From Eledone cirrhosa (Eukaryota), in contig OZ024745.1 in NCBI GenBank assembly GCA_964016885.1, positions 49,042,001 through 49,106,000 on the forward strand: 64,000 nt of DNA. The letters run 5' to 3'. A program made the position numbers and the translations under genes. The first letter of the stretch is position 1; the number at the start of each line of letters is the position of its first letter. Shown piece after piece: positions 1 to 64,000 of this stretch. A model generated the notes under the pieces. It was not told the DNA's origin and made no database searches. It saw nothing but the letters and a program-made list of their open reading frames with translations.

Positions 1-154
1 ATAAATGAGAAGCAGTTCTCTGGCCCATATAGAAGGGCATAACTGACTTGAGTCATAATGCCCATTTAACTCATGCTAGCATGGATATTAGCTGTATGAT
101 GATGCTGATTATAATGGTGGTGTTGATGATGGTGATTAGAAAAAGAAACATCAC

Positions 155-775
155 TGTTGTTCCTCGGGCAACAGAAAGGTTTCACTAAGTTTCAATGCTA
201 TCTCTGCATGTGGGACAGTTGAACTCGAGAGAAACACTGGACCCAGAAGGGATGGCCCACCTGTGAAACTCTGAAAGTAGGCATACCAAACATTGTAAAT
301 GACCCAATCATCAGCCAAGAGAAGACCCCCCCCCCCCCCAACTCCATTTAAGCTTGACTTCATGAAGCAGTTTATCAAGACATTGAGTACTGACAGTGAA
401 TGTTTTCAACACATAGTTTCTGCTTTTCCTGCTTTGTCTTTCTAGAAAATCAAAGCAAGAATATTTGATGGACCTCAAATTTGTGGCCTTGTACATTATG
501 AAGAATTTGTCAAAAAGATAAATGACAAGGAGACAGCCTGGCTGTTATTTGATGCAGTTATAAAAAACTTTCTTGGTAACAAAAAAGCGGATAACTATGA
601 GGTTTTGGTTGCGAAAATGCTGCTAGCTTTTCGCGATCTTGGATGTAACATTCATTCCCCTGAGAACCTTGTAGCTGTAAGTGATGAACAAGGAGAGCAC
701 TTCCATCAAGACCTCATGTTGATGGATGAGATTATCAAGCACATTGGAACAGACTTATAATGGTGGACTACTGCA
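155..775 (+). pseudogene. Decayed DNA transposase, Chapaev3/CMC-like
   Basis: Reading across stops and frameshifts gives LLGQQKGFTKFQCYLCMWDS...KHW...MKQFIKTL...IFDGPQI...FLGNKKADNY...LGCN...PENL.AVSDEQGEHFHQDL...DYC. I recall this motif series from Chapaev-3 transposases; the family name is unverified. Confidence 0.7.
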
Positions 776-1990
776 TAACAAAGTTTATAAATGTAATAGC
801 TACAAACAAAAATTCTTGCCAGAATAGGAACAAACTTTAGTACGAATTGTGACAAATTTAAACACTGTTGAAAATAAATATTTTTCTTGTGTAAATGCTT
901 GTTTCACACCCAAATTTAAGATAGTATGATCATAAATCACTTAGACACAACATGGATTTATGTAAAAGATTTCCTTTTTTACTCTTAACATCCAGTATAA
1001 TATGAAACCATATTAGAAAAGATATTTTTGAAAAAGTATAAAATAGCAATATGATTGCATCGAATTATAAATTAAAGTCATTACTAATATTACAAATTTT
1101 CACAATGATTTGTCCTCTAGTAATATACTATAAATCCATTTTTAGATATTTTCTGCTAAATCAATAATAGACAAATATGTCTTCACTTGGATGTTGCTAT
1201 GATTTTCTGAACTTCATTTGTTGAGCCTCATACAATATTTCTCCATTAATGGTTGCATCAGATAACCCAGTTTATTGTTAATGTAGAAAGGAATATTTGA
1301 TGTCGCAGCAAGCAACATATTGCTTATTGATACCAAACTATTTGTAAACCATCTGACTATGATACAAAGCTGTTTATTTAAAGAGGTTATATTTATATAA
1401 AAACCTCCCACTATAATGTTATATAAAAATGTTAAATCATGTTCCAAACACTCTATTAATAACGAGAAAGTTTGTTATATTAGAAAATCCCCTAAATTCT
1501 TGATTATTATTAAAATGATTTGAAAATTAGGCAATGTCTTTCATTAGAAATATGGTAATGAAAAAATTAAATGGAAATGAAAAGTAGACAACTTGTTACA
1601 AGACAAGCAAATCCACTTACATATATAATTGTTTCTACTTTTGGCACAAGGCCAGCAATTATTCCAGTGTATTACTGGTACTTTATTTTATCGACCCCGT
1701 AAGGATGAAAGGCAAAGTTAACCTTGGCGTACATATATAATGTTTTTCAAGAGACAATGTTTTTATAAGTTTACAATTTGAAAGCCAGTAACAATTGTTT
1801 TCTCCTGGCAGTACACATCCAGTGGAGTATGCTGGCCTCATTTCTTATCAGCTTTCACATATCCTCCACATTCAACACTAGTAAGTATATATACCCTCTG
1901 CCCATCTGAGTAGTCAGTAGCACCAGTTAAGTACTGATGACCTTTGACAACCCATCCAGGCTTTGCTAGAAGGGAAAATGTTTATATATT

Positions 1991-2033
<43 letters not shown>

Positions 2034-2036
<3 letters not shown>

Positions 2037-2604
2037 TCATCATCATCATCATCAACGTTTAACGTCCGTGTTCCACGCTTGCATGGGTTTGGACGGGGGT
2101 AGTCCCACTTGAGGCAAGAGTGATTGTCTTGCTCGCATAGGACTGTCTGGCAGGTTTTCTACAGTTGGATGCCCTTCCTAACACCAACCACATTTACAGT
2201 GTGGGTCTGGGAGGTTTTTACCGTGTTGCCTACACGGCCACATTACAGCGTGGACTGTGTGTTTTTTTGTCGTGACACCTACACGATCTCATTTGTTTCG
2301 GCCTCGATGGCGCGGCACCAACATAACTTTACATAGAACGGGGTGGTGTGGATGGGGTGGGGGCGGGGGTGGTGGGACGGGGTGTATTTTGTTAGAGATG
2401 CCTACTGGCTGGAGTAGGTTTTACTATATATTTAGGTAAGGCGGGTCTTCTCTGTTACTGAGTACCGCCAAAGGTCTCGGTCCAGTGACATTGTCTTGGA
2501 GAGGTGTAAGTGTGTGATGTCGGAGTTTATCAGCTCGTCCCAGGTTTTTCTAGGTCTGCCTATTCCGTGACTACCGTCTATCTTTATTGCCCTGCACTTT
2601 GTTA
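2034..2604 (-). mobile_element. RTE-clade LINE, 5'-truncated 3' end with (GAT)n tail
   Basis: Nearly identical to 33658-34229. Encodes the ORF end GRPRKTWDELINSD...EKTRLT* followed by the 3'UTR and a (CAT)n tail next to (TA)n. Confidence 0.9.
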
Positions 2605-2611
2605 ATATATA

Positions 2612-2820
2612 TAATAGGAACGAGTAGGACCCCGACGGCTGAGCTCAAGCCGTTTCGACGGCTAATTCTGGACTAAAATTTTAGTCCAGAATTAGCCGTC
2701 GAAACGGCTTGAGCTCAACCGTCGGGGTCCTACTCGTTCCTATTACCTACTCTACTACCCTAAGTATTGAGTACTTTGGTGCGTTATGGTCCACCTAGTT
2801 CCTTACCACATTTCCTTCGT
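2612..2820. mobile_element. 134 bp spacerless palindrome (2612-2745) plus unique tail; probable Penelope-like inverted terminal remnant
   Basis: Arms are 67 bp with one mismatch, centred at 2678/2679. Each arm contains a hammerhead 3' half (GAAACGG...CCGTC). The segment is flanked by (TA)n and has a paralog at 39175-39372. Confidence 0.7.
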
Positions 2821-4325
2821 TATATATATGTGTGTGTGAGTGTAAACACCATCTATTCATTTTCACATATATGCATCCCCAACTATGATGACACAAAAAG
2901 GCTTCTGGATGGGTTGGAAAGTATTTATAGAATTATGTGGAATACTATTGACTAAATTGTTGTTGAAAAAAAGGTCATGTATTACTTGACATTTGTGGCT
3001 TCTCTGAAGGTATAATGAAGGCAATTTCATGTAGTTAACTATTTAGATACCAACCCAACCAAAAGCAGTTCTAGTTCTATGCAGCATAACCAAACATTTT
3101 AAAGGGTTCTTATTTAAATTAAAACCTCCCAACATAAATTTATATAGAGAACCTTTTATGTTACAAATACTATCTTAGTCATGAAACAATAATTTTAGTA
3201 AATCCTTCCCAAATTGTTCATTAATTAATTAAAATATAGTATATTTCATTAGAAATATTGTCAAGTTATGCCACAAACACTAGCTAATAATGAGATAGTT
3301 ATATTATAAAATACCTTCAAATTCTTGATTATTTTTAAATGATTTGAAAACAGTGTCTTTTTTTTTTTTTTTTTAGAAATATGTTAATGAAAAGATTAAA
3401 GATGATTTATTTTATAATGTCTTCTAGCTGAAATGACATATCTGATTAACTAATCTTGATTTTATTCTCTATACCAGAGATTTCTAAACTGTGTGTCATG
3501 ACACTTTAGTGTATTATGAGTATTGTGTTACTGATGACATGAGTATTGTGTTACTGATCAATCTTTTACAAATATTTATTATTTCACTGTGAAACATATT
3601 TGAGGTCTGACAATGCTCCATACAATTAGACACATGACTAGTGGAAAAAATGTCACGAAAAAATCTTTTATTTTTAAATGTGTTGTCAGCCTGAAAAGTT
3701 AGCAAAGCTCTGCTCTATATTGTTGTAAAGTTAATAAATTTAATATATGTTAATTTATTTAGTCCTGTAATGAAGGGATTTTTGTGATAACAGCCCTGGT
3801 TAAAGTGAGAGTATGAAGCTGAAGAACTATAATTTCAACTCTTAACTACTTTGATAGTGCTAATTTAGACCTAAGTACAGTCTTTATAAAAGGTTAGTTT
3901 TAGGAATTTCCTTCATTGTGAGATTAAATGTATTTACATATACTGAATTTATTTATATCTTCTATGATGTCTACTGTAATCCTTGTCATAACTGGACCCC
4001 CAAATCACTGTCAATACTTATTCTATATTCTAAAAGGTCTCTACATCTTGAGGAAATTGTATGTGACTCATGTTGCATCAAAGATTTCATATATTCTAAC
4101 AAATTCCAATCACAATTGTTCAGAAAACGATCATGTCTCTCTTGAAATTCTGTATTTGCAACCCACAGATTATTTTCAGTTATTCTCAGATTTTACCTAT
4201 TTAAGACTTCTTTTGTTATGAAAATTTCACTCCTACATTATTTACTCAACATTTTTCTTCTGATTTTATGTAAAAATTCCATTTATTTCTGTAATTAATC
4301 TGGAATGTAAAACACATGATTTCAG

Positions 4326-4416
4326 ATTAACTATAAGTGAGTTGCAAAGTGAAAAAAATGAACTTTTCAAAGAGGTGAAACTTCTTCAACAAAAGCTCCA
4401 TGGAGAGATACCTAAA
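4326..4416 (+). CDS. CEP290: CEP290 third-from-last coding exon
   Basis: ttcag|A TTA ACT ATA...ATA CCT AAA|gtaagt, encoding LTISELQSEKNELFKEVKLLQQKLHGEIPK. Confidence 0.75.
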
Positions 4417-6693
4417 GTAAGTCAAACATTTTCTTTGTCATGTTATAAAAGGTTAACATAACAATAGCTTAAGATATTGAATTTAAATTTCAAAATGTCT
4501 AATCCATTTGAGAAGGGTACTTAATTCTCTATGTATCATTTCACCTAACTTCCAGGAATAGGCACAAGATCTGATAATTGTGGCAGCTTTTCAGAAGGCA
4601 AACATATTTTAGAATTTCTGCAATGCTTCAAAAATGAACAAGTGAAAACATATATATCAACAAACATTGTATATATGTAGTTTATTTCTCAGATTTTTAT
4701 GAGGGGATAGGGTTAATATAAAGAATGATCTGCTCATGCACAGATATGTTATAAAATAGCTTATAAAACAGGGTGAAGACCTTTAAAGATTGAAAAAGAA
4801 GTTGCTATCAGCTGCAATGAGGAATCAAACTCCATATCTCCCAGATACCAGATACAGCTGATGATAATTTCCTTTTCTATATTTAACCCTTTAGCATTTA
4901 AATCGGCCAGAACTCTCTCACCTCTTTCTGTTCAAACCGGCTGTAACTGGCCACTCATACTGATGTTAAGGTTCTGTTCTCAAAATAAATAATATCAAAA
5001 TCTCATAGATTCAATATTATATTAGATAATTATGTAAGGTAAAGCTTTTACCATGAAAATATAATAGTAAATATAGAGTAATGTAAATGCTGAAGGGTTA
5101 AGAGTCTTCACTCTGTGCATGAGTACACCATTCTTATATATATATATATATATATACATATATACATAGTTTAATAAATCATCATCTTCGTTTAATGGCT
5201 ACTTTCTCTGATATATTTCAGCTGACTGAAGATATGTTAATAAAAGCTAGACGCTATGACACTTTAATATCTAAGAACACAGAGCTTACTGTCCAACTGA
5301 AAACATTGAAATTTGAAAAAGAAAAACAATCCTCTGAAGTTTCACAGGTAAGATAAGTAATAATATTGCTCTGAAAAAACAACAACAACAAATAAACAGC
5401 GTGACAGTTACAAAAAGAAAAAAATAATGAAATATTGTTTGGTGGAGTAATATTAAAAATGAAAATATTTATTTTTATCTGCTATTCTTGATGTAATCAT
5501 GCATGATACATTAGTTGACTGAGACCTCTTTATGTGTTTTACCTTAGTCTTCTTGAGTTATTATTTGGCAGAATTGTTATAGCGGCACATAAAATGCCTT
5601 GTGATATTTGTTACAGCTTTTTACATTTCAAGTTTAAATGCTGCCAAGGTCAACTTTACTCTTCATCCTTCTAGAGCTGATAAAATAAAGTACCAGTCAT
5701 GTACTGGAGTCAATTTAATTCACTAAACCTGCCCCTGAATTTCTGGCTTTGTGTCTATGCTAGAAACAATTATTATTATGGTACTGTATGGTGGTGGATT
5801 GGCAGTATCGGTAGAGCGTCGAACAACATGCTTTGCAGCATAGTTATGGCTCTTTACGGGTTGAGTTCAAATCCCGCCGAGGTTAACTTTGCCTTTCATC
5901 CTTACGGGGTCGATAAAATAAAGTACCAGTAATGCACTGGGATAATTGCTGGCCTTGAACCAAAAGTAGAAACAATTGTTATGGTACTGTGATAAAATGC
6001 ACCCAGTATCATTATTTTTGGATAAATTACCAATTACGTATATTTCAAATAATATGTTGTATTCTTTTGTAACTTTTTTGAATTGAATTTAATTCTTAAA
6101 TTGTTGGTGACTTTGTAAAGAAATGCATGGTGTGATGTCTTATGTGATATGGAAAGAAGGCACATGGCTTAGTCGTTAGAATGTTGAGCTTACAATCATT
6201 AGGTTGTGTTCGATTCCTAGACTGAGCAGTCCATTTTGACCTTGAGGAAGACACTTTATTCCACATTGCCCCAGTTCACTCAGCTGTAGAAATGAGTTAC
6301 AATGTCACTGGTGCCAAGCTGTATCAACTTTTACCTTTCTCTTGGATAAGAGTGGCGTAGGGAAGGGAGATTGATATGCATGGCCAACTGCTGGTCTTCC
6401 ACAAACAACCTTGCCTGGGAGGGGAACTTTCTTGGTGCAAGTTCCATGGGCATCTGGGACTGAAGGGGATCTTTAATGTGATATGTGATTGCAATATGTA
6501 TTTAATATGAATAGTAAAGTGAAAAAATTAAGTAATATATTCATATGGTTTCTTATTGTTGCAGTTAAAAGATGAACTAAAGAATTTTGGACCAGAATTC
6601 TTTGAAGAGATTGAAGATTTAAAGTACAATTATAAAGAAGCTATGAAAAAACTTGCACTTTATGAAAACAAAGGAGTAAATAGTCATCGGTAA
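4326..6693 (+). CDS. CEP290: Centrosomal protein CEP290, last three coding exons (4326-4416, 5222-5347, 6565-6693)
   Basis: All three exons have AG/GT boundaries and join in phase. They encode coiled-coil sequence ending LKDELKNFGPEFFEEIEDLKYNYKEAMKKLALYENKGVNSHR*, which matches the CEP290 C-terminal motif FDPSFFEEIEDLKYNY. Confidence 0.88.
4883..5101 (+). mobile_element. TTAA-flanked MITE (piggyBac-like, non-autonomous)
   Basis: TTAA|CCCTTTAGCATTTA...TAAATGCTGAAGGG|TTAA. Other copies lie at 24353-24581 and 58194-58417. Confidence 0.75.
5222..5347 (+). CDS. CEP290: CEP290 penultimate coding exon
   Basis: tttcag|CTG ACT GAA...TCA CAG|gtaaga; 42 codons, phase 0 at both ends. Confidence 0.8.
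5790..5980 (+). mobile_element. tRNA-derived SINE, family B
   Basis: B box GAGTTCAAATCC, core GCCTTTCATCCTTACGGGGTCGATAAAATAAAGTACCAG and an AAACAATT tail. Target-site duplication ATT(A/G)TTATGGTACTGT. Confidence 0.85.
6158..6470 (+). mobile_element. tRNA-derived SINE related to family A (different 3' part)
   Basis: A box TGGCTTAGTCG, B-box-like GTTCGATTCC, and the CCTTGAGGAAGACACTTTATTCCACATTGC core shared with family A. Confidence 0.65.
6565..6693 (+). CDS. CEP290: CEP290 terminal coding exon
   Basis: ttgcag|TTA AAA GAT...CAT CGG TAA; contains FFEEIEDLKYNY. Confidence 0.9.
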   Translation, partial: LKDELKNFGPEFFEEIEDLKYNYKEAMKKLALYENKGVNSHR

Positions 6694-8739
6694 CACCTCT
6701 CCCATAATATCTTCAACTATTATAACAATTCCCTGATCCATCTTTTATAATTATGGAATTACTTAAATGTCTGCAGTCTCAGAGAATCTGATGCCTTTTT
6801 AGGTTGTGGTAGAAGAAGCAGAAAGAGAATGCAAGTATATGAGCTAGTGGATATTCATGAGTGCCAACTTAGCCATCAAGTAAAATATTTTTCTATGGAT
6901 GTAATCTAGTATGTGTGGGTGATGTGAGAATCACTTTAGATGTATGATTAGTGTTCTAATTGGTAGCACATTTCAGCTCTGTCAACCCCAGAAGAGATAA
7001 AAAACAACAAAGTTGCTTTCTGAAGGATATGAACTTAGAACATTGAAGAACCAAACTAAATGCCTCATCTAAAGTTCTAGATATGTATAATAATATTGAT
7101 CATCATCATCATCATGGCTTTTCCCTACTTATCAGTGTAATAATGCAGAACCCAATTTAGGTATAGTCACTAATATATTATTTTTGTTGTTTAATCTCCA
7201 CTCAGCTCTGACTGAAAACATCTATGATAAAAGACACCCTAGTCATGACAATTTTATTTTTCTTGCAGGTAATGCATATCTAGGACTACATTGTCTTTCC
7301 CTTTTCAAGATTGTATGGTTTAATTAGAGGGAGATTTAGCTCCTATTTCTAGAGGTTCAAACAACTGACATGTTTTTACTAATATAGATATTTTCTGTGG
7401 TTTCTGTGGTTTACTGTCAAAACTTCCTTATATATAATTTGCTCCATAAGTTAACCTTTAAATGATTTTTGTGTGTTTTATTAGTCTTTATTAGTATTCT
7501 CCTAGTTATTTCATTAATTGACAATGTAACCCAATTTGAATGGCAGTACAAACAAAATAGGTAGACTTATTTTCAGTTTATTTTTAATGATAGCAATTTG
7601 TTGTCATGTACTCTTTTAGTACTGTCAGATAATACAACTGTATACACCACTCTGTTATATTGATGCAGTTCTAAAATTAATGAGAACATTTTGATGAAAA
7701 TACTCTCTTAATAGAAATACTTAAGTGTATTGAGGTATAAGTATTCATAGATTCATGGTCTACAAGATTGAGTATTGAAACACTACTACACATCCAAGAT
7801 ATTATAATTCTTGAAAATGGTGGATTGATAGAATTGTTTGAGAGTTGCACAAAATGCTTTGCAGCATTTGTTCTAGCTATTTACGCTCACAGTTCAAATC
7901 CCACTGAGATCAACTTTGCCTTTCATCTTTTGGGGGTTGATAAATTAAAGTACCAATTAAGTGCTTTCTACTTCCCTCGGGTTTTGTAGTTGAATAGATG
8001 CTAATCCCACTGGCAAGTTAGCATTTTCTTCAACAATTCAAATACATATCATTCAGTTTGTGGAGCCATCACACATAAAAAGCATGACAAAATAAATGTG
8101 TATATAAAAATATTTAATGATATTTATATTAATGTTTTAACCATTGAAAAGCACAACCTGCTTTTGTATTTTTATATTTAATTTCTGTTTTTAACTATAT
8201 TTTTTATAATTATAACATCTAATATGTTTTGTAATGTATAAATCATAAATAAAATTATTGTTCATTTTTATATTTCACTTTTCATTGTTATTTTTTAATT
8301 TTTTTAATTTAAATTTTAATGAATTTGACCCCCACCCCCCTCAATAAAGTTAACTCAGGTAAGAAATGAACTATAATTTTTGTTGTTGTCAATCCTGATT
8401 GAGTAAACCTATCCTCAAAGACATTCCAGCCATGACCATCCTATATTTTCTAGTATATCTAAGGCCACATTATCTAATGAATCATTTAAAAAATAAATAG
8501 TAGCATGTGATTTGGGGAAGATTTAACTGTTATTTCTAATATAAAGATAATTGTTTTAATCTCCGTGGGTGATATTAGATAAGTTTATATTTTAACCCCT
8601 TTGATGCCAAACTGCCTGGAACTCTACCTCGTATTTTTTAAAATATTCACCTAAAAACCTTCCATTGTAATTTTATGTAAGGGGATCTCAGGCAGGTTAG
8701 CAATGAACATAGGTTTTATATGTGGTTGATGCACAGGAT

Positions 8740-9760
8740 CAGTAAGCATTATGAGTTAACAGGAAATAAACTCTATCAAATGCTCAGAGGGCTTTGTAGA
8801 AGTAGTTGATAGCTTCTGTTACCTGATTGACCAAATTAGCAGTGGAGGTGGGTGTTCTGAAAGTATAATAGCCAGAATGAGAACAGGATGGGAAAAGTTC
8901 AGTTAGCTGCTATCACTAATAACTACAAAGGTTTTTTTTTTCTTCAGAATGAAAAGCAGATTGTATGATGCTTGTGTCATCATCATCATTTAACATCCAT
9001 TTTCTACGTTAGCATGGATTAGACAGGTTGTCCTGTTTGAAGTAAGTTGGGTCAGGTGACCACGTCTTGCTCACACAACTGTTTCTGGCTTGATTTCTAT
9101 GGCTGGATGCCCTTCCTAACACCAAATACTTTACAGTGTGGGCTGGGTGTTTTTTGTTGTGACACCTACACAACCACTTTACAGTATGGTTTGGGTGCTT
9201 TTTGTCATGACACTACGTGACCACTTTAAAGTGTGGGCTGGATGCCTTTTGTTGTGATATCAACATGGCAACTTTACAATGTGAACAGAAGTGGGTGGGT
9301 GGATGTTGGGGCATGGGAGGTGTATGGAGGTGGGGAGTATAGTGGTTAAGTGGTGCCTCCTAGATTTATGTTTCAGTTGGTGCACATAGGAAGGCAGATC
9401 TTCTGTATTATTGCATAACGCCAAAGATCTTGATCGTGTGTTATTGTTTTTGAGAGGTGTAATTGCGCATGGTCAGCTTTTATCACCTCATCCCAGGTCT
9501 TCTTGGGTCTTCCTACTCCATAGCTTCCATTAACTTTTAGCACCCTGCTCCTTTTTATACAGCTGTCATCCTCCATGTACATAAAAGCTGACCTTGCACA
9601 ATTAAACCTTTCAAAGGAGATGACACAGGGCTAGGATTTCTGGCGTTTTGCTGTACTACAGAAGACCTGCCTTCCCATTAACACATATAGAGGACACTAG
9701 CCTGCAACTAGTGTTTAACCCATGCAAATGTGGAAATGGACATTAAATGATGATGATGAA
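8740..9760. mobile_element. Nested RTE LINE fragments: a minus copy (8977-9582) inside a plus copy
   Basis: Plus-strand RT remnant (VVDSFCYL, ISSGGGCSES, RLYDACV) and a plus-strand 3' end with GAT tail surround a minus-strand 3' end (GRPKKTWDEVIKAD). Confidence 0.75.
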
Positions 9761-10827
9761 GTTGATGAACCTTTGTTAAGTTGTGTTTCAAACACCAGCT
9801 TGATTATTTTCAAAATGATTCAAAAATTATAGGCAGTGTATCTCATTAAAATATGGTCATGAGAGGGTTAAGCAGTGCAAAATGTTTCAGAATTTAGCAA
9901 CGGAAGCAGAAAATCAAGTATTCTGATAATTATTAATCAGCAAGTTAAATATTTATTTATTCAACATTATATAATGTTTGATATTAATAGCTTATTAATT
10001 ATGTACCAAAATTTATGAAAATAGCAGTTGTCCTAGCAAGCATGGAATAGATAAATAGATATTCTAGGTTAACTATGCTAATTAGAAAGTTAATATAGGT
10101 AATATAGGTAACTTTTGTTGTTTGGCTTCTTGAATAAGGCAAGGAATTCTCTAAGATTATTAACCTTTAAATGCTAATGCCCTGTTATGTGTGAAGTCCA
10201 CATAACACCCACACAAAAACCACTAAAAACAATGATAGTCTTCAATTAATCTTGAAAAAAGGATAATAACTATGCAAACATGAGAAAAATCATAGCAATT
10301 CCTTAGTAAACAATCAGGCTAAATTAGCAATGTAAAACAATCACTGGTTTATGTGGAAAATGGTATAAATAAGAGGCGGAAAGAGAAGTGTGTAGCACTA
10401 TGGAATGTCATTAGGGTGGTGGGATATAGTCAAACAATATTGATACTAGAATACCAGGCTGACAGTTTCAAGTATTAAATTAACTTCAGTTAACTTCAAA
10501 GAATATAAAGAAAGCTAAAAAGTGATCAATACTACTCGTTGAAGAAGGTCAAATCACTGGCATAACATGCTGACTAGTTCAGAGTGTTAAATTCAGTTAC
10601 CAATTAAAGAATTTTAAGGAAGCTAAAGCGTGACCAATACAATTGTAATAAATACAGCTTGCTGAGGATGGGAAGTTCTGGCCCTCAGACATGCTGTTTT
10701 TTCCTCCATTTATAAAGAGGCCTCTTCCCCTTCATTCAGACACTCTTGGCTCACTTGTTTCTCCTACTCTCTGATGCAACAGTAGCAACAAGATATGAGA
10801 TGTTAAACTTTTTCTATTTTATATATT

Positions 10828-11018
10828 AATTGTTTCTACTTTTGGCACAAGGCCAGCGATTATCCAGAGCATTACTGGTACTTTATTTTATCGACCCCGT
10901 AAGGATGAAAGGCAAAGTTAACCTCGGCGGGATTTGAAATCAGAATGGCAAGGGCCGTAACTCTATACGTCAAAGCATGGCGTCCGACCCTCTACCGATA
11001 CTGCTAATCCACCGCCCT
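10828..11018 (-). mobile_element. tRNA-derived SINE, family B
   Basis: Full-length reverse-complement match to 51901-52091. Confidence 0.85.
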
Positions 11019-12289
11019 ATGGATATGTACATAATTAGCCCATCAAATAGAATGCTTTGAGGTATTTGTGTCAGCTCTCTGTACTCTGATTTCAAATCCC
11101 ATCTGGGTCAAACTTGCCTTCGGTCCCTTTACTGTCAATAAAATAGTACTGGTGGTCGATTCTTCTTTTTATTTCTCTCTGCAAAAAAATCGGTTATAAT
11201 CACACCCATAGGGGGATGGGCTCCACTAGGTTTAGATGCCAACTACACTGTAACACTCCTATGAATCTATCAAAAGCTGAGTTTTTAAGGAAGGATATAT
11301 TGATAAGTCTCATAAGTGTTTTTATGAGACATGGCTCCCAGCTTGTTTAGAAGGACAGTAACTCCTATTAAGTATTCAGTTGGTTTGCAATGATCCGTCC
11401 AACTCATGCCAGCATGGGGAAATGGATGTTAAATTACAATAATGGTAAATGTCTCTAGGATTTCATTATTCAATGTGTACTTCTGTTTTAAGATGCTAAG
11501 TTGTTATTAGAGGGGAATTTAGCTGCTATTTCCAGCAGGTTGAGCGACTACATTAAGGCTCACTCACTGGCTTCATTACTAATTGATTGTGTTAGATGTA
11601 AGTAAATGTCAACATTAATATCAACCTGGTATTATGCAACAATTAACATTGCTGTATAATGACCATTTGATGTCGATCATAAGAACTGTAAACGAGTGTA
11701 ATAACAAACGAGTGTTACTGAGTGAAAAGACTAATGCAGTGAACCATGCTGAGTATGTATTAACTACACAGTAAATATCGTTTTTGAGGTAAAATAAATT
11801 TTGGCCAGCTAGAAACCTTCGGCTATTTACATAAACAAAAATATATAATTCAGACTACATTTGCATAACATGTGATAAAAACTGGCAATATGGCAATAAA
11901 AAAAGAAAAGAAAGGAAGAAAAAGAGTAAGAAAAAAAGGAATTGAGCAAAGAACTCTACTGCAGCGAAATCTCTCCACATATACTGACCCCTAAACAACA
12001 TGTTGTTCAGCCTTACTTTATCTTGAATTGACGCCAATTTGTCTGGAGAAACTGGCCAACTTGAGGTTATTTCAGATAACACTTTCTTCATTCCATTCAG
12101 GTCTCGCTTCTTGGAAGAGAAATGCATCACTTCAAGTTGCTCAAGCAGTAGAGAGATGTAGCACTTAGCAAAAAGCACTCTATCCCTCTTGACAGGGTTG
12201 ACACCTCAATAAAGGTTAGTTCAATGCATCTTGTCAGATTACTATTGTATTTAAGCAAGCCAACCACATAAACATAACACACAGCGAAT

Positions 12290-12485
12290 GCATACGTATG
12301 AGAGGTGAGCATGAGGGAATATTGAGGGGGTTTGTCTCTGAGACGTGATCCCACCGAAAATGTTTCTCATATCCAGCTTCACTAGGAGGTGGGGTGACGA
12401 AGGAGGCAGGTGCTCAATGATGTGTCTGGTCGCATGAGCAGCTGTCACATATCCATACTTAACTCTGACTCCGAGCTAGACAATT
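12290..12485 (-). pseudogene. CRE-type non-LTR retrotransposon RT fragment
   Basis: LGVRVKYGYVTAAHATRH...LLVKLDMRNIF...PSIFPHAHLSY resembles the QLGVG..G.EAAVHA.R...LLKLDF.NAF region of CRE reverse transcriptases. Confidence 0.6.
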
Positions 12486-14439
12486 CTTAGTGTCTCTGAG
12501 TGACTTGCAAGCTATCCTTAGATATTGCCACGGAGAATGGCCAGCGACACCCGCTGCAAACGCCTCCCATCTCACGGGGCCCCTTCCTCAGGCGGGATGC
12601 AGTCGTTCCAATTTTACGGAGGAAATCATCAGTGTGGTGGCCAATGATAATCTTAAGGCATAACTACGGTTTGGTACTCCCCTTTGTTTTGTTACCACAC
12701 ACCTTTCTTAATCCTTCATATTTTTTAAAGGGAATTTTACAGAGATACGTTTCCGAAGGTGTAGATTATGATTATGTTGATAGAATTAAAAACATATTTC
12801 TCTTTCCCCACCACAATTCCTATTTGTAGAAATGGCATTATGTTCCCGTAGAAATTGTATGACATTATCTTGATTTCTCGAGCGTCCCCTGCTATAGTGT
12901 GTAATTGAATGTGCATTTCTTTGTCCGCCATATTTTGCTTGTTTTCTTTCTTTTACCCATTAATACAAATTGTTAATCTTTTGATAATTTATGTAAATAA
13001 GATACGTTCAAGTTAAATATTTATCAGCACGAAATTGGAAAGTACAATGAAAGAATTTCTTCATTTAAATATTAGCTTACTACAAAAAGGAATTATATAT
13101 AAAATCAAATTTGGCAGTGGAATTCGGTAAACAGAATAGGATAACTTTATAATGAATTGTATCTATATGGGCAGTTCTTTGCTTGCTATAGAACCGATGG
13201 AGATTTGATTAGATCCCCCAAGTGTATCTTGTAATGAATAGTAAGAGGTGGCGAATTGGCGGAGTCGTTAGAACTTTGGATATAATGCTTTGCGTCATTC
13301 ATTTCGGCTCTCTGAGTCCAAATCACAGTGAGGTCAACTTAGCCTTTCATCCTTTCGAGATCGATAAAAAGTACTAATCCAGTACTGAGGTCGATTCTTC
13401 CTCTATATCTCTTTCCCACTCTCCTCCCCTCTCCGCCAGGTTTAAATTGTCCAAGACACGCCGTATGTCACGACGGCGCTCTTACGAGTCCATAAAGAGT
13501 TACAAGTTCATACGTACAATAAATACTAAAGTTGGTGAGATATATATTTTACACGCAGCTCACATCCTTTCTTTCTTAGTCTCACGTTGTTACTATCACG
13601 TACAAAGTTTGTGTAAGGAAACACGAGAAATAATCGATACTGACTCTCGTTGAATCTGACTATGTTTTCCGGTCATCATCATTATTTTATGTTCGCTTTC
13701 CATGTCGAAGATATTCGCATGTAACACAACACAAGTGGCTAGATGCTATCAGGATATTATGAAGTATGACAAAAACATTATCCTTACATTAAAAAATGAT
13801 TTATATCTATTTCCGCGCGCGCGTGAGAGGGAGAGTAGCGAAATGGCAGATTTGTTAGAATGTTGGATAAAATACTTTGCGGTATTTGTTGGCTCTTTTC
13901 GTCCTGAGTTCAAATCCCGCCGAGATGGTGGATTGTTAAGCCCTTGTGGTAAGTGTATTTCAGCTCCTTGCATTCTGAGTTCATTTTCTACCTCTTGAAA
14001 AAAGAGAAAAAGAGTGAAAAAAAAAAGGGAAAAACAACAGCAAAAAACAAAAAGACGGATCTTTCGGGAACCCACACGGACGAGAATGGGTTTGAGAACG
14101 ACCTTAAGCAAGTCCCCAAATATTTCAACTGATCAGTCTCATTGCCAGCACATTATGTCAGGAAATATTACGAATGGACGTTCGTGTCTTCTTTAATGAG
14201 TCATGTACCAAAATATATATTTATCCTGAGTTACATATAACGTTACAGTTAATATACATAAAGAGAACGTTGGCTTGACAACTAAAGTACTGATGTGTGG
14301 TGTCTATCCAGACTCGGGCAACTCCTATAACTATATATTCAAACATTCGCTAACATCTTTGCACACTAACATAGAATTTGGCGGAATGGTAGAATCGTTA
14401 GGGCGTTTTGAAATGGAGTGGAGAGTATTTAGCTGTTAA

Positions 14440-15780
14440 ATGCTGCGGGCGAAAGCGGCACGGTGTGGCGCTAGTTGGCATGAAAACCTCTTGATTCAAG
14501 CGGGTTAAAGATGTCATACGAGCAAAGAAGGAGGCTTATAAAGCTTGACTTGGAAACAAGTCTTCCTTTTTACATTCGCGGTACAAACAGGCACGAAAAG
14601 TTGCGACAGATATAGTAAAGGCGTCCAAAGTTAAGACTTGCGAGGACTTTAGGGTTAAACTGTAATCCGAGTTATAAGAAGTCTTCCTCCTCGCCCGCTA
14701 TCAAAACTTGTCTGGGGTTCTGCTCGTAAGGTGGAAAGAATACTTTGCTGATTTCTTAAATATGGTAACAGCAGCATATTCTGATGTACACGAGGTGCAT
14801 CTCGGGGCGAAGACTAACATCACAGGCTGGGGTCACTAAAGTAATTAAATCGCTCAAATCTGACGCCCTCTGGAGAGGGTGAAATTCGGTCAGATATGTT
14901 AAAAGCCTTAAATAAAGAAGATATGCTCTCGCTGACTCATGAGTTCCAGGTGGCTTGAATCTCTGGAAAAAGCACCAAAACAATGGCAATCAGGAGTGAT
15001 AATTCCAATTTTAAGAGATTGCTCTAGTTATAGAGGTATTTCCTTGTTAAACCTTCCCGGTAAAGTCTATTCTAAACGTACGAGAAAGAGATATAGGGAT
15101 TTTGTTGAGTCCAAGGTAGTTGACGAACAGTGTGGTTTTCGTTCGGACACAGCACAGCCGACCAAATATTCACTCTGCGGTAGATCTTCGAGAAGTCGTG
15201 GGAGTGTTGCCAAGATGTGTATGCTTGTTTTGTAGACATCGAAAAGGCATACAACCACATTCAATGAGGGTGTTCAACTCTGCCAAGGGTGCGTATTGTC
15301 ACCTCTCTTGTTCATACACTTCATGGATAAGATTGACATGCGCTGTGGGGTTAGAAGATGTATAAAATGTGTTGCGAAAACTGGGACATTACTTATGATC
15401 TAGAATCTTGGGTAATGACCGAAAGAATACAAGCGACCGAAATGAGATTCCTCCGAAGAGTTTTGTAGTTACGTTATTCGATATGGTGTTCAATTCTCTG
15501 AATCGAGAGATCACTGCTCCGATACAACAGACATGTGGTCAGAATATCGGGAAAGAATCACTGGACAGATTTAACAGGCAAAACCAACCGGCGGGAGATC
15601 CAGAGGTCAATGACAAGCAAGATGGTTGGACAACATCCATGAACTCGGTTGCATTTGCTTGGGGATCGAACCGGGTCTTTTGTAGGTGGTTGCTTCTGAT
15701 AGGGCCCTCTTGAATACATGTCTGAGGATTCTGCCCCCACGACTCTCTCAAGAATAAGTGGGTGAAGAAGAAGAAAGATT
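14440..15780 (+). mobile_element. Degenerate RTE-clade LINE with internal deletions
   Basis: WQSGVIIPI..CSSYRGISLLNLPGKVYSK, DEQCGFR and ACFVDIEKAY are interrupted by frameshifts. A (GAA)n tail lies near 15764. Confidence 0.8.
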
Positions 15781-16439
15781 ATAATAAAGAGATTCTTTGA
15801 GAATACACCAGAAAAGAAAAAGAAATAAGGTGCTTGAAGAGAAATGTTAACAAGTACGAACAGATATTCCACTCTAGAAATAGACAAGGATCCATAAACG
15901 CAAGGTAATCAGCAAAGTCCAAAACAGCCTGATGCTTCTTCTACTGAGAGAACAGTCTGGAATCTCATCTGAGGGGAAACGTTGTAAGTGATGCAGATGT
16001 GGAAGTTAGAGTCGATGGCAACAGTCAGAGCAATAAAATATATGAAAGTTAATGATTTTGCTGAATTGAATGTTTTAACCAAGGAACAACGATCATATTG
16101 AATTCTTAATAGTCCAGTATTAACTCTAAGTGGTCTTAAGAAATCAAGACAAGAATTGTTCAAAAACTGATATTAGTATCAGAAATAAAAATACATAACA
16201 TAATATTTTTTCCAGATTGTGTCGTTCGAGACGTTTTGGTGAGCTTGGCTCGCCTTACTGATGTATCAGGTGATGCACGTTAGGCTGCTAAATTATTCCA
16301 GCTCTTTAGTCTCGCTATCTCCTGCAGCAATGCTGCGAGTGTGTTGGTTTGCCTAAAAAAATCCGCTTTAATTTTTTTATGTAATATATCATGTAAATAC
16401 AATGTAATAGAAAAAAAAAAAAAAGATTGCGAACTCGAC

Positions 16440-17430
16440 ACCACCATTCGACGCTGAGCAGAACTCATCTGCAACGTCAATTTTGACAGCTCCGGCTGGC
16501 AACAGGTGAAAGCTCCCAGCGAGGTTCGGTGGCCTCGGCCTCCGATCAGCTTTGGATCTGGTTCTATCTGCCTACCTCTCTTAAATCTCCTTCAGTCGCG
16601 AGGTTCTCAGCCAGACGGCCGAACCTGACCAAGCCCAAAAGCTTGAACAGGCTCCGGCCGACTGGACAGGCGAAAGCCTCTCTGTCCCCCAGTATACAAC
16701 TGTCCAACGTAACTGGGACGACATCAATTGCAGGTCTTCTGTCAGTCGGATCAAGTCTGGCTTGGACCAACACCGCCTTGCCTGCCTCCACTCCGCTTCT
16801 CAGCTCAACAGCAGCGCGTGGCTCAATTCGGTGCCCTCCTTATCAACCGGTACCCTTCTTGATGACGAGTGCATTCGCATCAGAGTAGCCCAACGCCTCG
16901 GCCTCCGCGTGTGTGAACCTCATAAATGCTGTTGCGGGGCGTCGTTGACATGTACGGCCTGCACCCACTGTGTTGCGACTTGAGCGTAGGCCGGTTCCCC
17001 CGACAGACCGCTCTCAATGACATATTAAAAAAAAACCGGGACGCAGCTGGCTTCCCATCACAACTGGAGCCAGAAGTCCTTGACTGTGTAGACGCCAAGT
17101 GCCCCGATGGCATTATCCGCTTCCCATTCGAAGCAGGTAGATCTCTCATCTGGGACGCCACATGTGACATGTTCTCCGTCTCCAACTTAGTCGCTTCGGC
17201 CACAAACCCTGGTACCGCGGCTCGCCTTGCGGAGGTAAGGAAGATAAACATATACCGAGGATTGTTCGGCCGCTTCGTTTTCGCACCGGTTGCCATCGAG
17301 ACCTCAAGCGTACTTGGACCCGTACAGTCGAGCTATTCTGCAAGATCGGAACGTCGGTGACCCGTTTGAAGAAAAAGCCTCGCGAGGTGGAGTGGCTGTT
17401 GCAGCGGGTGTCGTTAGCCATTATCCACGG
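16440..17430 (+). pseudogene. CRE-type non-LTR retrotransposon 3' part: zinc knuckle and restriction-like endonuclease
   Basis: Contains FGGLGLRS, AWLNSVP, RLGLRVCEPHKCCCG..GLHPLCC, CPDG..LIWDATC..AEVRKINIY and FAPVAIETS (PD-(D/E)xK-type RLE), with frameshifts. Confidence 0.8.
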
Positions 17431-18483
17431 GACTTATACCCTGGGCCCAGCACCCGGTCGCCTGCGACCTCCCTCTCCTCATTCTTCTGTGACATTGGAG
17501 TCCTTGCCATTCCCTCCCTTTTCCTGATTTTTTTTCTTTTTCCTAAAAAATTATTACAGGGAAACTCCAGCACCCTTTGTTGTGGTGTTTCATTGAGTGT
17601 GCATGTCTTCCTCGACATTTTTCTTTTGTATGTAAATTGTGTTTATATACTAATTCATATAACGAATATAAAATTATACAAATAAAAAAAATACAACTTG
17701 CTTATACAGGTTTCTGCGTTTATTGTTATGTTCTTTTTACTTATTTATTTATCGTTTATACAAGCCTGCGGTCTAAGAGAGAGGACAATTGTTTAAGAAG
17801 TTTTAGGGTCCATAGTCTAGAACAGTGGGCAGCATGAGATATGGTTCATTATAAGGTACCCGCGGTATTAAAAACATTCAAGGTAAATTTTTTATTGGGC
17901 GTGCCTGGATTTAAGGAAGCTAGAGGGACTGCATGCGTCCAGCTAGCCGCAATTTGCTAGACGAACGAAAATAAACATGATACATCAAGTCTGGCTGATA
18001 GCGGCTTGTCACATCTTCATTAACGATTGTTTAAAAGCTCAGGTCTCTATTCAGTCAAGTGTAACTGGTGTGGTTAATTTATCTCCACGGTAAACAAAGC
18101 GTTAGTTACTTTAGTTCAATAAGCTAACAAGGCAGTGGCTATCTGTGAGAGAATAGGAAGACAACTGGTGAAGACAACTTACCGGTTGTCGTTAAACTAC
18201 GAAACTGGCGAAAGTTGCACCAATTAATAAGGAGGGTATTATTCTCACCGGGTTTGTCGAACAAACAGAAAACAGTGTAGCGAAAGGGGAGGATACAGAA
18301 CAATCAACGTCGGTTTACCGCGATGAAAACGGAAAAAATTCAGTCACTTGTGAAGCAGAGTCTTCTACTACTGCTATACCGACAGTGGAGGAAGAGAGCG
18401 GGGAATATAAAGTCAGAGAAAGAGGAAGTAGTGAAAATATCGTTAAGCGGACCATAGTTAACGGTGCCTTTGAAGTACTCAAA

Positions 18484-18582
18484 ATGGAAATGGATGCACT
18501 CGTATCGGCAGAAAAACAGGACCCCCTACCCCGAGATGAAAGTATACAGAGTACGGAAGCTCTTAATTTAACTTTACACCAA
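18484..18582 (+). CDS. TRPA1: TRPA exon 1 (from first in-frame ATG; frame is open from 18196)
   Basis: MEMDALVS...LNLTLHQ|gtaagt. Joined to exon 2 it gives TLHQ-CARDGD, a complete ankyrin motif. The true start is uncertain. Confidence 0.75.
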
Positions 18583-20145
18583 GTAAGTTACTTCTAAATT
18601 ACTTATTAACGCGATGAAAGATACGATCGAGTTAGAAAATATAGATAGTGTGTGAGAAAGAGTAAGAGGATATACAGACATTGAGATAGGGGTTGTAACG
18701 TCTATCGTTTACATGTAATTATTGTTTGCTACAGCGACGGAGAACTGCTGTTTATCGTGATATGTCCCTGTCATTTTATTAAATTTTCTTAAAACTTCGA
18801 TCAAACCAGAAAATATACTAATTTCGTGTCTCTCCCAATAATGATTCATTCAAATGGTTATATAAGCTGTTTTTTCTTTCTTAAGTTAATTTTGAGTTTC
18901 ACATGTGTCATTTAACCTATTTAAAGCAGTGCACTTAAGAGTTGCTGTGGGTTCAGGTTTGATAATGTGAGAAGTAAGATCGCTTTAATTTAATAGAAAA
19001 CCACACATGTCTATGTTTAATTAAGAAATTATTTAAAAACCTGCTTGAGTTAGATATATAGAAAATATATCACCCCCCCCCCCCCCCACGAAAATGTATA
19101 CACACTCACACTTCCACCTTATATATATATATATATATACATACATACACACAGAGTGTCCAAAAAATGTATACACACTTTTATTAGAATGCTATTGAAG
19201 CGTGTATACATTTTTTGTGCTAACTAGAAAATCATATGGTGCGTGTTTCTTTTTATTGACAATACTAGCATCCTCACACATACACACATACATACATACA
19301 TACATAGTGTGTGTGTATATATGCATGTATGTATGTATGGTTAAGAGAGTGGGACTGGCTTTGTGCAGTGCCCTTTGCTCACTATAAAAGCTTCACGGCA
19401 CAGGCATTGCTTTATATCTGGAGATCTCTCTGCACTTGTCGTCACATGGTACCATGGGCCCAGCACTATGTGTCAATAATTATCACAAGTGTAGTGTTTG
19501 TACCAGAGTTTTCAAGTCGCTGGCTGGACTAAAAAGTCACACTCGTTCAGCGCATCGGTAGGGGTTCTCCTACATGGATATAAAGTAGTGGCCGTACTCG
19601 AAAACGAGTTGGCAGCCACCATGTATGTATGTTTATAGGGGTTGCAGAGCTGTTTTTAGGGAGAAGGGTTACTTAAAAGAAGCACACGTATGTGTGTGTA
19701 AACACACCTAGCATTCCTTTAAATATGTTAGTATTAAATGAGTGAATACTGGGGAAGCAACATTGAAACTTCCAGCTCCCTAAATTTGATTTTTTTCCTG
19801 CCCACGACATACTAATTTAGCAAAATTTATGAACTTCATTAAATATTTGTTACTGTTAAATGTTACATATCTGATAATGTTTTTTTTTTAATCTTTCAAA
19901 TTAAATAAACATACCAGTTTTTTTTTCGAATCTATTTTATTTATTTTAAATAACATATACAAAGATTAAGCTAAATAACGATTTTCCTGAAGTTCTTTAA
20001 TAGATGTAGATTGCCTTTCTGATGGGAGAGGATTCCAAATTCCATACGTGTATCGGTAACAAGGGTAATTCCATGGATTGTAGTGCAATTCCATCATTGA
20101 ACTCTTCTTAACTACCGCATTAATGAAATTGATAGTATATTATAT

Positions 20146-20176
<31 letters not shown>

Positions 20177-20290
20177 TTATATATACACAGGTGAAATCCC
20201 AGAGTATAAGACTCATTTTTTAGCCTTGATGATAATGAATATAAATAAACTTTACTTCGGTTTTGAGTACTCCTCTCTCTTAATCGCCAA

Positions 20291-20331
<41 letters not shown>

Positions 20332-22384
20332 TACATATATATATGAAAGAGAGAGAGAGAGAGAGAGAATAAACACAGAAAAAAAAACACGAAGAGAGAG
20401 CACTTGCAGGTATATCAAAAACAAACTAAGGCAATTAAGAGCAAAGTTTAAGCGTCTGTTAGAACACAAGACTCTAAAGGCTAACTTTAAAAAAAAGGCA
20501 TGTTGCAGAGATATCTTAACAATCATTTTATTGGATCAAACTAAAACGAAATCTTTAAATATTTTAATTTTATGAAAAAAAAGGAAATAAAAATAGAAGT
20601 GTTCACGTCGTAATCTATGAAAAAAAAGAAGTTAATTCTCAGTTCACACCTATGTCAATTTAGCTGGTTTCCTACAATATTGCATATCATGGGTGGTTTG
20701 TCGGCTATTTTTATTATACTGGTTACTATTTATGTCATGTAAAGCAATGTGGAATGAAACATCTTGCTCAAGAACAAAACCCGCAACCCTGTTCAGGAAC
20801 CAAACCCTCGAACTTATGATCTCAAGTTCAAAACCTTAACCATGAAGCCACACTCTTTCACACAGTCAAGTAATAATGCTATTCTTGACTTCAACTAAAT
20901 ACCTTGAAGTATAGCTGAAAGATGATATCCAGTAACTAAATAAATGCCAGAAAAATAATGAAAGAATTATATCAAAAAATGACTGGCTGGGCTCCACAGC
21001 TTTCACCTATAATTTAGTGATATCTTTTAACTTCCCATCTCTCTCTTTATAGGAAAGGTGTATCAGGCTTTATAGTCTAGACAATTTGTTAGTCTCTACA
21101 ACTCAGTGAAACACCAAACATAAATCTAACGTAGGCGCAGCCCAGGCTGTGGGGTTAACAAGTTCACTTTGCAACCACACCCTATGTGGTTTGATCCGAC
21201 CTCATTAGGCTATTTATTGTCTATGCTAATTATGATGATGATGATCATCATCATTGTTCAATGACCATTTTTCCAAGCTAGCATTTGTTTGACAAGTTGT
21301 CCCGTTGTGAGACAAGTCAGATCAGATCTTGCTAAAAAAGAATTGTTCCTGGCTTGGTTTCTATGGCTGGATGCGCTTCATAACGCCAACCACATGTGCT
21401 GTGTGGACTGAGTGCATTTTATTGTGGCACCAAAACCACCAACTGACAGGTTGGAGTGGGTCCTTTTTGTCGTGGCACCAGCATGACCACTTTACAGGGT
21501 GGACCAGGTTCTTTCTGTCGTGCCACCAACATGACCACTTTTCAGGGTGGTCAGAGTGCTTTTTGTGTCAGAAACGTGACCACTTTACAGGGTGGACTGG
21601 GTGCTTATTTGTCATGTCATCGGTACAATCACCTTACAGGGTGGACTAGGGGCTTTTCTTATGTCACCAGTATGACCACCATACAGTGTGAACTGAAAGC
21701 TTTTAGGCATTTCAGCAGCTTGTGTAGACAGTGTTTTTTTGTCGTGGAAGCGGCATTATGGAAGGGAGGAAGCAGATTTGGAGCATGTCCAACTTTCCAC
21801 GCTTGTATAGGAGTTAAGCCTGACCGGAGAGGTACCTTAGGAACGAGTGTGGGGAGGAGAAGGAGTATGCAAGTTGGATGTGGTGAGTGGGGTATTTTGT
21901 TGGTGAGGACGAGGTTATTAAGATTAGAGAAGGTGAATGGAGGAAGGGTAGGGAAATGTTAGTTCCAGGCTAGTGTCTTCAACATATTGTTTCGTCCTGC
22001 AGTCTTCTGCAGCACAACATAACGCCAGAGATCCTGATCCCGTGTCATCTCCTTGGAGAGGTTTAATTGAGCAAGGTCAGCTTTTATCACTTCATCCCAA
22101 GCTTTCCTAGGTCTTCCTCTTCTATAGCTACCATCAACTTTGTGCACCCTGAACCTTTTTATACAGCTATCGTCCTCCATGCACATCTCATGCCTGTCTA
22201 TACTACCACAATATTTTCTCCTGCACACTGTATCTGACTCCTCTTATGTTCAGTTTCTCTCTTAGTTCATTGACACTGTTCATGCACACTACTATTACAC
22301 ATTCATCGAAGCATGCAAGCTTCATTTCTTTCCAATCTTCGTAGGCCCTCTGCCCACAGTGCCCAGGTCTACCATGCAGCATTG

Positions 22385-22438
<54 letters not shown>

Positions 22439-25391
22439 TGTGGTGGCATGATAGAAGGAACCTAGTTTACACTGTGGAGTGGTCGTGTTGGTGACATGAC
22501 CCCCCCCCCCAGTTCACCCGTTAGAGTAGTGGTGGTAGCAACACGACAGTAAACGCCCAGTCCACTCTGTAAAGTGGTTGTGATGGTGTCATAATAAAAA
22601 TCACCCAGCCTCCACACTGTAAATGTGGTTGGCATTTGGAAGGGCATCCAGCCATAGAAACCATGCCAGAAGCAGTTCTATATTAGCAAAACATGGTCAT
22701 CTGATCTGACTTGTCTCACAAGGGAACCACTCATCTAACATATACTAGCATGGAAAAATGGACGTTAAACAATGATGATAATGATGATATATATATATAT
22801 ATCATCATCATTATCGTTTAACGTCCATTTTCCACGCCAGCATGGGTCTGGACGGGAATTGTCCCACTTGAGGCGAGATTGGACTGTCTGGCGGGTTTTC
22901 TACGGCTGGATGCCTTTCCTAACACCAACCACGTTTACAGTGTGGACTGGGAGGTTTTTAGCGTGTTACCTACACGGCCACATTACAGCGTGGACTGTGT
23001 TTTTTTGTCGTGACACCTACACGACCTCATTTATTTAGGACTGGATGTTGTGATACCAACATAGCTTTACATCGAAAGGCGTGGTGTAGATGGCGGTGGG
23101 GGTAGGGTTAGTGGGGCGGGGGTGTATTTTGGTTAAGAGGTGCCTACTGACTGTAGGTTTCGCTTTGTACCTAGGCAAGGTGGGTCTTCTGTATTACTAC
23201 GTAGCGCCAAAGATCTCGGTCCAGTGACATTGTCTTGGAGAGGTGTAAGTGTGTGAGGTCGGATTTTATCAAGTCGTCCCAGGTTTTTCTGGGTCTGCCT
23301 ACTCCGTAGCTACCGTCTATTTTGATCGCCCTGCACTTTTTTTTATACAGCTGTCGTCTTTCATGCGCATCACGTGACTATACCAACGTAGTCTTCTCTC
23401 GAGTAAACATCTGATCCATTTTATTCCTAATTTCTCACTTAGTTCATTTATGCTTTGCCGTTCGCGTATATTACTATTACACATCCATATATCTATCTAT
23501 CTATATATATATATATATATATACACACTGGTATCTACCTGTTTATGGTAGATCCAATAATGTTGTTAGAACTCCATATAGTCTTGAAGTAATAATTCCA
23601 AAGAGATCAGGCGATGTGAGTTATTGTTATTGTAGTAGGCTTTCATCATATGAAATTCCATTGTGCTAAACAAGCTTCAGTAATATACATATGTGTTGAA
23701 CAATGAAATTAAAAAATAAAAGGCAAAGATTGGTGCTTAATTAGTTCATTATTTATATATATATATATATATAGTGAAAAAATGTGTATATGTCAGAAAA
23801 CGTTCTATACAGATAATGTTATATAAGGAAAATGATAGAAGAAAAAAAGGGTTTGAAAAGTGCACCTGGTATATACAGGGTGCCCAAAAGAAAATGTATA
23901 CGTATATTTATTAGAATGCTGTTGAAGTGTGTATACATTTTTTGGGACACTCTGTATACAAAGGATCTTTATAACATGTACAAAATTGATGTTTCGCAAA
24001 GCATACTTTCTCCGTATTGGATTATCAAAACATTTTTTATTAGGTTAAATGGGTTTTTTTTCGTTAAAACTCATGCATATTATACATTTAAATCCTGCTT
24101 CTCTCAACACCTGCATACATTTAATAGCAAACAACTGCAGAATTCAACATCTCTGTCAAAATATATTTGGCAATTGAAAGACAGCAGGATTACAAACCTT
24201 ACAATCAAAGGCAAAGGTCTATAATAGATGAGTCATGAGATGCCACCTATGTACCACAGAAAAACTAAATATCCTAGTCTCATTAACTAACATCTTGAAC
24301 TCTCGGGAGAAAGACTGTTCTCCTGCTTCCATACAAAATAGTTCAGCTTATGTTAACCCTTTAGCATTTACTTTACCCTATATTTACTATTGTATTTCTA
24401 TGGTAAAGGCTTTACCTCACATAGTTATCTCACATAATATCGAATCTGTGAGATTTTGATATTATTTATTTTGAGAACAATATCTTAACATCAGTATGAG
24501 TGGCTAGTTACAGCTGCTTTGAACAGAAAGAGGTGAGAGAATTCTGGCCGGATACAGCCAGTTTAAATGCTGAAGGGCTAAACATATCTACCCCCTGGAC
24601 AACATACTGGATTACCTACTGGGTAATGATGCGACCAATTTCTGCAAATGTTCGAGGATCTCCCTCCCTTCCCCACCACCCATCATGACTCCATATCTCA
24701 GCAACCACTGCCACCCACTAAGCCTCACTGTCAGTAGTTAATCCAGCAACAATTTATTTCATATATTTCACTATTCTTATGTCATATATTATATTCCATA
24801 ATTCCGTATTTAAATCGTCCTAATCCTTATATTATACTTTATTTTATGTTTATACTATTTTAATTAAAATATTTTTAATTTTTATTTTTTCCTTTTCCTT
24901 TTTCATACCTTATATTTTACATATTTCCTCAATACCACCCCACAACCACTCACCCACTCATCATAGTTTCCACCAGTACCATTATCATATATTTCACCAC
25001 CCTTAGATGTTACACTACAACTCTATACTTCACAATTCCATATTTTATAATCTTCATTGTATTTAATTCTTTATTTTTTTCTATTCTCCAAATATTATTT
25101 TAAATTATATTCCTTCATATCCTTTACTTATTCCCTCAACACCAACACCACTGCCGCCACCATCACAATACCCCACCCTAACCTCCACACATACACCCAT
25201 TATAGTTTGTCTCTACCCACTTACAATATCTGAAAAATGTATGTATGTATTTCTATTTGCTTATTTATATTTTAAACTTTAATCTGTTATTCTAATAAAT
25301 ATTTGGTCTATGGTTTTTATATATTTGATATATATATATTATCCTTATCGAGCCCTCTTCGGATTTTAGTCTTCACTTTTATTATTATTAT

Positions 25392-25427
<36 letters not shown>

Positions 25428-26464
25428 TAGCAGCAGTACCCAGCGTTGCCTGGGTAGGTAAAATAATATCTGCTTTGATGAAAAGGTGTTGATCTTAGCG
25501 ACTGCTTCTCGATGACTCATCTATGGCCACACACAGGCCATGCGGGGAGGGTGGTGATGACCTCTATCACTGAGAAACGCGGGTTACTGACGAAGGGGCA
25601 TGCTGGGCGTTGGAGGTAATGACCTCTAAGACTAAGTCAAATTTCCTTACGCTACTTGATTGGAAACCGATGAATTCTCAAATACACAACTAAAAGCTCA
25701 GACGACGTCAGTGGCTATCGCTTTGTCTTTGACCATCTATACGATGTGCAATGATAGGTTCTATCGTAGTATAAAAGTTGAACCAAATAAATTGATTTAT
25801 GTGTGAGGTGGAGCCGAAGTTTCGAATTTGAACGAAATCGGTAGAAACATGTGGTAGCTAGAGCCGAAAAGGCGGAAATTTGAGCGAAAAGGTGGTATTT
25901 TCGAATATTTAAGCGGCTGCCACGCCGTTCCTGAACAGAAAATTCAAAATATAAAGCCACTGTAAGACGTGAAATAATCAGATCTAGCGTAGTGTAAAAT
26001 TTGAACAAAGTAGGTTGATTAATGTGGGAGCTAGACCCGAAAAAGTGGAAATTTGAGTCTAAAAGTGGTATTTTTGAATATTTAAGCGGCTGCCACGCCG
26101 TCTCTGAACAACAAATGCAAAATATAAAGCCATTACAGGATGTGCAATGATAAATTCTATTTTGCTTTAAAATTTGAACGAAATCAGTGGCAAAGTGTGG
26201 GAGCTAGAGCCAAAAATCTTATTTTTCGATACCTAAAAAAAGGTGACACCCTATCGACTTTTATCTGCTGAATGACCTCGGAATAAAAAAAACGATACGC
26301 TGATATATAGAAAACACTCCCCGATAACTAATCTATAAACCTGTAAAGTTTCATGAAAATCGGTTGTAAGATGTAGGCCCCTATAGGTAATACACAGACA
26401 GACAGACGCACACACACACTTAATTTTATATATATACAGATATACACACACACACACACACATA

Positions 26465-26523
<59 letters not shown>

Positions 26524-26853
26524 TCATCATCATCATTTTACGTCCGCTTTTCCCTGCTTGCAAGGGTGGGACGGGAACTGATTCTGGCTTGATTTCTACA
26601 GCTGGATGCCCTTCCTAACACCAACCTCATTTACAGTGAGTGCTGGGTGATTTTTTGCCGTGGCACCTCCACAACCACTTTGCAGTGGAATGATAGGGAC
26701 CCCAATCCCTATCATCTCATTTCTACAGCTAAGTAAACTGGAGCAAGGTGAAATAAAGTGTCTTGCTCAAGGAAACAACACATCACCCGGCCTGAGAATT
26801 GAACTCACAACCTTTCGATTGCAAAGCCAATGCTCTAATATCTAAGCCATGTC

Positions 26854-26920
<67 letters not shown>

Positions 26921-27524
26921 TAATTAAAATAACAGATTAAAGTTTAAGCAAAGAATCGCCGCTTTCACCCTTAACGGGATCTTCTGAACTAACCAAGTCA
27001 ATCTGTGAACGCAGAAGTGAATATTTAAAAAAACGTTGCAACCGGAGGAAGACAGGAAGACGATACTTTGGTTCGTGGAAACGTTCCCTGGCAAAGAACG
27101 GGAAAAAAAGAATATAATACGTCATTATTTGGAGCGGTGAAAAACAATTACACGCAAAGACAAAACCACGTTTAAGGTATAAAAGATGTCGTAGCCTAAT
27201 ATTCTATTAGGTGGTTCATAGAGACGTTCTCTGGCAATGAACGGAAAAAACGAAGATAATACGTCATATGTGGAGCGTGGAGAACAATTACATGCAAAGA
27301 CAAAACCACGTAAATGGTATAACTGAAGTCATAGACTAAAATTCTAACTAGGAAACCGAATGATTCTCGGCTTCAGAGTTAAGAATAAAGTAAATAAAAT
27401 ACAGAGGTAATTGAAATTAAAAATTAAATAAACACATACACGCATCCATATACGTACATACACAAGCATACGCGAAAACAATCGCCATAGGTATACAAAT
27501 ACACGTACGAACACGCAAAAAAAA

Positions 27525-27558
<34 letters not shown>

Positions 27559-30500
27559 TATACTATAAAGTATGTCTATAGAATCATTTGATAATATATA
27601 TATACACCATTTCCTCTCCCAATTAACATAATCAACCACACAAAAAACCAATTAAACCAGGCTATAAGATTAAAAGGCCCCTATGAAGAAATAGTAGATA
27701 AATAAACGACAGCCATCTATTCGCGATCAACCGCTATAGAATATTTACCCAACATTTCAATAGCACGTGGAAATCGATTAAATATACCGTCAACTATACA
27801 CAATTAGGTATAAAACTAAAGTTAGAAGAAAAAAAATGCATATACACATACCATGATTACGTTTCTACCCTTAGGGTTTCGTTCGCTTTCGGAAATATCC
27901 TATCAAGGATAAATTCTCGAGCTTCGAACTCATCAGGAAACAAACTCACTTGGACAAAGATTTTTCTTAAATGATCCCCGCCAGAAACGAATTCAAAATG
28001 GCTAAGAACTGTGACGTGGCAGTGGTCAAGTCAGAAAGAATGTGATTGGTGCCTGACGGCGAGTGGGCTGGTTGCTAGAAAGCGCAGCCCAATATTGCCC
28101 AAATTGCATCTCAACCTTATGGGAGATTATAAAATATAAAGATTTACATATACACAAACTAGACAAAATTACAGATATATATGTTTTGGCAACCATTCAC
28201 GATGTGGCTCGATGATGAATTAATAAATTAAATAATCAGAGCAATATACTATAAAGTATGTCCATAGAATCATTTGATAATATATATACATCATTTCCTC
28301 TCCCATATATATATTCATTTCATCATTTCATATATATATATATATATACACACAGACACAGATACACACACACATGGAGGCGCATGACTTAGTGGTTAGA
28401 GCATTGGGCTTGCAATCGAAAGGTTGTGAGTTCAATTCTCGGACCGGGTCATGTGTTGTTTCCTTGAGCAAGACACTTTATTTCACATTGCTCCAGTTTA
28501 CTCAGTTGTAGAAATGAGATGATAGGACTGGAGTCCCTATCATTCCACTGCAAAGTGGTCATGGGGGTGCCACAACAACATAAGCACCCAGCCCACAATG
28601 TAAAGTGGATGTGTAGGTGCCATGAAAAAAAGCACCCAGCACTCACTGTAAATGGCATCCAGCTGTAGAAATCAAACCAGAATCACTTCCCGTATGAGCA
28701 AGACAAGGTCAGCCGACCGGACGCTGCCCACAATAGGACAACCCGTCTAACCCATGTTAGCGTGGAAGAACGGACGTAAAATGGTGATGATGATGATGAT
28801 ACATACACACGCACATATAAATATACACAAACATATATGTATGTGCACATGTATCTATCTCTGTGTTTTCATATTGACACAGTTTAAAGCAAGTAGTGAT
28901 GTTTGTTTATGTTCCACAGATAACTAGTTTCATAAACATTATTGCTACATGAAGGGCGGTGCTTTGGCAGTATTGGGAGAGGGTCGGACGCCATGCTTTC
29001 CAGCATAGTTACGTCCCTTTACGATCTGAGTTCAAATCCCGCCGAGGTTGACTTTGCCTTTCATCCTTACGGGGTCGATAAAATAAAGTACCAGTAATGA
29101 ACTGGGCAATTGCTGGCCTTGTGCCTAAAGTAGAAACAATTATTGCTACATGAAAATGAAATATTGATTGGCATCAGAAAAAGTCAATAAGTTTCATTAA
29201 GTCCATACCAGCAAGGAAAAGTAATCTTTTACAGGATGATGATGGTGAAGAGGAGGGGTGTTAAAGTTTTTATTATTGAAAAGATGTTGGTTTGAAAGCT
29301 TTTGATAAATCTATGAGATCCCCTTTTTTGTTCTGATCAATGTAAAATGTGTCTGAGGAATTGTTGGCTTGGACCACCTACTCCCTACTGAGATCAGTGA
29401 AAAAAAAGGGTATTTAGCTGTTAAAAGTATAAACATTAACTGTGAACTTCACCCCCCAAAAAACCGGAAAGAAGTCAATCGTCAGATCAAGCAAATGAAA
29501 CTGTTTCCATTAGTCTTTCCATTGCCAAGCGGTTTGTCAATGAGAGATTGATAAAATAAGTACCAAATTTGAATTAAAAAGTAAGTGGTGGGTTCAATAT
29601 GCCTCAGCATGGCCACAGACTGAAATCAGTAAAAAATTAAAAGATTACCATGTATGGTCACATCTGACTTGATGAATCTCAAGGAAAGTAGGTGTATAGA
29701 AGATACGACTTTATTCTCAATTATAATTGTTTCTACTTTTGGCACAAGGCCAGCAATTATCCCAGTGTATTACTGGTACTTTATTTTATCGACCCCATAA
29801 GGATGAAAGGCAAAGTTAACCTCGACGGAATTTGAACTCAGAATAGCAAGGGATGTAACTCAATGCGTCAAAGCATGGTGTCCGATCCTCTAGTGATACT
29901 GCCTATCCACCGCCTTTATTCTCAATTATAATAGTCCAAAACTTTTGCATGGAGAACAGTAGACAAAAAAAAGCTATATCTTGTTATTATCCATGTTATC
30001 ATTGTCACTACTGTTGTTATCAACAGTAGTGATATAAATGATTCAGTTATTTCAAAGATATATTGATTTATTGCTATTGAAATCTAATCTTTCAGTGTGT
30101 TTTGTCAATATTTATTTGGTACAACTTTAGGAAATAGTTATTAACGATAAATTGAGTCAATACATTAAACATATCTCGGTGATTAAATATCATGGGGAAA
30201 CTTACTCAGTGATTAAATATTTGATCAAGATTTGCTTGTCGTAATGGCGAGCTGTTAGTGTCATTACATTTAGCATTTATACATTCATGTTTACTTAAAG
30301 CCAGCTACATCAATTATGATATGGAGCAGTATTTAAGAGTAATGAAAGTGTTTACTAGATGTGAAATTACTTACACAGACTGAATTAATAGTTTGTAAAA
30401 GCAGACCTGTCAACTCTCCCTGTTGAACAGGGAGATCTCTCACCCACCCACAGTGGGTGGGTGAGAGATGTCTTCCCTTGTGAAAATGGGTATAGCTATC

Positions 30501-33500
30501 ATTATATAAAATCTCCCAATTTTGCCCCATTTCTCCCCGTTTTGGGGCACTTTTTTTCATGGTACTCCCTGTTTGGGTTTTTAGAGGTTGGCAGGTCTGC
30601 AAAAGAGATGGAAAAGAATATTGACCATAGTTCTCATGAAATACATTTTATTTCAAATTAACGAAAAATTTTGAGGGATTTAGTAAAATTATTATTTCTT
30701 TATTAAGATGGCATTTGTAACATAACAAAGAGTGATGTCAGATTATGTTGGAAAATTTTGATTCAAATAGGAACTTTTTAAAATGGATGGTTTTGTTTCA
30801 TAGAAAAAGAGCTGGTTTTGAGCAACAGAATTTTTTTCTTTCTAACTCAAGAAAAACAAGCAGATCCATAAAGAAATGTTAGTAAACTGTCTCCAGTTTT
30901 ATTTTATTTTAAAAGCTAAGCAATAATTATTAATAATGTTTGCTTCATAACCACCATAGTTCTGTGTTTGATCCCATGTCATTGTACCTTGAGTGTCTTC
31001 GACACTGCAGAATCCCATCAGATTAGTGAAGGGTATAAACATCAGTGAGAAAAGTTGAAAAACAAAAATCTGTTGAGATATTTGTTCTACATCAAATTAC
31101 ATACCATTCCCTTGTCACGCATTTGTTATACCTCAAATTACATACACTCCCTTGTCACTCACTCATACTGTCAAAAATGGTAACTAGTGTGTCCTCTACA
31201 ACTGAGGTTCAGCTGTTTGACATGCAAAGATAAGTAATACCTTACTTAAAAAATACGGTTTGTCTTTAGGAAGGACTTCTGGCCAGTGCCATGGCTCAAA
31301 TGTGTGCCAGCCAGAGCACCCCTTAAGCCCCCCCCCCCCCAAAAAAAAACAATTTATACAGTGAATCCCTCTGAAAGTTATATAAATATATAAAAGTCTC
31401 ACCTAGGATGAACCGACTCCTTGTGCCCCCCCCCCCCCAGCTATGCTATTGTATCTGGTTGTAGCCTCAAAAGCTTACTCCTTTCCAAGGTTAAATGAAA
31501 AAAAAAAGAAAAAAATTGAGATAAAATCAATGATGCCTTATAGATATGTCCATATTAATTCTGATTGACATCGTAGGTATAGTTAGTTTGCTGAGTATTT
31601 TTAAGTTACCATACCTCGTAATAGCTAGTCATCCATGAAAAGCAATAAATACATGTTTCTAGTCATCAGGTAACTTGTTTTGTACAACTCATGACTAAAA
31701 GATTTTAAATGCTTTATATACCAAAGCTGTGAATCATTGGCTGGGTGAGACAAACTGATTGTGATATAACTTGAATAGGTTTGGAAATCAAATATTAACC
31801 ATTGTTTAAATTTACCAAATGTTGTACTCTGGGTGTATTGAATTAGAAATTCTTTTTTTTTTTTTTTGAACTATGAAACCTTATTTTTCAAATATATGAA
31901 ACAAATACAAAAATAAAAAATAAACACATTCAATTTAACACCATCATCATCATCATTTTACGTCCGCTTTTCCCCTGCTTAGAAGGGTGGGACGGGAACT
32001 GATTCTGGCTTGATTTCTACAGCTGGATGCCCTTCCTAACACCAACCTCATTTACAGTGAGGGCTGGGTGCTTTTTTGCCGTGGCACCTCCACGACCACT
32101 TTACAGTGGAATGATATGGACCCCAGTCCCTATCATCTCATTTCTACAGCTGAGTAAACTGGAGCAATGTGAAATAAAGTGCCTTGCTCAAGGAAACAAC
32201 ACATCACCCGGTCTGAGAATTGAACTCACAACCTTTCGATTGCAAGGCCAATGCTCTAACCACTAAGCCATGTGCCTCCATATCTCAGCTAAACCCCATG
32301 GTCAAGATGGCAAAAGTGTTCTCATCAAGTACAGCCAGCAGTATCCAGTACATCTGTCATTGCATGTTCTGGGAGCCCTCAGATGCAATGCTCCAAGAAA
32401 TTAGTTTGTTATTGTTTAGCTCCACACCTAACCTACCAAGATAGACTTATGATCAAAAACATTCCAGCTGAGTCCATTATATCATTTTTGGAGAGGAGGG
32501 TATATATTCTATCTAAAACTAGATGATGCTGTGTATTTTGTCTATTTTGTTTAACCTTCTCGATGCCAACCCACCTGAAACCGTCCCTGGTTCAATGATG
32601 AAAGGTTATTTGTTTTAAAATCTTATTTAAATTTGAAACCTTCCATTTTTATGTAAGATCATCTTTTTAAGTTACATTCTAAATACCGACTTAATAATTA
32701 TAAAGTTAGTTATTTTATTAAATCCCCCCAATGATTTTTTTTATTATTTTAAACATTATAAGCCCTTGTACATGTTGTCCTTGTTTAGAAGCTGAGTATA
32801 TAGTGGGCACTGGTTAAGTTTAGGACAATTACATAGGTCGCTTGAACCACTTTAGATGTTACACATTATATTTCTATTGATGATAGGGGTTCAGTTTTGT
32901 CATTTATTTTAATCTGTGTTGTGATACATTTGCTCTAGATGTTAATCAGAGTTATTGCCTTCCTAGATATGTTCGGGACCATTTCTTACTCCAATTTCAG
33001 CAGTGTTTCTCTGGTTGGAAGCTTTTCTTAACACCATCCACTTTACTAAGCATAATGGGAGTATTTTATAATGGATCTATCACTAGTAAGATTACCATGT
33101 CTTTAACATGACTAAAGAGTCCTCTCTACCTTATGTTGTCTCTGTTCATTCACTCACTAACTACTATACAGTGTCCTGGCTGTAGTTGATAGCACCAGCA
33201 CTAACAAGTTTGCATTTTTCCTGCAAGAGTCCCTCTGTGTGGTCTCTGTTCTTTCAAAGTAAATGTAACTGAGATGGTGAATAGAAGTGATTGAGGGCGT
33301 GACTGTGTGTGTGAGAGAGATAATTAAGATGATGAAAGAAAAGAGAGCCTGGGTGTGATGATGGAAACAATGATAAGTATGGTATGGGAAAGAGTGTGAT
33401 AGCTATATGCTGGTTGTTGGTAAGGAGAATGAACAGAAAAACAGCATGAACAGTATGATGGAATCACACTAGAGTTCTCTGCAAATAATAAGAAGTCACT

Positions 33501-36500
33501 TCCATCACACATGAAATTGTTTATGGATAGCCAAGATATGTGTGATATTAAAATTTGACAGATGTATTGCTTTGTTCCAGCAATAATACATCACAATTCC
33601 CAGTTTGTGTTTATTTAAAACTTTAAGTAACATCTTGCCAAGATTCTACCATGTAAATCATCATCATCATCATCATCATCAACGTTTAACGTCCGTGTTC
33701 CACGCTTGCATGGGTTTGGACGGGGGTAGTCCCACTTGAGGCAAGAGTGATTGTCTTGCTCGCATAGGACTGTCTGGCAGGTTTTCTACAGTTGGATGCC
33801 CTTCCTAACACCAACCACATTTACAGTGTGGGTCTGGGAGGTTTTTACCGTGTTGCCTACACGGCCACATTACAGCGTGGACTGTGTGTTTTTTTGTCGT
33901 GACACCTACACGATCTCATTTGTTTCGGCCTCGATGGCGCGGCACCAACATAACTTTACATAGAACAGGGTGGTGTGGATGGGGTGGTGGTGGTGGTGGT
34001 GGGACGGGGTGTATTTTGTTAGAGATGCCTACTGGCTGGAGTAGGTTTTACTATATATTTAGGTAAGGCGGGTCTTCTCTGTTACTGAGTACCGCCAAAG
34101 GTCTCGGTCCAGTGACATTGTCTTGGAGGGGTGTAAGTGTGTGATGTCGGAGTTTATCAGCTCGTCCCAGGTTTTTCTAGGTCTGCCTATTCCGTGACTA
34201 CCGTCTATCTTTATTGCCCTGCACTTTGTTATACAGCTATCGACTTTCATGCGCATCACGTGTCCATACCAACGTAGCCTTCTCTCGAGTAAACAACATC
34301 TGATCCCTCTTATCTCTAATTTTTTCCTTAGTTCGTTTATGCTTTGCCGTTCACGTATATTACTGTTACACATCCAGCGGAGCATGCAAGCTTCGTTCCT
34401 CTCTAGTCTGCGTATATCCTCTGCACACAATGCCCAGGTCTCACTGCCATGCAGCATTGCTGTTCGTATGCAGGCATCGTACAACCTGCCTTTCATTTTT
34501 AGGGAGAACCCTTTAGCAGCTAATAGAGGTATAAGCTCTCTGAACTTTTTCCAACCAGTTCTGACTCTAGTTACAGTACTTTCAGAGCACCCTCCCCCAC
34601 TGCTGATTTTATCGCCCAGGTAATGGAAGCTGTCCACTATTTCTATAGAACCCTCTGCGCAATTGAAAGAGCTAGTATTTTGTGGGCACTTGCTGCTACT
34701 TATTGCACCAGAACACCGGCCACATGTAAAATCTATGTTCTTAGTTAGCTTACCTGTGATCCCACTACATCTTTTATGCACCCATACTTTGCATTTAGGA
34801 CATAAAATGGAGTTTCTACCTACGCCTTTCCTACACACCGAGCACGACCATTTCCCAGAAGGGACCGCCGCCTTGTTTTCTTTCCTACAAACTAGTACTT
34901 TGGTCTTAGCCAGGTTAATTTTAAGTCCTTTTGACTCTAGGCCGTGCTTCCATGTTTGGAATTTCTTCTCTAGCTCGGCCATTGATTCCGCTATGAGTGT
35001 CAGGTCGTCTGCGTATAGGAGTTCCCATGGGCAGCCTGTCTTGAACTCCTCTGTTATAGCCTGAAGGGCAATAATAAATAGTAGGGGGCTGAGAACAGAG
35101 CCCTGATGGACGCCAACTTTTACGCTAAACTCTTCACTATATTCGTTGTTAATTCTAACCTTGCTGACTGTTTCTTTATACATGGTTTGTATAGCCCTCA
35201 CAAGCCATTCGTCAACGCCTAGTTTTCTAAGAGCCCACCAGATAATGGAGCGGGGGACTCTGTCGAAGGCTTTCTCCAAGTCGACAAAAGCTAAGTAGAG
35301 GGGTTTACCTTTAGCTAGGTACTTCTCCTGTAGTTGTCGTACTATGAAAAGAGCGTCTGTGGTACTTTTGCCTGACACAAACCCGAACTGCATTTCATCT
35401 AGGTCAATTCTCTCTCTGATTAGTTGCGCTATTACTTTTTCCGTGACCTTCATATAAAATATTTATCTTTCTTTTCTTAATATTACTTCTTTTGTCATAT
35501 GATACTTGTTTAAACACCTATACATAACATACAAACATATATGAGAGTAGGGGAGAAGTGAGAAAATGAAAGGGGGGGGGGAGAAAGAGAAGGGAAAAGA
35601 GAGAAAAAGTGAGATATTTTTATATGGTGTCTTAATATATTGTCTCAATAGTGTTTATTAAATGTATGAAATAATTCTGTATGGTTATAAAAATCTTTTC
35701 GTTTCAGTGTGCTCGAGATGGAGATATTAGCAGCACCAAAATAATCCTTGAGTATATGAATTCCCAGAAGAGGGTGCGTAAAAATATCAACAAACATGAT
35801 GACAATGACTTGAGTCCATTGCATTATGCAGTACGCTATGGTAATATGGACATTGTGCAGCTGCTGGTTGAAAATGGTGCAAGTAAGGAATCTCTAAATT
35901 TGTCCTGCAATAACAACTTGCAATGATTTAGTAGAAAGTGTCTAAAAAAGGGTTTGGTAATTCAAATGTTAATAGTGTCTTCACTTGTGGACTTGTGAAA
36001 ATTTGTAAATTTGTAGACTTTCTTATTCAATGTGATGCTGTCAATTATGCCAAAAATAATGATGGGCATGGTTGTTAATTTATCACATAAAATAAAATAA
36101 AAAAACCCCCAAAAGGGTGCTCTCAAAATATATGATGTAAAAAATATGTTAATAATAAATTAAATGCAGTTAGTAACAAACCTTATACATCACAAACATT
36201 TTCAAAAGCAAAACATTGATAACAGCTATTAAATCATCAATATTCTTGTCTCGTTATTGTCTTTTGATGCAGTACAGGATGTTAAGTGATAAATAACTCT
36301 TATTTCCAAACATGTTCATACATATGAAGGGTAGGGATACAGGTTTTTCTTGCTTTTTTTTGTTTTTACAGTTTAGTTAAGGTAGGAGAACCAGTGCCCA
36401 AGACTGTTTTCATGGTCGCCAAGTCTAGTAGGAGAGAGGAAGGTATTCTCGAACTAGAGATCTGGTTCGAGTGCTTGCAAAATGATAGTAGACTCCAGTA

Positions 36501-39500
36501 AAGGCAGCAAAGGGTCAAGAGGTTGTGTTAAACTGGATGATGCCACCAAAGCAGGCCAAACTAGGATGTAAACTCAGAATGTAAAGAACTAGATAAATAC
36601 CATAAGACATCTTATCCAATGTTTTAACAAATCTACCAAATTCACTGTCCTCAAATGAATTTATGACTACTACTTATTTTGCTAGTACTATATCAATTTA
36701 CCATTTCTGCTGTAAACCAATGAGATAGCCTGAGAGAATGTGGAAGTCTCTGTAATAATTTAACCTACTAGGAGTGTGATTTTGTTGTTGATGTTGTTAT
36801 GGCTCACACTTATATAAGTTTAGTTGACTTTCAATATGACTGTATATCATAGAAGGTCTGTGTTTAAATCTTTGGAACTTCAGTCTTATCATGTCACTAT
36901 TTTTCTGGTGAGGGAAGGTGGGATTTGAATTTAGAATGCACAGAGCTGGAACAGATACTCCAAGGCATTCCAACTGATGCTCTATCAATTCTGTTAACCC
37001 ACTGCTCGAAACTGGTATTTTATCAAACTCAAAAAGATGAAAAGCAAAGTTAACCATAGCAAAATTTGTTCTAACAGTGCTAAAAACTGGAACAAATTCT
37101 AAGAAAGTATTTAATTTGAAACCTTAATGATCCTACAAATTCACAGAAATAGCTGTCAAATCTTACCAAAATCTGCTGTCTTTAAAAAAATGGAAACAAA
37201 CAATGTTATACTATATATGGAAAAGGGTAGGATGGTATGCTTGGTCATGGCTGACCTGGTGTTAACCAGCAACCACTTTTGTCACTGTTATCTTCAAGCC
37301 TTTGTTTATCATAATGGAATAATCATCATCATCATCATCACCGTTTTACGTCCGTTCTTCCACGCTAGCATGGGTTAGACGGGTTGTCCTGTTGTGTGCA
37401 GTGTCTGGTCGGCTGACCATGCCTTGCTCATACAGGAACTGATCTGGCTTGATTTCTACAGCTGGATGCCCTTCCTAACACCAACCTCATTTACAGTGAG
37501 TGCTGGGTGCTTTTTCGTGGCGCCTACACGTCCACTTTACAGTGTGGGCTGCGTGTTTTTTTGCCGTGGCACCTCCACGACCACCTTGCGGTGGGGGGAG
37601 TGGGGGCATATTGTTTATATGCTTCAGCATGTACCCATGGGAGGTCGGGTACTCTGTATTACTGCGTGACGCCAGAAGTCATGGTCGTGTGTCATTGTCT
37701 TTGAGAGGTGTAATTGGGTAAGGTCGGCTTTTATCACCTCATCCCAGGTCATCTTGGGTCTCCCCACTCCGCGGTTTCCATCGACTTCTAGTGCTCTGCA
37801 CCTTTTTATGCAGCTGTCATCCTTCATACGCATCACATGTCCATACCAGCGCAACCGCCTCTCCTGCACACAGCATTTGATTCCTCTTATGCTCAGTCTC
37901 TCTCTCAATTCATTTATGCTTTGTATGGACATGATAACTCCCTAGTGCTGGTGTCTAACGATAAAATTCTCCCAATACATTTTGTAATTTTTTATTGTTA
38001 TATTTTAATGAAATATTTGGCAGCACATGTTAAATTTCTCAATTAAACAGTAGATAAGTGAATTGAATTTACCTTAGTATATGGCAGGTATTTATTTTAT
38101 CGACCTTGAGAAGAAGAAAAGCAAGATTGACAGGGTTTGAACTCTGAACACAAAGCATTCTGATGCTTTAACTAATCATTGCCTGTGTCATCAGCATCAT
38201 TTTTACGGTTGCTTTTTCATATTAGCATGGGCTGGAAAAAGCATTTTTTGAGGCAGCTTTCTATAGCCAAATTCCCTTCCTGACACCAGCCCTAGCAACT
38301 GATTATCAAGCATGTGAAATTACTGATTTGTGAGACATAAACAAATATCACTGGCTCTCCAAGCATTATTTATGTGAAATGCACACACACACACACAGAC
38401 ACAGACACACATTCACATATATGATGGGCTTTTGCACAGTTTCTGTTTCAATTTTATTTATATGCCATTAGTCAGCCCATGGTTATTGAGTCCAAGATGC
38501 TATGCAGTATTTCACAGCTATTCTTGAAGCTTGACTTCAGATAAATTCTAATCTTTTTTTTTTTTTTCATGTTTATGTCCTGATAGGAAAATGTTTTGTT
38601 CTTTTTATGATGTATATTATCTTAAATTTATTTGTTCAATTTCCTAATATCATTCGCAGTAAATTTAGTGTTATCATTTGATATTTCCACATGTTTCTAT
38701 TTTATATTTTAGTTATTTCAAACAAGATTTTACAAATATAGTTCTTTAGTCAGGCTAAGCACATGACAACCGCCCAAGTGTTACAATAAAATACATGTAG
38801 TACACCCTGTATATAGCAGTGCTAGTGCCATGATAAAATGTATTCAACACACTATGTCAAGTGTTGGTAGTGTTAGGAAGGGCATTCCATCCTAGAAACC
38901 ATGCCAAAATATCGAATATATAGGTAAGACATGGTTTTCTGAGCATATCTCATCTCAGACCATTCAACTGATGTTAGCATAGAACATGATGATGATGATG
39001 ATGATTTCTATTTATGTAATATATTGACAGATATCAATGACCCTGGTGACTATGGAGCGCAGCCATTACATTTTGCAGCCAAATATAAGCGAGACTCTTC
39101 AAAAAGGTCAGGTGTGACTCCATCCAGTGAAGAAGCTGTAAGTGTTGTAGTGAATATAAATATATATATATATATAGGAAAAGAGTCAGGACCCCGACGG
39201 CTGAGCTCCGCCTGTTTCGACAGCTAGATTGACAGCTGTAGAAACGGCCAGAGCTCAGCCACCGGGGTCCTGACTCTTTTCCTATTACCCACTCTACTAC
39301 CCTAAGTATTGAGTACTCTGGTGCATTATGGTCCACCTGGTATCTTACGAAACCATCTTTGTTCTTTGTTGTTATATATATATATAATAATTGTTTCTAC
39401 TTTTGGCACAAGGCCAGCAATTACCCAGTACATTATGGAGGCACATGGCTTAGTGGTTAGAGCATTGGCCTTGCAATCGAAAGGTTGTGAGTTCAATTTT

Positions 39501-40764
39501 CAGACCAGGTGATGTGTTGTTTCCTTGAGCAAAACACTTTATTTCACATTGCTCCAGTTTACTCAGCTGTAGAAATGAGATGGTAGGGACCCCAGTCCCT
39601 ATCATTCCACTGCAAAGTGGTTGTGGAGGTGTCACAGCAAAAAAAGCACCCAGTCCACACTGTAAAGTGGACGGGTAGGCGCCATGGAAAAAAAGCACCC
39701 AGCACTCACTGTAAATGAGGTTGGTGTTAGGAAGGGCATCCAGCTGTAGAAATCAACCAAAATCAGTTCCCGTCCCACCCTTGCAAGCAGGGAAAAGCGG
39801 ACGTAAATGATGATGATGATGATGATATATATATATATATTAAAACAATAACAGAAAGCTGGATTGGAAAATTTACTTTAGAATTCTAACTCCACAAAAT
39901 CATAATTGGATGATAGAGCTGGGCCATCGAAATATGTGTAGTGATGTCGTGGAATTAAAATTCTAAAGTAAAGTTTCCAGTTGAGCTTTCTGTTGTTTTA
40001 ATGAATACTTTACTCCGTTCTTGCCCCAACCACTGGATGCCACATTTATGATGAATGACTTGCATAACATTGAGTGCTTTAATTAATTTGTTGCATCATC
40101 GTTTACCAACCTGAACCACTTCTTCTACCCACTGGTGAACAGCCTAACATAAATGATATATATATATATATATATATCATCATCTGGTGGTTTCAGCCGA
40201 AATTGGCTCAACAATTGATCTCCACGTGGGTCTGTCGTTCATTGCTAAGCCTGGATTTCAATACGAGAATCTCTGGAGATGACATCGAGGTAGGAGAGCT
40301 TGCGTCCCCTATTATTAGTGACTGCTTGTGGTTTCCAAAGCACTAATTGGGACACAGCCCCGTAGGTGGCACGATGGCAGTGGCCAGCAAATCTTACTCT
40401 TCTCTTACGTACAATGACAGATATGTGTGGGAGGCCGGCATATATCTCTCTCAAAGGCAAATGTCGCAGCTTATGTTCTGAATTTGCTGAAGCAGGCGAG
40501 TGTAAGTGCCATCAAGGTGCTTTTGTTGTTTGGCCTTCATCTCAACGAGGGTAAAACAGAGTACATAACAGGCAACAGCATCAAAGCAATCAACGGCAGT
40601 GATATCAAGCAAGTCGAGTATTTCAAGTATCTTGGGTTCTAGATCATGGACTCTGAGAAGGATTTCGCGACCAGAAAGGCCCAAGCATGGTCAGCTTGCA
40701 ACAAGATGGATCGAGTTTGGCGCTCAAATCTTTCCAACCGCACCAAGATCAGACTCTTCCAAGT

Positions 40765-40818
<54 letters not shown>

Positions 40819-41245
40819 GTAAATGAGGTTGGTGTTAGGAAGGGCATCCAGCTGTAGAAATCAAGCCAGAATCAGTTCCTGTATGAGCAAGGCACTGTCA
40901 GTCGACCGGACACTGCCCACAACAGGACAACCTATCTAACCCATGCTAGCGTGGAAGAACGGACGTAAAACGGTGATGATGATGATGATATACATACACA
41001 CACACAAACACATATATTTATTTGTCATTTGTTTCTTTTTTTCAGCCTGAATTAGATGAAACAAGTGATGACAGTGCCATATCCTATTTAGTAGAAAGAG
41101 GAGCTGATATAAATGCCCAGGACACCTATGGTAGCACACCATTGCATTTTGCAGCCATGAGAGGAAATGATGCAGCCATCACTCTCTTGTTGACGTTTCC
41201 TCAAATTGAAATTGATGTAAGTTTGCATTGTTGTTGTGTTGGTGG

Positions 41246-41290
<45 letters not shown>

Positions 41291-44200
41291 CACCATTACC
41301 GCCCCCGCCGCCGCTATTACTATTTGGCTTTTAATAAAATTAATCATTAAATTCAATTAGCCATTTTAGATTAAACAGTCTATGAAGATTTAATGATTTT
41401 CTTTCAATTAAAAGTTAAGAAGCCATTGCCCTTGTTATTTTATTGTGATAGCTACTATCCTTCTGTCAACAATTTTATGGATGAACCAATCAAAAGTCAG
41501 CATTTTTTTAAAATGCCGTCTTCCAACTCATTTGAAATTATTTCACAGCGAAATTACAATGTTAGCTCTCAGACTGACAACGTGTCATCAGGAAAATAGA
41601 CTGTGGACACAAATTGTGTATCTATGCACACCTTAACTTTTAACATTCTGTATCACATAAAACTACATTTGCAAATATTTCTTGAAAAGTACAAAACAAC
41701 ACTAAGATGGCATCACATTAAAGCCTTTACTCTAATAGTACAATTTTTCACAATGATCTGTCCATATTATAAATATTTTAGATATTCTCTGCTAAAGCAT
41801 TTGAGGATGTTAGAGGTGCACCCAAACAGAATTAGATTTGGATAACTACAGGAATATTGTCTAGAGTAGAAAACGAAATTGTGCGAAGATATCATTTTTG
41901 TTGAATTGTTTTGTAAAACATGTTAGATTTTCATTTACTTTATTTTATCAGAAAATGGACAAAACCCAAATGACTGCTTTGCATACTGCTGCACGTTACC
42001 GCCAAAAGATTGTTGCAGAAATCTTGATAAATGCTGGTGCAAAGATTCGGTGTTTTGATGATGAGAGATGTACTCCATTATTTTATGCTTGCTTCTATGG
42101 TTGTATAGATATTGTGAATCTATTATTTGATGCAGCTACACGAGAAGATGAATGGATTGTTTGTTATGAAGTAAGTTTGCCTTTTATGCTTCCAAGGTTG
42201 TTATCATATATCATTGTCATCATTTTACTATGTAGGTATGGGATGGATGAAACTATTTGGAGCTGTATATTCTATAGCTTGATGTTATTCATGATGCTAA
42301 CCCCTGTTGTAATAACCCCCTCCTCATAATCATTTTTACATTCACTTTTCTATACAGGTTGGACAAGGTTTTTTAGGGACAGTCTTTTCTACAGTTGGGT
42401 GCTCTTGCTGACATCAACCCATACTTTATATTTTAAGTATAGTATATACCAAACAACAACTCGAAAAGAATTATATGGTCAGACACATGATTAATCAAAC
42501 ATTTTGTCAATCCATTTCTCAGCAAAAAATACACCAACCTCATTTATGTCTTCTTTATTACCCACCCAAAAGAATTTGTTACTAGCATCTTTTCTAGTGA
42601 TAAGATGTACCTCTTGTACACAAATCACTATTTCTCTGTGATAATGTTTCAACTACCTCAGAGGATCATCCTCTCATAGTTCCAACATTCAAAGTGGCTA
42701 CACAAAATATAGTCTGAATTGAAATATGGCAGGATGAAGACCTGGGTGGCCTACGAGTCCTGACCCTACCTTTTAACAACACCTTCAACTAAACATTACT
42801 AGACCATCTCAAATTATATATAAAATGGTCTAGTGACTTTTGAGCCACCCTATACAGTGTGCTTTCCAAGGCATTGGTTGGGTGTACTGTACAAGACATA
42901 TGCCCAAGGTGCTTTGCAGGGGGATTGAACCAGGAACCATGTGGCTGCAAAGAAAACTTCTTAACCACACAGCTATGCCTGTACCAATGCTATGCTGGCC
43001 TATGTTATGAAAATCAAATTTCTTTTCTCATTCTTCATCTTCATCAGTATTTAAGATCTATTTGTCCATGTTTGCATTAGTTAGATGTGTTGTCATATTA
43101 TGAGACAAGTCTGATCAGGTGACCATGTCTTGCTCATAGGGATTTATTTTTTGTCTAGATTTCTATGGCTGGATGCCTTTTCTATCTTCAATCACATTAC
43201 GGTGTGGACTGGGTGCTTTATTTCTCGAGTCACCACCACCACAACTTTGCAGGGTGATCTGGAGGCTTTGCGAACAGTTAGAGTTATGCAAAGACAACCT
43301 GCTTTCAAAGATGTAGTTAATGTAATACTTTTGTTGAAGCAGTATATACTTCAGTATGTTAATTATTGAATTGCTTGAATTTTTTTATTTATTAATTTTC
43401 TTCAGGAGAAATTAACCATATCATTAACCCTAACTTTTCTCTCTTTTAGTTGGTTGCTGATAAAAATATAGATGGAAAAACTTGTCTTCATGCTGCAATT
43501 GATGGAGGTTTTGCTGAGGTTGCACAAATATGTTTAATGCGAGGTAAATAATTAAATTCTTTTCACAGCTTTAGTCATCCATCTTATTACATAGCTTAAC
43601 ATCTTATCTTGTGGAACACCAGGAATTTTTAATAGAATCCATTGCTACAGATCCTTACAGCTACAATGTCATAAATTTTTTAAATGCCCCTGGTATAAGA
43701 ATTGATTAATAAAATGATTCTGTTCTGTTTTGTTTTGAATATTCCACCATTATTCTTTTCTTTTGATTGTTTTAGGTGCAGATGTAAATGGCGTAGAATC
43801 AGACCGGTCCATGCCACTCCATCGAGCTGCGATGTCTGGTAATATGGAATGTGTAAAATTGTTAGTTGATAATGATGCTAGAATAGATGCCTATGATGAA
43901 GACCAATCAACACCACTGCATAAAGCTGCATTATATAATCATTATAATGTAGTTGATTATCTTATAAACTGGTATGGTTACTACTTAGTTTTTTTCTAAT
44001 CATTATTTCACCTTACAGCAGAGTATAAAATGCCATGGACATAATTCACTTGATATTTGAGAATCTTCATAATCACTATTTTAGGAGAAATTATTTTCCA
44101 AGAGAGGTTAGCCTGCTGGGGAAGGTGTATATTATCTGTGAGTTGTTATGCCTGGCAGTGACAGGAAGTGCTTTTCCAGTGACAGGAAGTGGGATTTGAA

Positions 44201-47200
44201 CTTAGAATGCATAGAACTAGAACAGATACCACAAAGCATCCCTTTATACTCTTTAACAATTTTTCCAATCTACTGCTCTTGGATTGTTAATTCCATGCTA
44301 GTGTGGAAGATGGACGTTAAACGATGATGATGATGATGATGATGATTTATCAACTCCCCAAAAAATGAAATACAAAGTAGACCACATTGGTATTTGAACT
44401 CGGAGTGCAGAGGGATGGAATAAGTACCAAGGCATTTAATCTGACACCCTAACAACTCTGCCTATTCATCACCTGCTTAAGTTTAGCATTCAACATTAAA
44501 TTCAATGCTACAATGAAGTCCTAAATTATGTTTTCTACACCATCATGTATTATTGAGTGGCTGCAGGTAGATATGTTGATTCTGGTGAGTGATGATCCAC
44601 CAAGGGATTACTACAATATAAGAGATTAGATCAGATGATATTTACCAATGCCAATTTGGTATGGTGTCATGTGCAGAACAGCACTTCAACCTCAACAACA
44701 ATAGCAGTCTACAGATGTAACATCTGTAGCTGTGAGTGCAGATCTTGGAATGGTTTGAGCTCACACATGAATGTACATACCAAGAGAAGTTGCCAGAGGA
44801 ACATCATCATTGATTTGACAGACCACTGAAGAAGTGTGTACATGTATATGTGTTTGTGAGTGTGTGGGCATCTGTTGGGAATTACAAGGCGAGCGTAAGG
44901 TTCAGGAAATAAAGTTACATGAACTTTTTCACATCCAATTATTTTTTGAGTAAAACACTGCAACTTATCTGCCAGTATATATAGTAATTTAGAATTAATG
45001 CTTCATATTTTCCTGATACTTTAGAATTATACGTTTATAAATTATACATTTATCCCACTTTACAATTAATTCACTATAATTTCTTATTCTCTTTGTGTTC
45101 TTAGTGGTGCTCGTGTTAACAAGAGAGATAGTGACAGTTATAGTCCACTGTTGTTAGCAGCACTTCGTGGCCATATTGAGACCATTGAGATATTAATGAA
45201 TGCTTCTGCAGACCCTTTAGCTGTGGACAAATATGAAAAAACGGCTGTTTTTCTGGCTTCAGAAGAAAACAAAGTTGAAGTTCTCAAGGTTATTTTTTCA
45301 GTTTCTAAACTTTTGATTTTAACTTCCTTCTCCTTTGCATTCTCCTCATCGTCATCGTCCTCCTCCTTTCTTCGTTTTCTTCTTTTGTTCTTTTTCTTTT
45401 TTTCTTTTTCTTTTTTCTTTTTCTTTATTTCACATTCTTTATTTTTTTCTTTTTTTTCTTTTTTCTTTTTTTCTTTTTTTCTTTTTTTCTTTTTTTCTTT
45501 TTTTCTTTTTTTCTTTTTTTTTCTTTTTTTTTCTTTTTTTTCTTTTTTTCTTTTTTTCTTTTTTCTTCCTTCATTTTTTTCGTCTTTTTCTTTTTTTCCT
45601 TTTCTTTTTTTTCTTCTATATGATGTGTTAGATATGTTAGATACGTTATATTAAACAGGTTTACATTATATTGAAACTTAATATTAAATAGTCTAAAAAA
45701 ATTATAATCATATTAATAGTAACTCATCTCAGATATTTAAATTGAATGATTTTTGTGAATGATGATCATTGATTATAGGCCAATTAATATTTATTAACAT
45801 TGTTGACTGTTGCAATTCTCTTTTCATTTTGCCATAACTTATGGAGTGTCTATATCCCCATCATCATCATTATCATTAGCACTATCATTGTATATTGTAT
45901 CTGTTATTTAATATTCAATGAAGATTTCATCTATTTTTTTTTTTAGAAACTTTTGGAATATCCTGGAATGAAAGATCAAATCCATGCGAATGATCAGTAT
46001 GGCAATCGACCATTACATGTGGCAGCACAAGAAGGATTCACGGAGATTTTGATGGTAACATTAGCTAATTACAAATGTATAATCTCTCTATATAGTGTCA
46101 CTATTACTGCTGTTGAAGTAGTAATAAAAAGGAAAAGAGTCAATCATTAGATTGGACCAAGTAAACTATATTTCAGTTGATCTCTCTATTGCTGATACTA
46201 TCTACCTCTTGCATCTCCTGGTAGAAAGAAGCAAGATTTGAACTCAGAATGCACAGAGCCAAGTCAGATACTGCAGAGTATCTTGTCTATCTCTTTAACA
46301 ATTCCACCAAATCACAGCATCTGGACTTTATCAATACTGAAAGGTTGAAAGGTACAGTTAACCTTGGCAGGATTTGAACTCAGAATACACAGAGCTGAAA
46401 CAAATACTGACTCTCTACTGACTCTGCCAATTTACTGCCATTGTAGTAATAAATAAGTATTTGATTTTGATATATTCATTAATTTCACTGTTCATTGGAA
46501 GACTATTGTTACTCTGATGAAAAATTGTTGCTTTACTTCATTTAGTTTTGATTTTTTAATGGTTTAGTCCAGGAGGAATAGTGCTCATGAGATTGTAGGG
46601 TGGAAGGGTAGTGTTTTATAAGAAAAAGACCCATTGCCTGGTTTAACACTGTCACCTGGTGCGTGAATATCTTTAGCAGAGTCTACTCTTTTGCAAGTAT
46701 TCAGGCCTCTAGTTTGGGGATACCTTCCTCTCTCTCTATCAACAGTCTTGGAGGCCCCCAAAAGGCTTAGAAACACTGTCTGCCTCGTTTTGATCAAACA
46801 GGAAAAAATCTACATGATCTTAAAGAAAAAAACTTCACTTAAAAGATATTTGAAAACAAATATAAAAAGTAATTGTTTAATTATTTTTCAGATTCTTTTA
46901 AATCATGGAGCTGATATTATGGCCGCAAATGATGATGAAGAAACACCAATACATCTAGCCTCAAAATGTGGACGAACTAAGTAAGCTGTCTTCTTTACAC
47001 TTTTCAGTAACTGTAGCTAATAAGGAGTGGCTAATAACAATAAGGTGTCTAGTTGTTAGAGCATTGGATTAAATGCCTCACATTATTTGTTCTAGTTCCG
47101 GTGGATTGGCAGTATCGGTAGAGAGTCGGACACCATGCTTTGAAGCATAGAGTTACGTCCCTTTATGATCTGAGTTCAAATCACGCCGAGGTTAACTTTG

Positions 47201-50200
47201 CCTTTCATCCTTTCGGGGTCGATAAAATAAAGTACCAGTAATGTACTGGATAATTGCTGGCCTTGTGCCTAAAATAGAAACAATTATTTGTTCTAGCTCC
47301 CTGCACTCTGAATTCAAATACCACAGATGTCAATATTGCCTTTCATTGTTTCAGGGTTGATAAATAAAGTAGTAGTACTGGGAGGTGGATTTGTAGGACT
47401 GTTAAAACATTGGACATGATGCCTTGCAGTATCTCTTTCACTCTTTTGAATTCTAAGTTTGCCTGCAAAAACACTGATGCCAAGATGTATTAGTGCTTGC
47501 TTTTCTCTTGGACAGCATTTGTTCGATCAGCCAGTATTTTTTGCTTCTGCCTCTAAGCCTTACAAGAATACATGGCTAAACATCATACCTGTGTGGTCAA
47601 CTGATATCTAACTAGACTGCAAGCATCTCTGTATTGACATTTCCCTCATGGTCAGTCTCCGAATTGGCAAATAACACAAAGGATATTGTTGCTCTATGAT
47701 AAATGCTTTGAGAATCCACCCAACTTAGTGTCTGCTTTTTCACACAACATGCCACTCTCAACGAGATTGTTAAACATGGCTTACATGTAGCTAGCTTCCT
47801 GTCACAGCTGGAATCCATGTGGGGAAGGGAGGGTAGATCATCATCATCATCATCATCATCATCATTATCAAGGTTGTTAAATATGGCTTACATACAGCTA
47901 ACTTCCCATTACAAGGAGAATGCAAAACACCAGACAACATTACAGCCTTTCTATTTAGAGGTAGTAAGTCATATGATATAAAATATACACTAAATTCACT
48001 TCTTTTATCAGTAGTTTTCATTTTTCTCTCAACAGTGTTGTCCGTGCACTTGTTAAAGCTGATAAATCTGTAGTGAAATCAGAAGATGAAGACTCTAATA
48101 CACCATTGCATATTGCTGCACTTAATGGACATGACAAAGTTGGAGAAATTCTCATAAACTTTGGAGCAGATGTTGGAGCAGTGTAAGTAAAAAAATTGAA
48201 TGAATAAAAATAAAAATAGAAAACTAGTTTATTTTGGCACCATCAAAGTTTTCTGAATGTTCACTTTCTTATAAACTTATTTATCTCTCTCTTTCTCCCT
48301 TCTCTCTCTCTCAAACGAAGGTGGATGAGTGGAGTAATACTCAGAGATAGGAAGATAAAAAATGATTTGCAGAGGATGATGGGAATAGAGCCAGTGATGA
48401 GTGTTGTGTAGTGAAATGGAATGAGATAGTTGGGTCATGTGTTGAAAGATGAAAGCAGCTAGATGAGAGGAGAGATAGAAATTAATGAGGAAAGAAGTAA
48501 AGTAAGGGGAGGACCAACATAACTAAAGATGATGGGGAAGAGATAGAAAAGGGCTTGCAGGGCTAACCCCTACATTAGCAGGAAAAATAACCTTACATTA
48601 AAGCATCCATTGCTGTTCGTTTGTATCTCTGACACAACCTCTATCTCTCTCCTTCTTTCTCTCTCCATCCACTTAATCAGAGCTTTTGTTCTTCTAGACC
48701 AGCCAGCAACAATGTCTTGCTTACATTTGTTCTAAATAAATACAAACATATAGAGATACTTTTAAAGTCTTGCATCATAGAACGAAGGGTGGTTTCAGAC
48801 ACTATGCTATCAAAAGGGTTAATTTCAAAATCAAATCAAATCTTTCAATGATCATTTATAAAATATTTATCATTGTTTTTCTTTTTTGCTAATAATTTCA
48901 GTAACAATAACATGTGGACTCCACTGGACTGTGCTGCTGCAAATGGATGGACTCACATGGCTTCAATACTTTTAGATTCTGATAGCTTAGTGGATCCAGC
49001 AGATAAATCTAAGGTTTGTATATTAGACACTGTAATGACTTTGTGCTACTCATCAACATCACTAGCATTGTCATCATTATCATCATCATCCTGACAAGTG
49101 TGGAAACGTTTGTAAGCAAGATGTAGCCTCCTTAGCTCATCTGAGAAGTCAGTAGCTTCACTTGAGTACTGACTCAGCCTGTGATGACCAATCCAATTCT
49201 TGCTAGTATGAAAAACATATTAAATGATGATGATAATGATGATGTTGGAGTAAAACATTTTGTTTTGAGTTTGGTTATTTTTGTGAAGAGAGAATGGTGA
49301 GAAGATCTAGGATCATTGAACTGTGTATAATTAAAACAGTTGTAGCAAGAAGAGTTCTAGCCTTTTTCATCTTAAGTAGAAAAAAATTACTTGTAAAATA
49401 TTAATACTTTTCTGATCATTTACTAATCATACGTTTCTAATTTGTAGACAACTCCCCTTCATCTTGCTTGTCGTAATGGACACTTACGTATGGTGCGGCT
49501 CCTACTGGAACGGAATGCCAGTGTAAATCAACGGGACTCTGATGGAAATAATTGTCTTGATTTGGCAATTGATAATAATAACAAGTAAGGGATTCCAGTA
49601 TGAACTATTGTTTCCCCCAGAAACGTTTGTGTTACTTAAAATGCCATTTTTTGTTTCTTGTTTTAGTCACAGTATCTGGATTATAGTATGTTTATTTATT
49701 CACTTTACTGTTTATTATAACCCAAATAAATGGTGGATTGGCAGTCAATGGACTGTCTGACAAATATATAGCAATATTTGTTCCAGCTCTTTACATTCTG
49801 AGTTCAAATCACATCAAGGTCAACTTTACTTTTCATCCTTTGGAGGTTGATAAAATAGAGTATCGACTTTTCCATCCCAATAGATTGTTTGCCTTGTGCC
49901 TAAATTAAAAACCATTATAACATAGATTCAGTATTATCATCATTGCCATTTTTACATCTGTTGAACCCATGCTAGCATAGGTTCAACAGATCCTCTTCAA
50001 AACAGCATTTTACTACTTGTATTCTTTTCTCGTCTATATTGTGAGGTTCAGCATCCTGAAATTAGCTTCCACCCACATCTTCCATACTTTCCTTCCATTT
50101 GGAGCTCTTGGCATCCCTTCTTCAACTGACATCATCTATACAAGTTACATCAACATACCAGCACAGCTTTCTTTCTTGCACACCATATCTGATTCCCGTT

Positions 50201-53200
50201 ATACCCAGTTTTTTTTTATCTCAACTCACCTCTGCTTCATCGTTCAAGCACTCTAGTGTTACACATCCAATGGTGTATTCTTCCTTCATTTTTTTGTCAT
50301 TTATTCAATTACAGATTGAAACTTAGAATCTATTGTAATTATGATACACTGACCCATAAGTAGTATTAACTAACTAGGACATGTGTTCAAATCCTTGCGT
50401 TACAACATCACAGCTTTCAATAGAATTTTTATTATACATTTAGGTGGAATAGAGATTTTTTAATAATATGTCTTAAGTCATATACAAGGTTAAGTTCAGT
50501 GTGCTGTGAATGGAATTGTAAGCTCCTAGATGATTAGATGTTTTTTTTTCATTTATAAGAAAAACTAAGCATTTAAAATTTCATCTGTGATTTTCATTTG
50601 GTTGATTTGTAACAAGTGTTTCTTAATCCATTCATATAGTAGAGGTTTTTTTTATTATCCCTAAATACTGTTATATACCCAGTTTTTGGTATGGACATGT
50701 GATGCGTATGAAGGATGACAGCTGCATAAAAAGGTGCAGAGCATTAGAAGTCAAGGGAAACTGCGGAGTGGGGAGATCCAAGAAGACCTGGGATGAGGTG
50801 ATAAAAGCTGACCTTACCCAATTACACCTCTCAAAGGCGATGACACACGACCGTGACCTCTGGCGTCATGCAGTAATACAGAGTACCCGACCCCCCATGG
50901 GTACAAACTGAAGCATATAGACAATATGCCCTCACACCCTCCCACTGCAAGGTGGTCGTGGAGGTGCCACGGTAAAAAAGCACCCAGCCCACACTGTAAA
51001 GTGGACGTGTAGGCGCCATGGAAAAAGCACCCAGCACTCACTGTAAATGAGGTTAGTGTTAGGAAGGGCATCCAGCTGTAGAAATCAAGCCAAAATCAGT
51101 TCCTGTATGAGCAAGGCATGGTCAGCCGACCAGACACTGCCCACAACAGGACAACCCGTCTAACCCATGCTAGCATGGAAGAACGGACGTAAAACGGTGA
51201 TGATGATGATGATGATGACTGTTAACAGAAATTTGTGACTGCTTTACACTCACGGTGAATTGGCAGTATCGGTAGAGGGTTGGATTATGCTTTCCAGCAT
51301 AGTTACGTCCCTTTACGATCTGAGTTCAATTCCCGCTGAGGTTAACTTTGCCTTTCATCCTTACGGGGTCGAAAAAATAAAGTACCAGTAATGTACTGGG
51401 TAATTGCTGGCCTTGTGCCTAAAGTAGAAACAATTATTTTAATGATTCCATTTTTCAGCTTCATTCCTCAATGTATTCAGAAATATTACTGGATGGAACA
51501 ATTATATATACATGGCGTCCCCCCATAATATATACACACTTCAACAGTATTCTAACAAAGTGTATATACATTTATTGGGACACCCTGTATATTATACATT
51601 CATGCCTTTATTCAGCATGCCCACTTATACATTTGTATAACATTCTGGAAACATTGTTAATACGACCATATTTTATCCAATTTCAGTGATGTTGCTATGC
51701 AAATTGTCAGTGACAAGAGATGGGAAGAAGCCATGCAAAATGAAACACTAAACTTGAAAACAGGATATCGCCAAACCCCAATGAGAAAATTAATCAGAAA
51801 AATGCCAGGTGAAAGAGTGGTATTTTTTGTATATAAACCTGTATTAAAATCTGATACAGTATTACTTTTTACACTTTATTATTGATCTTAAATTCTTAAG
51901 GGCGGTGGATTGGCAGTATCGGTAGAGGGTCGGACGCCATGCTTTCCAGCATAGTTACGTCCCTTTACGATCTGAGTTCAAATCCCGCCGAGGTTGACTT
52001 TGCCTTTCATCCTTACGGGGTCGATAAAATAAAAGTACCAGTAATGCACTGGGTAATTGCTGGCCTTGTGCCTAAAGTAGAAACAATTATTGATCTTAAA
52101 ACTATTATTACTATTAATATATGGGTTAGAAGAAACTGAGAATACCAACATAGAGCATTATAGTATGTCAATATAGCAGCTATAGATAGTATCAGTATAG
52201 GGTATTATAATGATGTTAACATAATCATTTAATAGCCATGAAATGTATGGCCAGTAATGTACATCAAGATATAAGCTTCCAGCTGGCTGAGACTACATAA
52301 TTGCTTCAATTTCCTGTTGAAGTTATTATATTTATGCCATTAAGATTTATGCCATTGATAAAAGAAAGAAGGCTATAATATCTGCCTTTTTTAACTTTTT
52401 GTCTATTGTAAGTAACACAGATCAATATCCTTGGAAAATGATTGATAGTTTTAGTCTTAGCTTCTTCCATGCCTTTTGGTGTATCGAGCAGTAAGTAGTC
52501 ACTAATGGCTACAATCAGGGGCAGCTTCTTGACGTCTGTGCCAAGTGATGTTGGCTGCCATCAGGTCTTTTTGGAACGTTTGTCACCAGGTGATCCTGGG
52601 GCATACTCGCTTCCATTTGCCTCCAGGTGGAGTCCAGTTCATCGCTGTTTTCGAATGTCATTGCCCAGGTGCAGAATATGACCACCTAGGTGGCACTGTT
52701 GCAATATAGATAATAAAATTATAAGATTTTCTCAGATTTTCTCAGATTTTCTAAGAAAGAAAAAATAGCATGTAGCAAAGACTGGTTGAAGATGATATTA
52801 TTGAAGTATTGGAGGTGAATATAAAGGATCTTTGATATATGACAGAAAATTGGCAGAGTTTTAAAGCATAGGTCAAAATGCTTTGTATTTATTCTGGCTC
52901 TCTGTGCCAGAAATCAAAGTTTAAATCTTACTGATATTAATTTTGTTTTTCATCCTTTTGGGGGGTTGATAAACTAATGTACCAATCCAAGGTGGTGGAT
53001 TGGTGAAATTGTTAAAGCAATGAACATGATACCTTGTGGTATTTGTTGTGGCTCTTTGCATTCTGAATTCAAATCCTGCTGTGACCTGCTTTAGTAGATA
53101 TAATCTGTTGCCCAAATTAATATTATTAACCCAGTCATGGATAAAATGTGGCCCGTTTGGCTTTCTGAATGGCACACCTAATTTCATCTTATGATGAGCC

Positions 53201-56200
53201 ACATCCTATGCAACCCATTGCTTGAAAAAGGTTAGCCATGCCTGGTCTAATCCGTGGGTATCTCTCAACTAAATACCAGGGTTTTTTGTCCAGGGTTCTG
53301 CTAATCTTTTAAGGTGGATAAAAATATCTGAGAATATATCAGTAAAGTAACACAATTCTATAACAAGGATATATTGAGGTACAAGAAGAGTAAAGGAGTT
53401 TTGATTTGAATAAATATGCATTCAACAAATATGTAGAGAAGTATAAGCCATTATGATAAGGGATAAATAAAAAATTAAAATGATAGATAACAAAATATGA
53501 ATTGGTAATACTAAATCTAGTTAGAAATCTGCTATATACTTGGTTTAATTTATGTGTAAACCTATATTTTTATACAGAAGTTGCAGAGAAAGTACTTAAC
53601 CAATGTATTTCCACATCTAATAGTCCAGACAGTCATGACTATTCTATAACTTTCACATATAAATATTTGGATGACACCTATACTGACTGGTCAGCTAGTA
53701 AGGGCAGTGATCAAGCTTCAACGTCAGGTATGTACCATATACAATTAAAAATTAAGATTTTGATATATATATCTCCATGTAATTTGAATTAATGAAACCC
53801 ATAAAAAATAAAGATATATCATTATTTTGGCCCTTTATGGTCTGAGTTCAAATCCTGCCGAGGTTAACTTTGCCTTTCATCCTTACGGGGTTGATAAAAT
53901 AAAGTACCAGTGGAATAATTGCTGGCCTTGTGCCAAAAGTAGAAACAATTATTTTATATAGAAATGACTTCTACAGGATTAGAATTGTTTCATTCGTATG
54001 AAACAGTTCTAGTTTTGTAGAAGTAATTTTTATATAAAATATTGATATATATATATATTCTTTATACCATTGTATTGAGTGCCTTTTTCAGCTATTGTCA
54101 TTTCCTGATCCCCAGCAGGAATGCACCACCCTTATATATATATAAAAAGCACCCAGTTCACATTGTATAGAGGTCATGTTGGTGTCATGACAAAAAGCAC
54201 TCTGACTACCTACCAGTCCAGTTGATCTCGCTTCCTCTCTTGCTTATTAATACTTGTTCCCATCAACTTGTATTAAGTTATTCCATTCCTTCCTAAGGTT
54301 ACTAACCACACTTATGTGTGTGGCTTTGATTGTAAATTTTTACCATCCCATATCGGTATGTTGATATTTCTTCTTGTTTTGTTTTTTTTCCTCCAACGTT
54401 TGTTGTTGACTTCCCGAAGAGCTATCGAGGAATAGTTATTGATGCAATGTGGTGAATAGTCCTATCTTTAATGCATTCGAAACTAAAATGATCCACAGAA
54501 GACAGCCGATGAGTGGGAATTGTCTTTGAGTTTGTTTCTTATAAGTTTTCTGTTCCCTTTTCTCCCATTTGTTTTTTGAATAATATTTCCTAGTATCCAC
54601 ACAGCCCTATTTTCAAATCAACTATATATATATATATATATATATATTTTATTTTTCATTCTTACAGGTGGTTTCTATCATTGTTTATTGGTTTCTATAT
54701 ATTGTGGGAGTATTGTTAAGAGGTGTATGCTTGTTCAAAAGGCGTACAACTGCATTTTAGATGTCAAAATATTAAAATTTCACACGTGCATAGTTTCTGT
54801 TTACCAAATCTCACTCACAAGGTATTGGTCAACCAGAGACTATGATAGAAGGCATTTGCCCAAAGTAGTACACACTAATATTAAACTCTGAACCGTGTAG
54901 CTTAGAAGTGAACATCTTAACCATACAGCCATGCTAGCACCCATTTTCATTGTTGCGTTTCTCATCTTATTAATTTGTTATTCAGGTTTAACATATGATC
55001 ATGACTTTAAAGTGACACCAGAAGCAATTCCTTACACAAAAAATATGTCTATGTTGAAAAAGAACCATCCTTTGAACATAATGGTAAACATTTAACTCTT
55101 CATTTTAACAATATTTATTTCCTCTGTTCTAGTAAATCATGTTCGAGAAACAGATGTATCTTTTCAAGGACGTCATTGGCTCTGGCATTTTCAAGTTCTT
55201 TCATTATTTATCATTTAATGACTGTTTTCCCTGCTAGTTGAATGGATTTTCACAGACCATGTCTGTACTGAAGTGGGGCCACTGACTTCCCAGACAGGCC
55301 GGGGCTTTGTATTCCCCTTATATATGGTTCTGCATTCTACCAAGTACATTTTATTGTGAGACCAGCACTAGAGAGGTTGTCGTGTCCTTGACAGAACTGG
55401 AGGGTTCTCCCAACTGTTTGTTTGGCAAGTTTTCTATGGCTGGATTCCTTCCTATTTGTCTATATATTTCTTTAGCTCAACTTGAATACCCCTGTATGTT
55501 ACAAGAGGTGATTCAAAGAGTCAGCACTAGAAAGAACATCTGTCAGTAAAACATTGCCTTAAAAAGAACCCAGTGATGCATATTAAGCTTGTCATAGTGC
55601 TGACAAGACTAACCCTTACTTGTGCAGAAGAAATGGCCTTAAAACACATTTAATGAAAATCAACTTGTATCATTTTATGAGTTGTGTGAATGCAACAATT
55701 CTGAGTGAATCAATATTCCAAACAAATTGATGTTTTTCAGTATCTCTAAAGCCATTTCTACAAAATATAGTGAATTCATATGATTGCCTTTATTTTAGGT
55801 TTATTTATACCTAAAATAAATTTTTGGTCTTGAAGGATGTGCAAAGGCCATGGACACAGACCCTTCCTTCTGACAAATAACTATTAAAAATTAAGTTTTT
55901 TATTCAAGCATGTGTTTTTAAGACTACATTATACAACATCTCCTTCACCTTGAGGGAGCCATTTCTAGTAGCTTGTGTGGCAATGTAAAAGCTCCTTCAT
56001 TGGTTCATTGTAGTGTACCATAGCCTTCTATATATATATATATGGACTCATAACTTTTGATGGAATCTTAGGGGTGAACATAGTCAATTTCTTCCAGAGA
56101 AAGAGAGAGAGAGAAAGAGAGTGGAAGTGAGAAAGATAATAGAGAAGGAATCAATCTCACTATGTTGTCTATCCAACTCACCAATATAATGGTTTAAAAC

Positions 56201-59200
56201 ATTTTTTTATTCCCATTTAGGCCGAGAATAATCAAGAAATCTTACTATCTCATCCTGTTGTTAAACAACTCTTGAGCTATAAATGGTCTTCATTTGGTGC
56301 ACCTTTATATTATGTGAATCTCTTCATCTATTTGATCTTTCTCGTCTTTTTTACTGGCTACATTTTACAAGCAAAGCCACCTGAACCGTAAGTGTCTCGT
56401 CATGTTATTATTTTGTCATTGCATTTAAAGTTAGATAAAAAAAAACGTCAGGCAATCAGGTTGTTGTTGATGCTGCATTTTCTTTTTTAATATTTAGTCA
56501 GCGAAGGGCAGTGGGTTGGCAGTATTGGTAGAACGTCAGACAACATGCTTTGTAGCATAGAGTTACAACCCTTTACGTTCTAAGTTCCAATCCTTCCAAG
56601 GTTAGCTATGCCTTTCATCCTTATGGGGTCAATAAAATAAAGTACCAGTAATGTAATGGAGTCTTTAATCGATTTTCCCCTCCTCCAGAATTGTTGGCCT
56701 TGTGCCTAAATCAGAAACCAAGATTTAGTCATCAGAGAGTGAAGGGTAGTGCCATAACCTTTTTCAGCACCTTTGACACATACAGGAAGGAGGAATGTGT
56801 TATACTTTACTATTTAAAAAAATATATATATGCTGTGTGCATCCTGGCTTTTAAGAATAGATACAGTGTCCCTGTGTACCATAAGAGGTGACTAGAATGG
56901 TTGGTGTCAGGAGGGACATCTGGTTTTAAAACTTTGTCTCAAAACATTCTGTCCAACCCATGACAACATGGAAAATAGGACATAAGCTGTTGATATATCT
57001 GAAACTACATTGGGAAATGTAATATTAGAAACATAATGCCGGGAAAAACATACAATGGTCAAAGATGGAACAGCTTTGGATATAAGTTTGTTCAGTAAGG
57101 ACTGACTTGGGGACAGTTGTTCAGTGACAATAAATTACCATACACCGTCCATTCTCAAATGAGAATATTTTAACTCAGTATTATAAACCAGAACATTATG
57201 TATCTATCTTATCTGTTTCTGCAGTCAGGATAAATTATGGTAGTGTTTTTTTATTTTTTTTTATTTTGAGTTTCTTTAAATTCTTTGTTACCATATTTCT
57301 TACAAAAAATACGGTCTATGATTTTCAAACAATTTTGAAAATAATCAAGAATTTGACAGGATTTAGTAATGTAATCAACTTTTTCAATACTTAGCTAGTG
57401 TTTGGAGCTTAATCTGGCAAAGGGTCTTACATAAAAATTTGAAGGAAGGTTTTCAGATAAATATAAACACTTTAAATAAAACATTTAAAAAAAAAATCAA
57501 ACATTTTTTTTAAAATCATAGAATGAGGGGTCGATTCAAAGGGGGGGGGGGGTACCAAAAGATTTAATTCTCTTTCATTGAAGAATGTTCAGTGAAAATT
57601 AGAATGAATAAATCTTGAAAATGTTACTATTTCAGTGGAGCTGTCTACTATGATTCACAGAACAACTGCATTGCTACTGAGATGAATTCGGGCTTCTTTA
57701 TCAACTATGGGAAATATGTGGTCATTGTTCTTAGTGTACTTATGTTATTACGAGAGGTGAGAACATAGGCAAAAAGCCTTATTTCATAATATTGAAGCTT
57801 TTCTACTTACGTCATTTAATAGTGTTTAAAGATGTTCTAGATCATCACCACCACACTACTACCATCACCACCACCACCACCACCAACACCACTGTCACCA
57901 CCAACACCACTACCACTATCACCCCAACCACCACCATCACCATGACATCAACCACCGGCACCACTATCACTATCACCCCAACCACCACCATCATCACATC
58001 ACCACAAATATGATTGAAATAGTTTATGTTCAGATTTGCCAATAATTTATGATGTGTATTGAACCAATTCTTTTTTATGTCACTTCATATTTTTTTTTAA
58101 TATGCATATACATATTTGTTAGGTTTTCAATAACACAAACACACCATGATTCAGAAAAAAGGCATATATGGACCCATATATGCCTTTATACATTTAACCC
58201 TTTAGCATTTAAACTGGCCATATTCGGCCAGAATTCTCTCACCTCTTTCAAACCAGCTGTAACCAGCTGCTCATACTGATGTTAAGGTATTGTTCTCAAA
58301 ATAAATAACATCAAAATCTCATAGATTCAATATTATGTGAGATAATTATGTGAGGTAAAGTGTTTACAATGAAAATATAATAATAAATATAGAGTAATGT
58401 AAATGTTAAATGGTTAAGATATTATTTTAAAAAAGGTTTTTATTTTCTTACTGTTTAATATTTCCAATTTTATATTTCAGATCTTCCAGTTAACTCAAGC
58501 TGGGCTTGGCTATTTGACCTATATAAATCTTCTAGAATGGGTCACCTACATCTTTGCTATTCTTTTTGTCCTTGGCTTTAGTGAATGTCAACAGAAAATA
58601 GTTTATATTGAGGTAAGACAGATTGGAGTAAATTATCTAGTAGTCTATTTTAAAGCTGTCACACTGAAACTGCAGCGGTTTCATTTATTTTGTTCTTTTA
58701 TATTCAGTTTTCTATCCCAGCAAGAGGAGAGTATTTTCCCTTCTTGTTGCAAGTTTGAACTTTTGGATATTATTATCAGAATTATTTTACAAATAGATGC
58801 CTTCCTTACTGCCTACCATGGTGTACTCATAAAATGGAGTTTATAAACTACTAAGATAGTTTGCTGGAATTGATAAGTTCTATTGCCCAGAGTACTTTAC
58901 AAATATTACAAGTAGTTGTAGGGAAAATATAATAGTAAGAATACAGGTGCAGGTAAAGGGAGCTGTTACTTTACCTTTTTTATTGGCAACAATAGATTTG
59001 TGTGTGTGTGTGTGAAGCACATATGCTGTTTGCTAATGAGATATGGGCATTGAATATTGACTACCTGCAAAGGATAGGAAGAAAGGTGATGAGTTTAGTC
59101 GATTGGATATGAAATGTTAATCAATGTAAAACTTGGAACACAAAAGTGCTGAGAGAATGACTGAGTATTAGCAGAAGAGATGCTTGCACTAGTTGAAATA

Positions 59201-59979
59201 TATGATAAGTAAATAATTGTTTCTACTATTGGCACAAGGCCAGCAATTACCCAGTACATTACTGGCACTTTATTTTATCGACCCCGTAAGGATGAAAGGC
59301 AAAGTTAACCTTGGCGGGATTTGAACTCAGAATGGCGTCAAAGCATGTGCTTGATAAAAACATGTATGTTTAATTTGAAGGATTCTCATAGCAGAGGAAT
59401 ACTGAGGAAGACATAGGAAGAAGTGAAGGTGGCAGATCTCAGACTTTTGGAACATACATGCAAGGCTTTTAAGAGAAATTTTGCAGGATAGAGCAAAGCT
59501 TCTTTTTGACTCAGTGGAGGATAGTCCTTTCAAAATTCAAAGATGCTGAATTTTTTTTTCTTGAGCGGTATGTCAGATGTTCACATAGCCCTCCTTGTCT
59601 CTATATGTCCCAGCCTTATTTACTAGTTAAATCCACCTCTTATAGACACTACTTACACTGATATGGTATTATGCAGCCCTGTCTAGCCCATGCCAGTATC
59701 CACAATTGGATGGAACATCAAAATGATAATGCTGGTGTTTCATGTTTAGCCATAATTTTATATCTTTTATATTTTTCTCATAATTTACATTGTAATTTCT
59801 ATATATCAAGACTTCTGGTGCTAAGGGGATCTGGAGGCTTAAGCCCCTCCAATAATTTGTTTCAATATAATTGTGCTTTGGTTTTTTCTACACTGATTTC
59901 CTATTGATTCTAAATATGTTAGTATAATCATGTTTTTAATTTCTTCCTTAGACTTGTATTGGTGATAAAATGTGTGAGC

Positions 59980-60013
<34 letters not shown>

Positions 60014-60740
60014 CTCTACTTTTGGCACGAGGCCAGCAATTACCTAGTGCATTACTGGTACTTTATTTTATCAACCCTGTAAGAATGAAAGGCAAAGTTA
60101 ACCTCGACCGTAAAGGGACGTAACTATGCTGGAAAGCATGGCGTCCGACCCTCTACTGATATTGCCAATTCACCGCAATAATAATAACAATACACATGTA
60201 CAGTATATATACTTAAACTCCACCCCCAATCCCCAAAGTAACAGAAACTTTGTATATTATTTGTCACTTAAATGGTGGTGGATTGGTAGAGTCATTAGAG
60301 CATCAGACAAATGCTTAGCGGTATTTATTCTGGCTCTTTACTTTCTGAGTTCAAATTCCACAGAGGTCAACTTTGCCTTTCATCCTTCTGAGATTGATAG
60401 AATAAAGACCCAGTTAAGTACTGTGTTTGATATATTTGATTTCCCCTTTCCTTAACTTGCTGGCCTTGTGCCAGTTCTCACTTAAATCATGTAAAATGAC
60501 TATTTTATTTGTTTTTTTATTTATTTTCTTTATTTAAAGGAATGGCAGTGGCATGTTGGATCACTAGGAATATTTTTAGCATGGATTGACTTGGTGCTCT
60601 ACGTACAGAAAGTACCTCGTTTTGGTATCTATGTTGTTATGTTTACAGATATTCTGTATACATTTATACAGTTTGCTGTTGTCTTTGCACTCTTCATTGT
60701 TGCATTTGCATTTGGATTTTTTGCCTTGTTGCGTCAACGA
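18484..60740 (+). CDS. TRPA1: TRPA-family (TRPA1-homolog) cation channel, exons 1-20; 3' end outside the window
   Basis: Twenty GT-AG exons join in frame. They encode about 17 ankyrin repeats, the linker TPMRKLIRKMPEVAEKVLNQC, pre-S1 LLSHPVVKQLLSYKW, and S1-S5 including NLLEW, WQWHVG and FGIYVVMF. Confidence 0.93.
19470..19632 (+). mobile_element. RTE/BovB-like LINE 3' end with terminal C2H2 finger
   Basis: HKCSVCTRVFKSLAGLKSHTRSAHR*, then a short UTR and an (ATGT)n tail. A similar remnant lies at 44700-44835 (YRCNICSCECRSWNGLSSHMNVH). Confidence 0.6.
21232..22388 (-). mobile_element. RTE LINE 3' fragment with internally repeated 3'UTR
   Basis: Contains GRPRKAWDEVIKAD. Several ~45 bp CCACTTTACAGGGTGGAC subrepeats lie at 21400-21700. 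Confidence 0.8.
22438..23487. mobile_element. Two RTE 3' ends arranged tail to tail (22438-22786 plus, 22801-23487 minus)
   Basis: Both carry the GGAAGGGCATCCAGC 3'UTR motif and GAT tails that meet at a (TA)n spacer. Confidence 0.8.
23872..23957. mobile_element. Tiny Tc1/mariner-like MITE
   Basis: TA|CAGGGTGCCCAAAA...TTTTGGGACACTCTG|TA. Related copies lie at about 19152-19216 and 51507-51590. Confidence 0.6.
24075..24340 (+). pseudogene. Penelope-like element GIY-YIG endonuclease C-terminal remnant
   Basis: TFKSCFSQHLHTF...NSTSLSKYIWQLKD...IK, then CHLCTTEKLNIL...LNSRE. This matches the ST.LSK.IW.LK / C.LC..EK / LN.R.E pattern I recall for PLE endonucleases. Confidence 0.75.
24353..24581 (-). 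mobile_element. TTAA-flanked MITE
   Basis: Reverse-orientation copy of 4883-5101 with the same terminal inverted repeats. Confidence 0.75.
25427..26440 (-). mobile_element. Non-autonomous Helitron (~1 kb)
   Basis: The minus strand starts A|TC, followed by (GT)n/(GTCT)n. It ends in the hairpin TACCCAG-GCAACG-CTGGGTA, 6 nt, then CTAG|T. Internal tandem repeats have a 173 bp period. Confidence 0.85.
26521..26853 (-). mobile_element. tRNA-derived SINE, family A (RTE-derived 3' tail)
   Basis: Reverse-complement match to 39436-39826. Confidence 0.85.
26856..26917. repeat. (CT)n microsatellite
   Basis: About 30 uninterrupted CT units. Confidence 0.95.
27081..27352. repeat. Diverged tandem duplication, period about 143 bp
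   Basis: ACGTT(C/T)CTGGCAA...GCAAAGACAAAACCACGT...TAGG occurs twice. Confidence 0.8.
27561..28305 (-). mobile_element. Non-coding, terminally redundant hammerhead-bearing element (Penelope pLTR-like or retrozyme-like)
   Basis: A ~60 bp direct repeat occurs at 27561-27621 and 28247-28305 (offset 686 bp). The unit has a central hammerhead and (TA)n on both sides. Confidence 0.7.
27861..27941 (-). ncRNA. Type I hammerhead ribozyme
   Basis: GUUUC CUGAUGA GUUCG-[39 nt structured insert]-CGAAC GAAA CCC UAA GGG UA^ GAAAC. The core is complete and stems I, II and III all pair. Confidence 0.9.
28375..28800 (+). mobile_element. tRNA-derived SINE, family A
   Basis: A box, B box GAGTTCAATTC, CCTTGAGCAAGACACTT core, RTE-type 3'UTR and (GAT)n tail. 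Confidence 0.88.
28954..29143 (+). mobile_element. tRNA-derived SINE, family B
   Basis: Full length, with a 16 bp target-site duplication ATTATTGCTACATGAA. Confidence 0.9.
29723..29914 (-). mobile_element. tRNA-derived SINE, family B
   Basis: Full length, with target-site duplication TTTATTCTCAATTATAAT. Confidence 0.9.
31942..32281 (-). mobile_element. tRNA-derived SINE, family A
   Basis: Full length, from a GGAGGCACATGGCTTAGTGG head to a (GAT)n tail. Confidence 0.88.
33658..35453 (-). mobile_element. Young 5'-truncated RTE-clade LINE with an uninterrupted 464-codon RT frame (34059-35453)
   Basis: RT motifs QFGF, AFVDLEKAFD, GVHQGSVLSPLLF and YADD, a C4HC3 finger, a 3'UTR and a (GAT)n tail. 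The AP endonuclease is missing. Confidence 0.95.
35708..35882 (+). CDS. TRPA1: TRPA exon 2
   Basis: tttcag|TGT GCT CGA...GGT GCA A|gtaagg; contains SPLHYAVRYG. Confidence 0.9.
37323..37925 (-). mobile_element. RTE LINE 3' fragment
   Basis: Contains ERRLRWYGHVMRM...GRPKMTWDEVIKAD. Near-identical inverted partner at 50687-51218. Confidence 0.9.
39031..39137 (+). CDS. TRPA1: TRPA exon 3
   Basis: gacag|AT ATC AAT...GAA GCT|gtaagt; contains QPLHFAAKY. Confidence 0.88.
39175..39372. mobile_element. Imperfect palindrome plus tail; paralog of 2612-2820
   Basis: Arms TAGGAAAAGAGTCAGGACCCCG.../...CGGGGTCCTGACTCTTTTCCTA and the same tail CTCTACTACCCTAAGTATTGAGTACT, with (TA)n flanks. Confidence 0.7.
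39436..39826 (+). mobile_element. tRNA-derived SINE, family A
   Basis: A and B boxes, CORE-like block, RTE 3'UTR and (GAT)n tail. Confidence 0.88.
40178..40768 (-). mobile_element. RTE/RTEX-like LINE fragment with 5' inversion
   Basis: The minus strand encodes LDGTYTRLL...RRVRFAGHCHR through to the tail. The plus strand 40529-40768 encodes the upstream part, GLHLNEGKTEY...FKYLG...KIRLFQVT. Confidence 0.8.
41046..41216 (+). CDS. TRPA1: TRPA exon 4
   Basis: ttcag|CCT GAA...ATT GAT|gtaagt; contains TPLHFAAMRG. Confidence 0.9.
41952..42170 (+). CDS. TRPA1: TRPA exon 5
   Basis: atcag|AAA ATG GAC...TAT GAA|gtaagt; two ankyrin repeats. Confidence 0.9.
43450..43543 (+). CDS. TRPA1: TRPA exon 6
   Basis: tttag|TTG GTT GCT...CGA G|gtaaat; contains KTCLHAAIDGG. 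Confidence 0.88.
43776..43971 (+). CDS. TRPA1: TRPA exon 7
   Basis: tttag|GT GCA GAT...AAC TG|gtatgg; contains MPLHRAA and TPLHKAA. Confidence 0.9.
45105..45288 (+). CDS. TRPA1: TRPA exon 8
   Basis: cttag|T GGT GCT...CTC AAG|gttatt. Confidence 0.88.
45345..45617. repeat. Polypyrimidine low-complexity tract
   Basis: About 270 bp of almost pure T/C. Confidence 0.95.
45947..46054 (+). CDS. TRPA1: TRPA exon 9
   Basis: tttag|AAA CTT...TTG ATG|gtaaca; contains RPLHVAAQEG. Confidence 0.9.
46892..46980 (+). CDS. TRPA1: TRPA exon 10
   Basis: ttcag|ATT CTT...ACT AA|gtaagc; contains TPIHLASKCG. Confidence 0.9.
47098..47288 (+). mobile_element. SINE family B nested in an older related SINE
   Basis: Target-site duplication ATTATTTGTTCTAG; the older copy resumes at about 47290. 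Confidence 0.8.
48036..48182 (+). CDS. TRPA1: TRPA exon 11
   Basis: aacag|T GTT GTC...GCA GT|gtaagt; contains TPLHIAALNG. Confidence 0.9.
48902..49013 (+). CDS. TRPA1: TRPA exon 12
   Basis: ttcag|T AAC AAT...TCT AAG|gtttgt; contains WTPLDCAAANG. Confidence 0.88.
49448..49584 (+). CDS. TRPA1: TRPA exon 13
   Basis: tgtag|ACA ACT CCC...AAC AA|gtaagg; contains TPLHLACRNG and NCLDLAID. Confidence 0.9.
50687..51218 (+). mobile_element. RTE LINE 3' fragment
   Basis: WYGHVMRMKDDSCIKRC...TWDEVIKAD, followed by 3'UTR and (GAT)n tail. Confidence 0.9.
51253..51437 (+). mobile_element. tRNA-derived SINE, family B
   Basis: Matches 51901-52091. Confidence 0.85.
51687..51808 (+). CDS. TRPA1: TRPA exon 14
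   Basis: ttcag|T GAT GTT...CCA G|gtgaaa; contains RWEEAM...TPMRKLIRKMP. Confidence 0.9.
51901..52091 (+). mobile_element. tRNA-derived SINE, family B (reference copy)
   Basis: B box, GCCTTTCATCC...GTACCAG core and ATTATT tail. Further full or partial copies lie near 1625, 7818, 13248, 49731, 53828, 56505, 59213, 60013 and 60272. Confidence 0.88.
53578..53727 (+). CDS. TRPA1: TRPA exon 15
   Basis: tacag|AA GTT GCA...TCA G|gtatgt; contains EVAEKVLNQC...YKYLDDTY. Confidence 0.9.
54986..55083 (+). CDS. TRPA1: TRPA exon 16
   Basis: ttcag|GT TTA ACA...ATA ATG|gtaaac; contains KKNHPLNIM. Confidence 0.88.
56221..56387 (+). CDS. TRPA1: TRPA exon 17 (pre-S1, S1)
   Basis: tttag|GCC GAG...GAA CC|gtaagt; contains LLSHPVVKQLLSYKW. 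Confidence 0.92.
57636..57756 (+). CDS. TRPA1: TRPA exon 18 (S2)
   Basis: ttcag|T GGA GCT...CGA GAG|gtgaga. Confidence 0.88.
57843..58003. repeat. (ACC/ACT/ATC)n low-complexity repeat
   Basis: Degenerate trinucleotide run in intron 18. Confidence 0.9.
58194..58417 (+). mobile_element. TTAA-flanked MITE
   Basis: Copy of 4883-5101. Confidence 0.75.
58481..58612 (+). CDS. TRPA1: TRPA exon 19 (S3)
   Basis: ttcag|ATC TTC CAG...ATT GAG|gtaaga; contains NLLEWVTY. Confidence 0.9.
60540..60740 (+). CDS. TRPA1: TRPA exon 20 (S4-S5)
   Basis: taaag|GAA TGG CAG TGG...CAA CGA|gtaagt; contains PRFGIYVVMFTDI. Confidence 0.92.
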
Positions 60741-61115
60741 GTAAGTCTAGTAATTTTTCACTTTACATCTTTTGTTTATACATTCAATCACCTGACCTAT
60801 ACATTTTGTCTTCATTGACATTTGTATCATAAATTCATTGCAGTACAGTAAATAATTAATCTCTAATTTCACTGCATGGTGACTACCTAATGTGGCAATA
60901 TATTGTTGGTAAATTCTGAATTCAAATTCAATTTATGGATATGTATATATGTAAATCCAACCATAAACAGTCGATTGACCTCATTTGCTTAATGAGTGGA
61001 TCTCGTCAAATCGGACTGAGGAAACAATATTTCCATTGATCTTTCTAATTGCTAATACTATCTACCAGTCACAAATCCAGGCAGAAGGAGCAATGTGAAA
61101 TAAAGTATATTTCAA

Positions 61116-63648
61116 TGTAAAGTTATGTTGGTGCCACAACATCCAGGCCGAAACAAATGAGACAGTGTAGGTGTCACGACAAAGAAACACACAGTCCACG
61201 CTGTAATGTGGCCGTGTAGGCAACACGGTAAAAACCTCCCAGCCCCACACTGTAAATGTGGTTGGTGTTAGGAAGGGCATCCAGCTGTAGAAAACCCGCC
61301 AGACAGTCCACGCTGTAATGTGGCCGTGTAGGCAACACGGTAAAAACCTCCCAGCCCCACACTGTAAATGTGGTTGGTGTTAGGAAGGGCATCCAGCTGT
61401 AGAAAACCCGCCAGACAGTCCACGCTGTAATGTGGCCGTGTAGGCAACACGGTAAAAACCTCCCAGCCCCACACTGTAAATGTGGTTGGTGTTAGGAAGG
61501 GCATCCAGCTGTAGAAAACCCGCCAGACAGTCCACGCTGTAATGTGGCCGTGTAGGCAACACGGTAAAAACCTCCCAGCCCCACACTGTAAATGTGGTTG
61601 GTGTTAGGAAGGGCATCCAGCTGTAGAAAACCCGCCAGACAGTCCACGCTGTAATGTGGCCGTGTAGGCAACACGGTAAAAACCTCCCAGCCCCACACTG
61701 TAAATGTGGTTGGTGTTAGGAAGGGCATCCAGCTGTAGAAAACCCGCCAGACAGTCCACGCTGTAATGTGGCCGTGTAGGCAACACGGTAAAAACCTCCC
61801 AGCCCCACACTGTAAATGTGGTTGGTGTTAGGAAGGGCATCCAGCTGTAGAAAACCCGCCAGACAGTCCACGCTGTAATGTGGCCGTGTAGGCAACACGG
61901 TAAAAACCTCCCAGCCCCACACTGTAAATGTCGTTGGTGTTAGGAAGGGCATCCAGCTGTAGAAAACCCGCCAGACAGTCCACGCTGTAATGTGGCCGTG
62001 TAGGCAACACGGTAAAAACCTCCCAGCCCCACACTGTAAATGTGGTTGGTGTTAGGAAGTGCATCCAGCTGTAGAAAACCCGCCAGACAGTCCACGCTGT
62101 AATGTGGCCGTGTAGGCAACACGGTAAAAACCTCCCAGCCCCACACTGTAAATGTCGTTGGTGTTAGGAAGGGCATCCAGCTGTAGAAAACCCGCCAGAC
62201 AGTCCACGCTGTAATGTGGCCGTGTAGGCAACACGGTAAAAACCTCCCAGCCCCACACTGTAAATGTGGTTGGTGTTAGGAAGTGCATCCAGCTGTAGAA
62301 AACCCGCCAGACAGTCCACGCTGTAATGTGGCCGTGTAGGCAACACGGTAAAAACCTCCCAGCCCCACACTGTAAATGTGGTTGGTGTTAGGAAGGGCAT
62401 CCAGCTGTAGAAAACCCGCCAGACAGTCCACGCTGTAATGTGGCCGTGTAGGCAACACGGTAAAAACCTCCCAGCCCCACACTGTAAATGTGGTTGGTGT
62501 TAGGAAGGGCATCCAGCTGTAGAAAACCCGCCAGACAGTCCACGCTGTAATGTGGCCGTGTAGGCAACACGGTAAAAACCTCCCAGCCCCACACTGTAAA
62601 TGTGGTTGGTGTTAGGAAGGGCATCCAGCTGTAGAAAACCCGCCAGACAGTCCACGCTGTAATGTGGCCGTGTAGGCAACACGGTAAAAACCTCCCAGCC
62701 CCACACTGTAAATGTGGTTGGTGTTAGGAAGGGCATCCAGCTGTAGAAAACCCGCCAGACAGTCCACGCTGTAATGTGGCCGTGTAGGCAACACGGTAAA
62801 AACCTCCCAGCCCCACACTGTAAATGTGGTTGGTGTTAGGAAGTGCATCCAGCTGTAGAAAACCCGCCAGACAGTCCACGCTGTAATGTGGCCGTGTAGG
62901 CAACACGGTAAAAACCTCCCAGCCCCACACTGTAAATGTGGTTGGTGTTAGGAAGGGCATCCAGCTGTAGAAAACCCGCCAGACAGTCCACGCTGTAATG
63001 TGGCCGTGTAGGCAACACGGTAAAAACCTCCCAGCCCCACACTGTAAATGTGGTTGGTGTTAGGAAGTGCATCCAGCTGTAGAAAACCCGCCAGACAGTC
63101 CACGCTGTAATGTGGCCGTGTAGGCAACCCGGTAAAAACCTCCCAGCCCCACACTGTAAATGTGGTTGGTGTTAGGAAGTGCATCCAGCTGTAGAAAACC
63201 CGCCAGACAGTCCACGCTGTAATGTGGCCGTGTAGGCAACCCGGTAAAAACCTCCCAGCCCCACACTGTAAATGTGGTTGGTGTTAGGAAGTGCATCCAG
63301 CTGTAGAAAACCCGCCAGACAGTCCACGCTGTAATGTGGCCGTGTAGGCAACCCGGTAAAAACCTCCCAGCCCCACACTGTAAATGTGGTTGGTGTTAGG
63401 AAGTGCATCCAGCTGTAGAAAACCCGCCAGACAGTCCACGCTGTAATGTGGCCGTGTAGGCAACCCGGTAAAAACCTCCCAGCCCCACACTGTAAATGTG
63501 GTTGGTGTTAGGAAGTGCATCCAGCTGTAGAAAACCCGCCAGACAGTCCTATGCGAGCAAGACAATCACTCTTGCCTCAAGTGGGACTACCCCCGTCCAA
63601 ACCCATGCAAGTGTGGAACACGGACGTTAAACGTTGATGATGATGATG
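61116..63648 (+). mobile_element. RTE 3'UTR insertion that hosts a tandem array and interrupts a family A SINE
   Basis: Same family as 33658-33960, with a (GAT)n tail. TTCAA flanks both sides (61111-61115, 63649-63653), and SINE halves continue on either side. Confidence 0.85.
61191..63542. repeat. Tandem array of 21 x 112 bp derived from the RTE 3'UTR
   Basis: ACAGTCC recurs every 112 bp from 61191 to 63543. Units differ at only about three sites. Confidence 0.97.
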
Positions 63649-64000
63649 TTCAAGGAATTTGATTCACAACCTCACAATTGCGAATCCAATTCTCTAACCA
63701 CTCAGTCATGTGCCTCACTGGTCAACCAAGCCAGCATGAACAGTAGATGCAGATGGTAGTGGCAGTAGTGATGGTGGTGAAAGAATACAAAATAAGGAGG
63801 TTGATACTCTTTTACCACAATCTGTAGACATGTTGGGGTACCATATCACTGTTGCTAATCTATTCTTCCCTTCTGGCTTATCATCATCATCATCATCATC
63901 TTCGCCATCACTTTACACCCCCCATTCCATTCATGTGCTACACTCTCCACTATCACTCCTAGGATCACTGCCTCATTCCTCTTAAATTCTAACACCCACA

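Follow-up and report, generated by a model that had tools for sequence, protein, structure and literature searches.

Does a short, ORF-free stretch that carries a hammerhead motif between two (TA)n tracts represent a mobile RNA of its own, or is it a leftover of a larger element? The question is raised by positions 27561 to 28305 of the window, as we call the whole stretch of 64,000 nucleotides from the Eledone cirrhosa assembly that was analysed here. The original prediction left two options, a retrozyme or a solo pLTR of a Penelope-type element (PLE), and it is the former that is better supported: we find a hammerhead retroelement of the retrozyme kind, which at no examined locus is the pLTR of an RT/GIY-YIG ORF. 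The second fixed 3' end, the asymmetry of the inversions, the sister subfamilies and the rod described below had not been noticed in that prediction.

We read the stretch, with a probability of about 0.85, as one of many copies of a 686-bp non-coding repeat with a predicted hammerhead, likely a non-autonomous PLE copied into (TA)n by a borrowed RT/GIY-YIG protein. Among non-autonomous PLEs we place it with the animal non-LTR retrozymes, a class that is itself known. The family bears on how PLEs make pLTRs, tails and inversions, and on whether hammerheads make circular templates, questions treated in PMC11167929 and PMC3846280. Short, ORF-free and high in copy number, it separates cis signals from protein, and what are likely its copying footprints are unusually clear.

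The window copy and its predicted RNA

The RNA sense is the minus strand. Unit positions (pos) are window coordinates minus 27560, and the unit is read from pos 686 to pos 1. The window copy is laid out as follows.

27561..28305, minus strand: whole insertion, family A, with 61 nt of an upstream unit (28305-28247) and then one full 686-nt unit (28246-27561)
27561..27566, minus strand: fixed 3' end, site 1 (inferred RT start 1), merging into the target (TA)n
27583..27858, minus strand: predicted imperfect rod hairpin of about 250-270 nt, conserved core at about 27807-27619, apical loop motif CGCGAA at 27725-27720
27861..27941, minus strand: predicted type I hammerhead with an extended 49-nt stem II region, cleavage predicted after GUA, between 27866 and 27865
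27995..28049, minus strand: putative internal promoter block with CCAATCA, TTGACCAC, CACGTCA and GCCATTTT
28134..28246, minus strand: 113-nt segment found as an optional 3' tail in other copies, 28134 being the second fixed 3' end (inferred RT start 2)
28247..28305, minus strand: partial upstream unit, the apparent terminal repeat, 28305 being the variable 5' end of the window copy
27542..27560, no strand: (TA)n target on the 3' side of the insertion, the sequence being TA-rich again at 28306-28348

The direct repeat of about 60 bp that was said to bracket the hammerhead is present, as is (TA)n on both sides. Its two parts, 27561-27621 and 28247-28305, are 93% identical over 61 nt (BLAST) and lie 686 bp apart, the spacing falling from 686 at the left end to 684 at the right end because the second repeat copy is short of one TA. 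The insertion, which itself has no tail, comprises a full unit and part of a second, as a reverse transcript longer than one unit would leave and as had been proposed. The 60 bp do not form a defined terminal repeat, since partial second units span from 34 nt to more than one full unit. Given the PLE architecture of the copies, with fixed 3' ends and variable 5' ends, the 61-bp repeat is the chance 5' end of the window copy inside a second unit, and no LTR. The length of 686 bp is that of the unit in the window copy, other family A units measuring about 650-710 bp. As first noticed, there is no long ORF: no stop-to-stop frame of at least 100 aa overlaps 27561..28305.

Directly beside the insertion lies another high-copy repeat, with a 140-bp internal tandem (26980-27510), and similar sequence adjoins copies in loci L034 and L063. 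On either side of the element stands a copy of a very high-copy SINE-like repeat, the two being inverted relative to each other (26520-26880 and 28354-28800), and a 112-bp satellite at 61191-63549 (21 copies, 99% alike) apparently arose from a piece of that repeat. The window also holds a 467-aa LINE RT fragment with a PHD finger inside (34059-35462, minus strand) and, at 40989-60818 on the plus strand, ankyrin-repeat exons followed by hydrophobic channel-like exons, presumably those of a TRPA-type gene.

The hammerhead reads, along the minus strand, as stem I GUUUC (27941-27937), CUGAUGA (27936-27930), the 49-nt stem II region, GAAA (27880-27877), stem III CCC-UAA-GGG, GUA (27868-27866) and GAAAC (27865-27861), and the predicted 3' cleavage product starts at pos 305 (27865). 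Folding of 27845-27960 gives a three-way junction of type I topology, with a z of only -1.9, and the core pattern has 2 matches in the window for 0.35 expected. Rfam yields no match, hammerhead or other, in the window at gathering score and, over the unit at E<=5, three chance-level matches only, none of them a hammerhead. The support for a real ribozyme is therefore covariation and not a family match. The core could be anchored in 14 of the 15 chosen subfamily copies, one with an altered cleavage triplet being dropped, and in these 14 copies the paired cells number 68/70 for stem I, 62/70 for stem II and 41/42 for stem III. Pairing after shuffling of partners, a control that ignores relatedness, is lower (61.6, 51.6 and 34.9, respectively), and several pair types alternate. 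The core is changed in subfamilies C and G. Within family A it decays like the rest of the unit (0.056 vs 0.059, 93 units), which is expected for dead copies and is no support for ribozyme function. Elsewhere, 8/9 frog retrozymes failed to cleave in vitro (10.64898/2026.07.22.740005), and PLE hammerheads are described as often weak (PMC4209133).

The 305 nt from the predicted cleavage site to site 1 fold into a long imperfect rod, with a z of -4.5 in sense and -0.9 in antisense. Seventeen copies folded singly, among them one of family B (L090), gave z values from -0.6 to -7.9, with 11/17 below -3, the values for the upstream 300 nt being unreliable where these enter flanks or inverted arms. 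RNAalifold on 15 subfamily copies returns 40 pairs, with 95.3% of cells paired and double changes at 6 pairs, and pairing is kept through both G-U and double changes. Each measure is reached by 0-4 of 500 shuffles, and slid controls have at most 48% of cells paired; the structure was derived from the same alignment, so that these controls lean in its favour. The apical stem varies in sequence yet pairs in most copies, around a mostly conserved CGCGAA, and subfamily C, which has a 140-bp duplication in the apex region, folds differently. The predicted rod may be a protein-binding scaffold, and its conservation makes it a concrete candidate for the signal bound by a PLE protein.

Upstream of the ribozyme, the minus-strand motifs first reported are in place: CCAATC at 28049-28044, CACGTCA at 28018-28012 and GCCATTTT at 28002-27995. 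We take them to be NF-Y, CRE and YY1 motifs. CACGT-like and GCCATTTT-like motifs persist across subfamilies, a finding that is circular for GCCATTTT to the extent that part of the subfamily set was found via the GCCATTTT block, and CCAAT is lost in B and D. The order CCAATCA..TTGACCAC..GCCATTTT recurs upstream of ORF1 in an autonomous two-ORF RT/GIY-YIG family, in 9/10 loci from L171 to L180 and also in L394, with 0/200 shuffles of L171 matching a pattern that was written after both sequences had been seen. This common order lends circumstantial support to the idea that the element has a promoter of its own.

Copies, insertion footprints and template

When the unit was searched by BLAST against its own genome, a 3.0-Gb animal assembly, 4793 first-look candidates were obtained and 40 were scored, full-length matches elsewhere being 92-96% identical. 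A 25-mer at the 3' end of the unit has 658 exact genome matches (control 0) and is exact in 32/65 copies from loci chosen without it; together these give a rough figure of about 1,300 family A unit ends and of the order of 1,000 insertions, many of the 65 copies having been selected because they resemble the window copy closely. A 21-mer from within the unit, common to sister subfamilies, has 977 matches, and genome searches for sister families B and C return 2841 and 2300 candidates. About ten subfamilies were seen, 67-85% alike, and the same closed unit recurs across this clan. The unit is thus not single-copy but dispersed in roughly 1,000 or more copies. Tandem copies, which were also looked for, exist as dimers and trimers (e.g. 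L014, L021, L029, L056 and L076), and most copies are shorter than those with two complete ribozymes.

Two rearrangements were also noted among the loci. L264 (C1:303.20-303.21 Mb) is an array of repeats of about 1.8-2.6 kb, each with a rearranged family B insertion, that is, a local tandem amplification after insertion. In L032, L054 and L102 the same foreign repeat of about 0.9 kb, with what we take to be Helitron-like ends, interrupts the unit near pos 244-257, either as a preferred target site or as cargo of one master copy.

The ends of the copies were studied in a sample (S1) made of the first 100 of the 658 25-mer places, all on contig C1. Once five duplicate loci had been removed (four with one insertion seen twice, one a segmental duplicate), the final merging rule gives 78 insertions, a looser one 82. 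Direct insertions have their 3' end at pos 1 in 60/78, a tail ending at pos 574 in 2/78 and another end in 1/78; 14/78 are head-to-head inversions of one pos-1 arm and one tailed arm, and 1/78 is another inversion. An arm ending at site 1 is present in 60 direct and 15 inverted insertions of the 78, and a tail in 14/15 inverted vs 2/63 direct ones. S1 was chosen by a 3'-end probe, hence the test was repeated on the first 30 of the 977 internal-21-mer places, where 26/29 insertions end at the same two sites, 113 nt apart. Circular permutation, one of the features to be checked for, is therefore not seen, the 3' ends being fixed. In a junction-picked sample of 51 insertions, tail-enriched by design, 17/21 inversions combine a plain and a tailed arm. 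The 5' ends are free to vary, partial second units breaking off anywhere between pos 34 and a point past one complete unit.

TATA lies at most 10 nt away on both sides in 86/129 insertions, a count made without a random-site control. No clear target-site duplication was found, a shared flank word being seen in 2/129 insertions, both microsatellite-like, and contigs of four sequencing runs over 26900-28900 gave no empty site, swamped as they were by other copies. Both start sites overlap UAUAU, which could pair with the target.

Mobilisation by a Penelope-type enzyme, as first proposed, agrees with these footprints: fixed 3' ends, partial tandems, tails, inversions and (TA)n. Partial tandems, inverted 5'-truncated copies, a one-sided tail and a bias to (TA)n are described for PLEs (PMC8557442, PMC3846280), in which the tail is the stretch bounded by two internal RT starts and the protein cleaves and extends both target strands (PMC11167929). 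That a plain arm is almost always joined to a tailed one fits a scheme in which both target strands are primed, at two RNA sites, with one start site probably used per strand. Self-priming on an antisense template has been put forward as another route to inversions (PMC3846280), and the present counts are compatible with it too.

The following course of events can be envisaged. An internal promoter would transcribe a tandem copy, and the hammerhead may cut the RNA to unit length. The PLE protein of an autonomous family would bind this RNA, perhaps via the rod, and cut (TA)n DNA, after which the cut DNA end would prime reverse transcription internally, usually at site 1. Synthesis would then extend towards the RNA 5' end over a variable distance, in many cases beyond the unit junction, leaving a short direct repeat such as that in the window. 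The other cut strand, when primed too, would use site 2 and give an inverted arm with a tail.

Divergence is 4.5% between tandem copies of one insertion (74 pairs, 16,978 sites) and 4.6% between inverted arms (20 pairs). In variant columns, cells disagree in 7.8% of cases for tandem copies and 10.3% for inverted arms, against 45% for random pairs, and this low disagreement shows that the two parts go back to a single template lineage, their differences having built up after insertion. Neighbouring units are near-identical in a few insertions (L029, with 0-2 differences in 658 sites, L014 and L078), which may be young or local duplications.

The template of the same element might have been an RNA circle of unit length, closed covalently by the hammerhead through cleavage and ligation, around which the RT would run once and then slow down; we put the chances of this slightly below even. 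Arms cross the unit junction freely, and tandem copies show no clear or strong recurrent differences of the kind expected from a linear master. In the first round 36/58 survive past the hammerhead, among tailed arms 19/29 and in the second round 11/33 (first vs second, Fisher p=0.01); the extra second-round stops are scattered over 71-289 and do not cluster at the second cleavage site. This drop is compatible with a circle and strand displacement, and also with falling processivity or the loss of long direct repeats by recombination. The natural 679-nt stretch from cleavage site to cleavage site, folded as a circle, has a z of -4.6 (20 shuffles), although this value is likely owed largely to the rod. 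There is a weak excess of 5' ends at pos 290-310 (8/74 at risk, p about 0.02 uncorrected, other windows being as high), beyond which a hard RT stop at the cleavage site is unsupported; the few 5' ends at the site itself (3/69 at risk, pos 303-307) would be expected of linear cleaved RNA. Circles of animal retrozymes have been demonstrated (PMC7229834), but the PLE PAc works with unprocessed RNA in vitro (PMC11167929).

Autonomous partner and rival explanations

The genome is rich in PLEs, one RT query giving 26,004 candidates and GIY-YIG 10,596 first-look candidates. Known retrozymes often resemble the pLTR of their partner. In 95 PLE loci no autonomous PLE with a homologous pLTR was found, a point against our reading; unit and rod matches there are nested clan copies, and a model of the rod found only clan copies in 100 sources. 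Nor is there a consistent link to an RT/GIY-YIG ORF, the other check that had been proposed: among 185 unit pieces, a PLE ORF lies at most 150 nt away in 9 loci (8 distinct), of mixed family and orientation.

Several candidate partners were rejected. The two-ORF family with a 784-aa frame (L171-L180) lacks a hammerhead in a motif scan and does not resemble the unit by BLAST, the promoter-like motifs being all that the two have in common, and the hammerhead candidates of the L063-type, Hydra-like and Poseidon-like families differ from that of the unit. Where clan copies lie beside ORFs (L063, L101, L110, L183, L189, L266 and L392), (TA)n or other repeats stand between them, or the ORF element is interrupted. 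In L040 and L275 the 5' end of the unit is head-to-head with PLE ORF pieces, but these belong to two families, so no partner is named. Pfam confirms RVT_1 and GIY-YIG only in the PLE ORFs, and the clade names used here (Neptune-like, Hydra-like, Poseidon-like) are our provisional readings of motifs.

Other observations were made at these loci. At the junctions of L040 (1-1485) and L275 (1642-2400) with 5'-truncated PLE ORF pieces there is little or no TA, and they are possible chimeric co-insertions. The family of L171 (5499-9148; also L172-L180) is young, with near-identical copies in tandem and inverted arrangement, and a 455-aa frame overlaps its 784-aa RT/GIY-YIG frame in another phase, a possible frameshift. 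L254 (9160-9901) and L383 (6950-8001) hold two more unrelated tandem hammerhead units, with no ORF in the stretch seen; that of L383 is 459 bp long, and that of L254 has CACGTG and GGCCATTT upstream of the ribozyme, as in the clan. More than one parasite clan of this sort may therefore exist in the genome. In the flanks of the loci examined there are numerous distinct type I hammerhead families, mostly in TA-targeting repeats, and several (L101, L219, L028, L267, L110 and L131) have a long stem II and a CC..GGUA stem III.

Could the copies instead be remnants of an autonomous PLE family, either solo pLTRs or 5'-truncated ends, with an ORF that escaped the search? In their ends, tail and inversions they match autonomous PLEs, solo pLTRs have been described (PMC3846280), and the 95 PLE loci screened are few beside the 10,596 GIY-YIG candidates. 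However, arms longer than one unit run into another unit and never into coding sequence, the same closed unit is kept across about ten subfamilies, and the 108 non-simple 5' flanks contain two PLE protein matches, from two families. Moreover, in tblastn nine PLE protein pieces matched units A, B and C weakly and over short lengths at most, and the best match overlaps the unit itself. We therefore give this explanation a small chance. A satellite or minisatellite, spread by DNA recombination or as rolling-circle DNA, would leave the hammerhead vestigial and make the rod a relic of an old inverted duplication. Near-identical neighbours such as those of L029 do point to some local duplication, but the copies are for the most part single and polar, their 3' ends fixed and their 5' ends truncated, and the rod, which persists through G-U and double changes, forms on the ribozyme strand alone; the hammerhead stems covary as well, so that this origin appears very improbable.

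A non-autonomous PLE copied by a borrowed protein remains our preferred reading, and it could be carried further. The clan might consist of promoter-bearing circular RNA parasites of about 680 nt, circularised by the hammerhead and selected at the RNA level for a 250-nt rod and its conserved apical loop. A PLE protein dimer would copy them, using two fixed sites of a single template to prime both of the cut DNA ends, and no sequence kinship with the pLTR of the helper would be involved. This fuller picture is rather unlikely as a whole. Were it true, the copies would be an in vivo record, a thousand strong, of how PLE tails and inversions originate, and the family would offer a portable non-coding RNA signal for PLE-driven insertion.

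Comparison with known systems

A search of the open literature found no description of the family or of such a rod. Octopus PLEs were annotated without mention of ribozymes in the available part of PMC13282606, the supplements of which mention neither retrozyme nor ribozyme, and squid hammerheads were counted only, as far as the accessible text of PMC6962438 goes. The family, the rod and the measured asymmetry between tail and inversion may be unreported, although the family may already stand in a catalogue such as Repbase or Dfam.

The closest likeness is to animal non-LTR retrozymes, which have a non-coding unit, one type I hammerhead and low GC, occur as head-to-tail copies, coexist with PLEs and are proposed to be mobilised by them (PMC7229834; 10.64898/2026.07.22.740005). 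Mobilisation by PLEs via circles was already proposed by Cervera and de la Pena in 2020 (PMC7229834). The unit had been thought longer than those of animal retrozymes, but its 686 bp fall within the range of 51-972 bp given by Li et al. in 2026 (10.64898/2026.07.22.740005). Compared with the arrays described for these retrozymes, the clan consists mostly of dispersed partial or 1.x-unit insertions, with a clear PLE tail and inversions, a stem II region of 48-59 nt and a long rod outside the ribozyme; any circular RNA of the clan is hypothetical, and it has no matching autonomous pLTR in the 95 PLE loci.

EN+ PLEs and their pLTRs (Penelope/Poseidon, Neptune and Hydra; PMC8557442, PMC3846280, PMC4209133, PMC11167929) resemble the clan in the partial tandem, the head-to-head inverted 5' copy, the optional one-sided tail, the hammerhead, the targeting of AT or (TA)n and the two fixed 3' ends. 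Unlike them, the clan has no ORF, and its tail is 113 nt long where 30-40 nt are published. Its RT starts overlap the target-like UAUAU, whereas the start site of PAc is described as not homologous to the PAc target.

The non-autonomous Chlamys PLEs, such as MRC1, likewise have pLTR-like repeats and multicopy head-to-tail insertions; their 3' end resembles that of autonomous partners, and most lack a canonical hammerhead in the description available (PMC8557442). The clan differs in having a hammerhead and in showing no partner similarity in the 95 PLE loci. Plant LTR retrozymes are similar in size (about 700 nt between ribozymes) and in their self-paired RNA, but they carry type III hammerheads in true LTRs, with PBS and PPT, 4-bp TSDs and Gypsy partners (as reported in 10.64898/2026.07.22.740005 and PMC7229834), whereas the clan has a type I hammerhead, a repeat of variable length and no TSD seen.
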